The notes beneath the pieces were generated by a model that had not been told where the DNA came from, did no database searches, and saw only the letters and a list, made by a program, of their open reading frames with translations. 64,000 bases of DNA, taken from the NCBI GenBank assembly GCA_964439405.1, contig CAYTOC010000003.1, forward strand, positions 20,480 through 84,479. Direction: 5' to 3'. How positions within the stretch are numbered: position 1 is the stretch's first letter; each line of letters begins with the position of its first letter. The DNA is from an uncultured Candidatus Saccharibacteria bacterium. Lineage in GTDB: Bacteria; Patescibacteriota; Saccharimonadia; Saccharimonadales; UBA4665. Position numbers and translations under genes: made by a program. Positions 1 through 64,000 of the stretch are shown piece after piece.

Positions 1-1
1 A

Positions 2-367
2 GAAGCCGAAGCTCACGCCGAAGAAGATGCCAAGAAAAAAGACGCAATTGAGGCCAAGAATGTGCTCGACAGCGCGATTTACCAGGCTGAAAAGCTTGTG
101 AGCGATAACGCCGACAAAGTATCTGATGATGACAAGAAGACTATTGAAGAAGCTGTAGCTACAGCTAAAAAGGTAGTCGAAGACGAAAAGTCAGACAAAG
201 ATGCGCTTGAAGCTGCTGCTAAAGAGCTAAACGACAAAATCTTGCCTATCGGCGCAAAACTCTATGAAGAAGCTGCAAAAGAAGACGGCAAAAAGTCCGA
301 AGACGAAGCTAAGGATGGCGATGAACCTATAGAGGGCGAAGTCGTCGACGACAAGAAAGATAAGTAG
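2..367 (+). CDS. dnaK: Hsp70 chaperone DnaK, C-terminal fragment (5' part outside window)
   Basis: Frame is open from the window edge. EAEAHAEEDAKKKDAIEAKNVLDSAIYQAEK...DKILPIGAKLYEEA followed by an acidic tail is typical of the DnaK lid and C-terminus. Confidence 0.8.
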   Translation, partial: EAEAHAEEDAKKKDAIEAKNVLDSAIYQAEKLVSDNADKVSDDDKKTIEEAVATAKKVVEDEKSDKDALEAAAKELNDKILPIGAKLYEEAAKEDGKKSEDEAKDGDEPIEGEVVDDKKDK

Positions 368-708
368 TGACGGCTGAAAAGCCCGCATTATGTGATGGTT
401 GCCCTGGTAAGGGGGATGCCCGAGTTGACCTTGATATCCATGGTCACTGTGTTCGGTTTACATTGGATTCGTTTCGCCAGGCAAGACGATACAGAGCCTT
501 TTGCCCAGATGATTATGCGTCAAATGAGGAACTCGTAGAGCTGAGCAGCAGTGGTCTTATGTACTATGAGCCAGACATCGATGACTATGAAAGTGATAGC
601 GGTGACCCCGCAGCAGCATGGCTTGGCGTTTTGTGCGCTGAACGTTTTTTGGCGGGTGAATGCGATAAAACATTGCAAGAGTTTACACTTGAAAGCGAAA
701 TAGACTGA
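367..708 (+). CDS. hypothetical protein (GTG start overlapping the dnaK stop)
   Basis: 113-codon ORF with no recognisable motifs. Coding status uncertain. Confidence 0.35.
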   Translation: MTAEKPALCDGCPGKGDARVDLDIHGHCVRFTLDSFRQARRYRAFCPDDYASNEELVELSSSGLMYYEPDIDDYESDSGDPAAAWLGVLCAERFLAGECDKTLQEFTLESEID

Positions 709-784
709 GGTATTAGTAAAAAAACTTACAGCTACCTTGTAACTACTTCACTACAGTTGCTTCCAGATAACTGAAGGAGGCACT

Positions 785-1036
785 ATGTGGATACTAACGT
801 GGGTTATACTCGGCGGTCTTGCTGGGTGGGTAGCATCAATGGTTATGAAGACGAATGAGCGCCAGGGCATCTTCGGCAATATAGTTGTCGGAGTGCTCGG
901 CGCTTTGCTCGGTGGGTTTGTCATGAGCGCCTTTGGTGGCTCAGGATTCACTGGGTTCAATATTTATAGCTTCCTTGTGGCACTTGGTGGTGCGGTTGCA
1001 CTGCTTTGGCTGGTGCAGCTCTTCAGACGCAGCTAA
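785..1036 (+). CDS. GlsB/YeaQ/YmgE-family small membrane protein
   Basis: GGLAGWVASMVM...GIFGNIVVGVLGALLGGF is the glycine-zipper pattern typical of the family. GGAGG lies 5 nt upstream of the ATG. Confidence 0.85.
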   Translation: MWILTWVILGGLAGWVASMVMKTNERQGIFGNIVVGVLGALLGGFVMSAFGGSGFTGFNIYSFLVALGGAVALLWLVQLFRRS

Positions 1037-1181
1037 CACAATCTACGTATTTGGCACATTTCGCCCAAAAGTTTTGCGCTCCGCACTCACCGTACAGATA
1101 CGTACGGCTCCTTTGCAGTGCTCAGACTTTAGAACAAACTGCACTCAAATACGTAGATCGGGTCTCATTTTGCCAATCACC

Positions 1182-1217
1182 AACTAGCACTCTGGACATT
1201 TGAGTGCTAGTTTTTTA
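1182..1217 (+). terminator. intrinsic terminator
   Basis: 11-bp stem AACTAGCACTC/GAGTGCTAGTT, 9-nt loop, then TTTTTT. Confidence 0.7.
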
Positions 1218-1232
1218 TACTGTGGTGTAGCG

Positions 1233-1538
1233 ATGTATGAGCAAAGATTCTTAGGCAAGCACTTTCTTTTGAGTGAAGATCGTAAAAAACAAGTAGAACG
1301 CTTTGCGCTTGCCGCAGGGATAATACAACCGTTCATCACATTGCCGCAAATTATTGCAATCTATGCTAACCAAAGTGCCGTTGACGTGTCGCTTTTGACA
1401 TGGCTCGGTTACCTAATTTTCGGCATTATCTTTTTAGTATACGGCGCAATATTTCGGCTTCGCCCAATATTTTATGGGCAGATTCTGTGGGTGATAATGC
1501 AAACGATTACAGTGATAGGAATACTGGTATATGGCTAA
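1233..1538 (+). CDS. PQ-loop / SemiSWEET-like 3-TM membrane protein
   Basis: ITLPQIIAIYANQSAVDVSLLTW carries the PQ motif, with three hydrophobic segments. Start moved to ATG 1233 because the listed 1200 start lies inside the upstream terminator. Confidence 0.55.
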   Translation: MYEQRFLGKHFLLSEDRKKQVERFALAAGIIQPFITLPQIIAIYANQSAVDVSLLTWLGYLIFGIIFLVYGAIFRLRPIFYGQILWVIMQTITVIGILVYG

Positions 1539-2394
1539 ACGTGATTATTATGAAGTGTTGGGCGTGAGCAAAGCCGCTAGCGCCGATGAGATTAAGAAAG
1601 CCTTTCGCAAAAAGGCTATTGAACACCACCCAGATAAAGAGGGTGGTGATGAAACGAAATTTAAAGAGATCAATGAAGCATATGAAGTGCTAAAAGATCA
1701 GCAAAAACGTCAACGCTATGACCAGTTCGGCCATGCCGGTCTGGGCGGCAACACCGGAGCACCTGGCGGCAATCCGTTTGAAGGCTTTAACTTTGGCGGG
1801 CAGAACGTTAACTTTGATTTCGGCAACGTAGACCTTGGCGATTTATTTGGTGACCTATTTGGCGGTGGGTTTAGCCGTCGTCAGCGCCGCGGCCGGGATA
1901 TCCAGGTTGCGATTACAGTAACCTTTGAAGAAGCGGTCTTTGGCGTAGAGCGCGAGATTAGTCTTGGGCACGGTAAGCCGTCATTTAAACTTAAGATTCC
2001 GGCGGGCATTGACGACGGTGCAAGTATCCGGCTTGATGGCCGCGGCGAAGAAATACCAGATGGCATAAATGGCAATCTGTATGTCTATGTGCAAGTACGC
2101 CCTCACAAGCGTTTTACGCGTGAAGGCGACCTCATTTTAAGTGAAGAGCATGTCAGTATGATTGATGCCGCTCTCGGCACTGAAATTGATGTTGAAACCA
2201 TTGACGGCACAATGACTATGAAAGTTCCTGCCGGTACGCAAGGCGGCACTGATTTTAAGCTCTCTGGCCACGGCGTGCCGCATGTGCGTACAGGGAATCG
2301 CGGTGCTCATATCGTGACAATTATTGTTGATACACCGACAAAGCTCTCGCGCAAACAGAAAAAGCTGCTCGAAGAATTAAAAAATACTAAGTAG
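1531..2394 (+). CDS. dnaJ: J-domain co-chaperone, class B (CbpA-like); no zinc-finger domain
   Basis: DYYEVLGV...HHPDK J-domain, G/F-rich linker and C-terminal substrate-binding domains. The translation contains no cysteine. Confidence 0.85.
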   Translation: MAKRDYYEVLGVSKAASADEIKKAFRKKAIEHHPDKEGGDETKFKEINEAYEVLKDQQKRQRYDQFGHAGLGGNTGAPGGNPFEGFNFGGQNVNFDFGNVDLGDLFGDLFGGGFSRRQRRGRDIQVAITVTFEEAVFGVEREISLGHGKPSFKLKIPAGIDDGASIRLDGRGEEIPDGINGNLYVYVQVRPHKRFTREGDLILSEEHVSMIDAALGTEIDVETIDGTMTMKVPAGTQGGTDFKLSGHGVPHVRTGNRGAHIVTIIVDTPTKLSRKQKKLLEELKNTK

Positions 2395-2434
2395 TATCTG
2401 TACAAATTACGGGCGATATCAGATACTAAGGGTA

Positions 2435-2548
2435 ATGAAAAAGCTTATGCCTGACCAGCGCGGGCTCATACCACTCTTAATTATGCTTTTTGCAATCGTT
2501 ATCACGCTGATTGTCTTGGCTTACATGCGCGTTTCTAGCGCAAACTAG
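2435..2548 (+). CDS. possible 37-aa single-pass membrane mini-protein
   Basis: ATG-initiated MKKLMPDQRGLIPLLIMLFAIVITLIVLAYMRVSSAN, below the ORF-track cutoff, in an otherwise empty intergenic gap. Confidence 0.3.
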   Translation: MKKLMPDQRGLIPLLIMLFAIVITLIVLAYMRVSSAN

Positions 2549-2585
2549 GATTGCTTTTTTAGCAAAATTATGCTAATGTTTGTGC

Positions 2586-3494
2586 ATGTATTCTTCTCAA
2601 GAATTCCAAGATAATTTGCGAGACATTTCACCGTACTTACCCGAACTGCCACAACAGGACGCATTTGAGGTGCTTGAACGTGCTGAAGAATGGGAGCGAC
2701 GCATACTGGGCCTGCGAAGTGGTGACCAACCCAGACTAGCCCATTACCGCAATGGATCAGCGGTTAGTGAAGATGCCATTACCATATTGCAACATGAGCC
2801 AGTAGCGCCGCTTGTCACAGCCGAGCACGCAACTGATGTGGTACGTAAAGCCACTGGGCAACTTGGTAATGCCGATCACGGCACTGGCGCGCTAGCTGCG
2901 CTGCTGTGGGAAGACTCTCATACAACAAGCATTATCCCAGTAGGCAAGCAAACTGGTAATGCCGCAGTGGATTTGTCTCATCCAGTGAAAGATGCCGTGA
3001 ATACTCTCTTGCCTGCGAGGCCGGCATATCTTTCAGTTCATGGCATGAGAGCAGGCAAGATTACGGGGGTGCATGACACAAGCGAAGTACATGCAATTGT
3101 TGGGCTTGGTAAAACTCCCAATGAACAGAGTGTCGTAAGTGCAGAAAAGCTGCAAAGAGTTGCAAAAGATATCGGGCTTCGAGTAATTATCGGGAACCAA
3201 GAAAGTCACTATGATGTTAATCCCGACACACGTTCACTTGAGTACGACGAAGAGGGTAATCCAAAGCGTGCAAAGCTAGCCGCATTGGGACAGGGTAGTA
3301 TGACAAACCATGCATATACGCTTATGGGTAGGCACGGTATCCAAATTCCAGCAATGCAGCTTGAGATAACGCGAGGGTTACGGCTTATACCTAATGACTT
3401 TGAGTCAGGCTGGCACAAGGATCGCCGCGCTCGGGCAATGAGTGTATATGCGGGATATTTACTTGTTCGGAAAATGGTTGAAACTGTGCAATAA
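2586..3494 (+). CDS. hypothetical protein (weak hint of an N-formylglutamate-amidohydrolase / poly-gamma-glutamate-hydrolase-like fold)
   Basis: Long ORF. The only family hint is YLSVHGMRAG...VHAIVGLGK. Start set to ATG 2586, 6 nt after TGcTAATGT. Confidence 0.5.
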   Translation: MYSSQEFQDNLRDISPYLPELPQQDAFEVLERAEEWERRILGLRSGDQPRLAHYRNGSAVSEDAITILQHEPVAPLVTAEHATDVVRKATGQLGNADHGTGALAALLWEDSHTTSIIPVGKQTGNAAVDLSHPVKDAVNTLLPARPAYLSVHGMRAGKITGVHDTSEVHAIVGLGKTPNEQSVVSAEKLQRVAKDIGLRVIIGNQESHYDVNPDTRSLEYDEEGNPKRAKLAALGQGSMTNHAYTLMGRHGIQIPAMQLEITRGLRLIPNDFESGWHKDRRARAMSVYAGYLLVRKMVETVQ

Positions 3495-3525
3495 CGACCA
3501 TACGGTTACGTGGTAGAATCGCTAT

Positions 3526-4425
3526 ATGAAAAAGAAGCCAATATTGATCTTGTTTGCTCAAAAAAGTGTCGAGGCCGGGCTGTGCAATCCGTCCGATTTA
3601 GTAGCATTATTAAATAACAACACAACTGCGCAGGCGGAGTTTAGCTGGGCACTTTTTGAAGATTTGTTGTTTCGTGTTACGAACGAAGAGATCACGATCT
3701 ATGATGGTCGTAATAATCAGTTAATAGATGAGTACTATAGCCTTAATTTCCGTTCCTGGGGTGATGCAGAGAGTCATGCGATGGCACTCGCGCGCTATTG
3801 TGATGAGCGAAATATTCGTTTTGTTGATCGCGAGGCGCTACGGCCTGGTTCGCTAAATAAACTAACGCAATATGTCAACCTACACTATGCGCAAGTGCCA
3901 ATACCACCTACAATTATGGGGCACGGCTTATCGCTCTTGCGCGCATATCGTGAACAGGGATTTGGCTATCCAATGATTGCAAAATCAGCAGTTGGTACGC
4001 GTGGCCAGAGCAACTACCTAATTAAGAATGAACAAGAGCTCCATGAAGTGCTCGCAAAGCATGACGTCGCTTTTGTCTTACAGAGGTTTATCCCCAATAA
4101 AGGCGACTATAGGGTACTTGTAACGGGGGATAGGGTTTCATTTATCCTGCACAGGCAGTCTGCAGAAGGTAGCCATCTCAACAATACATCGCAGGGCGGC
4201 ACGCCGACACCAGTACCAATCGAGAGTGTTAACCCAGAAGTTATTCAGCTAGCTGTACGTGCCTCTAAGTATTTTGTTCGAGATTTTGGCGGTGTTGATA
4301 TCGTTGAGGCAAGTGATACGGGTAAATTTTATTGTTTTGAGGTTAATCGTAGCCCGCAAATTGAACACACAGCATTTGCTAATGAAAAGGCACAAGTACT
4401 AGCTGATTTTCTTGCCGAGGACTAG
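3526..4425 (+). CDS. ATP-grasp ligase, RimK-like family
   Basis: GDYRVLVTGDRV, HLNNTSQGG and GGVDIV...CFEVNRSPQ are ATP-grasp/RimK motifs. Confidence 0.8.
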   Translation: MKKKPILILFAQKSVEAGLCNPSDLVALLNNNTTAQAEFSWALFEDLLFRVTNEEITIYDGRNNQLIDEYYSLNFRSWGDAESHAMALARYCDERNIRFVDREALRPGSLNKLTQYVNLHYAQVPIPPTIMGHGLSLLRAYREQGFGYPMIAKSAVGTRGQSNYLIKNEQELHEVLAKHDVAFVLQRFIPNKGDYRVLVTGDRVSFILHRQSAEGSHLNNTSQGGTPTPVPIESVNPEVIQLAVRASKYFVRDFGGVDIVEASDTGKFYCFEVNRSPQIEHTAFANEKAQVLADFLAED

Positions 4426-5357
4426 GCATCTAATCTTGGCAATTGCGTCATAATAAAAAGCACATTCCGATGCTCTGATTCTTGTAGGGATTTTTTTGGG
4501 CTATCGGCAAAATAGTTATGCCGGTCTATCAGGAATGTGCCTTCATCGCTTATTGATGCATTACATTCAGCTACTATGCGTGCGTGAAGGGCGGGCGCTG
4601 CATAGTCACAGAGTTGTGCTGCTACTAAAAACTCAAGCTTGGTATCAAGACTTGCCTTATCGAAGGTGGAGGCTAGAAGTTTTTCAAGTTCTTCAAGCAT
4701 AGCTATGTATATAGGTAGTCGTTCTGTAGAAATAGTGCGTGCATAAAAATTACTATCCGCAATAATGCAGTGTGTATAGAGATACAGTAAAAGACGAAGC
4801 TGCTCAGGGTCGTCCGTATTATACGCAGTTGACTGTTTTAGGATAGCCTCAAGCGGAATAGGAATCTCCGAATCAAACAGGATACCCTCCACGAGGTATA
4901 AGTAGTTGACTGCATATGTTGAGAGGACGCGTAAGGCCTCCGTGTCGTGTGCCAGTTGGCGAGACATATCATGGAGACGGGCGGGTGTTATTTGCCTGGT
5001 GAGGGCAGATTGTGCATCAACATGGTAAATATATGTAAGGTGTCGTAGCCGAAAAAGTGCTAGAGATGTGCCGTATAGATTTGGGTACTTTTCAAAATAT
5101 GCCATCCGCTGCTCAGCGGCACTCATGTGTAAGGAGGGCGTACTTTGTAGAAGATTCACAATGGATGTTTCGTATAGCTCCGGTTTACCTACATATTGTT
5201 CCTGATTCTGGCGTAGTAACTTTTGGCAATCCTTGTCGCCTGACCAGCTTGCAAGGCGCCCAGCAAAATGGAACTGCTTATCAAGCGGTAACTCTTCAAA
5301 ATGATCAAGATAGTACTGGCGTATCAAACTAGCAAGAGCCATAGTAACGAGTAGCAT
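4422..5357 (-). CDS. hypothetical protein
   Basis: 311-codon ORF, convergent with and overlapping the ATP-grasp gene stop by 4 nt. No motifs recognised. Confidence 0.6.
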   Translation of the reverse strand: MLLVTMALASLIRQYYLDHFEELPLDKQFHFAGRLASWSGDKDCQKLLRQNQEQYVGKPELYETSIVNLLQSTPSLHMSAAEQRMAYFEKYPNLYGTSLALFRLRHLTYIYHVDAQSALTRQITPARLHDMSRQLAHDTEALRVLSTYAVNYLYLVEGILFDSEIPIPLEAILKQSTAYNTDDPEQLRLLLYLYTHCIIADSNFYARTISTERLPIYIAMLEELEKLLASTFDKASLDTKLEFLVAAQLCDYAAPALHARIVAECNASISDEGTFLIDRHNYFADSPKKSLQESEHRNVLFIMTQLPRLDA

Positions 5358-5413
5358 AGCACAAGTGGTATAAGTATTGCAAAAGTAATGTAACTGTGCT
5401 ATAATATGGATAT

Positions 5414-5896
5414 ATGATTAAAAACATAACGAATCTGGTAACAATCGGTCGAGCCGAAGAGGTTTCATTCCCTGAGCTTGGAATCAATAGCCTACACAGT
5501 CGTATAGATACGGGTGCTCAGACATCGGCAATTTGGGTTTCACACTCTGAGGTTGTAAACGGACGGCTAGAGGTTGTATTTCTTGGCAACGGCCATGATG
5601 CGTATACTGGTCAGAAATTCTTTTTCGATGAATATAGCCGAACGGTGGTTGCAAGTTCGAATGGACAAACAGAAGCACGTTTCAAGGTTAAACTCCTCAT
5701 GCGGGTTGCTGGTAGAAAAATACGTGCAACCTTTACACTAGCTGATCGCAGCACACAAGTGTATCCTGTGCTAGTAGGACGGAACGTACTAAGGGGTAAG
5801 TTTGTCGTCGATGTAAAAAGCGGTAAACCATTGCGTGGTGCCGAGAAAGAACGTTCTGTGAAACTGCAGACTTCACTAAAAGAGAGTGAGAATTAA
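5414..5896 (+). CDS. retropepsin-like 'ATP-dependent zinc protease' family protein (RimB-like)
   Basis: RIDTGAQTSAI...VLVGRNVLRGKFVVDV, positioned immediately upstream of rimK as in rimABK-type loci. Confidence 0.75.
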   Translation: MIKNITNLVTIGRAEEVSFPELGINSLHSRIDTGAQTSAIWVSHSEVVNGRLEVVFLGNGHDAYTGQKFFFDEYSRTVVASSNGQTEARFKVKLLMRVAGRKIRATFTLADRSTQVYPVLVGRNVLRGKFVVDVKSGKPLRGAEKERSVKLQTSLKESEN

Positions 5897-5899
5897 GCT

Positions 5900-6805
5900 A
5901 TGAAAATTGCGATTTTATCTAAGGGCGCTGCGAATTATACGACAAAACGACTGAAAGAAGTCGCAATTGAGCGAGGCCATGAAGTACGAATCATCAATTA
6001 TGCTAAATGCTATGTCTCGATTGAAAAGGGTAAAGCAATCATTAAGTACAAGGGTGAGAGCCTGGATGGGTTTGATGTAGTAATCCCACGGATTGCACAG
6101 AGCTTCACGAAGTATGGTACAGCCGTACTGCGTCAATTTGAGGCACAGGGCGCCTATACGACGGCAAGCTCGCTGGCTATCGTGCGTTCACGCGATAAAC
6201 TGCGTGCCTATCAAATCCTGGCGCGTGCTGGCGTAGGTATCCCAAAAACGGTGTTTGCCCGTGAAACCGCAAACTTTGAAGACGTGATTGAAATGGCTGG
6301 CGGTACGCCGCTGATTATTAAGGTGGCACGCGGCACACACGGTAATGGTGTGGTGCTAGCGGAAACGCCAAAAGCGGCCAAGGCGGTAATGCAGGCCTTC
6401 TACGTTGAGGGCGTGAACTTTATCGTGCAAGAATTCGTTAAAGAATCTGCCGGTGAAGACATTCGTGCGCTCGTGGTTGGTAGCCGCGTGGTTGCAAGTA
6501 TTAAACGCCAGAGCCTTGACGATGACTTCCGTAGTAACACGCACCAAGGTGGTGTTGGCATTGCCGTGAAGCTGACCGAAGAAGAAGAAAAGACAGCTAT
6601 CAAAGCTGCTAAGGCTATGGGTTTGCCGATTTGCGGTGTAGATATGATGCGCAGCAATGACGGTCCACTCGTACTCGAGGTTAACAGCTCGGCCAGTATT
6701 AAAACCCCCGAACAGGTGACAAAGCGTGATGTGGCGACTAAAATCATAGAGTATGTCGAACGAAATGCCAAGCAGCGCCACAAGAAAGACAAAATCGGCG
6801 CATAA
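5900..6805 (+). CDS. rimK: RimK-family alpha-L-glutamate ligase
   Basis: MKIAILS..., ARGTHGNGVVL, EDIRALVVG, FRSNTHQGG and CGVDMM...VLEVNSS are full-length RimK-like motifs. Confidence 0.9.
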   Translation: MKIAILSKGAANYTTKRLKEVAIERGHEVRIINYAKCYVSIEKGKAIIKYKGESLDGFDVVIPRIAQSFTKYGTAVLRQFEAQGAYTTASSLAIVRSRDKLRAYQILARAGVGIPKTVFARETANFEDVIEMAGGTPLIIKVARGTHGNGVVLAETPKAAKAVMQAFYVEGVNFIVQEFVKESAGEDIRALVVGSRVVASIKRQSLDDDFRSNTHQGGVGIAVKLTEEEEKTAIKAAKAMGLPICGVDMMRSNDGPLVLEVNSSASIKTPEQVTKRDVATKIIEYVERNAKQRHKKDKIGA

Positions 6806-7232
6806 ATACGGCCTCATCTTTATTGCACTCGTAGTGTCCATCGCCTTGGGCTTTGCGGTATTGAGTACGGTCAAGCGTGATCAAGCGATCTTAGAGCTTA
6901 ACGGTCAGCAGTCCCGTCTGGTTGATGTTTTCGAGACGCCTCAAGAGCGCCAGAAAGGTTTGAGTGGGCGCGATTCACTGCCTGCCGATGCTGCGGTGCT
7001 ATTTGTGTTTGAAGAGCCTGGGCTTCACTGTTTTTGGATGAAGGATATGAGCTTCAACATTGATATAGTGTGGCTTGATAGCGATAAGAATGTGGTGTTT
7101 GCCAAAGAAAACTTGAGCCCGGCAACGTATCCGGAGCGCTTCTGTACTGATAAACTCGCGCAGTACGTGATTGAAATGAATGCCGGCACGAGTCAGGCGC
7201 AACTTGGTGATACGGCCAGCTTTGAGCTATAA
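6753..7232 (+). CDS. DUF192 domain protein with N-terminal membrane anchor
   Basis: ETPQERQKGLSGRDSLP...FWMKDMSFNIDIVWLD matches the DUF192 pattern. The true start may be slightly downstream; the listed ORF overlaps the rimK 3' end. Confidence 0.75.
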   Translation: MSNEMPSSATRKTKSAHKYGLIFIALVVSIALGFAVLSTVKRDQAILELNGQQSRLVDVFETPQERQKGLSGRDSLPADAAVLFVFEEPGLHCFWMKDMSFNIDIVWLDSDKNVVFAKENLSPATYPERFCTDKLAQYVIEMNAGTSQAQLGDTASFEL

Positions 7233-7253
7233 CGCTCATGCTATGATGTAGCT

Positions 7254-7748
7254 ATGGATCCCGTCATTATTTTGGCAATTATTGGGCTACTCCCCGTAGT
7301 GTTGCTAACAGTTTTCAAAGTCAATGCGGCTATAGCGTTTTTGGCGCTGTGTCTGGGCAGTGTACTCGGTACCTTTGTTGCGGCCTCAGTTGTTGATATG
7401 CTCCGTGGCTTTATTGCGCCCGCAAATGATGTGACGGAGGCAGCAGTACGCCTGGTGCTCCTATGGTTACCCGTGGTGCTGGTGCTTTTCTTTATGGCGG
7501 GTACGATTGGCCGTAAGCAGCGCTGGATTAATCTGCTGCCGGCATTTAGCGTCGGGCTGCTCGGTATTTTACTGACTGTGCCATTCCTTACGATATCAAC
7601 GCAGCTTGCTATCCAGGAGTCTGGTCTTTGGCAGTTCATATATGACTATCAGGCTTTGATTGTAACGTTCGGCACAGTGGCCAGCTTATTGTTGCTCCGC
7701 ATGCGCAAACCGCTACACGAGCACCACCGCGCCAAGCATCACCATTGA
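7254..7748 (+). CDS. polytopic membrane protein, unknown function
   Basis: 4-5 hydrophobic segments. TGcTATGAT lies 6 nt upstream of the ATG. Confidence 0.6.
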   Translation: MDPVIILAIIGLLPVVLLTVFKVNAAIAFLALCLGSVLGTFVAASVVDMLRGFIAPANDVTEAAVRLVLLWLPVVLVLFFMAGTIGRKQRWINLLPAFSVGLLGILLTVPFLTISTQLAIQESGLWQFIYDYQALIVTFGTVASLLLLRMRKPLHEHHRAKHHH

Positions 7749-7828
7749 CATTTCGGGAAAAATCAGCATACTGTAAGGAGTTAATTTCCCGAAGAGGTAG
7801 ATGCGCGCCAAGGGAAAAGAGCAATCAA

Positions 7829-7905
7829 GGGCCAGTAGCTCAGCTGGTTAGAGCACCTGCCTTTTAAGCAGGGTGTCATGGGTTCAAGTCCCATCTGGCC
7901 CTCCA
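7829..7905 (+). tRNA. tRNA-Lys(UUU), CCA encoded
   Basis: Cloverleaf folded by hand: acceptor GGGCCAG/CTGGCCC, anticodon arm CCTGC-CTTTTAA-GCAGG, T-loop TTCAAGT. Confidence 0.95.
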
Positions 7906-7909
7906 AGTA

Positions 7910-7938
7910 AAAAGACTTGCCGTAAGGCAGGTCTTTTT
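7910..7938 (+). terminator. intrinsic terminator after tRNA-Lys
   Basis: AAAAGACTTGCC-GTAA-GGCAGGTCTTTT hairpin with a T-run. Confidence 0.75.
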
Positions 7939-8034
7939 ACTTGGTTGTTCTTGGTGGGATTTTAACCCATGACGTATTTGCCGCAGGCAAGGACACAAAG
8001 TCTTGTGTTTCGGATATGGTCTTTTGGCTCCGGG

Positions 8035-10188
8035 CTATTTCCCGAGGTCGCGTGGATCTATGGCCATGGCTTTTTCGAGGTTCAGCGCAATAAGAGCCAA
8101 GTCACCTAGGTCGCCATCATATGCAATGTAATCTTTGCGCCAATCAGGCTCGAACTTATTCTTGAACTGTTCAAGGCCAGCGGCTGAGAATCGATTTGCT
8201 GCTACTGTTCGTGCGATTTTCGCGACCTTGCCCTCCATACGTGCGAGCGGTACGAATCCGATGTCAAAGAACTGGTACTTGGCCTCCTCTTCTAAGTAAT
8301 GGAGCAGGCAGTAGAGCAAATAAATGTTGGCATGTGGTGCATCTTCCGTAAAGCGGATAAGGTCAATAGTTGTCTGGTTAGGTGTGTTAAATAGCGGGAT
8401 TTCATTCACAAACGCTACCACCTCACTGCTTTCATTTTTAAGCAGGTGAATACGGCAGCGTTGTAAATATTCGGTATTAAAGTATCCAAGGGCAAAAGAT
8501 TCTTCCTGATGTCCGCCGCGCTGTAGCCACCCATCAGATACCTCGCGTAAACTTTGCATGAGTGCATACGCATGCGGCGGGCTTGCCACCTCATATTGGT
8601 AATTCATCTTTCGACCTTTGTTGTGTTGCCAGCGCCACCACTTATTGTGTGCCGTCTTTGAAACATACTGTTCTATGTTTACTAATGCGCTCGCGCCTAT
8701 GCGCATCGTACCAAGACCGGCCTTTTTGTACAGTGGGAGGGAAGCTTCGTCAACCAAAAGGAAACACGCTCGCCAGTCTCGTTCTTGGCAAAACGCTACA
8801 AATTGATCAAGCAATCGACGCCGGGCCGGGCCGTTCGCCGCAACCGGATCGGCCAGCGCAAAAGCAATTGGCCCTACCACTTTATAGGCGACAAAGCCGT
8901 CACCATGTTGAGGCCAAAAGTATTCTTTGTCTTCAGGCCAGAGCTTGAAGAAATCCTCTGTAGAATTTGATGCAGCCTCAAGTACTGCCTTGGCTTGCTC
9001 GATTTCTTGTATACTCGCCAGCCCTTTTGTGTCCGGTGTGGGCCGGAACATTGCCCAGAACATAAAAAGCACAGCAGCAATTATGAGCAACGTTATCATG
9101 TGTGGGTGAGCAGTAGTATGGGAGTACACGCTAGTGTAGGACAGCAGATAGGCGATGATGGCCATCGCAACAATGACAGCGCTGGCTATAATTACTACAT
9201 CGTAGGTTTTGGATCGCCATGTTTGATGAACCACACCACGATTGAAAAAATCCTTAGAAACAAGGGTTGAGATGAGGGTAAGCATATAAAATCCGAGCAA
9301 AAGCGGCTGCGGCAACAAAACGGAATACTTAATGACCTCCAGACCTAAAAGTACTACGAGCAGCTGCCAAGCACGCCTCTCGCCCCGCATGAGTTGACGA
9401 CCAAGGTAGAGGAAAATAACACCGACGATCATGCTATGGCTAGCGAAGAGCATGGCCTGACTTTCTGTGAATAAGCCTTCAAAAAGCTCAAAGTGCAAGC
9501 TGCCGATTAAGATTGTCGCCAGCCCTTGTAAACTTACCCAGAGCGCTAGAGTAGTATTTACCCAGCTCTGACGCAGCTTGTAGGTTCGATAATTACCCTG
9601 AAGCTCACCCGCTACAAACCAAGCTATCCATATCACCGCACAGCCTTGATAGAAAAATTGCAGCAGTGTTGTGAGGTCATGTGCGTTTGCCCAGCTACTG
9701 ATTAGCAGTAAACCAACAGTCGCTTGCGTTATTAAGAATACTTGTGAAGGAATGCGCTTATTCTTCCATGCGTCCCAAGCGGTTAGTGCAAATAATGCTG
9801 CGGCAACTATTGCAGTTTCGAGCCCGTGAATGATCACCTGGCCGCTAGCGGTCTGCTGGCAAACACCATCAACGATCTGGCACGTTGTAGGTACGATAAG
9901 ATCAGCTAACGCACCAAAGCCTATAATGCTCAGCAGCAGTATTGGCAGGGTGACCTTCTTGCTCTTTACGTACAATCGAACAATAACTAATAGCAGCAGT
10001 ATGGCCGCGATGAATTCGCAGGCCCTAAAGAGCCAGGCGTAGGGCATACCAGGAATAAGAAACTGGCTAATGGAAGTTGCTTGGCTCGATACAATATCAT
10101 TTACAGCTGGCGCAAACAGCCAGCTTGTTGCCAGCAGAATATACGCTACTTGCCACAGATTAACCCAGTTCCGCTTCAGAAACTCCAT
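8035..10188 (-). CDS. mprF: MprF-like protein: polytopic membrane domain + C-terminal aminoacyl-phosphatidylglycerol synthase (DUF2156) domain
   Basis: About 12 TM segments, then DGFVAYKVVGPIAFALADPV...HNKWWRWQHNKGRK...DLIRF, resembling the LysPG-synthase domain. Start set to ATG 10188, 6 nt after TACAAT; the listed start is 10203. Confidence 0.75.
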   Translation of the reverse strand: MEFLKRNWVNLWQVAYILLATSWLFAPAVNDIVSSQATSISQFLIPGMPYAWLFRACEFIAAILLLLVIVRLYVKSKKVTLPILLLSIIGFGALADLIVPTTCQIVDGVCQQTASGQVIIHGLETAIVAAALFALTAWDAWKNKRIPSQVFLITQATVGLLLISSWANAHDLTTLLQFFYQGCAVIWIAWFVAGELQGNYRTYKLRQSWVNTTLALWVSLQGLATILIGSLHFELFEGLFTESQAMLFASHSMIVGVIFLYLGRQLMRGERRAWQLLVVLLGLEVIKYSVLLPQPLLLGFYMLTLISTLVSKDFFNRGVVHQTWRSKTYDVVIIASAVIVAMAIIAYLLSYTSVYSHTTAHPHMITLLIIAAVLFMFWAMFRPTPDTKGLASIQEIEQAKAVLEAASNSTEDFFKLWPEDKEYFWPQHGDGFVAYKVVGPIAFALADPVAANGPARRRLLDQFVAFCQERDWRACFLLVDEASLPLYKKAGLGTMRIGASALVNIEQYVSKTAHNKWWRWQHNKGRKMNYQYEVASPPHAYALMQSLREVSDGWLQRGGHQEESFALGYFNTEYLQRCRIHLLKNESSEVVAFVNEIPLFNTPNQTTIDLIRFTEDAPHANIYLLYCLLHYLEEEAKYQFFDIGFVPLARMEGKVAKIARTVAANRFSAAGLEQFKNKFEPDWRKDYIAYDGDLGDLALIALNLEKAMAIDPRDLGK

Positions 10189-10364
10189 AGGCTCATTGTA
10201 CACCGGCTCTCAGCTGTGGCAGGATGCTCTCGTTAAGAAACGAGGTAGGTATGTTCATAAAATTAAAGCCTGATGCGCAACAAGTAGAAAGAACAGCTGG
10301 CCGTATCAACTAGCAGCTAGGGCTACTTTGCATAGATTTTATGGTCGTCCTTACTCCTTACTCC

Positions 10365-10928
10365 TTATTGCTTGTTAGCGTGGCGGAAACCGAGGAACGA
10401 AAGGACGATGAACACAGCTGCTAGAATCGCAGCAGCGTAAGCGGCGATTTTTGCGACGACAGCAATGGTATCAAACGCGTAGGCGGTCAAAAGTGTACCG
10501 CGGAGTGTTTCGCCGCGGAAAATAGTTTCAACTTTGGCTGCAGCTTCAGCGTCATCTGGGTTAGCACGAGATTCGGTACTGAGCTCACTGTAGGTCTTCC
10601 CGCCGCCGATATTCTGAATGTGTGCCGCAATGTAATTATTAGCAAAGACAGCAGCTTGTGCTCCGGTAGTGACCTGTTGGCCGGCGTAAGGTTTAACAGC
10701 AGCTTGATCTTCTTCGCTCAGTGCTTTGAACGCCGGGCTATTCTCTTCGGGCAGGAAAATACGCTGCGGCGTTAGCTGATTACTAACTTGGCTGTGAATG
10801 AAGCTTGACGTCCAAATAAGCGCAAGAGAGGCAAACAACAGCCCAGCCGCAATAAGTAAACCAGCAAATGATATAACGCGATCTGCTGCAGCGCGGTTGA
10901 TTTTGAGAGATTGTGATTTTTTAACCAT
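10365..10928 (-). CDS. membrane-anchored protein with TM segments at both ends, unknown function
   Basis: The ORF listed to 11105 has an implausible N-terminus. ATG 10928 lies 6 nt after TATACT and precedes the first TM segment. Confidence 0.6.
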   Translation of the reverse strand: MVKKSQSLKINRAAADRVISFAGLLIAAGLLFASLALIWTSSFIHSQVSNQLTPQRIFLPEENSPAFKALSEEDQAAVKPYAGQQVTTGAQAAVFANNYIAAHIQNIGGGKTYSELSTESRANPDDAEAAAKVETIFRGETLRGTLLTAYAFDTIAVVAKIAAYAAAILAAVFIVLSFLGFRHANKQ

Positions 10929-10954
10929 AAGCATAGTATAGAGTATCCTCATAA

Positions 10955-11143
10955 TTTTGTCTTGGGTTTGAGATTGGTAAAGCTGAGGAGTGGGGCAAGC
11001 CGGTATTGGCGCTCTATCGCCCGCAGGATGGTAAAAAACTCTCAGCCATGATTGATGGCTCGCCGCAAATCGAAACGATATACTACACATCTTCTGAAGA
11101 AGCACAGCTCGCCATCGATGGCTTTATCGCTCGTCTCATTTAA
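10955..11143 (+). pseudogene. possible C-terminal remnant of a nucleoside-2-deoxyribosyltransferase-like protein
   Basis: 62-codon stop-to-stop frame reading LGFEIGKAEEWGKPVLALYRPQDGKKLSAMIDGSPQIETIYY... By eye it aligns with the C-terminus of the 52896-53309 product (LEMFKAFELGKKLYLYNPIPDGMLTDEIIGFSP). The only ATG is at 11048. Confidence 0.3.
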
Positions 11144-11221
11144 TCGCAGCTAGGTGTTCGCACATAAATATGTTAGAATAACAGATAAGAATTGCTAACT
11201 TTCAGCGGATAGGAGCATAGT

Positions 11222-11953
11222 ATGTCTGGTCACTCAAAATGGTCAACGATTAAGCGCGAAAAAGGTGCAAAGGACGCAGCACGCGGTGCGGTGTTTACAA
11301 AACTTGGCAACGCAATTGCACTGGCGGCGCGCGCAGGCGCTGACCCAAGCATGAACTTTACCTTGCGCTTGGCGATTGAAAAGGCCAAGGCTGCCAATAT
11401 GCCGAATGCTAACATTCAGCGATCGATTGACCGCGGTTCGGGTAAACTCGGCGGCGCGCAAATCCAGGAAGTACTCTATGAAGGCTATGGCCCGGGCGGC
11501 GTAGCAGTACTGGTAGAAACGGCAACAGACAACACAAACCGTACATATCCAGAAGTTAAGCTAGCGTTTAGTAAACATGGCGGCTCAATTGCAGAAAAGG
11601 GTTCGGTGGCATTCCAGTTTGACCACAAGGGTGAGATTCGCGTGAGCGAGAAGCTAACTGATGATTTTATGCTGCAAGCGCTTGATGCCGGCGCGGAGGA
11701 CGTGGCAGATGAGGACGGTGAAACGGTCATCTATACTGCGTTTGCGGATCTTGCGAAGGTGCGCGATGCACTGAAAGAACAAGGCGTGGATATCAAAGAA
11801 GCAGAACCTACCTATGTACCCAAAAATACCGTAGAAATCACTGATGAAGCTACTGCTGGCAAAATCATGCGCATGATGGACGCGCTAGAAGCGTCTGATG
11901 ATGTTGTCAATACTCACGTTAATTTCGATATCGACGGTTCGCTATTAAGCTAG
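11222..11953 (+). CDS. yebC: YebC/PmpR-family DNA-binding regulator
   Basis: MSGHSKWSTIKREKGAKDAARG... is the canonical N-terminus. AGGAG Shine-Dalgarno (SD) present. Confidence 0.95.
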   Translation: MSGHSKWSTIKREKGAKDAARGAVFTKLGNAIALAARAGADPSMNFTLRLAIEKAKAANMPNANIQRSIDRGSGKLGGAQIQEVLYEGYGPGGVAVLVETATDNTNRTYPEVKLAFSKHGGSIAEKGSVAFQFDHKGEIRVSEKLTDDFMLQALDAGAEDVADEDGETVIYTAFADLAKVRDALKEQGVDIKEAEPTYVPKNTVEITDEATAGKIMRMMDALEASDDVVNTHVNFDIDGSLLS

Positions 11954-11964
11954 AAAGAATACGT

Positions 11965-12441
11965 ATGTTTAAGGAAAACATTTTTCAACTGCCAAACGAG
12001 TTTGTTGTTGAACCGAGGCATGAGTACCAGCGTAGAGCAATTATCTCAGCGGGCGAAATCGGTAGATTGACCATTGCTGGTTACGTTGAAGCGTTACTGA
12101 GTGCCCCGAGCAATCATGGTTTTGGTGACCCGCTTATATTAGTTGACGGTGAGTATGGCAGCGAACCCCATGAGGTGGACAACGGACTGTTACTGACATT
12201 CTACGGGGCTATGTATCAGCGCCAAGGAAGAGATTATACACAAGGATTCTCCCTAAGAACAGGGCAATGGGAACACATGGTGCATGTGCCAGCTGATGGC
12301 TCAAGGCGACCGTGGGTGTATTACGGGAATGCCGTATGGCCACCTGATGCGGACGCGGTACTATTTGATCAACCGATTGCGTATGACCAAGATGCATTTG
12401 AATTAGCCGTTAAGAGCCACAATGAGAATCTTAGGGATTGA
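11965..12441 (+). CDS. hypothetical protein
   Basis: 158-codon ORF between yebC and ruvC, overlapping the ruvC start by 20 nt. Confidence 0.5.
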   Translation: MFKENIFQLPNEFVVEPRHEYQRRAIISAGEIGRLTIAGYVEALLSAPSNHGFGDPLILVDGEYGSEPHEVDNGLLLTFYGAMYQRQGRDYTQGFSLRTGQWEHMVHVPADGSRRPWVYYGNAVWPPDADAVLFDQPIAYDQDAFELAVKSHNENLRD

Positions 12442-12898
12442 CCCAGGTACAGGGATTTTGGGGTTTGGGGTTATTGAGGTTGTCCGTGGGAAGGCAGTCT
12501 TGATTGATGCGGGTGTGGTGCGGACGCCAGCACATACGCCCCTGGATGAGCGGCTAGTGGATATTTATGACTCGCTGACGCAGATTATCAAAGAGACAAA
12601 ACCTGACCACATGTCGATAGAGAAGCTCTTTTTTGCACAAAATGTCACGACAGCAATAAGCGTGAGCCACGCGCGAGGTGTGGCGATGCTAGCCGGCAAG
12701 CAAGGCGGGCTGGAGATTTATGAATATACGCCGCTGCAAATTAAGCAGGCACTAACCGGTTACGGAAAAGCAACAAAATCGCAAGTACAAGAGATGGTAC
12801 GCGTGATCTTAAATCTTAAAGAAGTTCCCAAACCAGATGATTGTGCGGATGCTATCGCCACCGCGCTGATGCATGCGCAAACACTGCGTGTGCAGTGA
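12422..12898 (+). CDS. ruvC: Holliday junction resolvase RuvC
   Basis: MRILGIDPGTG... with the length and motifs of RuvC. Confidence 0.93.
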   Translation: MRILGIDPGTGILGFGVIEVVRGKAVLIDAGVVRTPAHTPLDERLVDIYDSLTQIIKETKPDHMSIEKLFFAQNVTTAISVSHARGVAMLAGKQGGLEIYEYTPLQIKQALTGYGKATKSQVQEMVRVILNLKEVPKPDDCADAIATALMHAQTLRVQ

Positions 12899-12919
12899 GT
12901 AGGCTAATACCCGAGAACG

Positions 12920-13417
12920 CTATCTATTTTCAAGTGACTTTGTAAGTAAGATATCTTGTACTTGCTTTGCGCATTCGACTGATATGCCCGGCAGTACACC
13001 TTCAGCGGTGCTCTTACTGGCGCCTGCAGTTGTATTGCCTATGGCGGCGCTGCTACCAGCTGTTTCAATTTCTATATGCGCTAAGCCCAGCCAGCGATCA
13101 ATAATACTGCGTTTAATGTTGACGTTCTGAATCTGTTGGAAGGGTATGCCGACGTGATATTTATGAAACACGCCGTATTCTTTTTCAAATCCATTATTAT
13201 CTATCCAGAACACAAAGTTTTGGTACACCAAGAGCGCCACTAGGTATGTTATGAGCAGATATGCTACCAAAATTGTTCCTGCGTAGAGTGGCTCAAGAAA
13301 CAGTCCTACGATTAACATGGGCAAAATAATGATTGTTTTACCTATATAGTTCAGAAAAAACAGCAGCTGTGCGTTTGGGGCAAGGTGCTGCTGAGGGAGT
13401 TCTTGTGGCTTTTCCAT
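12920..13417 (-). CDS. bacterial PH-domain (bPH_2/YdbS-like) membrane protein
   Basis: Two TM segments, then GVFHKYHVGIPFQQIQNVNIKRSIIDRWLGLAHIEIETAG. Start set to ATG 13417, 7 nt after TACAAT. Confidence 0.75.
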   Translation of the reverse strand: MEKPQELPQQHLAPNAQLLFFLNYIGKTIIILPMLIVGLFLEPLYAGTILVAYLLITYLVALLVYQNFVFWIDNNGFEKEYGVFHKYHVGIPFQQIQNVNIKRSIIDRWLGLAHIEIETAGSSAAIGNTTAGASKSTAEGVLPGISVECAKQVQDILLTKSLENR

Positions 13418-13472
13418 GGACATCATTGTACTGATTATGTGCAGCGAAAGGAAGTAGCGTACAATAGAGAGG

Positions 13473-14054
13473 ATGATAGCAACACTTTCTGGAGTAGTAA
13501 GCGAGAAGCTGGCGGATGTGTTAGTGCTAGACGTCAGCGGTGTGGGCTACGGCCTACTCATGACGGCGGATGACTACAGCCGCTTGCAAACAGGCGAGCA
13601 GGCAAAAGTTTATGTGCATGAGCATATTCGCGAGCAGTCACATGATTTGTTTGGCTTTACGAGTTTGGGCAGCAGAGGGTTATTTGAGCAGTTACTAGGC
13701 GTAAAGAATGTTGGACCGAAAGTAGCGCTGGCGGTATTGGATATTGGCCAAGCCAACGATGTGCGTGCGGCAATTGCCAGTGGTGACGTCAAGCGTTTGC
13801 AGAGCGCCAAGGGCGTCGGCAAACGCGCTGCCGAGCAAATTGTTGTAGAGCTGCGCGACAAAGTGGGCTTAGTTGCTACCGACTCTGCCGAGAGCGTGGT
13901 GACGCGCGGCGGCGTTGGCGCACAAGACGAAGCTACGCAAGCTCTCATCGCCCTCGGCTATTCCGACGCTGACGCTGCACTAGCACTACAAAACATCGAC
14001 CCATTACTTCCAACAGAAGATCGTATCAGACAAGCTCTGAAAGGTAATAAGTGA
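13473..14054 (+). CDS. ruvA: Holliday junction helicase subunit RuvA
   Basis: MIATLSGVV... with HhH motifs ([26 protein letters not shown]). Confidence 0.93.
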
Positions 14055-15085
14055 TGATTGATCGGATAGTGACGGCGAGCGTTGATGAGGGAGATGAACA
14101 AGAGCAGCAGCTTGAGAATTCGCTGCGGCCGCGAGATTTTGCGAGCTACATTGGGCAGGAACGATTAAAAAAGAACTTACAACTGGCGATTGACGCGGCG
14201 AAGAAGCGCGGCGAACCACTCGACCATATTCTGCTGTATGGCCCGCCAGGCCTTGGCAAAACTACTATGGCCAGCGTGATTGCTAATGAGATGGGTGCGC
14301 AGATTCGCGTTACGAGCGGTCCGGCTATTGAGCGTGCAGGAGATTTGGCGAGTCTGCTTACCAATCTGCAGGACGGTGACATCTTGTTTATTGACGAGAT
14401 TCATCGTTTGCATCGCTCGGTTGAGGAGGTGCTGTATAGCGCCATGGAAGATTACAAGATAGACATCATGCTTGGGAAAGGGCCGAGTGCGCGCTCGCTG
14501 CGACTGGATGTGCCAAAGTTCACGCTGATTGGCGCAACCACGCGCACCGGTAACTTGGCAGCACCGCTACGTGACCGCTTTGGTATGATGCACCGGCTGG
14601 AATTTTATACGCCTGATGAGATTGCACAGATTATCACGCGCACAGCCGCTATTTTAGAAAGTGAGATTAACCTAGAGTCAGCGCAGCTGCTATCGACGCG
14701 CGCACGCCTGACTCCGCGTATTGCTAACCGGCTTTTAAAGCGTGTCCGCGACTATGCAGATGTCAACGGTGATGGCATTATCGATACAGAAATTACACAC
14801 TCAGCGTTGCAGCTGCTTGAGATTGATGAATTGGGCTTAGACCCGGCGGACCGCCACTTGTTGGAGCGCATCATTGAAAACTATGGCACGAACCCCGTTG
14901 GTCTGAACACGCTTGCCGCGCTAACAGGCGATGAAGAGACAACCATTGAAGACTTCTATGAGCCCTATCTATTGCAAATCGGTCTGCTGGAGCGCACCCC
15001 TCGTGGCCGCAAAACAACACATAAAGCCTATAAACACCTAGGCAAAGACCCTGCTGGTGCCTCAGACCAGACAAAAATCGTGTAG
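14051..15085 (+). CDS. ruvB: Holliday junction helicase RuvB
   Basis: [21 protein letters not shown] and [12 protein letters not shown] overlap with ruvA. Confidence 0.97.
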
Positions 15086-15086
15086 G

Positions 15087-15392
15087 TTATTCGGTAAACG
15101 GATTTTCGCGGGCTTCGTCGAATATGGCCTTAATATCTAGGTTTTGATCCTCAAGATTTGTCATTGTTTCGGCAACGTTCGGATCGATTTTAGGCCGGAC
15201 AGTTGTCTGTACTTGCTGGGTCACATCTGCTTCACGCGGTTCCTTCTGGCTCAGCGAGTTGCTGAGGAATAATATGTAGGCATAGAGTGCGCCAAAAATA
15301 ACAATGCCAGTAATGACGGCGTATCGACGTCCGGTCCGCAAGATTGGGCGTAGGCTTTCTGTTGAGAATTGGTCTTTGTTGGTTAGTTTCAT
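15087..15392 (-). CDS. small single-pass membrane protein, last gene of the pilus operon
   Basis: 101-codon ORF translationally coupled to the pilO-like gene. One TM segment. Confidence 0.5.
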   Translation of the reverse strand: MKLTNKDQFSTESLRPILRTGRRYAVITGIVIFGALYAYILFLSNSLSQKEPREADVTQQVQTTVRPKIDPNVAETMTNLEDQNLDIKAIFDEARENPFTE

Positions 15393-16009
15393 GGCTTTAT
15401 GTATACGTTTAGCTTAATGGTGAAGGTTACTAAATTACCGTTTGCCTCTGAGGGCCGGATATCAATGGTGGTTACATGGGCGGTGCGGCGATTATTCTCC
15501 AAGCCCTCAAGGAAAGCTAAGAGGCGACTGTAGGGAACGGGTTGTTGACTTGAAGTAATGGTTATTTCCATAGCGTATAACCCATTAGCGCCCTCAACAG
15601 CCATTAACTGCGATGTATCAGGATTGTTTGCCGGCTGATTCTTGCTGCTCTTTGTGGACTTTTTACGGACTTCACCAAGGGCAGACTCTGGGAAGTTTAT
15701 TGCAGTGAGTGCAACACCTGTTTCATCGGCAATATTTACAATTTCGCGTACAGTACGAGCCTGATCTTTATCCTGGGGTACGATTGACTGCGCAATTTCT
15801 GCAAGTGGCGCGTAGGTTTCAATATCTTTATGCGCTTGCTGCAGGGCAGCGGAACGGCTTGTAAGTACCTGTTGTGCGAGCTTTTGATCGACTAAATCAT
15901 CACCCTTTTGAGTCAAGAACTTGGCGCCGTAGTATGTCGCACCAGCGGTTAAGCCTATGAATAGAACAATGACGCCTATGAGGCAATAGAACATGCGCTT
16001 GCTGGTCAT
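15389..16009 (-). CDS. pilO: PilO-like type IV pilus assembly protein
   Basis: N-terminal TM plus coiled coil, positioned after pilN. Confidence 0.6.
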   Translation of the reverse strand: MTSKRMFYCLIGVIVLFIGLTAGATYYGAKFLTQKGDDLVDQKLAQQVLTSRSAALQQAHKDIETYAPLAEIAQSIVPQDKDQARTVREIVNIADETGVALTAINFPESALGEVRKKSTKSSKNQPANNPDTSQLMAVEGANGLYAMEITITSSQQPVPYSRLLAFLEGLENNRRTAHVTTIDIRPSEANGNLVTFTIKLNVYIKP

Positions 16010-16614
16010 TATTGATTACCTCTTTCAGGGCTAATGAGGAAGAAACTGGTGTTTTCCCCGAAGAGCGCGCGCAGACTAACAGTGCAGGGGTACGCCATAC
16101 CTGCTGCTTCATCACCTTCAGCGCATTGTATGTCATTCAAATCAGCCTTGGCAAAAATCTTATTCGAAGCATCCTGTAAGTTCACCTGTACTTGTGATGC
16201 CGCGGCATAATTTATCGCGCCAGCTTCAAGATCTAGTGCGCCGCTGAAATTATTACTCAGGCTCAGGCTTTGCAGAACGGTACCTCTGGGCATAATGCTA
16301 CCAACTTGACGGAGCAGTTCAGAAAACAGTATTTCTTGAGACAGCACATCAACACTGAGTTTGATGCTGTCGTTTATGCCGGTTACTTTAGCAATAGTTT
16401 CGGCTTCTTGCTCATTTTTAAGGTCTGCTTCCGAAATAGCGATAGAATCTTTATATATATCGGTCTGCTGCTGCAGGATGAAGAATGCACTCGCAAGAAC
16501 AACAATAACACCAACCAAACCAAAACTCAGGCCGGTCACAAGTCTTGAAAGTCCGGTGTTACGATGCGCATACACGTAAGTCTGTTTTGTATCTGGGGGC
16601 AGGAGATTAATCAC
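16009..16614 (-). CDS. pilN: PilN-like type IV pilus assembly protein
   Basis: MINLLPPD... N-terminus followed by a TM segment. Confidence 0.7.
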   Translation of the reverse strand: MINLLPPDTKQTYVYAHRNTGLSRLVTGLSFGLVGVIVVLASAFFILQQQTDIYKDSIAISEADLKNEQEAETIAKVTGINDSIKLSVDVLSQEILFSELLRQVGSIMPRGTVLQSLSLSNNFSGALDLEAGAINYAAASQVQVNLQDASNKIFAKADLNDIQCAEGDEAAGMAYPCTVSLRALFGENTSFFLISPERGNQ

Positions 16615-17687
16615 GCAAAAATCTCCTTTGATCGTACAAGCCCAAGCCCGGCGACGCTCATATAGATAGAGCGGTCGGCATATGCGGGCGGTTGCAGCTT
16701 GCCAAAATCAAGTACTTGCCATGGGTCAAACATACGAACTGGCAAGCGAAGGTTCTCTGTTAGGTAGTCAGCAAGGCCCGGCATATTAGCGCCGCCGCCC
16801 ATGGTAATGACTTGCCCGATTTTTGCGGTCATGTCTGCGCGCTCTTCATAGTAGCGAATCATACGGCGGATTTCGCGCGTTGTTTGTTGTAAGAGCGGTT
16901 CAATAGCGCCGCGAATCTGAGCTTGCTTCTTACTCAGGCCCAAACCATATTTTGTCTTAATTGTGTTTGCTTCAGCATGGGTTACTTTTAAAGATTCCAT
17001 AATACGCTCGGTAAACAGGTCACCACCTGATTGTACTGTGCCGTTGACGCTGATATTTTTGTTAAAAATAGCAATGTCAGCAGAGCGCCCACCGAAATCA
17101 ATGAGCACGCTTGGTATAGAACTATGTTCATCAAGCGTCATTAGCCTCGCATCTGAGCTCATACTTGGCTCAATAAAAAGCGGTTCCAGACCAAGCAAAT
17201 GTGCCAGCTTGACGTATGAGTTGATAATTTTTTGCGGAGCAGCAGCAGTGTACACATTGATATCATTTGGCGTCTTGGAAGTAATATCTGAGTCCAAATA
17301 CAATTCATCAAGTGATCTCGGTATATATTGTTCAGCTTCCGAGAGGACGGCTTCTTGTAGCTCCTTACCGCTGAGGTTCGGCAATACTAATTCACGAGCA
17401 TAAGTACGCCGTGCTGGTATGCATAGTGCGACTCTATTTGTCGATATTGTGCCGATCAGGTGGTTTTCGAATAAGTTCAGCGTTGCTTTTGCAACTGTCT
17501 CGAGATCTACGATTTCGCCTTCCTTTACGGCTTTGCTATCAAATGATATCTTGCCATAACCGCTCACAGAAGGGCGTTTTTTATTATCATACGCAATCTG
17601 CATCACTTTAACTGAGCCAGTGCCTACGTCGAGTCCAAATAGAGGTTTGTCTTTAATAAATAGTGGTGGTGCGGTGCTGCCCATCAA
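16611..17687 (-). CDS. pilM: PilM, actin-like type IV pilus assembly ATPase
   Basis: FGLDVGTGSVKVMQ and IDFGGRSADIAIF are actin-fold motifs. Confidence 0.85.
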   Translation of the reverse strand: MMGSTAPPLFIKDKPLFGLDVGTGSVKVMQIAYDNKKRPSVSGYGKISFDSKAVKEGEIVDLETVAKATLNLFENHLIGTISTNRVALCIPARRTYARELVLPNLSGKELQEAVLSEAEQYIPRSLDELYLDSDITSKTPNDINVYTAAAPQKIINSYVKLAHLLGLEPLFIEPSMSSDARLMTLDEHSSIPSVLIDFGGRSADIAIFNKNISVNGTVQSGGDLFTERIMESLKVTHAEANTIKTKYGLGLSKKQAQIRGAIEPLLQQTTREIRRMIRYYEERADMTAKIGQVITMGGGANMPGLADYLTENLRLPVRMFDPWQVLDFGKLQPPAYADRSIYMSVAGLGLVRSKEIFA

Positions 17688-17746
17688 GCATATTCCTTCA
17701 GGGTCTAGTATAGCAGAAAGCGTAAGTATTTTATGCGCATCTCAGC

Positions 17747-19189
17747 CTACTCAAACGTTCGCTGATAACTGCGTATCGTCCAGGTGGTCGTACCGGTTGA
17801 TAAACTGGTGCCAAAGGTGATATTGCCTGCGCCCTCCATATTTACGACTTGTCCGATTGCTGAGCCAACCAAGCCGCTACCTTCAATTTTTACCTCGGTC
17901 CAGTAGGCATGGAAGATTGATCCCGGATAGCTACCGCCACCATTAACGGTAATCCCACGCATTTCCTGCGAACGCTTCAGGTTGGTGCCTGTACAGTTCG
18001 GGTCGCAGCCGTTGTAGCTTGCAAAGCTAATAATGCGCGCTGCTGTGCCGCTGCCGTTTGCGATAATTTCACCACCACCACCCGCGCTCACGGTACCATT
18101 CACAACAATAACTGGCCAGCGATCACCCAGACTGTTTGCAATGCGTATCTTAGCACCACCACCAATGGTCAAGTTGCCAGTTATATACACATCGCCCGTA
18201 ATGGTTAAATCACACGAGCTTGCTAAGTTGACGTTACCGTTAAGCTGCAAATCTGCAGGCCATGTTCTGACGAAGCCAATCGGATTTACCCAGGTACTAC
18301 AGTTGTAGGTAGAATCATTTGCATTACCAGTAACTGCAACACGGCTGATATGTTCAGCTTTGTCATAGGTTGGCAAGGGGATAGATGGTGCCACGCACCC
18401 TGGGATCAGGCCACTGCCACCGGCTGTTCCTGCGCGGATCTGCGGTGGATTGGTGTTCCATTGTGATTCAGGGAATTTTGCCTGTGTTTGACCAGTAGCA
18501 CAAACCGATCCAATAATCTTAACGGTGCTCCAATCTGGTATGTTAATCGGCTGCGGAGCAGCACAGGGTTGCGGGTAGGTTGGGCCGGGGTTTGAACCGG
18601 TCGGGCAGGCATAGTTTGCAACGTTGATATTAACCGGGTTGGTATCGCTGCCTATCGCTGACGCGCCGCTCATTCGAATAGTGCCGTTTACGTGCACGTC
18701 AGAGTTGTTAACACTTGCACTACCACCCAATATCAGGCCGCCTGCACCTGCGTAGACTGACGGAGTGACAGAAGTCGTTCCAACAAGGCTGACCCTCACG
18801 CTGCGCTCCGCAACGAGCTTACCTGACTGCCCAAAGCGATACACACGAGCCGTAGAGCTAATAATACGCTCATTACCCGATCCGGTGGTGACAGTCGTTC
18901 GGTAGGTCGCGCGCCCACGGGTCTCGTCATTGAAGAACTCAACCTCTTCTGCAAAGCCTCCAAAATTATTGTCACTGTTCAACTCTTTTAAGGTGTACTC
19001 TACGCCAGCCTCAGCCGATAAGGTTGCATTTGCGCGGTAGACGTTGTCGCTAGTACGACCATACTGCGCAATGACCAGATCTGCCATAGAAAGACCCACG
19101 AAGGTAAGTAGTATACCCACAATCAGTATAGTAACGAGTACGACGCCTCGTTGATTTGAAGAATTATGCTTTGCTCGGAAGTGTTTCAT
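17747..19189 (-). CDS. PilX_N-type pilus-associated protein with a Gly/Asn-rich beta-helix-like repeat region
   Basis: NQRGVVLVTILIVGILLTFVGLSMADLV N-terminus. Repeats such as GGSASVNNSDVHVNGTIRMSG and ITGDVYITGNLTIGGGAKIRI. Confidence 0.6.
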   Translation of the reverse strand: MKHFRAKHNSSNQRGVVLVTILIVGILLTFVGLSMADLVIAQYGRTSDNVYRANATLSAEAGVEYTLKELNSDNNFGGFAEEVEFFNDETRGRATYRTTVTTGSGNERIISSTARVYRFGQSGKLVAERSVRVSLVGTTSVTPSVYAGAGGLILGGSASVNNSDVHVNGTIRMSGASAIGSDTNPVNINVANYACPTGSNPGPTYPQPCAAPQPINIPDWSTVKIIGSVCATGQTQAKFPESQWNTNPPQIRAGTAGGSGLIPGCVAPSIPLPTYDKAEHISRVAVTGNANDSTYNCSTWVNPIGFVRTWPADLQLNGNVNLASSCDLTITGDVYITGNLTIGGGAKIRIANSLGDRWPVIVVNGTVSAGGGGEIIANGSGTAARIISFASYNGCDPNCTGTNLKRSQEMRGITVNGGGSYPGSIFHAYWTEVKIEGSGLVGSAIGQVVNMEGAGNITFGTSLSTGTTTWTIRSYQRTFE

Positions 19190-19191
19190 CG

Positions 19192-19851
19192 TTATTGGTT
19201 CCTGAAGACCGTTCGTGTCTTATAACTTGCTTCAACAGGCTGTCCGTACTTGTGGGCGGCTAGGTCTAGGCTTACTTCAACGGATCGTGCGTTACTCGGT
19301 TCTACCTCGCTACCATTCCCATCGAAATAGCGGAGCGTGAAATTGTTAACGTCGCGTGCAAGAACGCTGTCAGCCGAGCATGTGTCGGTCGCTTGATCTT
19401 CGGGGCAGGTTGTTCGTGCGGCGTTGTTGGGCACGTCAACTGCCAGAACGCGTTTGTATAGGACTCGGTCACGCACGAAGTAGATTGTGTTATTTTTGTG
19501 GCTGGTATAGTGCAGCTCATCTGCGAAAAGGATATTGTTGCTACTGTCTTGCGCGGCGGTCGCCAGTACGAGCACAGTGGTACTGGATTCCCACGTATCG
19601 TCTCCGCCCGGTGCATGCTCATCAAGTAGGCTGCTTGTGCCATAGGCGTTACTGCTAATACGAATATCTTGCGTGACGGTGTCCAGGCTAATCTGAGCAT
19701 TGCGAAGTATATCTGCCCGCGCTGAATCAATGGATATTCTTACCAGTGAATTAGTCAAAAAGCCCATAATCACAAGGATTAAAATGCCGGTGATTGCTGT
19801 TGCAACCATCAGCTCGACTAGCGTAAATCCTTGTTGCCCTAGCTTTTTCAT
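19192..19851 (-). CDS. minor pilin (PilW-like), prepilin-type N-terminal methylation domain
   Basis: QQGFTLVELMVATAITGILILV. Confidence 0.75.
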   Translation of the reverse strand: MKKLGQQGFTLVELMVATAITGILILVIMGFLTNSLVRISIDSARADILRNAQISLDTVTQDIRISSNAYGTSSLLDEHAPGGDDTWESSTTVLVLATAAQDSSNNILFADELHYTSHKNNTIYFVRDRVLYKRVLAVDVPNNAARTTCPEDQATDTCSADSVLARDVNNFTLRYFDGNGSEVEPSNARSVEVSLDLAAHKYGQPVEASYKTRTVFRNQ

Positions 19852-20240
19852 TGGCCGATTCCTAACTGTCCTAGTATAGAGCTGAGCTGAACTTTCTTGT
19901 CGCGGTTACCGTCGCGGTAGGTGATGGTGATATCGACCCGCTTCATGTCTGGCTCTGGTTCGCTAATAGCTGCGATTGCCGAGCGCGGCGTAGGGAGGGT
20001 AGAGGGCAGGTCGTCCGTGAAGTCTATCTCGCTATCAGCTTCAAGTGAGCCGTAGTAATTATTCCGCAGCGACTCTATCTGTGCTTCGCCGGCGCGTGTG
20101 GCAGTTTCAAGTAGTCGGGTGCTGCGCTGCGTACCGCTAATAGTAATAAACAAGCTGGCGATTGCCAGGACAACGAGCCCAGTTACTACAATAGTAACTA
20201 CTAACTCCACGATGGTAAAACCCGCCCGATTGTGTGTCAT
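19848..20240 (-). CDS. minor pilin (PilV-like), prepilin-type N-terminus
   Basis: RAGFTIVELVVTIVVTGLVVLAI. Confidence 0.75.
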   Translation of the reverse strand: MTHNRAGFTIVELVVTIVVTGLVVLAIASLFITISGTQRSTRLLETATRAGEAQIESLRNNYYGSLEADSEIDFTDDLPSTLPTPRSAIAAISEPEPDMKRVDITITYRDGNRDKKVQLSSILGQLGIGQ

Positions 20241-20310
20241 ACTTATGCTTATTAGAATAGCAAAAACCAGCTGTAAAAGTACAGCTGGTTTGTTGCAGGT
20301 AGTGTAAAAA

Positions 20311-20700
20311 CTACTGGTTTACACTCTCGATAACGTACAGGCCGTTCGTTGCGGACGAGTCATTGTCGTTTTCTAGGTCTGCGGTAAGTGTGTAGGTCTG
20401 ATAATCAGACGCAACATCATACTGGTAGACATATGGATCAGTATTCTTAGGATCTGTAGGAACTTCGCTGAGGTAGTCATCAACCAGGTCCTCCAGATCA
20501 GCAGGATACGCGTTGTTGTCGTTGTAGTACGTCTCAAGCTGCTGGCTGATGTTCTTCAGATCGTTCTTGCGGTCTGTATCACGGCCACGGGCTTGTGCTG
20601 CGAACAGCTGCGGTAGTGCTAGAGCCACCAAGATACCGATGATTACGATTACAACCAAGAGTTCGATGATTGTAAAGCCTTTTTGATTTGTTTTGCGCAT
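20311..20700 (-). CDS. pilA: type IV major pilin
   Basis: QKGFTIIELLVVIVIIGILVALALPQ. Own TATAAT promoter, ~45-nt leader and G-rich SD. Confidence 0.8.
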   Translation of the reverse strand: MRKTNQKGFTIIELLVVIVIIGILVALALPQLFAAQARGRDTDRKNDLKNISQQLETYYNDNNAYPADLEDLVDDYLSEVPTDPKNTDPYVYQYDVASDYQTYTLTADLENDNDSSATNGLYVIESVNQ

Positions 20701-20780
20701 AGAGTGCCCCCCTAGTGATGCATATTTAATTTAGTTACCCCTTCAAATTATACCGGTTATGGTTGCTTGTCAATAGGGAT

Positions 20781-21995
20781 TTACTGAACACTGCCTTGTA
20801 GTGCGGTAATTGGGCCAAGAACGCTCGCCACAATGAAGCCGACAATTGATCCGAGGCTAACGATAAGAATCGGCTCAATAATGGAAGACATGCTGGCGAT
20901 AACGGTATCGACCTCGTCTTCATAAAACTCAGCAACTTTATTCAGCACGGTGTCTATTTGTCCGGTTTCTTCGCCCACGGCAGCCATTTGGATAACGATT
21001 TGTGGCAGGATGTGGCTCTCGTTTAGGCTATCTGCGATGCTCTGGCCGTTTTTGATTGACTTGCTGGCATCAAGGAGGGCTTTACGCAGAACGCTGTTTG
21101 AGAGCGCTCCAGCCGTTGTCTCGAGTGCTTCAATAACTGATACGCCGGCACCAAGTAGTGAGCTGAAGGTGCGTGCAAAGCGCGCAACATTCACTTTCAT
21201 AATTATTGGGCCGAATATCGGCATTTTGAGCGCAAGCCTATCTATGGTGAATCGTCCACTCGGCCGCTTGATGTACTGGCGAAAGGCGAATATAGCTATA
21301 ATGACTATTCCCAACAGAATCGGCCATTGGTTCAATAAGAAGTCGCTGATGGCAATGGTAATTTTGGTCATGAAAGGTAGCTCTCCACCGTTTTCGACGA
21401 GAATGGAAGTCAGTTTTGGTATGACACTGACCATCAGGAAGATAACAGCTACTACTGCAACGACAGACACGACGGCAGGGTAGGTCATGGCGCCTTTTAG
21501 CTTTGCCTTTATCTTACTGTCTTTCTCAACCTGCGTGGCCAGGCGCTGCAGAACTACGTCCAGGATACCGCCCGCCTCACCAGCAGCGACCATATTCACG
21601 TATATCTCAGAAAAGATTTTAGGATGCTTTGCCAATGCTTCAGAAAGCTGCAGACCACCCTGAACATCGGCGGTTATTTGGTCAAGCGCCACCCGTAAAG
21701 GCGCTGATTCGCTCTGTTCCTTAAGGGTTGATAAAGCGCGCATCATCGGCACGCCAGCATTGATCATAGTAGAAAATTGTCGCGTGAAAATGACGATATC
21801 TTTTGCCTTCACTTTATTGCTGCCGGGCATTTTGATGTCCATGTTCATACCGGTCTTAGCGGCTGGCTTTACGAGGAGTGGATGCAGGCCTTTTTGCTGC
21901 AGTGTCAGCTGTGCGGATTTTTTATCGGTCGCGGTAATAGTGCCTGTCTGTGTGGCGCCAGAGGGAGTTCTAACGGTATAAGTAAACTCGGCCAT
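20781..21995 (-). CDS. pilC: type IV pilus platform protein PilC (GspF family)
   Basis: Duplicated GspF-domain pattern with 3 TM segments. Confidence 0.93.
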   Translation of the reverse strand: MAEFTYTVRTPSGATQTGTITATDKKSAQLTLQQKGLHPLLVKPAAKTGMNMDIKMPGSNKVKAKDIVIFTRQFSTMINAGVPMMRALSTLKEQSESAPLRVALDQITADVQGGLQLSEALAKHPKIFSEIYVNMVAAGEAGGILDVVLQRLATQVEKDSKIKAKLKGAMTYPAVVSVVAVVAVIFLMVSVIPKLTSILVENGGELPFMTKITIAISDFLLNQWPILLGIVIIAIFAFRQYIKRPSGRFTIDRLALKMPIFGPIIMKVNVARFARTFSSLLGAGVSVIEALETTAGALSNSVLRKALLDASKSIKNGQSIADSLNESHILPQIVIQMAAVGEETGQIDTVLNKVAEFYEDEVDTVIASMSSIIEPILIVSLGSIVGFIVASVLGPITALQGSVQ

Positions 21996-21998
21996 GGC

Positions 21999-23792
21999 CT
22001 ATGATTCCCCACTTGCGGTTACGCGAAGGATCTCTTCGATAGTCGTCATGCCACGCAGTGCTTTTATAAGGCCATCTCTTTGCATAGTCATCATCCCGTG
22101 CTCGACAGCCGTGCGTTCAATCGCATCACTCGTAGCGCCGCTAACAATAAGCTTCTGGATTTCTTCACTGTTCTCAAGGACTTCATATATACCACCGCGC
22201 CCTTTGTAGCCGGTGTGACCGCAAGTATCGCAGCCGTCGTTATTTGCACGCCATATGGTGGTTATAGTCTTGTCGGTGGTGGTTACAGTACCTGAGCTGC
22301 CACCTAGGTTTTCATCGATAGCTTGCTTTTCAAGTGCATGTAATTGTGCCATAGCACCTGGTTTATCAAGATTAAATGCCTTGGTTATGTCTGCAAGTGT
22401 TGCAGCATCGGGTTTGATGGAGGTTCGGCAATCCGGACATAACCGACGCACAAGACGCTGGCCAACCACAACGCGCACGGTGCTAGCTATAAGGAAAGGT
22501 TCGATGTTCATGTCTAAAAGACGTGGCAGACAGGTTGCGGCGTTATTAGTGTGCAGCGTACTAAACACAAGGTGACCTGTAAGTGCGGCCTGTACAGCCA
22601 AGCTGGCGGTTTCGCCATCGCGAATCTCACCAACCATAATAATGTTTGGGTCTTGACGCAGCAGTGCGCGCAGACCGCCGCTAAATGTCATATTCGCCTG
22701 CGGGTTAACCTGTGTTTGGTTGGCGCCGATAATTTTATATTCAATCGGATCTTCAATTGTAGAGATATTGACCGTTGGTTTATTGAGAATACTGAGACTA
22801 CTAAACAGACTGGTCGACTTACCAGAACCCGTTGGGCCAGTCACGAGAATCATACCGTGCGGCTGGATAATCGCTTGATTGATGCTCTTTAGTGAAGCGC
22901 CCCAATAGCCAAGCTCTTCAAGCGTTGCCGGCTTGCCTGATTCGTTCAGAATACGCATTACCACTTTTTCGCCATCAACAATCGGTAAGGTCGAGACGCG
23001 CAAGGCAAAGACTTGGCCGGCAAACTGTACTTTAAAGCGGCCATCTTGTGGGGCGCGATGCTCGTCAATCTTCAGGTTCGACAAAATCTTAATACGTGAT
23101 ACCAATGCGCCAAGGACTTTTCGCGGTAGTTTGTTGGCCTCGCGTAAAATACCATCAATGCGGTAGCGTACAACGACGTTATTCTCGCGCGGCTCGATGT
23201 GTATATCACTGGCACCGGATTTAACGCCATACTCAATAATCAGGTTAACGGTCTGCGCAATCGGCGAATCTTCTGCGACGTCTTCCTCGCTGACATCACT
23301 CGCATCAGAATCGGTTGCTTCCTCTTCTGAGATAACTTTCGTCAGCTCGTTGCCGATACTACCGCGATACTGCTCAAGCGCCGCCTGAATTTGACTGGCG
23401 GTTGCGATATGAATCGCCACGCCGCTGCCTAGTTGCTTCTCCAGGAAGCTCGTCGCCTCAACATCATCCGGATCTTCCATAGCAAGCTGCTTTGTGCCGT
23501 CTTCGGCGATATCGAAGACCACAGCGTGGTACTGATGAGCTGTACGCTCAGGGATGAGGCGCAGAGTAGCGCGTTTGATTTCTGCGGGGTTAAGCTCAAC
23601 GAACGGCGTGTCGATTTCTTCCGCGTAGAGCTTAGTCAGATCTTTCTCAGAAATGACATTGCCGCGCACGACTAAATCCTGCAGGGGTTTTTTCTCGGTT
23701 TTCTCTTGTTCTCGGAGCGCCTTTAACTGCTCATCGGTTACCTTGCCCGCCCCAAGTAGAAGTTTTTCAACCAATGAATCAGATATACGCAT
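21999..23792 (-). CDS. pilB: type IV pilus assembly ATPase PilB (GspE family)
   Basis: VTGPTGSGKSTS, MVGEIRD and a CxxC...C..CGHTGY zinc motif. Confidence 0.95.
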   Translation of the reverse strand: MRISDSLVEKLLLGAGKVTDEQLKALREQEKTEKKPLQDLVVRGNVISEKDLTKLYAEEIDTPFVELNPAEIKRATLRLIPERTAHQYHAVVFDIAEDGTKQLAMEDPDDVEATSFLEKQLGSGVAIHIATASQIQAALEQYRGSIGNELTKVISEEEATDSDASDVSEEDVAEDSPIAQTVNLIIEYGVKSGASDIHIEPRENNVVVRYRIDGILREANKLPRKVLGALVSRIKILSNLKIDEHRAPQDGRFKVQFAGQVFALRVSTLPIVDGEKVVMRILNESGKPATLEELGYWGASLKSINQAIIQPHGMILVTGPTGSGKSTSLFSSLSILNKPTVNISTIEDPIEYKIIGANQTQVNPQANMTFSGGLRALLRQDPNIIMVGEIRDGETASLAVQAALTGHLVFSTLHTNNAATCLPRLLDMNIEPFLIASTVRVVVGQRLVRRLCPDCRTSIKPDAATLADITKAFNLDKPGAMAQLHALEKQAIDENLGGSSGTVTTTDKTITTIWRANNDGCDTCGHTGYKGRGGIYEVLENSEEIQKLIVSGATSDAIERTAVEHGMMTMQRDGLIKALRGMTTIEEILRVTASGES

Positions 23793-23899
23793 TGCTTATG
23801 CTTAGCAGTATAAAAGATTATGACATGTAAGCACAATGTCTAGTGGTGTATACTTAAGCGTAAAGCGTGGGATAACAAAACCAAAGAGGAGGGCTTAAC

Positions 23900-24928
23900 G
23901 TGGCTACAGATAAAACAACTGATAAAAAGGGCAGTGCCGAAGCAGAGGGCAAAGCGAAAGCGCTGGGTTTAGCACTCGAAACAATCGAAAAGCAGTTTGG
24001 CAAAGGCTCAATTATGAAGCTTGGTGAGCGTACGGAGTCACAAGTGGAAACGACGCCAACTGGTTCAATTAGCCTTGATATAGCGTTAGGCGGCGGCATA
24101 CCGCGTGGCCGTATCATAGAAGTTTATGGTCCGGAGTCCAGTGGTAAGACAACGCTGACACTACACGCGATTGCAGAGATTCAAAAACGCGGCGGCACAG
24201 CGGCGTTCATTGATGCTGAGCACGCGCTTGACCCAGCATACGCTAAGCGTATCGGTGTTGATATCGACAACCTGCTACTTTCACAGCCAGATAACGGTGA
24301 GCAGGCGCTTGAGATTGCTGAGACACTGGTGCGTTCAAACGCAGTTGACCTTGTGGTTGTAGACTCTGTAGCAGCATTGACGCCGCGTGCTGAAATTGAG
24401 GGCGACATGGGCGACAGCCACATGGGCTTGCAGGCACGCCTGATGAGCCAAGCACTGCGCAAACTTACTGGTGTGATTAGCCGCAGCAAAACTACGGTTA
24501 TATTCATCAACCAAATCCGTATGAAGATTGGCGTTATGTTCGGCAACCCAGAAACGACAACTGGTGGTAACGCGCTCAAGTTCTACGCCAGCGTGCGCAT
24601 GGATATTCGCCGCGTGTCACAGATTAAACTGGGCGAGGAAATTATCGGCAACCGTACGCGCGTGAAAGTCGTGAAGAACAAGATTGCGCCGCCATTCCGC
24701 CAGGCAGAATTCGATATCATGTACAACAAGGGTATTAGCCGCTCAGGGGATGTGCTTGACCTATCCGTAGAGCACGGCATTGTTGAAAAGTCAGGTGCGT
24801 TCTACAAGTACAATGGCGAAACAATTGGTCAGGGCCGCGAGAAAACAAAAGACTACCTAGAAGAAAATCCGAAAGTCCTCGAAGAAATCGCCAAAAAAGT
24901 CACCGCCGCCGCCAAAGCCAAGGAGTAG
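23900..24928 (+). CDS. recA: recombinase RecA (GTG start)
   Basis: [18 protein letters not shown] and other canonical RecA motifs. AGAGGAGGG SD. Confidence 0.98.
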
Positions 24929-24933
24929 AGTTC

Positions 24934-25539
24934 GTGCAAGTTACCGCCATAAAAGCGCAGGTAAAACGGGCAGGGCGGTATTCGATTTTTGTTGATGGGA
25001 AGTATAGTTTTAGCCTGAGTGACACGGCACTGCTCGACAGCAAGCTGGTGAGCGGACAAGAGCTTACCAGAGAAGAATTGGGGAAGTTAAAACAATTATC
25101 AGATGACGACAAACTCTGGTCAAAAATTTTAAACTACACTGCCCTGCGCCCCCGCTCTGTTTGGGAAGTAGAGCAGTACCTGAAGCGCCACCACTCCCCC
25201 GCCCCGCAAGTACAAGAAATACTTAACAAGTTAAGTAAATTAGATATGCTTAATGATAAAGCATTTGCGCACTCTTGGGTGGAGAGCCGTCGCCTACTCA
25301 AGCCCACTTCCCGACGCAAATTGGAATTAGAACTAAAGCAAAAACGCATCGCAGATGAAATCATTAGGGAAGTTCTAGCTGAAGACGCTCCTGATGAACG
25401 TGCCCTGCTGAGGGAACTGATAGCAAAAAAAACTAAACAAGCTAAGTTTCAAGATAAAACTAAACTGATGCAATATTTAGCTCGTCAGGGTTTCGGCTAC
25501 GACGACATAAAGTCTGTGTTATCGGAAGACGAAGCCTAG
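24934..25539 (+). CDS. recX: RecX regulatory protein (GTG start)
   Basis: Position after recA, with three-helix repeat composition (ALRPRSVWEVEQYLKRH...). Confidence 0.8.
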   Translation: MQVTAIKAQVKRAGRYSIFVDGKYSFSLSDTALLDSKLVSGQELTREELGKLKQLSDDDKLWSKILNYTALRPRSVWEVEQYLKRHHSPAPQVQEILNKLSKLDMLNDKAFAHSWVESRRLLKPTSRRKLELELKQKRIADEIIREVLAEDAPDERALLRELIAKKTKQAKFQDKTKLMQYLARQGFGYDDIKSVLSEDEA

Positions 25540-25544
25540 CCGTT

Positions 25545-26060
25545 TTATGCGGGCACTCCGGCTGGTGCCCGCATTGTTTTCTCAAGATCCTGGATGATAA
25601 TTTTCTTGGGTGTGACTTCCTGAATTTGCGTACGATCAATACCTAGGTTGCCGCCGGTAAAGCTTTTCATAAATGACTGGCTGGCGTAAACCTTCTGGAT
25701 ATACATCGTGTTTGTTTCGACAGCGTAGTCTGAGACTTTGCCAACTCGCTGCTTACTAACGGTCACAACTCGTTTACCTATCGGGTCAAACCCAATGTGG
25801 ATGATTTTCTTGAGCCGCACGATTTCTTCTGGCTCGGTCAGTACATCGTAATCATTGACCACAAGACCTTGCGGCAAGACGTCGCGGATATCTTGGTAGA
25901 CAAGCACTAATGTTTTTTTACTGCGCGAGTCATAGCAGAAAAAACCCTCAATTTTAAAGTTATCAGGATTAATAATTGCACTCGTTGTTGTAGCTACTGG
26001 CACACCTGTGCGCAAAGATAAAACGGGTTTAGCCAGAAATGATCCACTAAGCTGAAGCAT
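25545..26060 (-). CDS. PRC-barrel-like domain protein
   Basis: KPVLSLRTGVPVA...IINPDNFKIEGF and a second GKRVVT..VGKVSDYAVE repeat. The start may be 26090. Confidence 0.5.
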   Translation of the reverse strand: MLQLSGSFLAKPVLSLRTGVPVATTTSAIINPDNFKIEGFFCYDSRSKKTLVLVYQDIRDVLPQGLVVNDYDVLTEPEEIVRLKKIIHIGFDPIGKRVVTVSKQRVGKVSDYAVETNTMYIQKVYASQSFMKSFTGGNLGIDRTQIQEVTPKKIIIQDLEKTMRAPAGVPA

Positions 26061-26118
26061 ATACGTTATTATACTGCGTTTGCGCTCCATTGGTGCAGTT
26101 TTGTATTATGTAAGTGAA

Positions 26119-26574
26119 ATGGAATATGCCGTAGCGACCCACACACCCGAGGAAACAGAACGACTTGGCTTGGCAATAGGCCAGAATATGCGCGGCGGCG
26201 AGGTAATCGAACTAATCAGCGATCTTGGCGGCGGCAAGACAACCTTTACGCGGGGTTTAGTCGCCGGGTTAGCAAGCCCAGATACGGTTATGAGTCCGAC
26301 ATTTACGGTGAGCCGCGAATATAGCGGCGGACGCCTGCATGTGTACCACTTTGACTTTTATCGGCTACCAGAGCCTGGCATCATTGCCGATCAAGTAGCA
26401 GAAGTCGCCCAAGACCCCGATGCGGTGGTTGTAATTGAGTGGGCCGAGGCGGTGCGCCATGTACTGCCAAAAGATCGTGTGGTGATTAAGATAATCACTG
26501 AAGGTAACTTTGACCGTACATTTCAGGTGACTTGCCCAGATACAAAGCCGTATGTGCTTGAGGACATCGTTTAA
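26119..26574 (+). CDS. tsaE: tRNA t6A biosynthesis ATPase TsaE
   Basis: GGEVIELISDLGGGKTTFTRG...SPTFT. Start set to ATG 26119; the listed start is 26080. Confidence 0.85.
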   Translation: MEYAVATHTPEETERLGLAIGQNMRGGEVIELISDLGGGKTTFTRGLVAGLASPDTVMSPTFTVSREYSGGRLHVYHFDFYRLPEPGIIADQVAEVAQDPDAVVVIEWAEAVRHVLPKDRVVIKIITEGNFDRTFQVTCPDTKPYVLEDIV

Positions 26575-26963
26575 TGCTGATACTCACCTTACGCACCGAT
26601 AAGCCGGAGGCGGAGGTTGGACTGTATGAAGATAGCAACCAGCTTATGTATCACGTGTGGCGGGCGCACAGGCAACTTGCCGAAACGCTACATAGTAAAA
26701 TAACAGAGCTTTTAGGTTCGCAGGCAAAAAACCTACAGGATATTAAAGGCATTGTTGTCTATAAAGGCCCTGGTAGTTTTACAGGGCTTCGCATTGGCAT
26801 AAGTACAGCTAATGCATTGGCATATAGCCTAAACATCCCTATCGTTGCGCAAGCAAATCCGTGGATTGAAGACGGCATTGCTCGTTTGCTTGCTGGTGAA
26901 AGTGACGGAACTGCTCTGCCTGAATACGGTGCTCCTGCATTTACCACGCAGCCGAAAAAATAA
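26574..26963 (+). CDS. tsaB: TsaB-like protein, short form (N-terminal half only)
   Basis: KGPGSFTGLRIGISTANALAY. Only 129 aa. ATGA-type coupling to tsaE. Confidence 0.75.
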   Translation: MLILTLRTDKPEAEVGLYEDSNQLMYHVWRAHRQLAETLHSKITELLGSQAKNLQDIKGIVVYKGPGSFTGLRIGISTANALAYSLNIPIVAQANPWIEDGIARLLAGESDGTALPEYGAPAFTTQPKK

Positions 26964-26996
26964 AGCACAAGTGATATACTGATAACAGGTACACAT

Positions 26997-27974
26997 ATGT
27001 CACATAATACGGCGGGACAAAACAAAAAGGATATTGCTTCGAGGCGCTGGTTAATCAGTGATTTTGTAGATCCAGTATCACCTTCTCCGGCGCGACGTCG
27101 AGGCCAAGTTATTCACGCCCGCGGGGTACACCAAGTTGCTGCGCGCACAAAGCGGCTTCGGCTAGCTCCAGCTCCAAAGAACGCTTCTACCATTCAGCCG
27201 CAGGACGTCGCCTCAAGCGATGCTCCTACCATTCAACCACAGGCACCACAGATATCAAATACACCACTATTAACACCGGTCACACCCAACAAAAAAAGGG
27301 CTAACTCACGGCCGAAACGATCATTTTTCTCCCGCCGGCCAGTGTTGCTTACTCTAGCGGCGTTTATATTTGTGCTTGGAGCGGGGGTGAGTATTTGGGG
27401 ATGGCGCGCAAATCTGCAGGTTGAGGCGCAGCTTGAGCAGCTCACTAATTCTGCTGATGTAGATGAAGCGCCGCCTTCTACCGAGAAGCCAACAGACGAG
27501 CAAATCCGCGCTCATGTTGTCGCAGCGAATATGCCACGTTATTTAATTATTGAAAAACTAGGTATTAAAGCGCGAGTGCAAACACTCGGCTTAACCAAAA
27601 AAGGTGCGGTGCAGGCGCCGGCGAATGTCTATGACGTTGGCTGGTATAGTGGTTCGTCATTGCCCGGAGTTGCTGGCGGAGCCTCATTCATGGACGGACA
27701 TGTATCAAGTTGGAGCACGGCCGGTATCTTCAAAAATCTTTCCAAACTAGCAGAGGGCGACATCGTAAAGGTAGAACTTGGTAGTGGCGAAGTGCTTTCC
27801 TACCAAGTCGTAAAGACTGAAGCCAGTAGTGTCGAAACTGTAGATATGCAAGCTGCCTTAACGCCCGTCACGGTAGGTAAAGCTGGGCTAAACCTCATGA
27901 CCTGTCATGGCGATGTCCGTTCCGGCACGAGCGACTTTACAGAACGCCTCACGGTCTTCACGCAGCAAATATAA
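26997..27974 (+). CDS. class F-like sortase with long Pro-rich N-terminal region and TM anchor
   Basis: VGWYSGSSLPGVAGGASFMDGHV...LNLMTCHG (TLxTC-type Cys). Confidence 0.7.
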   Translation: MSHNTAGQNKKDIASRRWLISDFVDPVSPSPARRRGQVIHARGVHQVAARTKRLRLAPAPKNASTIQPQDVASSDAPTIQPQAPQISNTPLLTPVTPNKKRANSRPKRSFFSRRPVLLTLAAFIFVLGAGVSIWGWRANLQVEAQLEQLTNSADVDEAPPSTEKPTDEQIRAHVVAANMPRYLIIEKLGIKARVQTLGLTKKGAVQAPANVYDVGWYSGSSLPGVAGGASFMDGHVSSWSTAGIFKNLSKLAEGDIVKVELGSGEVLSYQVVKTEASSVETVDMQAALTPVTVGKAGLNLMTCHGDVRSGTSDFTERLTVFTQQI

Positions 27975-28138
27975 TTATTGCCCCAAAGCGTACAGACGCG
28001 TATAGTAAGTTTTAGGAATTACATCTTTATGTGAATCCGTTTTGGGAAATTTTAGTACAATTCGATTTTATGATTACCGTCTGTGGGCTAGAGAAGTGAT
28101 AGCGATGCTCCGGGTAATCTGTCGGTAGAAAGGCATAC

Positions 28139-29653
28139 ATGGTTATATTGACCATTCTATTAGCGCTAGTTGCGGCTGGTGTTGGTTTTAGCACGTCCGC
28201 AGTGCTTACAAAACGTAAACTTGGCTCAGCTGCGGTTGAGGCAGAAAAAGAGCTAGAGAAAGCTAAGCGAGAGGCATCAAAGCTGGTGACAGCGGCGCAT
28301 ACTGAGGCCGCTAAAATCGCTGAAGAAGCCCGCAAAGACGAACAAACGCGCCGTCATGAATTTAAAGATATAGAAAAGCGTTTAGTTAGCCGTGAGGCTT
28401 CACTTGATAAAAAGCTTGACGAGCTTGATGTGCGCACCGAGAAGCTCCGCAAGGGAGAGGCTGAAGTAGAAGCCTTAAAGGATGAAATCCGCGAAATCCG
28501 CACGCGCCAGCAAGAAAAGCTTGAGAAGATTGCCAAGCTTACTAAAGCTGACGCGGCTGAAAAACTGATGCAAATGACTGAGCGGGATATCAAAGACGAC
28601 CTCAGTGGCTTGATTGCAAAGCTACAGAATGAAGCAAAAGAAACAGCCGAAGACACAGCCAGCACTATCATTGTTGCTGCCATGGAGCGCATGGCAAGCG
28701 AAGTGACGGCCGAGCGTACGGTGACAAGTGTCAAGCTTGAGAATGATGAAATGAAGGGCCGCATCATCGGTAAGGAAGGTCGCAATATTCAGGCGCTCCA
28801 GCGCGCCACAGGCGTTGATATCATGGTTGATGACACACCGGGCTACGCGGTGCTCAGTAGCTTTGACCCGGTTCGTCGTGAAGTAGCGCGCCAAACGCTT
28901 GAGATGCTGATGAAAGATGGGCGCATCCATCCTGGACGCATTGAAGAAGTTGTCGAGAAAGCGCAGAAGAAAGTCGAGAAAGAAGTTATACAGGCCGGTG
29001 AAGACGCTGCGCGTGAGGTTGGCGTACTCGGCATACCGAAAGAGATTCTGCACTTACTAGGTGAGCTAAGATTCCGTACCAGCTATGGCCAGAACGTACT
29101 GAAGCATAGCACTGAAATGGCGCATATTGCCGGTATCATCGCTGAAGAAGTTGGTGCAGACGTGAAGACTGCGAAGTATGCTGCATTGGTGCACGATCTC
29201 GGCAAGGCAGTGACGCACAAGGTAGAGGGCAAGCATCACCATATCAGTGGTGAATTACTCCGCAAGTATGGTGCGCCGGAAGAAGTAGCCGTGGCGGCCG
29301 AGCAGCACCATGATGATGTTGATGCAACGACGCTTGTTTCAGTTATTGTTCGTACGGTTGATGCTATCAGCGCTGCGCGCCCTGGTGCTCGTAATATTAG
29401 CGCCGAAAACTTTGCAGAACGCATGAAGGAACTTGAAAACGTCGCGAACAGCTTCAAGGGTATTGAGAAGTCATATGCTATCAGCGCTGGTCGCGAAGTC
29501 CGCGTTTTTGTGAGGCCAAATCAAGTTGATGATTTGACTGCAATTCAAATAGCACGCGATATTGCGAATAAAATTGAATCAAGTATGCAGTACCCGGGCA
29601 CTATCAAAGTCAACGTCATCCGCGAAACCCGCGCCGTCGAATTTGCTAAATAA
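28139..29653 (+). CDS. rny: ribonuclease Y
   Basis: N-terminal TM, coiled coil, KH domain (GRIIGKEGRNIQALQ) and HD domain (HDLGKA). Confidence 0.95.
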   Translation: MVILTILLALVAAGVGFSTSAVLTKRKLGSAAVEAEKELEKAKREASKLVTAAHTEAAKIAEEARKDEQTRRHEFKDIEKRLVSREASLDKKLDELDVRTEKLRKGEAEVEALKDEIREIRTRQQEKLEKIAKLTKADAAEKLMQMTERDIKDDLSGLIAKLQNEAKETAEDTASTIIVAAMERMASEVTAERTVTSVKLENDEMKGRIIGKEGRNIQALQRATGVDIMVDDTPGYAVLSSFDPVRREVARQTLEMLMKDGRIHPGRIEEVVEKAQKKVEKEVIQAGEDAAREVGVLGIPKEILHLLGELRFRTSYGQNVLKHSTEMAHIAGIIAEEVGADVKTAKYAALVHDLGKAVTHKVEGKHHHISGELLRKYGAPEEVAVAAEQHHDDVDATTLVSVIVRTVDAISAARPGARNISAENFAERMKELENVANSFKGIEKSYAISAGREVRVFVRPNQVDDLTAIQIARDIANKIESSMQYPGTIKVNVIRETRAVEFAK

Positions 29654-29664
29654 TACATTTTGCT

Positions 29665-30345
29665 ATGAGTTCCGTACCAGAGTTTGAGAGCCAGAGCTAC
29701 GATACAAGTACAGATCTTGTGCTGATGGATGGCGCTGCATGGGTCAATGTTCTGGTTTATGAGCAGGAAAGGGATGCAGGCCAAGCGCGTGAACGGTTAG
29801 ATAGCCGGCTGGGAGCGCTTGGTATGCTAACATATCGTCGATATTTTAAATCATGCGTTGATGACGGTGCATCACAGCAGGTGGCAAGTTGGCCAATACG
29901 TCAGAGATGGCCTAAAGATTACGATGAGGTGCAAGTTGTCGTTAATACTGAAGAGACGGCCTATGAGGCAGGGGCTAGTCTAAGAAAACTCACTTCCCAA
30001 ACCTACTTTGTTGATGCAACACACGGGTACATACTTGGCGGTGAGCCTCGTACGGCTTATAGAAAGGCTAAAGAATGGATAGATGTGCTTGATCCTGTCT
30101 CAAAGATTGTTGCAATGGACGGTTTTGTGCACGTTAGGCATGGAGGATGCGGCCAACTGGAGAGCGATAATCTTATGCAACGCTGCGAAGATGAGGCATT
30201 TGGACCAAGTGTTAGATTTGACGCGGCAATGCGGTACAAAAACGCCGCTCGGGGTCTACTGGCGTATCTAAATAATATTAACTTCGCTACGGACCATCCG
30301 TCTACGCCTTATAAGCTCGTGATAACGGAATCAGAAAAGGCATGA
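29665..30345 (+). CDS. hypothetical protein inserted between rny and ymdB
   Basis: 226-codon ORF overlapping the ymdB start by 4 nt. No motifs recognised. Confidence 0.55.
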   Translation: MSSVPEFESQSYDTSTDLVLMDGAAWVNVLVYEQERDAGQARERLDSRLGALGMLTYRRYFKSCVDDGASQQVASWPIRQRWPKDYDEVQVVVNTEETAYEAGASLRKLTSQTYFVDATHGYILGGEPRTAYRKAKEWIDVLDPVSKIVAMDGFVHVRHGGCGQLESDNLMQRCEDEAFGPSVRFDAAMRYKNAARGLLAYLNNINFATDHPSTPYKLVITESEKA

Positions 30346-31136
30346 ACATATTATATATCGGCGATGTGATGGGTGAGCTTGGGCTTAGAACGGTAGAGCG
30401 GGTTTTACCGCGTTTGCGGGCTGAAAAGCAGATAGATTTCGTGGTGGCGCAGGCGGAGAACGTGACAGATGGTAAAGGTATATCAACGGCGGATTTTGCG
30501 CGTTTGCGTAAAGCGGGCGTAGATTTTTGTACCGGTGGTAACTGGACCATGTGGAATGATGATATTTTTCCAGCGCTAAGTGATCCAAGCCAGCCAATTA
30601 TCCGCCCAGCCAATTATCCGGAGGGCACACCGGGTCTTGGCTATAAGTATGCTGACACGCCAAGGGGTAAGGTGCTCGTGGTGAGTTTGCTTGGTGGCAT
30701 CGTCGGTCGTGATAGCGAGAAGCCCGCAGATAATCCACTGCAGGTTGTTGATGCAATCTTGGCGGATGCCGAGGCGCGGGCCGCAACAGTAGTAAATCTG
30801 CATGGTGACTTCAGTAGTGAAAAGGTGGTCATCGGGCAGTATTTAGACGGCAAAGCAAGTATCGTCGTAGGTGATCACTGGCATGTACCAACAGCAGACA
30901 GTAGGGTGTTGCCAGGCGGAACAGCGCATCAAACAGATGTTGGTATGGTTGGCGCACTTGAAGGTAGTCTGGGCGTTGAACTATCTTCAGTTCTGCCACG
31001 TTGGCGCGACGGTCAGCAGACCCGAAATATACTCATTGAGCATGGTCCGACGCAGTTCAATGCGTTGCTGGTAGACGTTGATGAAACAACCGGCTTAGCA
31101 ATTGCCGCCGAGTCCATCCGTCTAGTTTTTGACTGA
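30342..31136 (+). CDS. ymdB: YmdB-family metallophosphoesterase (TIGR00282-like)
   Basis: MNILYIGDVMG..., AENVTDGKGI, GNWTMW and HGDFSSEK. Confidence 0.9.
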   Translation: MNILYIGDVMGELGLRTVERVLPRLRAEKQIDFVVAQAENVTDGKGISTADFARLRKAGVDFCTGGNWTMWNDDIFPALSDPSQPIIRPANYPEGTPGLGYKYADTPRGKVLVVSLLGGIVGRDSEKPADNPLQVVDAILADAEARAATVVNLHGDFSSEKVVIGQYLDGKASIVVGDHWHVPTADSRVLPGGTAHQTDVGMVGALEGSLGVELSSVLPRWRDGQQTRNILIEHGPTQFNALLVDVDETTGLAIAAESIRLVFD

Positions 31137-33057
31137 CCCCTAGAAAATGAGCGCAATAACTGATATACTTACAAAGTTTTCGGGGATTGGCGCAGTTGGC
31201 TAGCGCGCGCGGTTTGGGACCGCGAGGTCGAAGGTTCGAGTCCTTTATCCCCGACCAAGAAGTATTTTCGCTAAAATCCACCATCATATCGTACGGTGGA
31301 TTTAGCTTTATAACAGAGATAGAGTTGTCACGAGCACGTAGGTTCGACACGACCTCACGATACACTGCATCTTCTTCAATTAAATCTGACGTTTCAAGTA
31401 TGGTTTTAAGATACGAGTGGACGAGTTCGACAAACTCTTCACGGGTCGGCAGTGCTCTCTGCAAATCGTCTAGTTCTTTCTGTGAAGCGGTTATCGTAGC
31501 ATTGACGGCGTTAATCTGTGCTTGATGAAACTCTAGCTTGCCAGTGTGATGCTTTTTATATGTTTCAGGGTCTTCAACTTGAAAGGTTTGATACTTTGAG
31601 TACATATCCTTTTGACGTTTTAGCTCTGCTTTCGCCTCTGTTAGCTTTCTTTTTGCTATATCCTTGTCGATGGCTACTCGCTTCTCGATACGGTCAATAT
31701 ACTGCTTGTGAGCCTCTAGAACATTGGCGGTCATATGACGCATCGTCCATTCGATATGAGCCGTAACAAACCGAGCACTGATGCTCTTTGGAAGCTTCTT
31801 GCCATATACCCTAATCGCTTCTTCGTCATTGTGGCGGATACACTCTTTGTTGCGACAGTAGTACGAAATCTGCCAACTACCAGCGTTCTTGCCTCGTTTG
31901 ATTTGGGCACGTTGAAAGCCCATACCGCCATTGCAGTAGTCACAAATAACTTTCTCACGAAGCAACCCGAAGTCTAGCCGTTTAGCGACGTTACTACGTC
32001 CGACAAACTCCTTGTTAAAGCTATCCGACATATTTTTGCTCAAGGCGATGAACTCGTCTGGTGTCATCAGTGGCAGAAAGTTATACGTATCATTTAGGTT
32101 AGCTATATTGTCACCGTATTTGTAAGCACCTGTATAGAACGGGTCGGCAAACATTGTTGCAACAGTCTTCTTGTCCATCTTTGCTTTTTTGTAAGGGTCG
32201 TCTTGGTTCTTACGAAAGCTAAAGTTCGATACGTTCAAGAAGTCTGCTATCTCTTGGTTGGTCTTGCGGTCTTTGAGCCTCATAACAACGGCTTGACGGA
32301 GTAACTGCCAGTGTACCCCGTCTGGCATAAAACGACCCGTATCAGTGTCTGCATAGTAGCCCTTTTTAACAAGCCCGACGTATTTACCCTCGTGGATAGC
32401 ACCAGTGATACCACGTGCCACATCGACGGCTAACTTGTCGCTATATTGCTTTGATGTAGCAAACAAAATACCAAGCATCATTTTGCCGTTCGGCGTGTTG
32501 TCGAAAGCATATGTACAGAACAACAAGTCCTGTATTTTCTCGTAGTCTACGTGTTCGATAATCTGACCACCCTCTAGCATATTGCGTGACAGACGGTCGG
32601 GCGACCACGATATCAAACCGTGATATTTGCCCCTCTCAAATCCCTCCATAATGTCGTTGAAGATGATACGCTTACCAGAGATTTTTGCCGACTGTCGCTC
32701 CTCGAAAATATCCTCTGGACGGACGTATATACCCATCCTTTTCGCTAAATCTAGGCACTCTTTTCGCTGGTCGTCGATTGACCTAACTTGCTTGCGTTCA
32801 TCATCCGTTGATTTGCGTAGGTAGATTACATAACGTCGCTTCTCTTTAGGTAGTATCTTTCGGCTACCCTCCATCGACTGTACGAAGAAGTCTACAAGAC
32901 CATCAACCGTGTATCTGCTCTCTGGAAGATTGAATAGTTCTGGGTTATCTTTAAGGCTTTCAGCCACAACTTGCTCGGCTTGCTTCAACTGCTTATCACT
33001 AAGCGGTACAAGCAATTGCTTCTTGCGTGTTCTAGTTTTCTTATCACCTGTAGCCAT
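31057..33057 (-). CDS. large serine recombinase (resolvase domain + recombinase domain + zinc ribbon + coiled coil)
   Basis: YVIYLRKSTDDERKQVRSIDDQ (catalytic Ser), SWSPDRLSRN and CDYCNGGMGF...YYCRNKEC. Start set to ATG 33057. There is no stop codon before the element boundary, so the last 66 codons are antisense tRNA-Pro and host DNA. Confidence 0.85.
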   Translation of the reverse strand: MATGDKKTRTRKKQLLVPLSDKQLKQAEQVVAESLKDNPELFNLPESRYTVDGLVDFFVQSMEGSRKILPKEKRRYVIYLRKSTDDERKQVRSIDDQRKECLDLAKRMGIYVRPEDIFEERQSAKISGKRIIFNDIMEGFERGKYHGLISWSPDRLSRNMLEGGQIIEHVDYEKIQDLLFCTYAFDNTPNGKMMLGILFATSKQYSDKLAVDVARGITGAIHEGKYVGLVKKGYYADTDTGRFMPDGVHWQLLRQAVVMRLKDRKTNQEIADFLNVSNFSFRKNQDDPYKKAKMDKKTVATMFADPFYTGAYKYGDNIANLNDTYNFLPLMTPDEFIALSKNMSDSFNKEFVGRSNVAKRLDFGLLREKVICDYCNGGMGFQRAQIKRGKNAGSWQISYYCRNKECIRHNDEEAIRVYGKKLPKSISARFVTAHIEWTMRHMTANVLEAHKQYIDRIEKRVAIDKDIAKRKLTEAKAELKRQKDMYSKYQTFQVEDPETYKKHHTGKLEFHQAQINAVNATITASQKELDDLQRALPTREEFVELVHSYLKTILETSDLIEEDAVYREVVSNLRARDNSISVIKLNPPYDMMVDFSENTSWSGIKDSNLRPRGPKPRALANCANPRKLCKYISYCAHFLGVSQKLDGWTRRQLLSRLFHQRLPATH
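31181..31257 (+). tRNA. tRNA-Pro(UGG), CCA encoded; integration target
   Basis: CGGGGAT/ATCCCCG acceptor, CGCGG-TTTGGGA-CCGCG anticodon arm, TTCGAGT T-loop. Confidence 0.95.
31240..31257 (+). repeat. attL core GTCCTTTATCCCCGACCA (3' end of the intact tRNA-Pro)
   Basis: Identical 18-mer at 36978-36995. Confidence 0.85.
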
Positions 33058-33120
33058 ACTGCCTATCATTATAGCTTGTAATATAGGTTCGACGTTTTTC
33101 TGGTATATAATAAGACCACA

Positions 33121-33852
33121 ATGAACTTCACTTGCCCATACTGTAACCACGCTACGACGATAACCGACCCGAACAAGTACAACCTCTGGGAAAAGGTAGC
33201 CATAAAACAAAATAACACAAATTACACCCACGATATCGGCGTTGGATTTTTAGTTATTGCTTGTCCAAATCAAGACTGTAAGGAGCTCACAGTAACTTCA
33301 AGACTAACTGGGTCAAAAACTGGCTACAACCAAGTGCAAGGTAGCTTCAATGCACCAGATGCGAGTACCTTATACAAAGAGTGGCGACTAGTGCCAGATA
33401 CAGACGCCAAACCTCAGCCAAGCTATATACCCAAGCAACTGGTGCAGGATTATACGGAAGCGTGCAAGATTAGAGATTTAAGCCCTAAAGCATCTGCCAC
33501 CCTTGCTCGTCGTTGCCTACAGGGTATGATACGAGACTTTCACGGTGTTAAAGACAAGAAGTCTTTGTACGATGAAATTGACGCCCTGAAAGGGGTTATC
33601 CCTACAAGCGAGTGGGACGCACTGGACAGCCTACGTTCTATTGGTAACATCGGTGCTCATATGGAAAAGGACGTTGACCTTATCATAGACGTCACATCCG
33701 AAGAGGCTAATACTCTAATTGCTTTCATCGAGTATCTTTTTAAACAATGGTATGTAAAGCGTCACGACGACGAAGAGAACTTACGTGCCGTTAAGGCAAT
33801 TGCTGGCATTAAAAAGGCTCAGAAGAAGCCTGCCCCTGAAAAATCTGAGTAG
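33121..33852 (+). CDS. Zn-ribbon + DUF4145 domain protein
   Basis: CPYCNH...CPNQDC N-terminus, then ARRCLQGMIRDFHG...LRSIGNIGAHME...LIAFIEYLF, the DUF4145 helical-domain pattern. The -10 box ends 9 nt upstream of the ATG. Confidence 0.75.
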   Translation: MNFTCPYCNHATTITDPNKYNLWEKVAIKQNNTNYTHDIGVGFLVIACPNQDCKELTVTSRLTGSKTGYNQVQGSFNAPDASTLYKEWRLVPDTDAKPQPSYIPKQLVQDYTEACKIRDLSPKASATLARRCLQGMIRDFHGVKDKKSLYDEIDALKGVIPTSEWDALDSLRSIGNIGAHMEKDVDLIIDVTSEEANTLIAFIEYLFKQWYVKRHDDEENLRAVKAIAGIKKAQKKPAPEKSE

Positions 33853-33880
33853 TCTACATCTACCGACACCCAATAATAGT

Positions 33881-33889
33881 TGCTATAAT
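33881..33889 (+). promoter_or_regulatory. extended -10 promoter TGcTATAAT
   Basis: Consensus extended -10. The predicted transcription start site (TSS, ~33896) coincides with the first base of the P1 stem of the downstream structured RNA. Confidence 0.5.
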
Positions 33890-33895
33890 CAGATT

Positions 33896-34045
33896 GTCTA
33901 GCTTGTTTAATACGCAATAATTTACCGCTCGGCTTTTGCCGTAATGGTTTTTAGCTTTAGAAAGGGGCATCGCCCGAAACAGTAAGCTAAAACTTATTGC
34001 GGAACAAACAGGCTAGACACCCGTTGGCGGTGTCCCTTTTTATTT
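33896..34045 (+). ncRNA. candidate structured RNA (sRNA or riboswitch-like leader) with an intrinsic terminator
   Basis: Nested helices. P1 is 33896-33908/34006-34018 (13 bp, one G-U). P2 is 33913-33920/33994-34001 (8 bp). P3 is 33949-33957/33984-33992 (9 bp). Small hairpins at 33930-33941 and 33965-33975. Terminator stem 34016-34034 followed by TTTTT. Confidence 0.45.
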
Positions 34046-34088
34046 AAGGCACTTCTACGGTTACAGCAACTAAATAGGAGTGTCTAAA

Positions 34089-34316
34089 ATGAAAGACCGC
34101 AAAACTTACAAAATACTAACCGCTTGTAGTTTCATACTACCGATTAACCGATGGTATCTCGGCAACGGCAAGGGTGCTATCGGGCGAAGTATCAGTGCCA
34201 ATTATTTGCTTATGGGTTGGCTCGGTGACCTGTTTTATATGGACAAGACTTTTGACGAGGCTATGGCTAAGCGTGGTTTTGCAAACACCAACATCCGAAA
34301 CGAGCAGGGTCGTTAG
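34089..34316 (+). CDS. small degenerate TM2-domain-like protein
   Basis: INRWYLGNGKGAIGRSISANYLLMGWLGDLFYMD resembles the TM2 motif. AGGAG lies 8 nt upstream of ATG 34089. Confidence 0.5.
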   Translation: MKDRKTYKILTACSFILPINRWYLGNGKGAIGRSISANYLLMGWLGDLFYMDKTFDEAMAKRGFANTNIRNEQGR

Positions 34317-34319
34317 ATT

Positions 34320-36242
34320 TTATATACCAAATTGCTTCAGTATAGCTTCTGCTAAGTCGTGCAGTTTTGGAGCATCTGTTTTGAATGTGCTTTTAGGAGT
34401 ATATTTCGAGACGCTAACTTTAATCGCCATCAGGATGTCGTCTATTTCCTGCTTCTTGTCTTTCTTTGTTTTGCCCTCTTCTGATATTTCTTTCTGAAGA
34501 TGCAAGGTCAACTGATTACAAAATGGCGTTTTTTCATCTAGAGTGATATCGGCAACACCATTCTTCTTAAACTGCTTATTGGCCTCACTCTGAACAAAGG
34601 TCATAGGCAAAGCGTCTTCAATCGTACCGTCCTCAATAATGTCACCGTTTAAGTTACGTATTGTATGGACATTACCCTTAAATAACTTGTCGCCAATTTT
34701 TTCGATTTCCTTTTTCATTTTTTTGCCTTGTTCATCATCGTCGGTCATTACCATCGAGGAGACCCTATAGAACGCCATAAGAGTAGCGGTTGCGACAATA
34801 GTGTTACCCGTGCCATTTGCAATCGAAATGTTATGGTCTTTGTTTATCTTCGCAAGAGCAGTCTCTAGCAAGTTCTTGTCGGTCGCACCCTCTACCAACA
34901 GCTTACGTTCTGGCAAGAAGTCAGCAATGACGTTGATACCGAATGCAGATTTCAAAATGTCGTCGTTCGTTATGTCCTCTTCAGTTTTGATTTGGCGTGA
35001 CTGAGTAAGTCCAGCTTTACTTTTCGTCAGCAAGTAGTGCCTATCCTTGGTTTTTTCGTCAATCATAAAGTTTGAATGGGTAGAGATGAACAGGTAGTTG
35101 TTTTTGCCTATCTCCAGCAGTTCGTCTCGCATCCAGCGTATACCAGACGGGTGCAGATGTACTTCTGGTTCGTCAATTAGCACCAAATGGTCTTTTACGT
35201 CACCAGACAAACTACTTATTGAGATACTCAAAAGCATTGACACAAACTGCTTGAAACCCTGACTTCTGTCGGACATATTGAAGCGGTTGGATTTGTCAGA
35301 CTTGTCTTTAACATAAACATAGGCACTCAGGTCGCTCTCTACTCGAACTTCAATTTCGATTTCGTGTTCATTCCACTTCTTGTTGAGGTACTCAGTTGAC
35401 TTGGTACCTAGAGTGTCGCCAAGCTTGAGGCGTTCATTGTTGGATTTTTCGGCTTCGTTAACAATTGCCGTTATATCCTTGTCAGTTGTATACCCTGCTA
35501 AGTAGAAAATGTTCTTTAGTGGGATATTAGCATCTGTCGATTTAATAAAATCTTTAAGCTGTACTTGTTCTGGCACTAGATACTTGTCTTTTTCTTCCGA
35601 CTTCCATACGTCCACTGGAATATCGTGAGCCGTTACATAATCGAGCAATGCTTGCTTGATGATATCCTTGAAGCTCTCTGCATCAAGTTGCGTGTACGTC
35701 TCTTTCTCTTCGTCCGTAAGCTCTGAGTTAGCCTTTATGGTAACGGTTTCCTCGGCACTGGTAGCTGGCGTTGTCGGTGTGGCAGGCGTGCTAGCAGACA
35801 CTTTGATGTAACTGTATTTTTTAACATCTACTTTATTCGCCTCGTAGTCACAATCGACTTCGTACTGGTCGAAACCTTTTTGCAAGTACATCTCTTTGTA
35901 GAGCTTCGTTATCTTTAGGTTATCTAAAAGTTGTTGCGGTATGGTGATTGCTTGAGCTATTGCACTGCGGTAGTCGTCTTCGTCATCTGTCTCAAATCCG
36001 AAAAATACTGACACGATACTAGCGTCTACACCTTGTTGCTTATTCTTGTAGTCTTCGAAAGCGACGGTGTCTTTATTCTGTGGCGTAGCCATAGCATCAA
36101 GTACATTGCTTTTACCAGTTTCATTTTTACCGATGAGAATTGTAGTGTAACTTGCACTCTCGCCCTTGCCATATTTCGTGACAGGGAAATCAAGTTCCTC
36201 GATGGACTTGTACCCTCTGATTTTTATTTCAACAAGCTTCAT
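34320..36242 (-). CDS. OLD-family nuclease (ABC-type ATPase + C-terminal Toprim), stand-alone
   Basis: Walker A GKNETGKSN, Walker B/D-loop LVLIDEPEVHLHP, and Toprim LLVEGATDKNLL with MTDDDEQG. Confidence 0.85.
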   Translation of the reverse strand: MKLVEIKIRGYKSIEELDFPVTKYGKGESASYTTILIGKNETGKSNVLDAMATPQNKDTVAFEDYKNKQQGVDASIVSVFFGFETDDEDDYRSAIAQAITIPQQLLDNLKITKLYKEMYLQKGFDQYEVDCDYEANKVDVKKYSYIKVSASTPATPTTPATSAEETVTIKANSELTDEEKETYTQLDAESFKDIIKQALLDYVTAHDIPVDVWKSEEKDKYLVPEQVQLKDFIKSTDANIPLKNIFYLAGYTTDKDITAIVNEAEKSNNERLKLGDTLGTKSTEYLNKKWNEHEIEIEVRVESDLSAYVYVKDKSDKSNRFNMSDRSQGFKQFVSMLLSISISSLSGDVKDHLVLIDEPEVHLHPSGIRWMRDELLEIGKNNYLFISTHSNFMIDEKTKDRHYLLTKSKAGLTQSRQIKTEEDITNDDILKSAFGINVIADFLPERKLLVEGATDKNLLETALAKINKDHNISIANGTGNTIVATATLMAFYRVSSMVMTDDDEQGKKMKKEIEKIGDKLFKGNVHTIRNLNGDIIEDGTIEDALPMTFVQSEANKQFKKNGVADITLDEKTPFCNQLTLHLQKEISEEGKTKKDKKQEIDDILMAIKVSVSKYTPKSTFKTDAPKLHDLAEAILKQFGI

Positions 36243-36268
36243 AGTGCTAATTGTAGCATACTTTCACA

Positions 36269-36298
36269 GTTATAAACTGCTTATGCTAATCTGTCAAA
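36269..36298 (-). promoter_or_regulatory. sigma70-like promoter of the OLD gene (TTGACA, 18-nt spacer, TATAAC)
   Basis: Minus-strand TTGACA at 36298-36293 and TATAAC at 36274-36269. The -10 is bracketed by the inverted repeat TAGCATA (36254-36260) / TATGCTA (36282-36288). Confidence 0.5.
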
Positions 36299-36430
36299 GT
36301 TTGTTGGCAACGTCAATCTGTTGGAAATCGCCACCCCTGTTCCAACAATTTAATGTTGGGCGAAACGAAAACATCCGATTTTTTGGCATCGGGACATATT
36401 TAGGTAGGTAGTGCGTTTACGCTTCCATAT

Positions 36431-36467
36431 AAAAAAGCCCCCTTGATAGGTAGGGGGGCTTATATTT
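36431..36467 (-). terminator. intrinsic terminator after the two small ORFs
   Basis: AGCCCCC/GGGGGCT stem with an A-run on the plus strand, which reads as a T-run on the minus strand. Confidence 0.7.
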
Positions 36468-36468
36468 G

Positions 36469-36630
36469 CTACTCTTCGTCTTCTGCTCGTATATACTTTT
36501 CGCCACTAGGGTCGGTAGAGACTTTGTTGTCCCAGTTGCTCGTATCGGTTGCTGATTGTTGCGGTGGCAACTCTACAACTTCACTTTCTTGAAGCATAGC
36601 GTTTTCTTTGGCTTCGTCGGTGTCGCTCAT
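36469..36630 (-). CDS. possible 53-aa acidic protein
   Basis: ATG-initiated MSDTDEAKENAMLQESEVVELPPQQ..., 17 nt downstream of the 78-aa ORF and directly followed by a terminator. Confidence 0.35.
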   Translation of the reverse strand: MSDTDEAKENAMLQESEVVELPPQQSATDTSNWDNKVSTDPSGEKYIRAEDEE

Positions 36631-36647
36631 ATTATTTACATTATACG

Positions 36648-36884
36648 CTAAAGAAACTTGATAAGCTCCAAGCCCTCTGGCTTTACGGTATTATCGACAA
36701 TACGCTGTAGCTTCTCCACCTTGTCCCTAAATTGCTGATGATTTCGCAAAATCGCATATAGACTGTCTTGCAGGTAGGTTCGTTGAGTGTCGTTCTGAGC
36801 CGACCAATAAAAATGACTTGGCTTGCCCAGGTCTTTTTTATTGGTTTGTGTTGATGTCTCGAACCTTCGACAGAGATTTTGCAT
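36648..36884 (-). CDS. 78-aa hypothetical protein next to attR (recombination directionality factor or regulator is speculation)
   Basis: ORF in the track. Its ATG directly abuts the TGA that would end the recombinase frame in the excised circle. Confidence 0.45.
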   Translation of the reverse strand: MQNLCRRFETSTQTNKKDLGKPSHFYWSAQNDTQRTYLQDSLYAILRNHQQFRDKVEKLQRIVDNTVKPEGLELIKFL

Positions 36885-36977
36885 TCAGCAAAATATCGTA
36901 GTCGATGGTACGGCGAAGTAAGAAAAGGAATGCGGATGCTTGCATTCGACCCATTTCTTGCGGAGGAGCGGAGCGAT

Positions 36978-36995
36978 GTCCTTTATCCCCGACCA
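36978..36995 (+). repeat. attR core GTCCTTTATCCCCGACCA (displaced tRNA-Pro 3' end)
   Basis: Identical to 31240-31257. There is no tRNA body upstream of it. Confidence 0.85.
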
Positions 36996-36997
36996 TA

Positions 36998-37035
36998 GAA
37001 AAAACGAGTTCAAGCGAACTCGTTTTTTCTTTTTT
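36998..37035. terminator. bidirectional intrinsic terminator (original tRNA-Pro terminator and terminator of the TM2 gene)
   Basis: AAAAAACGAGTTC-AAGC-GAACTCGTTTTTT hairpin. Confidence 0.8.
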
Positions 37036-37049
37036 AGTTGTCAGGGAAT

Positions 37050-37244
37050 TTATGCGTCTGCTTTGCCGAGACGGTAGGTCCAGATTAATGCATCGATAAG
37101 GTACCAGATGCCAAAGCCACCAAACGTTATAAGTTTCAGGATGCCAAGCCCAACTTCGCCCTTGTACATGCGGTCAGCCCCGATTATACCGACTGTCCAG
37201 CTAATAATTGTTCCTATGAGCAGGTATTTCCATTCTTTAGTCAT
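37050..37244 (-). CDS. TM2 domain protein
   Basis: GIIGADRMYKGEVGLGILKLITFGGFGIWYLIDAL is the canonical TM2 motif. AAGGAG SD. Confidence 0.85.
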   Translation of the reverse strand: MTKEWKYLLIGTIISWTVGIIGADRMYKGEVGLGILKLITFGGFGIWYLIDALIWTYRLGKADA

Positions 37245-37326
37245 CGTTTCAACTCCTTTTTATATAATTTGAGTGTACCATATGTCATTGTGAGTTTTAT
37301 TCGTAAGCTCAAGGTATACTGCAAGT

Positions 37327-38070
37327 ATGCAAGTGAGAGCTATCAAGACGCCAATTATTACAGCTGGAGCAGGAAAAACAATTGAGGATATTCTTGCGGA
37401 ATCATTATCGGCTGTCACGGATAAGTCCGTAATCGTCATTAGCTCTAAGATTGTTGCGCTGTGCGAAGGTGCAGTTGCACCACTTGAAGGAATCGACAAG
37501 GAGGAGCTCATTCGTAGCGAGGCAGATCTTTACCTTGACCCAAGCCTGAGTGTCTATGGTCATCACTTTACTGTTAAACACAATACACTCGTAGGATCAT
37601 CTGGCATTGATGAGTCGAACGGAGCAGATCACTATGTGCTCTGGCCGCGTGATCCGCAGGCCTCAGCAAATAAAATTCGTGCATGGTTGCGGGATACGTA
37701 CAACTTGCAAAGCGCGGGAGTTATCATTACGGATAGCACGAGCTATCCGATGCGCCGCGGCGCGATGGGAGTGGCAATTGCGCATAGCGGTTTTAAAGCG
37801 ATTGCATCATATATTGGCCAAAAGGATCTATTTGGCCGGGAGCTTAAACTTGAAACAGCCAACATAGCTGGCGGACTTGCTGCGGCAGCAGTGCTAGTAA
37901 TGGGCGAAGGCAGCGAGCAGACGCCAATTGCAATCATCAACGATGTTTCGTTTGTTGAATTTGACCAAGAGAGCCCAACAAAAGAGGAACTAGGATCTAC
38001 TTATTTATCTCTAGAAGCTGACCTCTTCTCGCCATTTTGGCAGCGTGTACCCTGGCAACAGAACGATTAG
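37327..38070 (+). CDS. CofE-like (F420-0:gamma-glutamyl ligase family) protein
   Basis: SSKIVALCEG, GIDESN, VIITDSTSYPMRRGAMGVAIAHSG and VMGEGSEQTPIAII. Confidence 0.8.
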   Translation: MQVRAIKTPIITAGAGKTIEDILAESLSAVTDKSVIVISSKIVALCEGAVAPLEGIDKEELIRSEADLYLDPSLSVYGHHFTVKHNTLVGSSGIDESNGADHYVLWPRDPQASANKIRAWLRDTYNLQSAGVIITDSTSYPMRRGAMGVAIAHSGFKAIASYIGQKDLFGRELKLETANIAGGLAAAAVLVMGEGSEQTPIAIINDVSFVEFDQESPTKEELGSTYLSLEADLFSPFWQRVPWQQND

Positions 38071-38075
38071 TGGTT

Positions 38076-38654
38076 CTATTTCAGTTCTACGATTGCACGA
38101 TCAGACTTGACGGCGTTTGGCTTCCAAATCAGATATTGGTGGCCTTCTTCTGTTGGTACTTCAAAAACAATTGGGCCGGACACCTTACCACCAGTCACGA
38201 GATCGCCTGAGTTGAGTGTATCCAGGCTGATAGAGATTGTGGGATCTAAGACTTGCCCGCTAGCCGTTTGTACTCGGAAGTCGTAAGGGTTGTATGACTT
38301 TGTACTGTCACTTGTATTCTCTATGGTAACGCTAACGACGATATACGTTTTGCCATCCGCAGCGGTTTCATATTCACCAAGGCTTGACTTGTATTCGGCG
38401 CTGTCTACAGTGAGTTTTACCCCATCAACTGTACCCGATTCGCCAACTGCGAACTCAACATCAGTGTTTTGCTTGTCAGCCCGATCATTAAAACGGTATG
38501 TTTTTTCTTCTGACGAACTCGTGCTGCTGCCCGTAGTACTGCCCTCATCATCACCGCTGCTTACTGCCGTAATAATTACTATTAGCAATATAATAGCCGC
38601 TAGTACAGTTAAAAATTTGTGGCGTTTAAACCAGTTTCCCTCTTTTGCTGACAT
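38076..38654 (-). CDS. DUF4352-like secreted or membrane-anchored protein
   Basis: TM anchor and Ser-rich linker, then GKTYIVVSVTIENTSDSTKSYNPYDFRV...GGKVSGPIVFEVP. Start set to ATG 38654 with a GAGGGG SD. Confidence 0.75.
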   Translation of the reverse strand: MSAKEGNWFKRHKFLTVLAAIILLIVIITAVSSGDDEGSTTGSSTSSSEEKTYRFNDRADKQNTDVEFAVGESGTVDGVKLTVDSAEYKSSLGEYETAADGKTYIVVSVTIENTSDSTKSYNPYDFRVQTASGQVLDPTISISLDTLNSGDLVTGGKVSGPIVFEVPTEEGHQYLIWKPNAVKSDRAIVELK

Positions 38655-38886
38655 CGATAGTCCCCTCATTAGTTTATGGGTTTAATTATTATCAATGTTA
38701 TAGATAAAAAGCAATAAAGTACGGACTTTTAGTCCGTAGACTTATATTCTATATGCTTGCGCCACAGCGGGAATCGGCGCGCGACAAAAGCTCGGAAGGT
38801 ACTTTGTGTGCCGCCGCCGCATACGGTTGAAAGCCTGACGACTTCTGCTGACGATCTGTCAGATCATCTTGCGGTAACGATAACTA

Positions 38887-39609
38887 TTAGATAAGACGCT
38901 TGCGCATAGCGCCGAGCGAAATTGTGGCGAGTGAATCTTCAAGTGTTGCCAGCTCGGGGGATTCACCGCGGTTTATGAGCGCCTGTGCGATTAATTCATC
39001 CGCCAGCGCGGGATTCTTCGGGAGCACTGAGCCATGCAAATAGCTACCGATAGTATTCTTATAGCGAGCACCTTCGGTTTTATCCTCACCGTTATTGCCA
39101 AAGCCAGATAATACGGTGCCGAGCGGCTGTTGGTCGTTTTTTAGCCATGTCTGCCCGCTGTGGTTTTCGTAGCCGATAATCTGCCCGAGTGGTGTATCAA
39201 TGAGTGCGTTACCGATAAGACGCTTCTGTCCGCCAATGGTTTCGGCGTCAAAAATACCAATGCCAGGTAGCTCTTCGCCGGTGTTTGTTACAAAACGGTG
39301 ACCAAACAGCTGGTACGTGCCGCAAATAACAATCATTGGCACGCCCGCGTCCGCTAGTTTATGCAGGCTACTGCCAATTTTTTGTAAATCTTCACATACT
39401 TTTAATTGTCCTGAGTCTTGGCCGCCGCCGCCCACAATAATATCCGGCCTATGTGCAAAAACTTCGCCGGGATGGTGGTATACAACCTCTGCCTCATAGC
39501 CGCGCCATTCTAGCCGGCGCTGTAATGCTAACACATTGCCGGTGTCGCTATAAATGTTCATTTCATTTGGGTAGAGATACAGAATTTGAAGTTTGCTATT
39601 TTTACTCAT
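38887..39609 (-). CDS. gatD: lipid II isoglutaminyl synthase, glutaminase subunit GatD
   Basis: CobQ-type GATase pattern (ICGTYQLFG, GYENHSG). Immediately downstream of murT. Confidence 0.85.
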   Translation of the reverse strand: MSKNSKLQILYLYPNEMNIYSDTGNVLALQRRLEWRGYEAEVVYHHPGEVFAHRPDIIVGGGGQDSGQLKVCEDLQKIGSSLHKLADAGVPMIVICGTYQLFGHRFVTNTGEELPGIGIFDAETIGGQKRLIGNALIDTPLGQIIGYENHSGQTWLKNDQQPLGTVLSGFGNNGEDKTEGARYKNTIGSYLHGSVLPKNPALADELIAQALINRGESPELATLEDSLATISLGAMRKRLI

Positions 39610-40879
39610 CGTAATCTCCGTGTTCTGGTCGCCCAAGCAGCGCTCGTAGTGCCAACATGGCGGTGTAATTAGCGTAGATGCGCTTTGGCGATTTTGATGG
39701 TATGCCGAGTAGCGCGGTCAGTGCTTTCTTCAGATTTGGTTCAATGAGGCGCGTTTCGACATTATCATATTGCAAGCGTAGCGCCATATCGCTGGCGCGC
39801 TTGCCGCTCGTGACGGCAACGCCTCGTTTTTGTAGTGAGTTAAAATCTACATCCCAAAGCCAGGAAATGTCACGCCCGTCCGGATCATTGTCGTTGATAG
39901 CAATCATGGTTGGGGCATCACCTCTGAAGGAGAGCAATGCTTGGCGAAAGCCTGCAGGATTTTTGATCAGCAACAGCTCAACCTGCTGGCCGTCCTTTTC
40001 AAGGATTTCACCACGGCCAAATGCGGGAGTAATTGCCGATAACTGCGTCAGGATTGTTCCTGGCGTAACGTCAGGAAGAAGCACGCGCAAAAGCGCCAGC
40101 GCGGCCGCGGCGTTTTGAAAATTGTACTGGCCGACTAGCTGCAATTGCGTAGTCTCGGTGTCGCTACCAAATGCGTACGTTACGTTCTGCCCATCAAAAT
40201 CAACGAGTTCAACGGCCAGCGGTTGAGTATTTTCATAATGCTGAACTGTACCAACAGCAGCAATTTCCTCATCAGTCGGGAATAGCTTTCGAAGCTTTTT
40301 TGATACGCCAAAATACTTAACTGGCACGGTCAATGTTTGAGCAATCTCTGAAAGGTGCCTATCGTCACCATTAACAATGACGGCTTTAGCGGCACGCTGC
40401 ATACTAACACCTATAAGCTTAGCTGTCGTATCAATTTCACCAAAGCGATCAAGTTGATCACGCATGACATTCAACGCCACAACATATGTAGGCTGTACCT
40501 TTTCGACAAACTTTTTAGCGTATGCTTCGTCGAGTTCGATAACAGCGATATCATGCTCGAGTGCTTTGCCTATGGCTACTTCAGAAGTGACGCTCGCTAC
40601 GATGCCGCGCGTGAAGTTACTGCCAGTCTTGTTGGTCAGTACTCGCTTGCCATTTGCTCGAAGCAAATCAGTTATCACTTTTGTCGTAGTTGTTTTGCCA
40701 TTAGTGCCCGTGACAATCACTACCCCGTCTGGCAGAGAACCGAGCGTTTTTTGCAGGAAGTCTGGCATGATTTTTTCAATAACCAGGCCAGGGAGTGCGG
40801 CGCCATTGCCGCCGGTGAGTCTGCTGAGTTTGCGAACGGCCTTGCCAACTATAACTGCGCTTGCTGTGCGAAAATCCAT
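39602..40879 (-). CDS. murT: lipid II isoglutaminyl synthase, Mur-ligase-like subunit MurT
   Basis: VTGTNGKTTTTKVI and a C-terminal DUF1727-like RDISWLWDVDF. Confidence 0.88.
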   Translation of the reverse strand: MDFRTASAVIVGKAVRKLSRLTGGNGAALPGLVIEKIMPDFLQKTLGSLPDGVVIVTGTNGKTTTTKVITDLLRANGKRVLTNKTGSNFTRGIVASVTSEVAIGKALEHDIAVIELDEAYAKKFVEKVQPTYVVALNVMRDQLDRFGEIDTTAKLIGVSMQRAAKAVIVNGDDRHLSEIAQTLTVPVKYFGVSKKLRKLFPTDEEIAAVGTVQHYENTQPLAVELVDFDGQNVTYAFGSDTETTQLQLVGQYNFQNAAAALALLRVLLPDVTPGTILTQLSAITPAFGRGEILEKDGQQVELLLIKNPAGFRQALLSFRGDAPTMIAINDNDPDGRDISWLWDVDFNSLQKRGVAVTSGKRASDMALRLQYDNVETRLIEPNLKKALTALLGIPSKSPKRIYANYTAMLALRALLGRPEHGDYDE

Positions 40880-40931
40880 TGCTATTAGTATACGTTAGTT
40901 TTCGTGCACTGGAGTACAATATACATTTAGA

Positions 40932-41579
40932 ATGCTCTCGCTTATTATCGCCTCGGTCGTTGTATTTGCTTTGTTACTTATTGGTGAGTACTTCTCGCGT
41001 CACCGTAAAAAACAGCACTCTGAAATCAGCCGTAAGTTCGTACATATCACTGTCGGTAGCTTCGTGGCGTTATGGCCACTTTTTCTTAGCTGGAATCAGA
41101 TCATACTGATGAGCGCGGCCTTTTTAGCGGCGGTTATTATTTCGCACAAATTTCATATTTTTAGTGCTATCCATACAGTGCAGCGTCCAACATGGGGAGA
41201 AATGTTTTTTGCCGCAGTGGTCGGGTTACTTGCGTTAATCACGCATGACGGTTGGATTTTTGCGGCAGCGATTTTACATATGAGTTTAGCTGATGGCTTT
41301 GCTGCTATTGTCGGTATGCGATACGGCAAAAAGCAGTACCGGTATACCGTATTCGGTCATATAAAAAGCGTTTTTGGCAGCATGACCTTTGCGGGGATAT
41401 CAATCTTGATTCTGGTCGGCTATATTATTGGATCAGGGCATGAGTTGCCACTGTTGGCGCTGCTCGGCATAACGACCATTGCGACCGTGCTAGAGAATAT
41501 AAGTGTGCGAGGACTTGATAATCTTACAGTGCCACTCTTCGTTGCATTTGTACTAGAACGCATAAACACTTTACAATAG
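40932..41579 (+). CDS. polyprenol/dolichol/phytol-kinase-family (CTP-dependent) membrane protein
   Basis: 6 TM segments. SRKFVHITVGSF and ADGFAAIVGMRYGK patterns. Confidence 0.6.
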   Translation: MLSLIIASVVVFALLLIGEYFSRHRKKQHSEISRKFVHITVGSFVALWPLFLSWNQIILMSAAFLAAVIISHKFHIFSAIHTVQRPTWGEMFFAAVVGLLALITHDGWIFAAAILHMSLADGFAAIVGMRYGKKQYRYTVFGHIKSVFGSMTFAGISILILVGYIIGSGHELPLLALLGITTIATVLENISVRGLDNLTVPLFVAFVLERINTLQ

Positions 41580-41586
41580 AAGCAAT

Positions 41587-41958
41587 ATGATTCTTGACTT
41601 CTTCTCATGGTGGTACGGGACAGGTATAAAGCAGGTTGCAAAGCAGACTGATAAGCGAGCACTTGGGGTGCTGGACGATTTTTCAGTGGGTTTACTAGCG
41701 CGGACATGGTTTGCACCGTTTCGCCAAATTGACGCAGGTAATGTGCGCGGGTCAATGTCTGTACAATTTCAGGCTTGGTTTGGACGTACGTTTTCGCGAT
41801 TCTTTGGCGCGGGTCTGCGTACTATCATGATTATTACAGGGCTTACGGCTGCTACACTAACATGGTTATTTGGTGTGCTATGGTTGCTTATCTGGCCACT
41901 CCTTCCAGTATTGCCCATTCTTGGCGCTATAGCGTGGCTCGCAGGGGTTGCTGTATGA
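41587..41958 (+). CDS. small polytopic membrane protein
   Basis: ATGA overlap with the downstream AAA+ gene. Confidence 0.5.
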   Translation: MILDFFSWWYGTGIKQVAKQTDKRALGVLDDFSVGLLARTWFAPFRQIDAGNVRGSMSVQFQAWFGRTFSRFFGAGLRTIMIITGLTAATLTWLFGVLWLLIWPLLPVLPILGAIAWLAGVAV

Positions 41959-44357
41959 GTGCGGAATTCGTCTACGAAAGTACGCGAGCACGCCAAGCGC
42001 GACTTGGCCGCATATTTGGTGAGCCTGTGCTTAACATACTACTTCGTGTCATAGCAGCGGCTGCTTTTCTGGGCGGCGCGTTTCTTGTCGTGGACGGACA
42101 AGCGCTGGGCTGGCTTGTGCTAAGCACTTCAGGGCCCCTATTGGCGATGGCATTCTGGGGGATTGCACTCAAGAATGTGCCGATTGCCAAGGGAGATTCA
42201 GTCGATGCACTACTTGATACTAGCCTGCTTGCGCAGTTACCGAAGAATCCTACACCAAAGCAAATTGCAGAGGTTGTAGTAAGGCAGCCTGGCGGTCTTT
42301 TTTTTGCAAGCAGATTTATGCTGGGCACTGAGTTCATCGTGCACATTGCCAGTGATACTACTGATGATGCAGCAGTCGTCTGGCAAAAGGCCGAAGAGTT
42401 GCGTCTGCAGACAAACGCAGCACAGATTACTAGTGGTGCGGTCACGGCAGCGATTATTCTGACGAGTCCTGATATCAATCAATTTTTAGCGCATGCAGGG
42501 CTGAGCAGTGAAGATATTACGGAGGGTGCTCAGTGGTTGGCGCATATTGAACAGCTGCGTGCGGAACTAAGAGATAAGAAACGTCGTCCTGGCGGTATTG
42601 GTCGCGACTGGGCATTTGGGTTCACACCGTTGCTTGAGCGGTTTGGTCACAACATCAGTGAGGGCATTGCTGGTGGCGGTTTGCTGGCGCGCAAGCTTGA
42701 GGGCAGGTCACAAACATTGAAGCAGGTAGCGAGTATTTTGTCGCAGACCGGCAGACGTAATGTTGTACTTGTTGGGCAACTTGGAAGTGGCAAGACAAAG
42801 CTCGTGCATATGTTGGCCGAAACGCTGCTTTCTCCAGATGGTACGGTACCGCAATCGCTCCGCTACAACCAGATTGTAGCACTGGACGCGTCAACACTCA
42901 TCAGTAGCGCACAGGGTCGTGGCCAATTGGAAGATTTAGTGCTGCGTTTGGCTGGCGAAGCGCTGCATGCCAAGAATATTATTTTGTTCCTTGATGATGC
43001 GCACCTATTCTTTGAAGAGGGTAATGGTTCGGTTGACTTAACGACCGTACTGACGCCAATTCTCGATGGCGGGGCGCTAAAGCTCATTATGGCTGTCGAT
43101 GAACAACGTTGGACACAGATCGCGCAGCGTAACAGCAGCTTGGTGCAGTATCTCAACCGCGTGGTTGTGCAACCTGCGGGCAAGCAAGAAACACGTGAAG
43201 TTATGCATAACCAAGCAATTTTGTTTGAGCATCAGTACGGTGTGCTCTACACCTACCAGGCGATTGAAGCGGCATATGATTTAAGCAGCCGTTACATCGG
43301 CGAGCAGGTGATGCCTGGCCGAGCACTCAGCGTTATGGAGTCGGCGGCACATTTTGCCGAGGAAAAGCTCATTACGCGAAAATCGATTGAGCAAGCCATC
43401 GAGCAAACGCGCGGCGTTAAGGTCAGCACAGCTGATACGGCAGCAGAGCGTGATACGCTGTTAAATCTTGAAGACCGTATTCATGAGCGTATGATTAACC
43501 AATCGTATGCAGTCAAAGCCGTTAGTGACGCACTGCGCCGCGCGCGGGCTGGTGTACGCAATACTGAGCGGCCGATTGGTACATTCTTGTTCCTTGGGCC
43601 AACAGGCGTAGGTAAGACAGAGCTGGCGAAGTCTATTGCGGCAGTCTTTTTTGGTAGCGAACAAAGCCTGGTGCGCCTAGACTTGAACGAATACGTGCGC
43701 TCAGAAGATGTGGCGCGTTTGATTGCTGACCCTGCGCAAGATTCGCATAGTTTAACGGCACAAATCGCACGTAATCCATTTAGCGTGGTGCTACTCGATG
43801 AGATTGAGAAAGCCCATCCGGAAGTGTTAAATACGCTCTTGCAGCTTTTAGATGAGGGCATTTTGCGCGACATTAACAACCGCGAAGTCAGCTTCCGTGA
43901 TAGCGTAATTATTGCCACGAGTAATGCTGGTGCAGAGAAAATCATCGCGCATATTCAATCGGGTGATGCGCTTGAGCAATTTGAAGAGCGCTTTACGAGT
44001 GAGCTGATCGAGGGCGGGGTGTTCAAGCCGGAATTCTTAAACCGCTTTGATGAAATTACGCTGTTCCGCCCACTGACACCAGATGAGCTGAAGCAGGTTG
44101 TTGACTTGATTCTGCAGGGCGTGAATAAGAATTTGACTGCGCAAAAGCTCACAGTTGCGGTGGATGAAGACGCTAAAGCTTTGCTGGTTGAAACAGGCAA
44201 TGACCCGCGCCTTGGTGCGCGCCCCATGCGCCGCATTGTGCAGAAAACCGTTGAAAACATTGTGGCCGATAAAGTCCTTCGCCAGGAAGCGATGCCTGGC
44301 AGTACTATAACCATCACTCGCGCTGACATCGCCGCCATCCTCGAAAAGCAAATCTAG
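41955..44357 (+). CDS. Clp/Hsp100-like double-AAA+ ATPase with two N-terminal TM helices
   Basis: D1 has GQLGSGKT and ILFLDDAH. D2 has FLFLGPTGVGKTELAK, VVLLDEIEKAH and GARPMRR. Start set to ATG 41955; the listed start is 41775. Confidence 0.85.
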   Translation: MSAEFVYESTRARQARLGRIFGEPVLNILLRVIAAAAFLGGAFLVVDGQALGWLVLSTSGPLLAMAFWGIALKNVPIAKGDSVDALLDTSLLAQLPKNPTPKQIAEVVVRQPGGLFFASRFMLGTEFIVHIASDTTDDAAVVWQKAEELRLQTNAAQITSGAVTAAIILTSPDINQFLAHAGLSSEDITEGAQWLAHIEQLRAELRDKKRRPGGIGRDWAFGFTPLLERFGHNISEGIAGGGLLARKLEGRSQTLKQVASILSQTGRRNVVLVGQLGSGKTKLVHMLAETLLSPDGTVPQSLRYNQIVALDASTLISSAQGRGQLEDLVLRLAGEALHAKNIILFLDDAHLFFEEGNGSVDLTTVLTPILDGGALKLIMAVDEQRWTQIAQRNSSLVQYLNRVVVQPAGKQETREVMHNQAILFEHQYGVLYTYQAIEAAYDLSSRYIGEQVMPGRALSVMESAAHFAEEKLITRKSIEQAIEQTRGVKVSTADTAAERDTLLNLEDRIHERMINQSYAVKAVSDALRRARAGVRNTERPIGTFLFLGPTGVGKTELAKSIAAVFFGSEQSLVRLDLNEYVRSEDVARLIADPAQDSHSLTAQIARNPFSVVLLDEIEKAHPEVLNTLLQLLDEGILRDINNREVSFRDSVIIATSNAGAEKIIAHIQSGDALEQFEERFTSELIEGGVFKPEFLNRFDEITLFRPLTPDELKQVVDLILQGVNKNLTAQKLTVAVDEDAKALLVETGNDPRLGARPMRRIVQKTVENIVADKVLRQEAMPGSTITITRADIAAILEKQI

Positions 44358-44911
44358 ATACCGGTGTAGCTCAAGAGTAATATAGGTGTGAAAAACACCG
44401 CAAAATATACTGATTGAATAATGAGAAAATTGTGCGGTCTTCCGTTTGCCCGTATGACCACATACGTGCACCACAGCATAATGAGTAGGGCTGCTAGGGT
44501 AACAATCTTCGCAGGAATAGAAACGCCCTCAACCGCTAATAGCAGGACAAGGATGGGCAATAGCAAGATGCCGGAAAGTCCCGCAAAAGTTCGATGCCAC
44601 GCGCTCTTTGAACCACTAGTTTCCGGTACGAATGTACATGCCAGCTGAAACAGTGCAGCCAAGATTATGAGTATGTTTATAGCAGCCGGTGCTGCAAATG
44701 TTGGCGTAAACCACCCTACGAAGAATGCAACCAGAAGCGGCAATGCAATTGCAAAGAGTGCGACGTAATATATAACAGAGCTGCGTTTCCTGGCAATATG
44801 TTGGCTGAAAGTATGGTTTCTTGAAAGTGGCCAGCGGCGCGGAATGTAGGCGAGTCCTATCGCGAGTATTGTTACTGCAACAATGCCAAAATATTGATAA
44901 GTCACGCCCAT
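44354..44911 (-). CDS. polytopic membrane protein
   Basis: Start set to ATG 44911. The listed N-terminal extension is the antisense of tRNA-His. Confidence 0.6.
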   Translation of the reverse strand: MGVTYQYFGIVAVTILAIGLAYIPRRWPLSRNHTFSQHIARKRSSVIYYVALFAIALPLLVAFFVGWFTPTFAAPAAINILIILAALFQLACTFVPETSGSKSAWHRTFAGLSGILLLPILVLLLAVEGVSIPAKIVTLAALLIMLWCTYVVIRANGRPHNFLIIQSVYFAVFFTPILLLSYTGI

Positions 44912-44922
44912 AGTGTACCAAA

Positions 44923-44949
44923 CAAAAAACCGACCTTTACGGGTCGGTA
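44923..44949 (-). terminator. intrinsic terminator after tRNA-His
   Basis: ACCGACC/GGTCGGT stem with a T-run on the minus strand. Confidence 0.6.
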
Positions 44950-44956
44950 CTTTGTA

Positions 44957-45034
44957 TGGGGTGCCTAAAGGGACTTGAACCCTCGATCTCCGGAACCACA
45001 ACCCGGCGCTTTAACCAACTAAGCTATAGGCACC
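44957..45034 (-). tRNA. tRNA-His(GUG) with encoded G-1 and CCA
   Basis: Reverse complement reads G-GTGCCTA...CCGGG-TTGTGGT-TCCGG...TAGGCAC-C-CCA. Confidence 0.93.
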
Positions 45035-45200
45035 GTAATGAGACAAAACCTACGGTTTTTTCTCATCGGTCAGTCGGCAAAGCCGAGTTTGCTATGCAAA
45101 CCAAGCTGACCTGCTCTTTTTCCCTGAAGAACATAAGAACAGGGGTGATTATACTCGAAAATCACTTATCGTACAAGCCGGCTAGACATAACCTGATTGG

Positions 45201-45500
45201 GTGATTATTATGTTACTAATGACTACCAAAGAGGAATTTTTGCAGATTGAGCAAAATGCAGACGAGTTCATGCTTGATCAGTGTGGGAGAGATGTCGTCA
45301 TATCTACTCCTTTTGGTGAAATGACTGCGGCAGAGGCATACGAAGCCGAAGCAGATATGCGGGGTGAGAATGAGATCCGCCAAGCGCCACAACTACTGCG
45401 CGCAGCGCTCTGGGCTCGTCTATATAAGCGCGCAGATTCTTTGCCCGAGGCGTATCACGACCTGTTGGAAATAGAAGTACCCAATATACGGGGCCACTAA
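45201..45500 (+). CDS. hypothetical acidic protein
   Basis: 99-codon ORF; the start may be ATG 45210. ATGA-type overlap with the next gene. Confidence 0.45.
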   Translation: MIIMLLMTTKEEFLQIEQNADEFMLDQCGRDVVISTPFGEMTAAEAYEAEADMRGENEIRQAPQLLRAALWARLYKRADSLPEAYHDLLEIEVPNIRGH

Positions 45501-47032
45501 TGACTAAAGAGGGTGGACCCGCATTCCTTCCTAGTCCTGAACAGGATGTTGTTGAGCGGCAATTTGTGCAGGATAAATATGGCGACCAAGTAGTGACGTT
45601 CCGTGGCATGACGGGAACAATTAGTGACCTTGCCGAAAAAGGCTGCCCAATAGATTTAACGAATGTAGAACCAGAGAAAATTGAGCGCTACACAATCAAT
45701 ATCATGAATAGCTCTGGCGCTGAAATAGATCCCGAGGATGAGCAAAAATTCCGAGATACCCTTGAAGTTCAGGGTAAAGAGTTCAATATGAAGATTCGGG
45801 AAATCTCACAGTCTGTGGAAGGCGTTACAAAAGCTGAGGATATAAAGAAAAACGCCGTGGCTCACGAACAGACGGTAAAGAAAAGCTCACAAGAGAGCAT
45901 GCATACTCCAACTGTGCGGCAAGAATCCTCAGGACAAGATGTTGCTGTGCGTACTATCGACACTTCACCGCTAGAACCAAAACAAGTGCCAGAATTGCCA
46001 TCTAAAAACGAGGAAGTGCGTGCTGATGGCAAACAGACTGCTCCATTAGAGCAAGTTGATTATAATGCCTTGGAAAATATAGCTAATCAAGCAGCGACGG
46101 AGCAAAAGGCTAAAGTAGATGAAGAATTACCAGAACAGCATATTAGGGTTGAAGTAAAGCCTGCTATTGAAGTGCAATCGCAAGAAGAAAATATTAGTGA
46201 AGAAGCAGCATCAATCGAGTTGTTTGAGCCTAGTGTACTCGATAAGGAAAATCTTATTAGTACTGAAAAGCGCAGTGCTAACATCATTGATGCGGAAGAT
46301 ACCTCAGATGAGCTCAGCAATTTGTGGTATGAACTCAATAAGTCAGATATAGATACAGAGAGTATTGATGAAAATGAGGAGGCAGCGATGAAGCTAGGTG
46401 CTACGGCAGACTACTTGGTCGAAGAGGATGTAGCGCTCATCAGCGAAGCGCCAGAGCCAGAAGGTCAGGAACAGGAACCCCAAGCATCATTTACCGAAGA
46501 TTTAGAGCAAGCAGTTGCGGCATTTGAGGCTGAAGCCTCACCTGAAGATGCAGGAGAAGTTGAAAAGCTGTATCAAGAGCTGACCCAGATTGCTGAATTT
46601 ATTGCCGAACTACGCGAGGGGCAGGCTACAGAGCGACTTGTAGCGGGGTTGGTTGAAAATGAAGCGGGTGAAACTACCGAAATAAACGAGGTTATTGAAC
46701 ATGCTGGCCTACAGGGCATTACCGAGGAGCAGTTGGTGTCTCGGTTGGAAATCGTGTGCGAACAGCTACTGGACAAGCTTGAGATTGAGTACGACAAAGA
46801 GTTAATCCAGCTTATAGTTGCGGAGTTGCTTAAACCAAAAGCAGCCGAAGAGCAGGATTTCAGTATTGAAAACCTATCCGCCGAAGAGCGCGAAAAATTG
46901 GGCATGCACAATTACAAATATCGCCTAACCTTTACGCAACTGCAGCATGACATGGCGGACATAGAAGCAAGACTACAGGCATACATTGGCAAAGTTGCAG
47001 TGGCACGGGACGATTACGATTTAGCCGCATAA
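45500..47032 (+). CDS. hypothetical, very Glu/Asp-rich 510-aa protein
   Basis: Long ORF with low-complexity acidic composition. No motifs recognised. Confidence 0.6.
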   Translation: MTKEGGPAFLPSPEQDVVERQFVQDKYGDQVVTFRGMTGTISDLAEKGCPIDLTNVEPEKIERYTINIMNSSGAEIDPEDEQKFRDTLEVQGKEFNMKIREISQSVEGVTKAEDIKKNAVAHEQTVKKSSQESMHTPTVRQESSGQDVAVRTIDTSPLEPKQVPELPSKNEEVRADGKQTAPLEQVDYNALENIANQAATEQKAKVDEELPEQHIRVEVKPAIEVQSQEENISEEAASIELFEPSVLDKENLISTEKRSANIIDAEDTSDELSNLWYELNKSDIDTESIDENEEAAMKLGATADYLVEEDVALISEAPEPEGQEQEPQASFTEDLEQAVAAFEAEASPEDAGEVEKLYQELTQIAEFIAELREGQATERLVAGLVENEAGETTEINEVIEHAGLQGITEEQLVSRLEIVCEQLLDKLEIEYDKELIQLIVAELLKPKAAEEQDFSIENLSAEEREKLGMHNYKYRLTFTQLQHDMADIEARLQAYIGKVAVARDDYDLAA

Positions 47033-47134
47033 AGCTTTCGCCCCTGACGTGCTATACTAAGAAGCAACGAGTTGGTACTATGCAGGCAAATCACTAGATT
47101 ACTGCCCGGGCGCTCATAAGCGGAAGGGCTACCC

Positions 47135-47644
47135 ATGCAAACTGTCCAGCCAAAACATTTTATAGCCACAAGTAAAAATGGCCGTGAAGTCTACGTGCAC
47201 CTCACTCACTCGGTGGTTGCTAGTAGCATCTCGCGCCAACCCCGTCTGGTTACGTTACTTGCCGAACTACTACCAACAATTGACCTAAGTGAAAGCATGA
47301 TTGCCATAGAGCATGACATGGGTCGTCAGATTGGCTATGGCGAGATCGTAGAAACAAGCCCTAATGATACGGTTTTCTATGCTATGCAACTGCGCTCCAA
47401 GGTTTACACACGGTTCGTGAAGCATAAAGTCACTGAACCGACACAGAACATTACCATTCGCGCACAGCGTGACTCAGAAGACAACTACGAGATTGTAGCT
47501 GCACATATAGGCGCTAGCGCCCCTGCATTTCCAGACGAACCGGCAGCCACGCCCGAGAGCGCACTGTACTGGCAAAACCACGCCATGGTCTACAACGGGC
47601 AGCCTATTATTGGCGGTACCGTCACGAAAGACTGGCCGTACTAA
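47135..47644 (+). CDS. hypothetical protein
   Basis: 169-codon ORF. TGcTATACT promoter about 75 nt upstream. Confidence 0.55.
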   Translation: MQTVQPKHFIATSKNGREVYVHLTHSVVASSISRQPRLVTLLAELLPTIDLSESMIAIEHDMGRQIGYGEIVETSPNDTVFYAMQLRSKVYTRFVKHKVTEPTQNITIRAQRDSEDNYEIVAAHIGASAPAFPDEPAATPESALYWQNHAMVYNGQPIIGGTVTKDWPY

Positions 47645-47679
47645 AAATAAAATAACCCCACTCTGTGAGGGTTATTTTA
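47645..47679. terminator. bidirectional terminator hairpin
   Basis: AAAATAACCC...GGGTTATTTT. Confidence 0.65.
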
Positions 47680-47756
47680 TGGTGGCCCCGGAATGATTCG
47701 AACATTCGACCTTAGGCTTAGAAGTCCTCTGCTCTATCCAGCTGAGCTACGGGGCC
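47680..47756 (-). tRNA. tRNA-Arg(UCU), CCA encoded, non-canonical anticodon stem
   Basis: Reverse complement reads GGCCCCG...GAGGA-CTTCTAA-GCCTA...CGGGGCC-A-CCA. Only 3 Watson-Crick pairs in the anticodon stem. Confidence 0.8.
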
Positions 47757-47907
47757 TCGTCGAAGCCTACACATAAGTCTCGTTTTGCCTATCAGCAAAA
47801 GCTTCGACCTACTGCTATGCTTCTCCTCTCAAAATCATGTTCAGTCGCTGCGCTCCTTAGACCATGATTTTGGGCAACAAAAACTGTGTTTTTGTTTAGA
47901 ACATCAC

Positions 47908-47982
47908 TGGTGCGGGTGCGGGGAATCGAACCCCGATCTCGAGTTTGGAAAACTCGCATACTAACCGCTGTACTACACCCGC
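47908..47982 (-). tRNA. tRNA-Gly(UCC), CCA encoded
   Basis: Reverse complement reads GCGGGTG...CGAGT-TTTCCAA-ACTCG...CACCCGC-A-CCA. Confidence 0.95.
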
Positions 47983-48077
47983 GACTTTTTGATTATAACG
48001 AAAGGATAGAGAAGACACAAAAGAGCTTGCTCGTTTTGTTCTGAGCGAGTTTCGTTATGTCTGTAGAACATAACAGA

Positions 48078-49613
48078 TTAGCTCTCTTGAAAGACTTCGA
48101 TTTGGGCACCGATAGTATTCAGGCGCTTTGCCAGGTCTTCATAACCGCGATTGATTGAATAGACATCGCGCAGGATTGACTGCCCTGGCGCGGCCAGCAT
48201 GGCAAGCAAAATGATAACTGATGGCCGGAGGGCAGGCGGCGCCACCACATCTGCAGGTTTCCACTTGGTTGGACCGGTGATATACACGCGGTGCGGGTCA
48301 ACTAATTCTATCTTTGCATTGAGCTTTGAAAGCTCAGTAAAGTAAATGGCGCGGTTTTCGTACGCCCAATCGTGGACAAGCGTTCGGCCGTGTGCAGCAG
48401 TAGCGATGAGGCCTAAGAATGGTAAGTTATCTTGGTTTATGCCAGGGAATGGTAGTGCGTGCAATTTGTCTTTGGCGGCGTGGAGGTCGGATTTATGTAT
48501 AGTCACGTCAACAAGCCGTGTGGCGCCATTATGCGCAAGATATTCTGAGCTGAGGCTGTACTGCAACCCCATACCCTCAAGTGTTGCCAGCTCGACTTCC
48601 AGAAACTCAATCGGTGCGCGCGTGATAGTAATCTCAGATCTTGTAACGACTGCCGCGGCGATGAAGCTCATCGCCTCAATCGGATCCTCACTTGGGTAGT
48701 ATTCGACGTTCTTTTTGATTGAACGTACGCCATGCACTTTTAGAATTGTCGTGCCAATGCCTTCAATCTTCACGCCGAGTTTCTGCAGAAAGAAACACAG
48801 GTCTTGAATTGCATAGTTAGGGCTGGCATTACGAATAACAGTCTCGCCCGGAAAGAGAGCCGCCGCCATAAGAATATTTTCGGTAACAGTATCACCACGT
48901 TCGGTTAGCAAGATCGCCCGATTAGGTGCTTTTTCTGTAACGGTCGCGTGATAGTAATCAGTCCCAGGGCGAGCCTCAACGTCCATACCAAATTCTCGCA
49001 ATCCAACCATATGCGGCTCGACGGTGCGCGTACCTAGGTCGCAGCCGCCGGCAAATGGCAGCTTGAAATCGTTGTATTGATGCAATAGAGGGCCGAGGAA
49101 CATAATGACGGTGCGTGTGCGCTTGGCGGCATTGATGTCCATTTTTTCAAGTTGCAGACGAGCAGGCGGTATAATCTCAAGGTCGTTTTCGTCATTTAGC
49201 CAGCGTACTTTGACGCCAATGCTAGTGAGCACCTCAATAATACGGTTTACTTCTTCAATACGTGCGACGCGACGCAAGATAGTTGTGCCTTTGTTGAGCA
49301 AGCTCGCACAGAGCAGGCCAACCGCAGCGTTCTTGCTGGTTTTGACTTCAATTTCACCGGATAGTTTATGTCCACCGTGTACGCGAAAATTCAGTTTACC
49401 CGACTGGTTGAGTGTTACAAGGTTACTTGACAGCACGTCGCTAATGCGTGCTATCATCTCAATGCTGATATTTTGTTTACCCTTTTCGATGCGGTTAATC
49501 GCACTCTGACTTGTATTAATAGCGCTGGCCAGTTGTGCTTGTGTCAGGCCTCGATTGCGGCGGGTCTCTTGTATAAGTGAGCCAATTCTAGCTTTATATA
49601 CATCAGTATCCAT
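48078..49613 (-). CDS. murA: XRE-type HTH domain fused to UDP-N-acetylglucosamine 1-carboxyvinyltransferase (MurA)
   Basis: Residues ~10-65 read RGLTQAQLASAINTSQSAINRIEKGKQNISIEMIARI. The rest is full-length MurA (FRVHGGHKLSGEIEV.TSKNAAVGLL, FAGGCDLGTRTVEPH). Confidence 0.9.
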   Translation of the reverse strand: MDTDVYKARIGSLIQETRRNRGLTQAQLASAINTSQSAINRIEKGKQNISIEMIARISDVLSSNLVTLNQSGKLNFRVHGGHKLSGEIEVKTSKNAAVGLLCASLLNKGTTILRRVARIEEVNRIIEVLTSIGVKVRWLNDENDLEIIPPARLQLEKMDINAAKRTRTVIMFLGPLLHQYNDFKLPFAGGCDLGTRTVEPHMVGLREFGMDVEARPGTDYYHATVTEKAPNRAILLTERGDTVTENILMAAALFPGETVIRNASPNYAIQDLCFFLQKLGVKIEGIGTTILKVHGVRSIKKNVEYYPSEDPIEAMSFIAAAVVTRSEITITRAPIEFLEVELATLEGMGLQYSLSSEYLAHNGATRLVDVTIHKSDLHAAKDKLHALPFPGINQDNLPFLGLIATAAHGRTLVHDWAYENRAIYFTELSKLNAKIELVDPHRVYITGPTKWKPADVVAPPALRPSVIILLAMLAAPGQSILRDVYSINRGYEDLAKRLNTIGAQIEVFQES

Positions 49614-49620
49614 CCTCTCA

Positions 49621-49640
49621 TTATATCACAAGTGATATAA
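49621..49640. promoter_or_regulatory. perfect 9-2-9 palindrome TTATATCAC-AA-GTGATATAA overlapping the murA -10 box
   Basis: The minus-strand TATAAT at 49625-49620 lies within the palindrome arm. ATG 49613 is 6 nt downstream. Confidence 0.5.
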
Positions 49641-49772
49641 ATTATGCAAGTCTAAAATTCTAAAAACTATGGCTAGTATAGTCTCTGCTCAGTCAAATTG
49701 CTACAATACCGATATGATTTAGCAAACCCTAGCCAACTAGCTTATAATTACCAAATAAGAAGGGGTTTGACT

Positions 49773-51050
49773 ATGACTGACACACAAATCAGCGATCTAA
49801 TAGCAGGTGAAGAACAGCGAGAGCGTGAGGGGCTGGAACTGATTCCGAGTGAAAATTACGTTTCGGGGGATGTATTAACAGCGCTTGGTAGCGTATTTAC
49901 CAATAAGTACTCTGAGGGGTATCCGGGTAGGCGCTATTATGGTGGGCAGGATTTTACTGATCCACTGGAGCAGCTTGCTATTGATAGGGCAAAGCAGCTC
50001 TTTGGGGCTGATCATGCCAACGTACAGCCACATTCAGGGGCACCGGCCAACGAAGCGGTCTATAGTGCATGGCTTGAGCCAGGTGATACGGTGTTGGCAA
50101 TGGATTTGAGCCACGGTGGCCACTTAACACATGGTGCGCCAGTGACGCGTTCTGCTAAGCTCTATAACTTTATCCGCTACAAAATGAAAGATCCGGCTAC
50201 GGGTGAGATTGACTATGACGAACTTCGCGAGTTAGCTCGTAAACATAAACCAAAGATTATTTTGGCTGGTTTCAGCGCGTATCCGCGCGAGCTTGATTAC
50301 GCCAAATTTGCTGCAATTGGCAATGAGGTAGGTGCGCTGCTTATGGCAGATATGGCACACATTGCTGGCCTAATCGCTGGCGGCGTGGCAAAGAACCCTT
50401 TCGACTACGGCTTCCACGTCATTACCACGACGACACACAAAACACTCCGTGGTCCGCGTGGCGGCCTGATCTTGAGCAAAGGCGTGGTTGGTAATCCGCT
50501 GAAGGCACCAGAGAAGACGCTTGAAAATATCCCAACACTGATTGATAGATCAATCTTCCCTGGCATGCAGGGCGGTCCGCATATGCATGTGATTGCCGCA
50601 AAAGCGGTGGCGTTTGGCGAAGCACTAAAACCTGAATTTAAAGAGTATGCAGCGCAGATTGTGAAGAACGCTGCACGCCTGGCAGACGAACTGCAGAGTA
50701 GGGGTTTTGAGCTCGTTACGGGCGGCACTAGCAATCATTTGATTCTGGCGGATGTCCACAAAAGCTTTGGCATTGATGGCAAGGTCGCAGAAATAGCGCT
50801 CGATAAAATTGGCCTGACGCTCAATGCTAATAGCGTGGCTGATGACCCGCTGCCACCATTCCGTCCTAGTGGTATCCGCCTTGGCACACCCGCAATCACG
50901 ACACGGGGCCTCAAAGAAGACGATATGGTGACGATTGCTGAATGGATGAAGCAAGCCATTGACGCCCGCGACGATGCAACTACGCTAGCAAAACTACGCA
51001 AAGAAGTAACAGCATTTGCTCTCAAGTTCCCACTCCCCAGCGACAACTAG
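49773..51050 (+). CDS. glyA: serine hydroxymethyltransferase
   Basis: LELIPSENY, YSEGYPGRRYYGG and TTTTHKTLRGPRGG. Start at ATG 49773 with an AAGAAGGGG SD. Confidence 0.97.
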   Translation: MTDTQISDLIAGEEQREREGLELIPSENYVSGDVLTALGSVFTNKYSEGYPGRRYYGGQDFTDPLEQLAIDRAKQLFGADHANVQPHSGAPANEAVYSAWLEPGDTVLAMDLSHGGHLTHGAPVTRSAKLYNFIRYKMKDPATGEIDYDELRELARKHKPKIILAGFSAYPRELDYAKFAAIGNEVGALLMADMAHIAGLIAGGVAKNPFDYGFHVITTTTHKTLRGPRGGLILSKGVVGNPLKAPEKTLENIPTLIDRSIFPGMQGGPHMHVIAAKAVAFGEALKPEFKEYAAQIVKNAARLADELQSRGFELVTGGTSNHLILADVHKSFGIDGKVAEIALDKIGLTLNANSVADDPLPPFRPSGIRLGTPAITTRGLKEDDMVTIAEWMKQAIDARDDATTLAKLRKEVTAFALKFPLPSDN

Positions 51051-52087
51051 AAGCGACCTAAGAAACGAGGTTCGGGAGAGAGGGTGATGTCTAATTTTTG
51101 CTTCACAGTCGCAATAATTTCACTTGATACTGCATAAATTTGCGAAGCTGTTGCATTTCCTGTGTTCTGTATTTTCAATAAATTATGGTCATGTAGTTTT
51201 ATGCTACCCCAACTTTGCCCACGGCTAAAGCCTGCCGCAAGCAGTACATGAGCGGCAGAAACACGCTTTTGGTCGCCGCCGTGTACGGTGTTCATTTTTT
51301 TGATAGCTTCGGCGGTTTTGCCGGTTTCATCAAACTGAATAATGTGCTCAACCTGATCTGCGGTAACGAGCGGATTGCGGAAAAATGAACCAGCAGTTTT
51401 ATCGAAATCTGCGGGGTTGCGATAATCCCATAGCGAGCCAGCACGCTCACGAGCAGCTAGCGTTCCATCGCGCCTTCCTATGAGCGTTTGTACGTCACTC
51501 GCAACATCAAGGATAGACTGGTATGTCACTGGTTTTGTAGCTTCAGGGGCTAGCGTAAAGGCAGCACGCAGGATAATCAGGTGTGCGTGGCTAGGTTCCT
51601 GCAAAATACTGCTACGGTAGCCCAGTGCCAGCTCTGCCGCTGGGATATGCAGCATTTCGTGTGATTGCGTGTCCAACACTTCAACCCAGGCTAGCGTATC
51701 GCTCACTGCTTGGCCGTAGGCGGCGATGTTGCCAACTACTGCGGCGCCAACACTCCCGGGGATAGCGCTGGTGAGCTCAAGCCCCCAAAGATTTTCGGCG
51801 ATTGCGTATGCAACCAGGTCGTCCCACCAAGTTCCTGATTCAGCAATGAGTAGATTTCCGTCGCGCTGCAGGCCGCTATTGCGTAAAAGCAGCGTAATGC
51901 CTGATAGACCGGCGTCCGACACAAGCACGTTTGCCCCGTAGCCAAGGACGGTGACATGTGCGAGTGGATCGGTTTGCAACAAATTTGCAATCTCATCAGT
52001 AGATTCGATAGTGACGAGCGTGTCTGCCTGTCCGCCGACGCCAAGCGAAGTATATGGTGCGAGCGGAGCATTGTGAACAATCTGCAT
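51047..52087 (-). CDS. murB: UDP-N-acetylenolpyruvoylglucosamine reductase MurB
   Basis: APLAPYTSLGVGGQAD, GYGANVLVSD and GSFFRNP. Start set to ATG 52087, 7 nt after TATACT. Confidence 0.88.
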   Translation of the reverse strand: MQIVHNAPLAPYTSLGVGGQADTLVTIESTDEIANLLQTDPLAHVTVLGYGANVLVSDAGLSGITLLLRNSGLQRDGNLLIAESGTWWDDLVAYAIAENLWGLELTSAIPGSVGAAVVGNIAAYGQAVSDTLAWVEVLDTQSHEMLHIPAAELALGYRSSILQEPSHAHLIILRAAFTLAPEATKPVTYQSILDVASDVQTLIGRRDGTLAARERAGSLWDYRNPADFDKTAGSFFRNPLVTADQVEHIIQFDETGKTAEAIKKMNTVHGGDQKRVSAAHVLLAAGFSRGQSWGSIKLHDHNLLKIQNTGNATASQIYAVSSEIIATVKQKLDITLSPEPRFLGRF

Positions 52088-52135
52088 ATCTGTCAGTATA
52101 GCTTTTTTTACAGAGCGGGGGTAGTATAGAAATGT

Positions 52136-52678
52136 ATGGATAGTCACGCAGAATCAACACCATTCAGTAATCTTGGCAGCACACTGAAGCTATGGCGTCA
52201 CCAACAGCGGGAGAGTCTGGCAGAGGTTGCCGGGGCGGTGGAGCTCGCAGAAGACGAGCTGCGCCAGATTGAGCTTGGGCTTGAGCGGCCAAGCGAGGAT
52301 ATTCTGATGCTGCTCATACACCACTTTGATTTACCGGAAGAAGAGGCAGTTCGGTTATGGGAGCTTGCCGGCTATAGCCCTGACGAAGAACAAGATGATG
52401 ATCTACAGACAGAAGTTAAGGCTGCCGCGAAGACGATTGTTATGGCGATTGCTATGGATCCGCGCGTCATGTACAGCGATGGCCTACAGATTACTGCGAA
52501 TGAGCGTGGCTTGATCTTGAACTTCTTACAGCCTGGACTCGCAAATGCGCCAGCTATGCCAATTGCTCGTATAGGCGTTAGCCGTGAGCAGGCTCACAAC
52601 ATGATTCGTCTCCTACAGGATACACTCGACACGCTGGACAACCCCCCAGCGCCTAAACAGCTGCCACCTCAAGTCTAA
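52136..52678 (+). CDS. XRE-family HTH protein
   Basis: LKLWRHQQRESLAEVAGAVELAEDELRQIELGLERPSEDILMLL. Divergent from murB. Confidence 0.7.
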   Translation: MDSHAESTPFSNLGSTLKLWRHQQRESLAEVAGAVELAEDELRQIELGLERPSEDILMLLIHHFDLPEEEAVRLWELAGYSPDEEQDDDLQTEVKAAAKTIVMAIAMDPRVMYSDGLQITANERGLILNFLQPGLANAPAMPIARIGVSREQAHNMIRLLQDTLDTLDNPPAPKQLPPQV

Positions 52679-52701
52679 TCTGGTATAATAGCCGTCTATG
52701 A

Positions 52702-52778
52702 GCCCCGTTAGCTCAATTGGATAGAGCGTTGGTTTCCGGTACCAAAGGTTGCAGGTTCAATTCCTGTGCGGGGTACCA
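52702..52778 (+). tRNA. tRNA-Arg(CCG), CCA encoded
   Basis: TTGGT-TTCCGGT-ACCAA anticodon arm. TGgTATAAT promoter at 52681-52689. Confidence 0.93.
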
Positions 52779-52800
52779 AAAGCGATAGTTTATGCACCAT

Positions 52801-52877
52801 GCACCGGTAGCTCAGTGGATTAGAGCATCTGTCTTCGGAACAGAGGGTCGGGGGTTCGAGTCCCTCCCGGTGCACCA
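52801..52877 (+). tRNA. tRNA-Arg(UCG), CCA encoded
   Basis: GCACCGG/CCGGTGC acceptor. TCTGT-CTTCGGA-ACAGA anticodon arm. Confidence 0.93.
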
Positions 52878-52895
52878 TGCAATTATTAGAAGATC

Positions 52896-53309
52896 ATGAA
52901 GATATTTATTACCGCCAGTAAGTCTGCATATCATAAAGTCGCCGATGTTATTACTGAACTCGAAAAGGTAGGGCATTCAGTCACGCCTCCAAACAAGTTT
53001 GATAATCCGGACGAAGAGTTAACCATTCGCGAGCTTTCTCAGGCCGAACACGCTGCTTGGAAAGGCGATATTATTCATGAAGACATGGAGATTGTGGCTG
53101 CGCACGACGCAATACTTGTTTTAAATGTCGTAGAAAAGTATGGCCAGCAGAATTATATAGGCGGATCGACATTTCTGGAGATGTTTAAGGCTTTCGAGTT
53201 GGGGAAGAAGCTCTATCTGTATAATCCTATTCCTGATGGTATGCTAACGGATGAAATCATTGGGTTCTCACCAGTTGTCATACATGGTGATCTTTCACTT
53301 ATCAATTAG
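52896..53309 (+). CDS. nucleoside 2-deoxyribosyltransferase-like (Rossmann-like) small protein
   Basis: MKIFITAS...AILVLNV...YIGGSTFLEMFKAFELGKKLYLYNPIP. Family call by pattern only. Confidence 0.45.
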   Translation: MKIFITASKSAYHKVADVITELEKVGHSVTPPNKFDNPDEELTIRELSQAEHAAWKGDIIHEDMEIVAAHDAILVLNVVEKYGQQNYIGGSTFLEMFKAFELGKKLYLYNPIPDGMLTDEIIGFSPVVIHGDLSLIN

Positions 53310-53504
53310 AAACATTCTTTATGCTTTTGCCGCTACTTTCTTGCCCAAAAAAGCTTTATCTGTAAATTTGTTAAAAATCATGCTATACTGCCGCTACTAG
53401 AAGCTAGCTGCAGAAGATGTTCTAGATAGTAAAGTAAGAAAAGTGTTCGAGGAGCAGCTAACTGGCCATCCAGGTTACCTCTGAGCAAACAGGAGTAATA
53501 CCTA

Positions 53505-53834
53505 ATGGCAACAAAACTATTTGTCGGCTCACTGCCCTACAGCACAACCGACGACGAACTACAGGCAACATTTGCACCTTTTGGTGATGTTGCTTCAGCA
53601 AAGGTCATCTTTGACCGCGAAACTGGCCGCTCAAAAGGCTTTGGTTTCGTTGAGTTTGAAGACGACAACGCTGCAAAGGAAGCTATCAAGCAACTTGATG
53701 GTTCTGACTTTGGTGGTCGCGCGCTCGTAGTCAACGAAGCACGTCCACAAGAACCACGCGGTGAGCGTCGCTCATTTGGCGGCGGTAACGGTGGCGGTTA
53801 TAGCGGCAACGGTGGTGGCGGTCGTCGCTACTAA
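53505..53834 (+). CDS. RRM-type RNA-binding protein with Gly/Arg-rich tail
   Basis: RNP2 KLFVGSL, RNP1 KGFGFVEF and a C-terminal GGGNGGGYSGNGGGGRR tail. Confidence 0.9.
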   Translation: MATKLFVGSLPYSTTDDELQATFAPFGDVASAKVIFDRETGRSKGFGFVEFEDDNAAKEAIKQLDGSDFGGRALVVNEARPQEPRGERRSFGGGNGGGYSGNGGGGRRY

Positions 53835-53853
53835 CCCAGCGAAACGCTAACCT

Positions 53854-53885
53854 AAAAAAGACCCGATTTACTCGGGTCTTTTTTA
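53854..53885 (+). terminator. intrinsic terminator
   Basis: AAAAAAGACCCG-loop-CGGGTCTTTTTT. Confidence 0.8.
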
Positions 53886-53947
53886 CTGACTCTCAGTCTT
53901 GAAAAAACAGAGGTATTTTGCTAAAATTGTGCAGTCACCCAAGTTCT

Positions 53948-54024
53948 GGGTCAGTAGCTCAGCTGGTTAGAGCGTCTGCCTCTTAAGCAGAATGTCGAGG
54001 GTTCAAGTCCCTCCTGACCCTCCA
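53948..54024 (+). tRNA. tRNA-Lys(CUU), CCA encoded
   Basis: TCTGC-CTCTTAA-GCAGA anticodon arm. GGGTCAG/CTGACCC acceptor. Confidence 0.95.
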
Positions 54025-54101
54025 AGATAAGACCGTCCGTCCGGGCGGTTTTTTCTTGAGAGAGCAACATAGGGTGCATCATAGGATATAATAACAAGTT
54101 G

Positions 54102-54911
54102 ATGAAAGTACTAAACGGTTCAGATCTCGCTGGTTTTATTAAAGAGCGGCAAGCACAACAGGTGCGCGGATTGCGTCAAGCACAGGATATTTTTCCGAAG
54201 CTGGCAATCATTGTGACGATTGACCATCCAGCAATCGATGTATATGTGCGGATGAAGCAACGATACGGGGCAGATGTCTTGGTTGATGTTGAAGTGCACC
54301 GCGTAGACCAGGAAGCGGTACCTGCGCTGATTAAACAATTGAACGCAGATGACGCGGTACATGGCATTATTGTGCAGTTGCCACTTAAAAATCCAGATGC
54401 AACAGATATGATTGTAAATCTCGTGGCACCCGGGAAAGACGTTGATGCACTGGGTAAGGACGCTGCGCTTGACCCTGCAACCCCTATGGCGATTCTATGG
54501 CTACTAGCAGGCTACAATGTGACGCTTACCGGGAAGGAAATTGTATTAGTGGGCCGCGGCAAGCTTGTTGGTGCGCCACTGGAGCAGATGCTGCTCGCTT
54601 CTGGCCAAAATGTACGGGTACTTGATAGTGACGACGATATTGCCGCTGGGCTTAAAACCGCTGATATCATTGTGACTGCCACGGGCGTGCCTAGTTTGAT
54701 TACGGCAGACATGATCAAGCAGGGCGCTGTTGTAGTGGACGCTGGTACGGCGAGCGAGCAGGGCAAGATTGTCGGCGATTTGGCATCTGATGTGTATGAG
54801 CGTGATGATCTGACGATTACACCTACCAAGGGGGGTGTAGGCCCGCTAACAATCTGCGCTTTATTTGATAACGTTATCCGCGCCGCACGAGCAAAGATTA
54901 CGGAAGAATAG
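54102..54911 (+). CDS. folD: bifunctional methylene-THF dehydrogenase/cyclohydrolase FolD
   Basis: HGIIVQLPL, VGRGKLVGAPL and GGVGPLT. ATG 54102 lies 9 nt after TATAAT. Confidence 0.95.
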   Translation: MKVLNGSDLAGFIKERQAQQVRGLRQAQDIFPKLAIIVTIDHPAIDVYVRMKQRYGADVLVDVEVHRVDQEAVPALIKQLNADDAVHGIIVQLPLKNPDATDMIVNLVAPGKDVDALGKDAALDPATPMAILWLLAGYNVTLTGKEIVLVGRGKLVGAPLEQMLLASGQNVRVLDSDDDIAAGLKTADIIVTATGVPSLITADMIKQGAVVVDAGTASEQGKIVGDLASDVYERDDLTITPTKGGVGPLTICALFDNVIRAARAKITEE

Positions 54912-54912
54912 C

Positions 54913-55560
54913 ATGAAGATTGGCGTATTCGACTCCGGAGTCGGTGGCCTCAGTGTTGCGAATGCGATTGCGAAGGCAATGCCAAATCTGGAAATTGATT
55001 ACCGTGAGGATCGCGATCATGTTCCATATGGCACGAAGTCCATGAGTGAGGTCTATGGCTATGTACTGCCCATATTGCAATCCATGGTCGCCAATGACGC
55101 AAAGATAATCGTCATCGCCTGCAACACCGTAACCACGAATCTTATCGACCAACTACGCACAGAACTTGCAGTGCCACTTATTGGCATGGAGCCAATGATT
55201 AAGCCTGCAGGTGCCCTTACGAAAACGGGCATAATTGCTGTCTGTGCCACGCCAGCTACCTTGAGTAGCCATCGTTATAAATCACTGAAGTCAAAGTATG
55301 CTCACCATATCAACATTCTTGAGCCGGACTGTAGCGATTGGGCGGCAATGATAGAAGATAACGCTATAAACCAAACCGTACTCGCGCAGCGTATTGAGTC
55401 CGCTATTGCTGCAGGTGCCGATGTCATCGTGCTTGGATGCACGCACTATCACTGGGTAGAAGAAGAAATACGTGAGATTGCCGCTGGTAGGGCTACGGTG
55501 CTCCAGCCGGAAGTACCTGTTATTGAGCAGCTTCAGCGAGTGCTTGCACGGCTTTCTTGA
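54913..55560 (+). CDS. murI: glutamate racemase MurI (short form)
   Basis: MKIGVFDSGVGGLSV, IVIACNT and LGCTHY. Confidence 0.88.
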   Translation: MKIGVFDSGVGGLSVANAIAKAMPNLEIDYREDRDHVPYGTKSMSEVYGYVLPILQSMVANDAKIIVIACNTVTTNLIDQLRTELAVPLIGMEPMIKPAGALTKTGIIAVCATPATLSSHRYKSLKSKYAHHINILEPDCSDWAAMIEDNAINQTVLAQRIESAIAAGADVIVLGCTHYHWVEEEIREIAAGRATVLQPEVPVIEQLQRVLARLS

Positions 55561-56833
55561 ACTGGTTGCCGCGATCTTTATAATCCTTAAAAAGTCCGAA
55601 GCTGGCACAGCCGGTAGACAGTAAGATTACATCGCCGTCCTTTGCCGCTTGCCGTGCTGCAGCAACAATCTCTGTCATGGTAGTTCCGCCAGTAATGATT
55701 TGCCCTTGAAAGTCGGTAGCGCGCAGTTCATCTGCGATTCTTGCGCCGGTATTGCCAATCACAACAACTGCTCGTACGTTGTTTGCCGCAACTGCAGCCG
55801 CGAGCTCAGTAAATGGGGTGCCTTTATCTGACCCGCCCAAGATTACTACTTTTGGTTCTTTGAACGCCTGGACTGCTACAATCGCCGTTTCTGGTGTCGT
55901 GCCAAAACTATCGTCGTAGTACCGTATGCCACCTTGTTCGGCTACAAACTCAAGCCGGTGGGGCAGGCCCGTAAATGTCGTGACTGCTGCATGGATTGCT
56001 TCGATATCCATAACACCTGCTTGCCAGGCGGCGGTTATGGCGGCGCAGACATTTTGCCAGTTATGTGCACCCAGAATCTGCAGTTCATCCGTCCGGCAAA
56101 TAGGCTGGTCATCTATTTTGATGACACCATTCTCCTCATATGCCCCAGGTGGGGCAAAGTAGGATAGTTTATCGCCAGAACTATGACTGGCAATCTCATG
56201 AGAGTCTTCGCTGTCCGCAAAATAAATTGCGATATCTGAGGCTTTTTGGTTACTAAAAAGCCGGGCTTTGGCGCCTGCATAGTCGGAAAAATCAGTATGC
56301 CAATTCAAATGCTCAGGTACTATCATTAAGCAAACTGCGATATGAGGTGCATATGCTATGTCGGATAGTTGGAAGCTCGATAACTCTAATACTACCCAAT
56401 CATCTTCCTGCACTTCATCAATGAAAGATAGAGCGGGCACGCCGATGTTGCCGCCCAGAAAAACGCGTCTTCCACTCATTTTGAGAATTTTAGCAAGTAG
56501 CGTGGAAGTTGTGCCTTTGCCCTTTGTACCCGTGACACCAATGATATTTTTTGTGGCAGTAGCCTTAAAAAACTCATTCGTACCCGAGGTGATTTTATCT
56601 GCAACATTTGGATTTTTCTCTAGAATCTTTGCTGTCTGCAGCCCAGGTGTCCGCACCAGCAAATCAAATTTGTCCAGGTTATCGAGATACTGTTTGCCGA
56701 GTTGCGTCTGTGCCTCGACCGGTACGCTTAGCTGCTCATTTTGGTCACAGATGGCGATCGTATGGCCTTGCTTTAAAAAGTAGTCATATGAAGCCCGACC
56801 CTCTACATCAAATCCTAAAATTGCGACATTCAC
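55520..56833 (-). CDS. murD: UDP-N-acetylmuramoylalanine--D-glutamate ligase MurD
   Basis: GVTGTKGKGTTSTLL and GLPHRLEF. Its 3' end overlaps the murI 3' end by 41 nt (convergent). Confidence 0.9.
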   Translation of the reverse strand: MNVAILGFDVEGRASYDYFLKQGHTIAICDQNEQLSVPVEAQTQLGKQYLDNLDKFDLLVRTPGLQTAKILEKNPNVADKITSGTNEFFKATATKNIIGVTGTKGKGTTSTLLAKILKMSGRRVFLGGNIGVPALSFIDEVQEDDWVVLELSSFQLSDIAYAPHIAVCLMIVPEHLNWHTDFSDYAGAKARLFSNQKASDIAIYFADSEDSHEIASHSSGDKLSYFAPPGAYEENGVIKIDDQPICRTDELQILGAHNWQNVCAAITAAWQAGVMDIEAIHAAVTTFTGLPHRLEFVAEQGGIRYYDDSFGTTPETAIVAVQAFKEPKVVILGGSDKGTPFTELAAAVAANNVRAVVVIGNTGARIADELRATDFQGQIITGGTTMTEIVAAARQAAKDGDVILLSTGCASFGLFKDYKDRGNQFKKAVQALAEAAQ

Positions 56834-56838
56834 GCAAA

Positions 56839-57204
56839 TTACTCCAGGTGCTTTTTAACGAGTTCAGCAACTTGTCGTGGCGTCATATCCGCTTTCGCAA
56901 TGACTGTGAGCACGCCGAGTTCTTTGATTTTGGGCGGTATCTCTTGCTCGCCCATGTTGGTCAGGATAATAACTTTCGTGTTTTTCCCCCAATCACTGGC
57001 GCGCAGCTTCTCAAGCATTTCGTCACCGTTCATCTCCGGCATCATGAGATCAAGCAGGATAATATCCGGGCGCATCGTTTCGGCGAGCTCTAAACCAAGC
57101 TGACCGTTCTCTGCCGTTTCAACCTCATAGCCTTCAGCTTGAAATTTCATCAAGTACATCTGAGATATAGCGGCATCATCTTCAATAATTGCAATCTTTG
57201 TCAT
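56839..57204 (-). CDS. receiver-only (CheY-like) response regulator
   Basis: IAIIEDD...DIILLDLMMPEMNG...ILTN. No output domain. TGcTACAAT lies 6 nt upstream of the ATG. Confidence 0.9.
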   Translation of the reverse strand: MTKIAIIEDDAAISQMYLMKFQAEGYEVETAENGQLGLELAETMRPDIILLDLMMPEMNGDEMLEKLRASDWGKNTKVIILTNMGEQEIPPKIKELGVLTVIAKADMTPRQVAELVKKHLE

Positions 57205-57371
57205 GCACTTATTGTAGCACCATATCTATGCTCTCATGCTCCTTACGGCTAGCATCTTCTTGTGAACCTGCCGCCCACTCGCTTGATTAAGAGAATGCCT
57301 CGTGATACGCTGCTAGCAGAGATTAGCACTTAAGCTATACAGACATAAAACAAAAACTCTCTAATAGTTAC

Positions 57372-58130
57372 ATGTACACATTGCCAAACCACGAGATTAT
57401 ACCCGAGGTTACCTCGCCAGTATTCCAGGCGCACCCTGAAGCGGTTTTTGCGGCCGGGTTATTGGCGGTGGGGGGTGAAGTTCGTCCAGGTCTTGAGCAT
57501 GCATACACTGGCTATTTAAAGCTGCGCGCAAATGTGTATGGACGTCAAACGGGGCTCGTCGGAGCTGATCATATTACCGAGAGCGGGCTTGAGGTTGATC
57601 AGGATGATGCACGTTCGGCTCACTTTGGTATTCTTGAAAACGTAGGGAATGGTCATCAGCGGGTAGTTGGCTCAATGCGTATTATTACCAAAAATACGGA
57701 TGCTGAAGCGCCATTACCAACCGAAGCATACTTTGCCGAAGAATTTCAGGACCATAATGTACCAGCAGGTAAAAGTGAACTGTCACGATATATTCTGCGG
57801 CACGAAGTTACGCGTACCCAAGACAGGCTTAAATGGCCTCTGTATAAAGCAGTTACGGCATTTGTACTGGCTGAGAGTCTAGAGCCGACATATTGCGTAA
57901 TTGAGTCAGAGCTGGAGAGAAACTTTAAGGCTAATCGATTACCCGTAAGCCGCGTCACTGAGGCAAAAGCAATCGAAGATTACGACAATACGATAAACGC
58001 CGCAGTTCGCGTTGATATGACTCAGCTCGGTCGTATGCTGGGCATAGACGACGGATCCGCACAAGAGCTCGCATACGGCTTCAGCTTTTATGATGAGCAT
58101 CTGCGAAACGTTGATAAATACGCTGCGTAA
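57372..58130 (+). CDS. GNAT-fold N-acyltransferase of the LuxI / FeeM (N-acyl amino acid synthase) type
   Basis: YLKLRANVYGRQTGLV...GLEVDQDDARSAHFGIL...VVGSMRII...ELSRYIL matches the Acetyltransf_5/autoinducer-synthase-like pattern by eye. Confidence 0.55.
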   Translation: MYTLPNHEIIPEVTSPVFQAHPEAVFAAGLLAVGGEVRPGLEHAYTGYLKLRANVYGRQTGLVGADHITESGLEVDQDDARSAHFGILENVGNGHQRVVGSMRIITKNTDAEAPLPTEAYFAEEFQDHNVPAGKSELSRYILRHEVTRTQDRLKWPLYKAVTAFVLAESLEPTYCVIESELERNFKANRLPVSRVTEAKAIEDYDNTINAAVRVDMTQLGRMLGIDDGSAQELAYGFSFYDEHLRNVDKYAA

Positions 58131-58148
58131 TGTCATGATAGTCAACCA

Positions 58149-59105
58149 ATGAGAGATATAAACTCACCTGAATTAGCGCGTAACTACGGCTTCTGGAACG
58201 AAGACGAACAACGTGCCCTGCTAGCTGCTCGTGTAGCAATCGCGGGCGTCGGAGGGGATGGCTATCAACTTGGTCTTAAGCTAGCTCAGCAAGGTGTACA
58301 GAATTTCTCCATAGCTGATCCTGAGGTATTTGAACCGGAGAACACTAACCGCGTTCCGGGTGCAAAACAGTCAACGTATGGCATGAATAAAGCAGAGGGT
58401 TTCCGTCAAGAATTGTTTGATATTAACCCCGAGGCGAAGGTGCGGATTTTTACTGAAGGTGTCACGCAGGATAACGTAGCGGACTTTATGAGCGGCGCCA
58501 CACTGCTGCTTGATGAGTCCGAACTAACCAAACCGGCTATTGGCACCATGCTTGCGCGGCAAGCGCGCAGGCAAAATATACCGAATCTGCTTGTCATGAA
58601 CATAGGATTTGCAGCACAAGCAACATCATTTGGTCCTCAGGCAAGGGCAACGTTTGAGCGTTTTATGGGTGTTCCAGACGGTATGCCGATTGACGAAATT
58701 AACGAAGCGGTTAGTGTTGATCTCAGCCGCTGCATAGCCTATATCCCGCCGTATCTTGATCTCAGAACATTCCGTTCCGTCGTTGAATCTGCTGGCGTGG
58801 ACTCTGACGTACACGTGCCGTTGCCGTCTATCGCTCAAGGTGTTGATGTTGCTGCAGGGCTTGGCGGTGCTCAAGCTTTCTTGCATATAGTTCGCGGCAT
58901 TAAAAATCACCGGCCCGAGCCAGTATGGTTCCCTAAAGTGGCATATATGGATGCCTATAACGTAAAAAGTGGCGTAACACGTTTTCCGCGCCTGTCGCAT
59001 AAAGCTTTCCTACTCAGAGCTTTGGCAAAAAATACTGCCGGCATAAACCCCCGTGCAAGCTACACACTAGAAGACATCCAGCGGCGTCAATCTAACGCGC
59101 GCTAA
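58149..59105 (+). CDS. ThiF/MoeB/HesA-family E1-like adenylyltransferase
   Basis: RVAIAGVGGDGYQLGLKLAQQGVQNFSIADPEVFEPENTNR and LLLDESE (Rossmann GxGxxG + Asp). Confidence 0.8.
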   Translation: MRDINSPELARNYGFWNEDEQRALLAARVAIAGVGGDGYQLGLKLAQQGVQNFSIADPEVFEPENTNRVPGAKQSTYGMNKAEGFRQELFDINPEAKVRIFTEGVTQDNVADFMSGATLLLDESELTKPAIGTMLARQARRQNIPNLLVMNIGFAAQATSFGPQARATFERFMGVPDGMPIDEINEAVSVDLSRCIAYIPPYLDLRTFRSVVESAGVDSDVHVPLPSIAQGVDVAAGLGGAQAFLHIVRGIKNHRPEPVWFPKVAYMDAYNVKSGVTRFPRLSHKAFLLRALAKNTAGINPRASYTLEDIQRRQSNAR

Positions 59106-59152
59106 GGTACCGTCTATTCTCATCGAGGCTCAGAGGTAGTAAGATAGTGGTA

Positions 59153-61339
59153 ATGCTTTTCTATCTGCTCGCTAATACCGTTGTTGTTGCGCTTCTTATT
59201 ACGCTGAGTATAGCCGTAGGGCTCAGGGGCATGTCGCAGAAAATTAATCGTACCTTTGTCTATTTTGCGCTGTCTTTAAGTACCTGGATAACTGCAAACT
59301 ACGTCAGTAATGATACAAGCCTTTCCCCCGAGGCTGCCCTTATACCGAATTACGTAGTGTTCTTTAGCAGCTATGTGGCCATGGTATTTTTGCTACGTTT
59401 TATTATTCTCGTGGCCGGCAACAGGCCTGCAGAACAGTGGTTTAAGCGGCTGTTGATACCAATTATCGCCGTTGCAGTTATCGCACCAACGCCGCTCGTG
59501 GTGGGCGGGGTCGAACAACAGGGAAATCTCTATGCAATTACATTTGGTCCGCTCGCACCAGTCTACTTTATTGCGCTGCTTGCGGTGATTATATGGGGCT
59601 TGGTGCTGCTTTATGTGAGCCACCGGCGGGCCACCGGCGCTACTCGGGCAAGACTGCATGCCATATTGCTTAGCTGGGCTTGGACATTGCCGGTGGCATT
59701 ACTGGCAAACGTCATTTTGCCTGTTATGACTGGCTGGTTTGGCCTCTCTAACCTCGGTGTTCTGCCGTTGTTTATCTTAGTCTTCGGGCTATATTATGCC
59801 GTATCACGGCACCGGCTTTTTGATATCCGTTTGGTATTAGTGCGGTCGCTTGGCTATGCCTTATCAATAGGCATGCTCGCACTACTTTACGCTGCTGTTA
59901 TCTTTGGTTTACTCACATTTGTGTTTAAACTCAGCGTGCCTTTAGCCGACCAGTTAATTATTTCTGTGTTCATTGCCCTAATCACGCTGCTATTTCAGCC
60001 CATTAAAAACTTTTTCAACCGCGTAACAAAGCAGCTGTTTTATCGCGATGCGTATGACATGCGTGAACTAGTGGATCAGCTGAACCAAATTTTTATGAGT
60101 ACGGTGCAACTCGATATGCTGCTGTCAAAAACTGCCATAGTGCTTGCCGACACCGTCAAAGCCAAAGACATTTTGATAGGCCTCGATATACATACGGGTC
60201 GTGATGCTTCGTATTACAGTACAAGGAAACGTCCGGCCCCGGTTGCTGAATTAAAAGCACTCAAAGAATATATGGCAACAACGGGCATGGAAGTGCTTCT
60301 TATTGATGACTTACCACCCGAGCACGCAGAGCTAAAAGACGCGTGTCTTACAAAAGATATCGCATTACTTGCTCGGGTAACAGATGATCATCATACAGCC
60401 GAAGGTGCAGTAGGTTATATTATTTTCGGGCCAAAAAAGAGCGGCAACAGCTATTCCCGGCAGGATGCAGATATGGCGAGTACGGTCGCGAAAGAGTTGT
60501 ATCTTGGCGTCAGGAATGCTTCGCAGTTTGAAGAGATTCAACAATTTACCGTCACGCTGCAAGAAAAGGTAGAGGAAGCTACAGCGCAGCTTCGTCGTAC
60601 CAATGAGAAACTCAAGGCGCTCGACGAGACCAAAGATGATTTCATCAGTATGGCCTCCCACCAACTGCGTACGCCGCTGACAAGTGTTAAAGGTTATCTG
60701 AGTATGGTGCTTGAAGGCGATGCAGGCAAACTAACTGAGCCGCAGAAGAAGATGCTGACTCAGGCGTACGTCAGTAGCCAACGCATGACCTACGTTATTT
60801 CAGATTTGCTAAATGTATCACGGCTTAAAACGGGTAAATTTGTGGTTGAACTTTCGCCTGTTAATCTGGCTGAAATGGTGCAACAGGAGCTTGCGCAGCT
60901 TGAGGAAGCCGCCAGAGCGCGCAGTATTAATTTATCGTTCACCCAGCCGGATTCATTGCCGTCGCTGCAACTTGATGAAACAAAAACGCGCCAGGTCATT
61001 ATGAATTTTGTCGACAATGCAATCTACTACACCCAGCCAGGCGGCAATATTGAGATTGCCGTGACTGAGAGTGATAAAGCCGTACAGCTGACAGTCACGG
61101 ATACCGGTATTGGTGTGCCAAAATCCATGCAGCATAAGTTGTTTACGAAGTTCTACCGGGCGCCGAACGCCAAAAGTGCCCGACCAGATGGTACGGGTTT
61201 GGGGCTGTTCATGGCCAAGAAGGCTGTCGTTGCGCAAGGCGGTGCAATTATCTTCAAGAGCGAAGAAGGTAAGGGCAGTACCTTCGGGTTTAGTTTTCCT
61301 AAAGACGCGGCTCCTACAGGATCACAAGTTTTTGCATAA
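59153..61339 (+). CDS. sensor histidine kinase with a ~7-TM N-terminal domain
   Basis: Multi-TM N-terminus, HisKA FISMASHQLRTPLT and HATPase TDTGIGV...GTGLGL. Start is either GTG 59147 or ATG 59153. Confidence 0.9.
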   Translation: MLFYLLANTVVVALLITLSIAVGLRGMSQKINRTFVYFALSLSTWITANYVSNDTSLSPEAALIPNYVVFFSSYVAMVFLLRFIILVAGNRPAEQWFKRLLIPIIAVAVIAPTPLVVGGVEQQGNLYAITFGPLAPVYFIALLAVIIWGLVLLYVSHRRATGATRARLHAILLSWAWTLPVALLANVILPVMTGWFGLSNLGVLPLFILVFGLYYAVSRHRLFDIRLVLVRSLGYALSIGMLALLYAAVIFGLLTFVFKLSVPLADQLIISVFIALITLLFQPIKNFFNRVTKQLFYRDAYDMRELVDQLNQIFMSTVQLDMLLSKTAIVLADTVKAKDILIGLDIHTGRDASYYSTRKRPAPVAELKALKEYMATTGMEVLLIDDLPPEHAELKDACLTKDIALLARVTDDHHTAEGAVGYIIFGPKKSGNSYSRQDADMASTVAKELYLGVRNASQFEEIQQFTVTLQEKVEEATAQLRRTNEKLKALDETKDDFISMASHQLRTPLTSVKGYLSMVLEGDAGKLTEPQKKMLTQAYVSSQRMTYVISDLLNVSRLKTGKFVVELSPVNLAEMVQQELAQLEEAARARSINLSFTQPDSLPSLQLDETKTRQVIMNFVDNAIYYTQPGGNIEIAVTESDKAVQLTVTDTGIGVPKSMQHKLFTKFYRAPNAKSARPDGTGLGLFMAKKAVVAQGGAIIFKSEEGKGSTFGFSFPKDAAPTGSQVFA

Positions 61340-61401
61340 ATAGCACAAAAGTAGTTTTATATATTGACAAAAAGCTCATGTTATGGTAACATTAGAGCAT
61401 C

Positions 61402-62484
61402 ATGTCAGATTTTGTACAAGGCACTATAGAACGAACTGGAGAAAGCTTTGCGAATCTCCTAACGACTCAGGCGGAACAGCCGTGGGTTGTTGTCGGTGTG
61501 GGTGCAGCCGCAGTTGCGAGTGTGCTAGCCGTGCATCTGAAGGAGCGCCATGCACAGCCACAATTTGCTATTGAGTCACCAAACCCAGCTGCGCTTGAGT
61601 ACGCGCTGCAAAACACAAAAACTGGCGAACGCGATGCAGCGGTGACCAAAGCGGCTTTTCGCCGTGAATTCTGGCCAAAGGCGGCTGCACTGACCGGTGC
61701 GGGTCTTATTGTCGCAAACGCTTTTGGGGGTATTAGCTACGAAACGGTAGAGCCCAATGAAGATGCGAATACGATTGTTGTGCTTGACGCCAATTACGCT
61801 ATGGGCGCAGAAGATCTAGGCCAAAGTGGTATTTCACGTCACGATGCGGTGCTAAGTGGTCTTGAAGCGGCTACAAACGTGACTCCTGGCAGTGTCGGTG
61901 TGCTTGAAACAGCGGCGAACGCAGAGGTACGGATACCAGTTGGTAATACATGGGCAGAGCAGTTGTCATTGCTTGAAGAACCTATTGTGAACCAAAACGG
62001 TACACAACTACACATTGATACGGCGCTTTCGTTGTTACCGCAAACGGGAGAGTTAGTTGACGAAACGCCGCAGCGCGATGGGTCAATTGTAATTATTACG
62101 AGTGGTATTGCGGCAAATGCCGAGTCACTCGCTGCTAGTGCAGAGAAACTGGCTGCAGAGGGTGTAGATGCGCATGTAGTAATTACTGGTACGACCGGTG
62201 AAGGCGCAACGTATAGTGTCGCGGGTGGTGCGCCAGTAGCCGCACCAGCAAATGTCGCGCCATTTATAGAGGCATTTGGTGATGACGCAGTGCATCAGGC
62301 GACATCAGTAGAAGAAGTAGAGACGGCCGTTGTGGCCGCTCTTGAAGATAGTTCAAGCATTGAGACGAAGCAGCCTTCGCTAGCAGTTGGTGCACTTGGC
62401 GCTGCGTTACTTGCGAGTAGCCTGGGCTGGTTCGTTGCACGTGGATCTACAGTGGCAGCTAAGTTTAAGCGGAAGAAGAATTAA
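61402..62484 (+). CDS. membrane protein with vWA-like domain (degenerate MIDAS) and C-terminal TM + basic tail
   Basis: IVVLDANYAMG and SIVIITSGIA resemble vWA strands. Positioned upstream of moxR and the DUF58 gene. Confidence 0.45.
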   Translation: MSDFVQGTIERTGESFANLLTTQAEQPWVVVGVGAAAVASVLAVHLKERHAQPQFAIESPNPAALEYALQNTKTGERDAAVTKAAFRREFWPKAAALTGAGLIVANAFGGISYETVEPNEDANTIVVLDANYAMGAEDLGQSGISRHDAVLSGLEAATNVTPGSVGVLETAANAEVRIPVGNTWAEQLSLLEEPIVNQNGTQLHIDTALSLLPQTGELVDETPQRDGSIVIITSGIAANAESLAASAEKLAAEGVDAHVVITGTTGEGATYSVAGGAPVAAPANVAPFIEAFGDDAVHQATSVEEVETAVVAALEDSSSIETKQPSLAVGALGAALLASSLGWFVARGSTVAAKFKRKKN

Positions 62485-62497
62485 AGGAGATTATGAT

Positions 62498-63490
62498 ATG
62501 AGTATTTCACCAGAAGTTGCATTGCGCCGTGAAGCGGCTCAAGTGCTTGGAGAATTAAACGCAGAGATTAGTAAGAACATTATTTTGCCAGACCATGAGC
62601 GAGAAGTGCTTGTCGGTGCATTCGCAATCGGCGCACATATTCTTGACGAAGGTGCTCCAGGTACGGGTAAAACCCACTTGGCAAACACGTTTGGCCGGAT
62701 AGTGGATAATTTTGCAGTTGGACGCGTACAGGGTACACCTGAAACGACATCAAACGACATCATTGGCGTGTCTATACCTCGTGCTGGTACCGGCCGCAGT
62801 GGTGGCTTGCCAAAGTTTGATCTTTTTGAAGGACCGCTTCTTAAAGCAAACCTATTGCATGTTGATGAAGGTAACCGCATGAACACAAGAGTGCAGGCAG
62901 CACTTCTTGAAGGCATGCAAGAAGGTAAGGTTACCGTGTTTGGCCAGGACTATGAGTTGCAGAAACCCTTTGTAACGATGTTTACGCAGAACCCCAATGA
63001 AATTGGGCAAGGCACAAACCCACTGACCAAGGCACAGCGTGACCGCTTTACTGTTTCTGTGGAGCAGCCTGCGCTGAGCGAAGCAGCCATGATAGCTGTT
63101 GATGACCTCAATCACGAACCAGCTGTTGTTGCAGATATTGAGGAGCTTGTAAAGGTTGCCGCCGCTGCACGAACTGTAGAAGTTTCTCGTGAGATGAAAG
63201 AACGAGCCGCACGGCTTGTGGTTGCACTCAGGAGTTTTGAAGGAGTTGATCCACTTGAGAGTACACTTGACGGCGCACGCGGTATTCAACATACACTGCG
63301 TATGGCTCGTGTACGTGCACTCCGCCAGGGCAGGGTTGCAGTGACCCAAGAAGACATCTATAGAACGGCAATGTTTACGCTCCCTCATCGTATTGGTATG
63401 AAATTTGAAGCTGAGAACATAACTTCAAAAGACATCGTTTTTGACGCAATTAGCTCAATCATTAAACCAACACGCCAATCAACTAAGTAA
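62498..63490 (+). CDS. MoxR-like AAA+ ATPase
   Basis: LDEGAPGTGKTHLA, LLHVDEGNRM and NPNEIGQGTNPLTKAQRDRF. AAGGAG SD. Confidence 0.9.
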   Translation: MSISPEVALRREAAQVLGELNAEISKNIILPDHEREVLVGAFAIGAHILDEGAPGTGKTHLANTFGRIVDNFAVGRVQGTPETTSNDIIGVSIPRAGTGRSGGLPKFDLFEGPLLKANLLHVDEGNRMNTRVQAALLEGMQEGKVTVFGQDYELQKPFVTMFTQNPNEIGQGTNPLTKAQRDRFTVSVEQPALSEAAMIAVDDLNHEPAVVADIEELVKVAAAARTVEVSREMKERAARLVVALRSFEGVDPLESTLDGARGIQHTLRMARVRALRQGRVAVTQEDIYRTAMFTLPHRIGMKFEAENITSKDIVFDAISSIIKPTRQSTK

Positions 63491-63513
63491 GTTTCAAGAT
63501 AGGTCTACGCCCT

Positions 63514-64000
63514 ATGAGCGAAGTACATACAACTCAGCCAGTATTTGACGGTACGCTTGCATCACTCGATGTAGTGTATGGAAGTCTGCGCTTTGAAGCG
63601 GATAAGTTTCGAGGTCTGCTTAGTGGTGACTATACGTCAAAGCGCTTTGGTGACGGTTTTGAAACCGATGGCGTACGTGAGTTTGAGTACGGTGATGATC
63701 CCCGGTATTTGGACTATGCAGAAATGGCCAAAGATCCGCTAAACCGGCTTTGGATTCGGCGTCACTACCGTGATATCACTCCTAGTGTTGCAATTGTGAC
63801 AGACGCGCTGACCGACCGCTACGATGTACCGGTGCCAGGTTATTTTTCGGAAAAGCAACTAGTGCTTTCTGGGGTTATGGCTGCCGCTATTATTGCTGAG
63901 CAGCATGGGATGCCGCATGCGTTGATTACAGGGGATGACAAACTGAGCCGCAACCCGTTTAAACAGACGCGTAAAAGTTTAGTCGCTGACGCACAGCGGC
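63514..64000 (+). CDS. DUF58 domain protein (3' end outside window)
   Basis: SKRFGDGFETDGVREFEYGDDPRYLDY is the DUF58 signature. Follows moxR. Confidence 0.8.
   Translation, partial: MSEVHTTQPVFDGTLASLDVVYGSLRFEADKFRGLLSGDYTSKRFGDGFETDGVREFEYGDDPRYLDYAEMAKDPLNRLWIRRHYRDITPSVAIVTDALTDRYDVPVPGYFSEKQLVLSGVMAAAIIAEQHGMPHALITGDDKLSRNPFKQTRKSLVADAQR

Follow-up and report, generated by a model that had tools for sequence, protein, structure and literature searches.

A covarying RNA with a long-range pseudoknot at its U-tract, carried by integrative islands and phages of Saccharibacteria and proposed to act as a cis-acting attenuation leader

In the fluoride (crcB, RF01734), ZTP (pfl, RF01750) and preQ1-I riboswitches, the 3' tail next to an intrinsic terminator pairs with a hairpin loop or with a strand that lies upstream, the pseudoknot and the terminator hairpin are mutually exclusive, and regulation is kinetic and co-transcriptional. 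The cobalamin riboswitch sets gene expression through its L5-L13 kissing loop, in which a sensing-domain loop touches that of the expression-platform hairpin. The P4 CI and P1/P7 c4 RNAs (RF01695) are structured RNAs of mobile elements that lie within the leader of the operon they control. In the P4 CI and P1 c4 RNAs, a loop pairs with a complementary segment further downstream in the transcript, and premature termination or translation is controlled in this way. The hok/sok mRNAs encode small membrane proteins and have a masked Shine-Dalgarno sequence (SD), and coupled covariation between three pairing partners is reportedly the hallmark of the folding intermediates of hok mRNAs. For Saccharibacteria and other Patescibacteria, a perspective calls for riboswitch-type control elements as genetic tools (PMC11665869). 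In the searchable literature no published natural cis-regulatory structured RNA was found for these bacteria, the unnamed entries of two candidate catalogues (PMC8040213, PMC10690425) lying outside this comparison.

The RNA described here lies in a 64-kb stretch of Saccharibacteria DNA (the window), where a first-pass annotation had proposed a promoter-to-terminator structured RNA with riboswitch-like architecture. The flagged region is a genuine structured RNA of about 150 nt. RNAfold of positions 33896-34045 gives -55.0 kcal/mol compared to a shuffle mean of -35.1 (z = -5.49), with none of 200 shuffles folding as well, and the opposite strand of the same region folds more weakly (z = -3.76). 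The minimum-energy structure contains the annotated helices of 13, 8 and 9 bp, here called P1, P2 and P4, together with the annotated hairpin at 33930-33941, which corresponds to the inner pairs of a variable hairpin P3 (Table 1). The joining regions of the junction are A-rich, and loop and joining sequences are conserved.

Table 1. Positions of the RNA, its pairing partners and neighbouring features in the window
Feature	Positions	Strand	Sequence or pairing	Basis or remark
tRNA-Pro	31181-31257
Extended -10 box	33881-33889	+	TGCTATAAT	Sequence; conserved TGnTATAAT-like
P1, 5' strand	33896-33908	+	13 bp with 34006-34018, one G-U pair	Minimum-energy fold
P2, 5' strand	33913-33920	+	8 bp with 33994-34001	Minimum-energy fold
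P3, hairpin variable in sequence and length	33924-33948	+		Minimum-energy fold
P3, outer pairs	33924-33927 / 33945-33948	+		67% paired (30 genome sequences)
P3, inner pairs	33930-33933 / 33938-33941	+		88% paired (30 genome sequences)
P4, 5' strand	33949-33957	+	9 bp with 33984-33992	Minimum-energy fold
P4 loop, 26 nt	33958-33983	+		Encloses pseudoknot 5' strand
Pseudoknot, 5' strand	33962-33974	+	AAGGGGCAUCGCC; 13 bp with 34026-34038	Within P4 loop
P4, 3' strand	33984-33992	+		Fold and covariation
P2, 3' strand	33994-34001	+		Fold and covariation
P1, 3' strand	34006-34018	+		Last 3 nt (GAC) common to local hairpin
Local terminator-like hairpin, 5' arm	34016-34021	+	GACACC; pairs with GGTGTC at 34029-34034	Terminator scan
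Common 3' segment	34026-34038	+	GGCGGUGUCCCUU; two alternative partners	Terminator loop, 3' arm and first U residues
U-tract	34037-34045	+	UUUUUAUUU; T5 at 34037-34041	Expected transcript 3' end ~34041-34045
SD-sequestering hairpin	34048-34084	+	GGCACUUCU (34048-34056) pairs with AGGAGUGUC (34076-34084)
SD	34076-34080	+	AGGAG	ATG at 34089
75-aa ORF, weakly TM2-like	34089-34316	+		Directly downstream of leader in window

The annotation had not recognised the fold as a known riboswitch or sRNA class, and the Rfam searches bear this out. A scan of the whole window with Rfam 15 (4227 models) at the gathering threshold returned only 8 tRNAs, and a permissive scan of 33700-34400 gave chance-level matches only, among them Phe_leader at 18 bits compared to a gathering score of 55 (E = 2.7). 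At 20 further loci with diverse copies no Rfam family matched over the RNA, and BLAST of the RNA against phage and plasmid collections returned nothing meaningful. The leader is a new RNA class of a known kind, cis-regulatory attenuator leaders being known as such, and is unusual in its platform, its host range and its gene context.

Homologous loci were collected in three ways. A scan of species-representative genomes with the 75-aa protein gave an ORF-anchored set of 52 Saccharibacteria loci; nhmmer detects the RNA ahead of the 75-aa ORF in 21 of these. The covariance model R1, derived from the window RNA and restricted to the nested helices P1-P4, places the RNA on the + strand upstream of this ORF in 44 of the 52. 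An RNA-only pattern scan yielded 94 metagenome stretches, across which the covariance model confirmed the RNA and on which 95 instances were counted. A pattern scan of viral contigs returned mostly chance matches: of the 80 loci searched, the covariance model clearly confirmed two, both on phage-like contigs, and a third match was weak at 23.8 bits. The pattern used for the metagenome scan was more specific. All sets pooled, 122 distinct sequences are available.

The multi-helix junction that had been drawn from a single sequence is conserved in two sets of homologous loci, above shuffled controls in both. Among 30 genome sequences in the model alignment, 94.3% of the paired cells hold a pair, compared to 71.6% after shuffling and 41-49% with slid partners, and none of 500 shuffles reached the observed pairing. 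An independent metagenome set of 70 sequences, from which reverse-strand echoes were excluded, gives 91.7% compared to 70.5% for shuffles; the search pattern by which this set was found fixed the pseudoknot core and the U-tract, which makes those positions uninformative in it. P1, P2 and P4 covary strongly and far above chance. P1 is 98.2% paired in the genome sequences, with 12 of its 13 pairs changed on both sides, and 98.5% paired in the metagenome set. The corresponding values are 99.1% (7 of 8 pairs compensatory) and 97.2% (8 of 8) for P2, and 94.8% (8 of 9) and 90.1% (9 of 9) for P4, so that across the three helices almost all pairs are compensatory in the metagenome set. P3 varies in length between loci and is much reduced in one of them (L023), and P2 does not align in a few divergent variants, L042 and L049 among them.

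RNAalifold applied to a plain MAFFT alignment returned, unaided, not the junction but a long-range helix that joins AAGGGGCAUCGCC, part of the P4 loop, to GGCGGUGUCCCUU at the 3' end of the RNA. This pseudoknot is 96.9% paired in the 30-sequence model alignment, which had not been fitted to it, and 10 of its 13 pairs are compensatory. Its distal pairs occur in at least 6 compensatory states with the P4 loop (GCC/GGC, GUG/CAC, GCA/UGC, GCG/CGC, GUAC/GUAC and GUGC/GCAC), and cognate distal strands form contiguous helices of 3.5 pairs compared to 2.1 in non-cognate combinations. Within the 70 metagenome sequences the unfixed distal positions covary as well, with CG in 37 and UA in 30 at one pair and GC in 23, CG in 12 and AU in 8 at a second, while the pair G33967-U34033 is G-U in 70/70. 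Although the variable distal bases are located in the local terminator-like hairpin's loop, their covariation is with the P4 loop. Across variants the pseudoknot comprises 11-13 (up to 17) Watson-Crick or G-U pairs and can be extended over the whole U5 tract; almost every variant gives it a duplex energy of -20 to -30 kcal/mol, compared to -6 to -12 kcal/mol for the local hairpin. A 4-bp hairpin at 33965-33975, which the annotation had included in the fold, is not conserved and cannot form in L043-type and other variants; its bases are part of the 13-bp pseudoknot.

The segment 34026-34038 has two alternative partners, the P4 loop and the adjacent 5' arm. The GACACC arm is nearly invariant, and where the 3' segment does change, both of its partners change too: A:U:A is replaced by G:C:G in L032, A:U:A is added in L042 and L049, and C:G:C is added in the L029 group. 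These coupled changes in all three partners argue that both pairings of the 3' segment are under selection.

The GACACC/GGTGTC element with its T5 run, followed by AGGAG and ATG, is present in the sequence as annotated. It had been inferred from the common GAC that the closing helix and the terminator exclude each other. The overlap amounts to only 3 nt and P1 keeps 10 bp, so the two are not strictly exclusive. The riboswitch-like architecture therefore holds as far as a structured 5' leader with alternative structures is concerned, and fails as a P1-based switch, the real competitor of the terminator being the pseudoknot. A classical metabolite riboswitch, in which ligand binding at the junction would stabilise P1 and let it compete with the terminator by way of the common GAC, is an improbable reading. 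The conserved, covarying structured domain in a 5' UTR, the A-rich joining regions of its junction and the terminator placed right after P1 are what such a riboswitch would show, and with no known family matching, its class would be new. Against it stand the 10 bp that P1 retains with the hairpin formed, the covariation that marks the pseudoknot and not P1 as the competitor for the 3' segment, and the variants lacking an aligned P2 or most of P3, which suggest that much of the junction is dispensable. Furthermore, the genes concerned are heterogeneous membrane-protein genes of mobile elements, with no metabolic or transport regulon pointing to a ligand. The earlier interpretation as a whole is partly supported; the riboswitch is one sub-hypothesis within it, and the gene context suggests no ligand.

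The promoter that had been read from TGcTATAAT, with a start at P1, is borne out by its spacing, which is conserved in essentially all loci. Almost all of them have a TGnTATAAT-like box 6-7 nt ahead of the first P1 base, and the sequence further upstream is not conserved. The fixed distance from box to P1 places the predicted transcription start at ~33896, the first P1 base. At the other end, a G+C-rich stem followed by a U-tract has the composition of an intrinsic terminator, termination itself being predicted, and the U-tract is kept in all variants but the L029 group. The local hairpin consists of 6 bp followed by CCC and then U5; the long-range helix of 13 bp abuts or includes the U-tract.

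Beyond the U-tract, the full leader folds at -81.4 kcal/mol (z = -7.1), and the SD hairpin extends to the U-tract and the AUG region. Most loci have an SD-masking hairpin, and the pairing between SD and anti-SD is kept with differing sequences in many of them. Short-spacer variants, with ~10-20 nt from the U-tract to the SD, are without this hairpin. In the window no separate promoter for the ORF was found in the spacer by promoter scan or by eye, in agreement with the annotation; -10-like hexamers in the loop of the SD hairpin were rejected by eye since they do not have the invariant final T. Two further candidates were dismissed. A leader peptide (13-codon ORF, AUG at 33944) loses its AUG in, for example, L007, L014 and L047, and a coupling between the 3' segment and the anti-SD strand is clear by eye in the L029 group alone and is not kept at other loci.

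In RNA-anchored loci with a callable ORF, a co-oriented ORF mostly begins ~16-56 nt after the U-tract, and in a few loci up to ~105 nt after it. The encoded proteins belong to many unrelated families: the 75-aa TM2-like protein (31), N-terminally anchored proteins of about 150-185 aa including DUF4352 proteins (15; E = 2e-26), a second N-anchored family (5), bPH_2 proteins (at least 4; E = 2e-14), a canonical TM2 protein in L210 (E = 1.4e-10), and several mini-proteins with 2-3 TM segments that occur as singletons and pairs. Some of these proteins reach 150-435 aa with extracytoplasmic domains (DUF4352, bPH_2). From a simple hydropathy count and family membership, more than 85% of the downstream products are estimated to be membrane proteins. 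The 75-aa protein of the window has 135 homologues with 58-96% identity, of which the named ones are from Saccharibacteria. It is weakly hydrophobic and has no Pfam match, to TM2 (PF05154) or otherwise; 9 of 25 homologues match TM2 below threshold (best E = 0.008); its AlphaFold model has a mean pLDDT of 59.7, too low for a fold search. Six genome loci carry another membrane-anchored ORF between the RNA and the TM2-like ORF. Two contigs (L205 and L200) hold two copies of the RNA each; the copies on L205 precede different ORFs, and one of those on L200 (RNA1) is without an evident downstream ORF. The tie to the TM2-like ORF or to DUF4145 neighbours that had been suggested is not upheld, as the RNA precedes many unrelated membrane-protein genes on mobile elements.

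The nature of these products also bears on a reading in which nothing is sensed, and the RNA is an expression cassette or toxin-type leader whose role is to stabilise the 5' end and to hold the expression of small, potentially toxic membrane proteins very low, its alternative pairings being steps of an ordered co-transcriptional folding as in hok-family mRNAs. Many of the downstream products are indeed small membrane proteins, the SD and AUG are masked, the three-partner covariation resembles that of hok folding intermediates, and the pseudoknot far exceeds the hairpin in stability, as would be expected for an intermediate followed by a final state. We nevertheless regard this reading as improbable. 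No conserved antisense RNA gene or promoter was noticed, and the promoter scan of the window gave no antisense promoter facing the ORF or the leader. In addition, products of 150-435 aa with DUF4352 or bPH_2 domains are unlike type I toxins, and the conserved loop and joining sequences exceed the needs of a stabiliser.

The RNA is carried by integrative islands and phages of Saccharibacteria. In the window, the last 18 nt of the tRNA-Pro gene (GTCCTTTATCCCCGACCA, 31240-31257) are repeated exactly at 36978-36995; the two copies bound a 5.7-kb island integrated at tRNA-Pro with the leader unit inside. Besides the RNA and the 75-aa ORF, the island contains two unannotated small ORFs, a large serine recombinase (Resolvase and Recombinase domains; integrase phrog_95), a DUF4145 protein matching the PD-T7-4 defence model and, on the opposite strand, an OLD-family ATPase-Toprim nuclease. 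Of the 52 ORF-anchored loci, about 29 have a large serine recombinase at a distance of up to 3 kb, in most cases upstream and divergent; among the 41 RNA-anchored loci with enough flank, 10 have one no more than 3.5 kb upstream. At least one contig is plainly phage: one viral contig encodes terminase-, portal- and capsid-sized ORFs, as read from translations, and the RNA also occurs on phage contigs far from any recombinase. In a group of 12 loci, the unit stands beside a putative GH13-type alpha-glucan branching enzyme, read from sequence; these loci are without a U-tract and have no recombinase nearby.

The frequent proximity of large serine recombinase genes raises the question of a DNA-level element, in which the inverted repeats would be a recombinase site, a regulator-binding site or a cruciform next to the recombinase gene. 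The reverse strand does give weak model matches, which arise because the helices are palindromic at the DNA level. At the window RNA, however, the covariance model scores 178.8 bits on the + strand compared to 38.4 bits on the - strand. G-U pairs, which are mismatches on the other strand or in DNA, are frequent and in the case of G33967-U34033 even invariant, and the sequence drifts while the pairing is kept. With the element framed by a promoter and a U-tract, and with phage-contig copies lying far from recombinases, this reading is extremely improbable.

The mobile-element setting is likewise relevant to a stand-alone stable small RNA. Such an RNA would be a product of 146-150 nt released at the U-tract with its ends sealed in P1 and the pseudoknot; it could act in trans like the P4 CI and P1 c4 immunity RNAs, with the distal pseudoknot bases as a specificity code and the ORF expressed through leak-through only. 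It would have its own promoter and terminator, pairing at both of its ends begins with the terminal nucleotide, and the whole U5 can be covered by the pseudoknot. Furthermore, the RNA is found on mobile elements, often beside an integrase, where immunity functions usually sit; co-resident copies have different distal pseudoknot sequences (L010 compared to L043 in one genome, and within L205 and within L200); and RNA1 of L200 has no ORF. A co-oriented ORF from one of many unrelated families is, however, almost always close behind, the SD-masking hairpin is coupled to the leader, and the L029-group variant, which has no U-tract, cannot release a discrete terminated RNA. In the 64-kb window no further sites complementary to the P4 loop are present beyond chance: within 2 mismatches of the 3' segment there is, apart from its cognate site and the complement of the P4 loop itself, a pair of sites of the kind expected by chance, and neither RF01695 nor any other Rfam family is matched. 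On this balance a stand-alone small RNA is an unlikely explanation.

A bolder idea, by analogy with P4 CI-RNA, is that the RNA may serve CPR mobile elements for immunity or insulation, as a device made of RNA only. Its P4 loop would terminate its own and any cognate transcript through pairing with the stretch immediately ahead of the U-tract, and the distal 3-5 bp would be a specificity code that keeps co-resident elements orthogonal. We consider this a long shot. A related possibility is that a signal of infection or host contact relieves a default-off block and thereby turns on membrane-acting exclusion or abortive-infection proteins.

The reading that we favour, with guarded confidence, is that of a portable cis-acting transcription-attenuation leader whose gating is predicted from sequence. 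It is suggested by the modularity of the RNA, its strict co-orientation with an ORF at short spacing, the masking of the SD, the presence of more than one copy per element and the terminator-less variant. Transcription would start from the extended -10 promoter at the first P1 base, and the RNA would fold into a P1-closed junction with P2, the variable P3 and P4. The P4 loop would then compete with the adjacent GACACC arm for GGCGGUGUCCCUU, which runs into the U-tract. Whichever helix holds this segment while RNA polymerase is on the U-tract would decide between stopping at ~34041-34045 and continuing into the membrane-protein gene, and the further hairpin that masks the SD and AUG of this gene would gate ribosomes after polymerase. 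The competition of two partners for the 3' segment is proposed as the regulatory core. The structure with its pseudoknot and alternative hairpin, the promoter, the U-tract and the constant presence of a co-oriented ORF close by are shown; regulation of expression by this arrangement, and its direction, are inferred.

For the direction, we lean slightly toward the pseudoknot as the terminating (OFF) helix, the stronger of the two. A-tract, GC-rich stem and U-tract give it the canonical terminator shape, and it directly adjoins the U residues, from which CCC separates the local hairpin. The large gap in stability suggests that a trigger, if there is any, probably works through kinetics or through occupation of the P4 loop. 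The same gap speaks against a leader switch, as the two states are unbalanced unlike those of typical riboswitches and the 'switch' could be a folding intermediate. Other observations that run counter to the leader reading are that the downstream genes hint at no ligand, that helices enclose the two ends of the RNA, as they do in stable RNAs that stand alone, and that RNA1 of L200 lacks an obvious ORF.

The motif is abundant and modular and is tied to mobile elements and phages of epibionts, and may show how such elements control the envelope proteins that they add to their hosts. Superinfection exclusion and host contact are candidate functions of the downstream envelope proteins. As an expression platform, a pseudoknot formed with a terminator's 3' arm and its U-tract is unusual, and it is directly testable by mutation and compensation.

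Compared to the fluoride, ZTP and preQ1-I riboswitches, the leader has the same pairing of a loop strand with a 3' tail beside an intrinsic terminator, in competition with a hairpin. However, the 3' strand of its pseudoknot consists of the hairpin loop, the 3' arm and the first U residues, not of the 5' arm, and the pseudoknot is stable without a ligand and may itself be the terminating helix. There is no match in sequence or structure to these families in Rfam, and the genes behind the leader encode membrane proteins of mobile elements. The P4 CI and c4 RNAs resemble the leader as structured mobile-element RNAs in the leader of a controlled operon, but the pairing of the leader takes place within one molecule, and its genes encode membrane proteins and not replication or antirepressor proteins. 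With the hok/sok mRNAs the leader has in common the coupled covariation of three partners, the masked SD and small membrane-protein products; it differs from them in that no antisense RNA was identified for it, in its modular position before many unrelated genes, some of them long, and in the terminator between leader and ORF. The L5-L13 kissing loop of the cobalamin riboswitch is comparable in that a loop of the structured domain reaches the hairpin loop of the expression platform; there is no homology between the two, and the interaction of the leader goes well past the pairing of two loops, invading the hairpin's 3' arm.

The 3' end of a tRNA-Pro gene in the window is the integration site of a 5.7-kb island, which is bounded by an exact 18-nt direct repeat. 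Its cargo comprises a large serine recombinase, a DUF4145/PD-T7-4-like gene, the unit formed by the leader RNA and the 75-aa TM2-like ORF, an OLD-family nuclease and two small unannotated ORFs. In appearance it resembles a miniature defence island. As called mechanically, the recombinase ORF extends past the island end and through the tRNA-Pro gene, to which it runs antisense; it also overlaps the beginning of DUF4145. The true recombinase gene is probably shorter, and integration of the island may therefore change the C-terminus of the recombinase. A strong, bidirectional-looking hairpin terminator (AAGCCCCCTTGATAGGTAGGGGGGCTT) lies just 3' of a small unannotated ORF and about 190 nt past the point where the OLD nuclease gene begins.

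Features of the island and of related loci (L0xx, genome loci found via the 75-aa ORF; L2xx, metagenome loci found via the RNA pattern)
Feature	Location	Coordinates	Strand
Island at tRNA-Pro	Window	31240-36995	
Direct repeat copies, 18 nt	Window	31240-31257; 36978-36995	
Recombinase ORF, mechanical call	Window	31057-33231	-
Recombinase gene, probable extent	Window	~31261-33057	
Hairpin terminator	Window	36435-36461	
Small unannotated ORF	Window	36469-36630	-
Two leader copies, one contig	L200	12971-13410	-
Two leader copies, one contig	L205	7082-7230; 9410-9555	
Proximity of leader to 5S rRNA or tRNA genes	L236	868-976	
	L208	15-86	
	L214	2202-2274	
Leader variant, closely related group	L029-L041, L045, L050	about 2677-3001	
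75-aa ORF homologues outside Saccharibacteria	L031, L044, L028	around 2700-3010	

Two leader copies can occur in a single genome or contig. In one Saccharibacteria genome, two RNA-ORF units (L010 and L043) lie about 157 kb apart on contig JAECRG010000001.1, each adjoining a different serine recombinase. Their ORFs are divergent, with 87% and 63% identity to the 75-aa ORF, respectively, and the distal pseudoknot, formed by variable pairs between the P4 loop and the 3' segment of the leader, reads GCC/GGC in L010 versus GUG/CAC in L043. Two copies also share a metagenome contig in L200, where about 170 nt separate them and no ORF is evident for the first, and in L205, where the second copy lies 5' of a TM2-like ORF broken by a stop codon. 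Some leader copies have a 5S rRNA gene or tRNA genes nearby, as would fit integration beside RNA genes. Furthermore, a GGTTCAAC...GTATAT motif recurs about 30-60 nt 5' of the RNA promoter (L007, L009, L012, L014, L016, L023 and others); where the recombinase gene and this promoter adjoin, the motif sits between them and might correspond to the start region of the recombinase or serve as a regulatory site.

In the closely related L029 group, drawn from the ERR589 series and other metagenome-assembled genomes, the RNA has no U-tract. A chain of alternative hairpins follows on its 3' side, in which AGGAGCACC has two pairing partners, the 3' segment and the SD region. RNA and hairpin chain are followed only by a 2-codon ORF, and the TM2-like ORF begins about 170 nt beyond it, possibly from a promoter of its own. 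The L029 group may represent a translational or a decaying variant of the leader.

Homologues of the 75-aa ORF outside Saccharibacteria are encoded on a Corynebacterium callunae contig (L031), in Isobaculum melis (L044) and in L028. In all three, the homologue is the second gene, with the stop codon of the preceding ORF (DUF4352-like by eye in L044) touching its ATG, and the leader RNA was not detected within the flank fetched. Known Saccharibacteria hosts are found among the Actinomycetota, which is also the phylum of Corynebacterium.

Follow-up and report, generated by a model that had tools for sequence, protein, structure and literature searches.

An N-acyltransferase and ThiF-like enzyme pair beside a 7-TM histidine kinase in Saccharibacteria: a candidate oxidase-less relative of the N-acyl oxazolone operons

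In a 64-kb stretch of Saccharibacteria DNA (the whole stretch analyzed, hereafter the window), we found a locus that we consider, with somewhat more confidence than doubt, to be an oxidase-less relative of the oxzAB, tyzACB, and trzAS operons combined with a dedicated two-component sensor, i.e., a synthase with its cognate receptor. Of the functions suggested for these genes in an earlier note, the making and sensing of a small acylated molecule is the one favored by the evidence, with both the product and its sensing predicted. What bacterial N-acyl oxazolones do physiologically has been called “a major unresolved question” by the authors of the trzAS paper (PMC12856293), and the locus, as a natural pairing of a synthase and a candidate receptor, makes the signaling hypothesis directly testable. 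Its features are:

56839-57204, minus strand: receiver-only response regulator, 121 aa, divergent from the operon; Pfam Response_reg only (74.4 bits)
57205-57371, no strand: divergent intergenic region, 167 nt, read directly from the sequence
57219-57211, minus strand: extended -10-like TGCTACAAT, ending 6 nt before the receiver ATG
57372-58130, plus strand: N-acyl amino acid synthase-like acyltransferase (NAS), 252 aa; FeeM/LuxI fold, OxzA/TyzA/TrzA-like
58149-59105, plus strand: putative ThiF-like ATP-dependent adenylating cyclase, 318 aa; TyzB/OxzB-ThiF-domain-like, without a fused or adjacent flavin oxidase
59147-61339, plus strand: sensor histidine kinase, 730 aa; 7-TM N-terminal domain, weakly GAF-like middle, HisKA, HATPase_c

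The four open reading frames and the domain calls of the earlier note agreed with the ORF list and with Pfam. By coordinates, the gaps are 18 nt between the NAS and ThiF genes, as given before, and 41 nt between the ThiF and kinase genes, for which the figure had been ~45 nt. The leaderless-type promoter that had been proposed for the receiver gene is plausible but unproven: no Shine-Dalgarno sequence was seen ahead of the receiver gene or the NAS gene when the intergenic region was read by eye, a consensus/generic promoter scan returned nothing above chance at the TGCTACAAT site, and TGCTACAAT may plausibly serve as the receiver promoter. No conserved small ORF was present in the 18-nt, 41-nt, or 167-nt gaps, and we likewise found no precursor-peptide or ubiquitin-like ORF, as had been reported. 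In Saccharibacteria, folD, murI, and murD adjoin the locus.

In 77/77 related loci the gene immediately preceding ThiF is NAS, and the arrangement is therefore not a matter of chance. The two are fused into a single ORF in two of these loci (L072 and L075) and also in 12 of the best 150 representative clusters (50% identity), making the pair a conserved functional unit. Fusion of acyltransferase and cyclase is found in many lineages, and both NAS-ThiF fusions and fusions of ThiF to a flavin oxidase (FDO) domain are among the nearest relatives of the window ThiF. The view that an acyltransferase with an E1-like adenylase is not a described pathway is out of date: the combination of a FeeM/LuxI-fold N-acyltransferase and a ThiF-like ATP-dependent cyclase has been published as the N-acyl oxazolone pathway, represented by OxzAB in Pseudoalteromonas (bioRxiv 10.1101/2020.06.11.147165) and by TyzACB (PMC10404671) and TrzAS (PMC12856293) in M. 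tuberculosis. The window pair appears to be an oxidase-less version of this two-enzyme N-acyl amino acid/oxazolone route, with a predicted product, and its probable kinship to TyzA/B, TrzA/S, and OxzA/B is drawn from curated models and fusion proteins.

The N-acyl tyrazolone pathway of M. tuberculosis, TyzA/TyzB/TyzC (Rv2336, Rv2338c “MoeW,” and Rv2337c, respectively) (PMC10404671), resembles the window in that a FeeM/BjaI-fold N-acyltransferase and a ThiF homolog (318 aa in both) are encoded as separate proteins in an operon-like arrangement, with TyzB performing ATP-dependent cyclization of a small-molecule substrate. Unlike the window, Tyz includes TyzC, a flavin-dependent oxidase encoded separately; cysK1, cysE, and mmpL9 are the neighbors reported for its locus, in an account that mentions no dedicated kinase (PMC10404671). 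OxzA/OxzB of Pseudoalteromonas rubra and TrzA/TrzS (Rv1356c/Rv1355c) also have the acyltransferase followed by ThiF, and share the adenylation Asp (TrzS D217, of which D122 in the window ThiF adenylation motif is taken as the counterpart); however, OxzB and TrzS are ThiF-FDO fusion oxazolone synthetases (bioRxiv 10.1101/2020.06.11.147165; PMC12856293), whereas the window ThiF lacks the FDO domain, and an FDO-bearing Saccharibacteria homolog sits at the equivalent locus L083.

The description of the 252-aa protein as LuxI/FeeM-like is borne out by its AlphaFold2 model (pLDDT 89.3), for which the top Foldseek match was the CoA-dependent AHL synthase BjaI (E = 1.5e-9), with further matches to LasI, RpaI, EsaI, and TofI, and to FeeM after the AHL synthases. 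BjaI and FeeM are also the structural neighbors reported for TyzA, which is nevertheless an amino-acid N-acyltransferase (PMC10404671). The sole Pfam family above its cutoff was Acetyltransf_5 (PF13444; 26.4 bits vs. 22.4); Autoind_synth (PF00765) remained below the gathering threshold (19.0 bits vs. 24), which a few homologs pass (e.g., P0135 at 30.3 bits), and FeeM was also under its cutoff (17.4 bits). Residues R52, D76, D79, R103, E136, S138, and R139 are invariant in 23 homologs.

The 318-aa protein matched Pfam ThiF (78.6 bits) from about residue 8, and its best NCBIfam/curated model was PRK08223 (139 bits over residues 8-279, below the equivalog cutoff of 266). The ThiF-FDO fusion P0217 passes the same model (390 bits vs. 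266), and its FDO domain aligns to “Rv1355c family,” the model of the TrzS family, against which the window ThiF scored 50.7 bits (cutoff 476). Invariant in all clades are G33/G35/G36/G38 (GxGxxG), D57, N65/N67/R68, K81, and D122. Judging from PRK08223 and the fusion relatives, the window ThiF probably belongs to the oxazolone-cyclase group with its adenylation site intact. Its sole cysteine, C195, is not conserved, and both a conserved Cys and a CxxC zinc motif are absent from the ThiF clade alignment. The AlphaFold2 model (pLDDT 82.6) has a generic E1 fold.

An ordinary MoeB, ThiF, or TcdA, the first two of which the earlier note had named as a refuting case, was rejected, as every cofactor or tRNA equivalog fell far under its cutoff (MoeB 45 vs. 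449, ThiF 49 vs. 275, and TcdA 40 vs. 304 bits) and no ThiS/MoaD-like gene was present in the neighborhood. TcdA, the tRNA ct6A synthase, was the best PDB sequence match of the window ThiF (E = 1e-11); it is similarly E1-like and closes an oxazolone-type ring from the carboxylate of an N-carbamoyl amino acid, but it acts on tRNA, whereas the window ThiF is always paired with an acyltransferase.

The oxidase was sought in six-frame ORFs with seven FDO domains taken from ThiF-FDO fusions and with an HMM of those domains. No FDO match was obtained at E ≤ 1 in the whole window or in the first 82 related loci, and among the 26 later loci (108 related loci in total) only L083/L084 matched the FDO HMM at E ≤ 1e-3. 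Pfam annotation of the Leucobacter neighborhoods revealed no nitroreductase. Across the 64 kb searched, the window thus has no flavin-dependent oxidase of the nitroreductase superfamily fused or adjacent to the pair. In L083/L084, also from Saccharibacteria, the genes follow the same order (FolD, MurI, MurD, three receivers, NAS, ThiF, and kinase), and ThiF is fused to FDO (P0130; 132 bits to the Rv1355c family and 127 bits to the Acg-family FMN oxidoreductase). The lack of an FDO in the clade of the window enzymes looks new, and a pathway without its oxidase suggests a different product.

The kinase carries HisKA_7TM (31.2 bits), HisKA (60.6 bits), and HATPase_c (89.8 bits) domains, all over their cutoffs, and forms a two-component pair with the receiver protein; its middle region gave only weak GAF matches (E 0.04-0.2). 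Where contigs allow, the kinase gene immediately follows ThiF in 47/47 Saccharibacteria-type loci, and NAS is upstream in 46/46. A scan seeded on the kinase sensor motif recovered 24 metagenome loci, all with ThiF directly upstream (24/24), so that relatives of the sensor domain were found only beside the enzyme pair. Receiver orthologs (phmmer E 1e-40 to 1e-59) occur upstream of the pair in 39 Saccharibacteria-type loci, often accompanied by one or two receiver-only paralogs; of the 11 loci without a receiver, 10 have <1.4 kb of upstream sequence. Moreover, the receiver and kinase neighbors are kept by three deeply diverged versions of the pair, i.e., separate genes, the NAS-ThiF fusion (L075), and ThiF-FDO (L083). 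The strict coupling of the pair to a 7-TM histidine kinase in Saccharibacteria looks new. This constant adjacency to a membrane sensor kinase suggests that oxazolone-type lipids act as signals, although gene linkage fits both a kinase that senses the product and a kinase pathway that controls or uses the enzymes. In cqsA-cqsS and luxM-luxN, signal-synthase genes similarly adjoin a multi-TM histidine kinase that senses a hydrophobic product; by contrast, the window enzymes are of other families, the receivers have no output domain, and the ligand-receptor relation is proposed from gene linkage.

In the mechanism that we favor, the 318-aa enzyme would adenylate the carboxylate of an N-acyl amino acid and drive its intramolecular cyclization, as suggested by homology and the conserved adenylation residues, and without a thioester step, since it has no conserved Cys. 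TrzS cyclizes before it oxidizes, and therefore a ThiF enzyme on its own would go no further than the saturated oxazolone; given the absence of FDO, the predicted product is a saturated 5(4H)-oxazolone, the cyclized saturated intermediate seen with TrzS, or alternatively another cyclized or activated derivative. On the strength of the strict gene linkage, we propose that the 7-TM/GAF-like kinase may sense either this lipid-like product or the N-acyl amino acid from which it is made, and would then phosphorylate the receiver-only regulator(s) encoded divergently. Lacking a DNA-binding domain, the receivers would act through protein-protein contacts and not on transcription directly. Several points count against this scheme. 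A flavin oxidase is part of every characterized oxazolone pathway. In water, saturated oxazol-5(4H)-ones are labile as well as reactive, making them awkward as diffusible signals, and even tyrazolones hydrolyze within hours at pH 8. In addition, to our knowledge, fatty-acid synthesis is generally thought to be missing in Saccharibacteria, which bears on the acyl donor.

Alternatively, the N-acyl amino acid or oxazolone may be a structural or protective membrane component, with the kinase and receiver forming an envelope-stress circuit that is simply a neighbor of the enzymes or regulates them, and for which the product is not the ligand. The only above-cutoff family of the acyltransferase, PF13444, takes in lipid N-acyltransferases such as OlsB, ornithine lipids from PF13444 enzymes and the proposal made for C12-tyrazolone in M. 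tuberculosis provide precedents, and the adjoining murD, murI, and folD fit an envelope role. Tryptazolones are mainly intracellular, and the tyz genes are tied to oxidative stress (PMC12856293). We nevertheless judge this rather unlikely: receiver-only regulators would exert no direct transcriptional control of the operon, the sensor-domain relatives occur only beside the pair, and the related Microbacteriaceae loci have no mur neighbors while regulators and sensors are always present.

It is improbable that the 252-aa protein is a true LuxI making an AHL from SAM and acyl-CoA, with the kinase as a LuxN-like receptor and ThiF as an accessory or unrelated protein. Its top structural matches are indeed CoA-dependent AHL synthases, it contains the pattern R...ExDxxD...R...ExSR, which we take to be the LuxI-type motif, and JGI has named one homolog “N-acyl-L-homoserine lactone synthetase.” LuxI homologs are also found beside sensor kinases in other CPR phyla (PMC7567580). 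However, its Autoind_synth score is below the cutoff, and Leu62 (counted on the sequence) stands where LuxI spacing puts an aromatic residue. A lactone-forming LuxI would have no use for a ThiF partner, yet no locus lacks the ThiF gene, and its fusion to NAS is seen repeatedly. TyzA has the same structural neighbors but is an amino-acid N-acyltransferase, and the fact that TyzA, OxzA, and TrzA act as NAS enzymes speaks, like the obligatory ThiF partner, against a SAM-using lactone former.

Finally, modification of a peptide or protein C-terminus, as had also been suggested, in which ThiF would adenylate a ribosomal peptide or ubiquitin-like protein (as do MccB, PaaA, and E1) and the GNAT would modify it or give immunity, is very improbable: although the E1 fold matches ThiF, MoeB, PaaA, and MccB equally well, PADLOC E1-E2 models gave weak matches (confined to the Rossmann core), and many GNAT homologs end in -AA or -GG, the ThiF domain beginning near residue 8 leaves no N-terminal peptide-clamp/peptide-recognition or RRE domain, the conserved Cys, the CxxC motif, a precursor ORF in the gaps, and an E2/JAB partner gene are all absent, the GNAT tails are variable in both sequence and length and serve as internal linkers in NAS-ThiF fusion proteins, and the extra domains on the closest ThiF relatives are NAS or FDO, not E2, JAB, or peptide-binding.

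Returning to the oxidase-less synthase and sensor, the sister clade of the enzyme pair belongs to the Microbacteriaceae; among its members is Leucobacter, known as a host genus of Saccharibacteria. This clade, with its TetR-like and mostly c-di-GMP or kinase-like neighbors, looks new. It is possible, though we regard it as unlikely and speculative, that the oxidase-less NAS-ThiF pair makes a new autoinducer class, a cyclized N-acyl amino acid, read in Saccharibacteria by the 7-TM kinase and in Microbacteriaceae by a TetR-like receptor and c-di-GMP enzymes, so that the epibiont could use, or listen in on, the chemical language of its host. Candidates would be the saturated oxazolone or, for an amino acid with a nucleophilic side chain, a lactone or lactam arising from cyclization driven by ThiF. 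The sister relationship and the host genus make epibiont-host communication possible, and the retention of the locus in very small Saccharibacteria genomes adds to its candidacy; if true, N-acyl oxazolones would gain their missing physiological role. Comparison of the kinase sensor domain with the domain at the N-terminus of the GGDEF-EAL protein from Leucobacter detected no homology (hhalign probability 0.8%), and therefore no receptor domain is shared across the two phyla. A divergent TetR-like regulator (profile vs. PDB, E 1e-5) lies beside the pair in all 47 Microbacteriaceae loci, and c-di-GMP or kinase-like proteins are near it in most genera: a GGDEF-EAL membrane protein in Leucobacter, Agreia, and Cryobacterium, and a HATPase_c protein in Herbiconiux. 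A PAS-GGDEF-EAL protein is found by the pair in an Acidimicrobiales MAG. Like the Leucobacter, Agreia, and Acidimicrobiales loci, trzAS lies beside c-di-GMP genes, a link that its authors noted in suggesting a signaling role (PMC12856293).

The four ORFs of the locus lie where the earlier note had placed them from the sequence alone, and each of its domain assignments was borne out by Pfam:

56839-57204 (-), receiver, 121 aa (Pfam: bare receiver)
57372-58130 (+), GNAT-like acyltransferase, 252 aa (Pfam: Acetyltransf_5)
58149-59105 (+), ThiF-like protein, 318 aa (Pfam: ThiF, 78.6 bits)
59147-61339 (+), kinase, 730 aa (Pfam: HisKA_7TM, HisKA, HATPase_c)

The acyltransferase and ThiF genes are separated by 18 nt, and the ThiF and kinase genes by 41 nt. 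The flanks are typical of Saccharibacteria: murB, folD, murI, and murD precede the locus, and a VWA-like gene and a MoxR ATPase follow it. The latter two (61402-63490, +), encoding a weakly VWA-like 360-aa protein and then a MoxR-type AAA_3 ATPase, are preceded by a separate promoter-like site (61364-61392), and the pair is kept downstream in at least two further Saccharibacteria loci (L007 and L019). A promoter and terminator scan gave results no better than shuffled sequence.

The combination of acyltransferase and ThiF-like enzyme, which the earlier note considered undescribed, is in fact that of the published N-acyl oxazolone pathway, in which a FeeM/LuxI-fold N-acyltransferase acts with a ThiF-like ATP-dependent cyclase (bioRxiv 10.1101/2020.06.11.147165; PMC10404671; PMC12856293); the domains and the general idea of that note stood. 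Such enzymes include OxzA and OxzB of Pseudoalteromonas rubra, where OxzB is a ThiF-nitroreductase fusion (bioRxiv 10.1101/2020.06.11.147165), and TyzA, TyzB, and TyzC of M. tuberculosis, where the nearest structures to TyzA are FeeM and BjaI and TyzB is a stand-alone ThiF homologue of 318 aa (PMC10404671), the same length and arrangement as the window ThiF. A further pair is TrzA and TrzS of M. tuberculosis; in TrzS, a ThiF fused to a flavin oxidase (FDO), cyclisation is lost in the D217A variant, and desaturation follows cyclisation, with a saturated cyclised intermediate observed (PMC12856293). According to a 2025 review, no ThiF-like enzyme other than OxzB is known to have a small-molecule substrate.

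The evidence that the window pair belongs with these oxazolone-type enzymes is indirect but consistent, and runs through curated models and fusion proteins. The best curated model for the window ThiF is PRK08223 (139 bits), a model that the representative ThiF-FDO fusion P0217 passes at 390 bits; P0217 also aligns with PRK14851 over its full length and, via its FDO domain, with the family model of TrzS (“Rv1355c family”). A second ThiF-FDO fusion, P0130 (636 aa), is the fifth-best representative match and scores 132 bits with the Rv1355c family and 127 bits with the Acg-family FMN oxidoreductase. Its locus (L083:5213-10157; also L084; both metagenome contigs) follows the window order, with folD, murI, murD, three receivers, a 261-aa acyltransferase, the ThiF-FDO gene, and a 735-aa kinase. 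Therefore, versions with and without the oxidase coexist among Saccharibacteria-type loci.

Whereas the characterised oxazolone systems include an oxidase, the window clade has no FDO at the locus; a distant FDO gene may lie elsewhere in the genome. Searches with the FDO domains of seven ThiF-FDO fusions, and with an HMM derived from those domains, found none at E<=1, either in the complete set of six-frame ORFs from the 64-kb window or among the 82 related loci collected first; among 26 later loci, the HMM matched only the two ThiF-FDO fusion loci. Likewise, no nitroreductase was present in the Pfam-annotated Leucobacter neighbourhoods.

The acyltransferase passes the Pfam cutoff for Acetyltransf_5 (26.4 vs 22.4 bits), and its matches to Autoind_synth and FeeM are below cutoff. 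Its AlphaFold2 model is confident (pLDDT 89.3) and matches, in order, the CoA-dependent AHL synthase BjaI, then LasI, RpaI, EsaI, MesI, and TofI, and the N-acyl amino acid synthase FeeM, in agreement with the LuxI/FeeM-like GNAT fold proposed earlier. Seven residues (R52, D76, D79, R103, E136, S138, and R139) do not vary across 23 homologues. Word-index search, for which the family has diverged too far, returned only 3-5 proteins, three of them homologues that all share the same gene context; the family's real spread was retrieved via the neighbouring ThiF gene. Many homologues end in -AA (KYAA in the window, 58119-58130) and many of those from Herbiconiux in -GG. Apart from these endings, the tails vary and become internal linkers in fusion proteins, and the acyltranscriptase C-terminus, or a precursor peptide, was rejected as the ThiF substrate; the tails may be linker remnants or overlap with the ThiF ribosome-binding site.

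The ThiF-like protein was modelled as a generic E1 fold (pLDDT 82.6), and residues for nucleotide binding and adenylation (G33/35/36/38, D57, N65/N67/R68, K81, and D122) are invariant in every clade examined. At the position of its sole cysteine, C195, many relatives have Phe or Trp instead. A CxxC motif is absent, and the ThiF domain starts at about residue 8, so that an N-terminal peptide-binding domain is lacking. It is not the ordinary MoeB/ThiF of a cofactor pathway, as it falls far under the cutoffs of the curated MoeB, ThiF, MoeZ, and TcdA models. More than 500 homologues were found at ~60% identity; the source names of close ones were Saccharimonadales or Leucobacter, and a cluster look-up of the representatives gave no useful names. 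The top structural match, 9egb, is AclA, for which a literature search yielded nothing. A defence system was also considered and rejected, as PADLOC returned only weak Rossmann-core matches to E1-E2 models and none for the acyltransferase.

Scanning one genome per species with the ThiF profile gave 71 loci, in Saccharibacteria, Microbacteriaceae (Leucobacter, Agreia, Herbiconiux, Cryobacterium, Cnuibacter, and Rathayibacter), and two Acidimicrobiales MAGs. Complete genomes with the pair include CP011211, CP183188, and CP071051. An acyltransferase homologue lies immediately 5' of the ThiF gene in 77/77 loci, and in many actinobacterial loci the acyltransferase stop and ThiF start codons overlap. 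The two enzymes are fused in a single ORF at two loci (L072 and L075) and in 12 of the 150 best matches obtained when 1.84 billion representative proteins were searched exhaustively with a profile, with Pfam confirming two of the 12 (Acetyltransf_5/FeeM/Autoind_synth plus ThiF). With this adjacency and these fusions, the co-occurrence test proposed in the earlier note was passed strongly. Two other representative proteins of the same ThiF group, a 949-aa methyltransferase-ThiF-FeeM fusion (P0272) and a 746-aa ThiF-glycosyltransferase fusion (P0215), hint that other tailored N-acyl amino acids are made as well.

In a rough neighbour-joining tree, built without bootstraps, the window belongs to a clade of Saccharibacteria; the Microbacteriaceae form the sister clade, and the Acidimicrobiales sequences, some of them fusions, branch outside both. 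Each clade appears monophyletic, a pattern that points to a single ancient transfer between the phyla and not to several recent ones. The Saccharibacteria strain TM7i has a documented host in Leucobacter (PMC9894109), and an oxidase-less clade common to Saccharibacteria and a host-related actinobacterial family is new here.

Also new is that, in Saccharibacteria, this oxidase-less clade of an oxazolone-type pathway is strictly coupled to a sensor kinase of its own. Among 50 Saccharibacteria-type loci (some near-duplicates), the kinase is immediately 3' of ThiF in 47/47 and the acyltransferase 5' in 46/46, counted where the length of the contig allows. One or more receiver-only regulators lie upstream in 39/50; ten of the other 11 have <1.4 kb of upstream sequence, and L051 has none in 5 kb. 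Conversely, a metagenome scan seeded with a motif of the kinase 7-TM sensor domain gave 24 loci, with ThiF immediately 5' in 24/24. Receiver and kinase neighbours are kept by three deeply separated enzyme versions, namely separate genes, the acyltransferase-ThiF fusion (L075), and ThiF-FDO (L083). One Saccharibacteria lineage carries an extra 267-aa gene between ThiF and kinase (L025:6979-7782, L086:4094-4897, and L087); its product belongs to no recognisable family, matches nothing in Pfam or the PDB (best E 0.016), and may be a further tailoring enzyme or an accessory protein.

The 7-TM kinase is absent from Microbacteriaceae loci. In its place, each of them encodes a divergent protein of ~286 aa that matches no Pfam family and whose profile has PDB matches among TetR-family regulators (E 1e-5). 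Beyond it lies a multi-TM GGDEF-EAL protein in Leucobacter, Agreia, and Cryobacterium, and a 405-aa HATPase_c protein in Herbiconiux; one Acidimicrobiales MAG locus has a divergent PAS-GGDEF-EAL protein. Similarly, trzAS in M. tuberculosis adjoins c-di-GMP genes, and a signalling role was raised by the authors (PMC12856293). LuxI homologues beside kinases have been listed in other CPR phyla (PMC7567580), where neither “ThiF” nor “adenylyltransferase” occurs in the supplementary tables.

Judging from homology, the acyltransferase would N-acylate an amino acid, and the ThiF-like enzyme, as its residues also indicate, would adenylate the carboxylate for direct cyclisation without a thioester. Lacking an oxidase, the pair would stop at a saturated 5(4H)-oxazolone or yield some other derivative, cyclised or activated, and gene linkage suggests that this product or its precursor could be the ligand of the 7-TM kinase, signalling via the receiver-only regulators. 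Saturated oxazolones are labile, and the organism is thought to lack fatty-acid synthesis, so that product stability and acyl donor are both weak points. The receptor assignment has its own, since the N-terminal profiles of the kinase (A2) and the Leucobacter GGDEF-EAL protein (A3) do not represent a homologous sensor domain (hhalign probability 0.8%, BLASTP E 0.24), and the two phyla share no receptor domain. As a rival, the product may instead serve the envelope as a structural or protective lipid, beside a neighbouring stress circuit. A genuine LuxI-type AHL synthase is disfavoured because the enzyme always comes with a ThiF partner, often in one fused protein, and scores on the LuxI model stay under threshold. 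The peptide or protein C-terminal chemistry raised in the earlier note is disfavoured because a peptide-binding domain and conserved Cys are absent and no precursor ORF was found at the window locus.

Elsewhere in the window, a 724-aa serine-recombinase (Resolvase) protein and a 640-aa AAA_15/AAA_21 (AbiEii-like) ATPase (31057-36242) probably form an integrated mobile or defence island; GC is low (0.42-0.44) between ~32 and 38 kb. A MurA-like (EPSP_synthase family) protein (48078-49613, -) has an HTH_3 DNA-binding domain fused at its N-terminus, which is unusual in an enzyme of the cell wall. Finally, a 722-aa protein (8035-10203, -) ends in an LPG_synthase_C domain of the MprF type (aminoacyl-phosphatidylglycerol synthase) and would be another lipid-aminoacylating enzyme in a bacterium whose lipids are expected to be scavenged.
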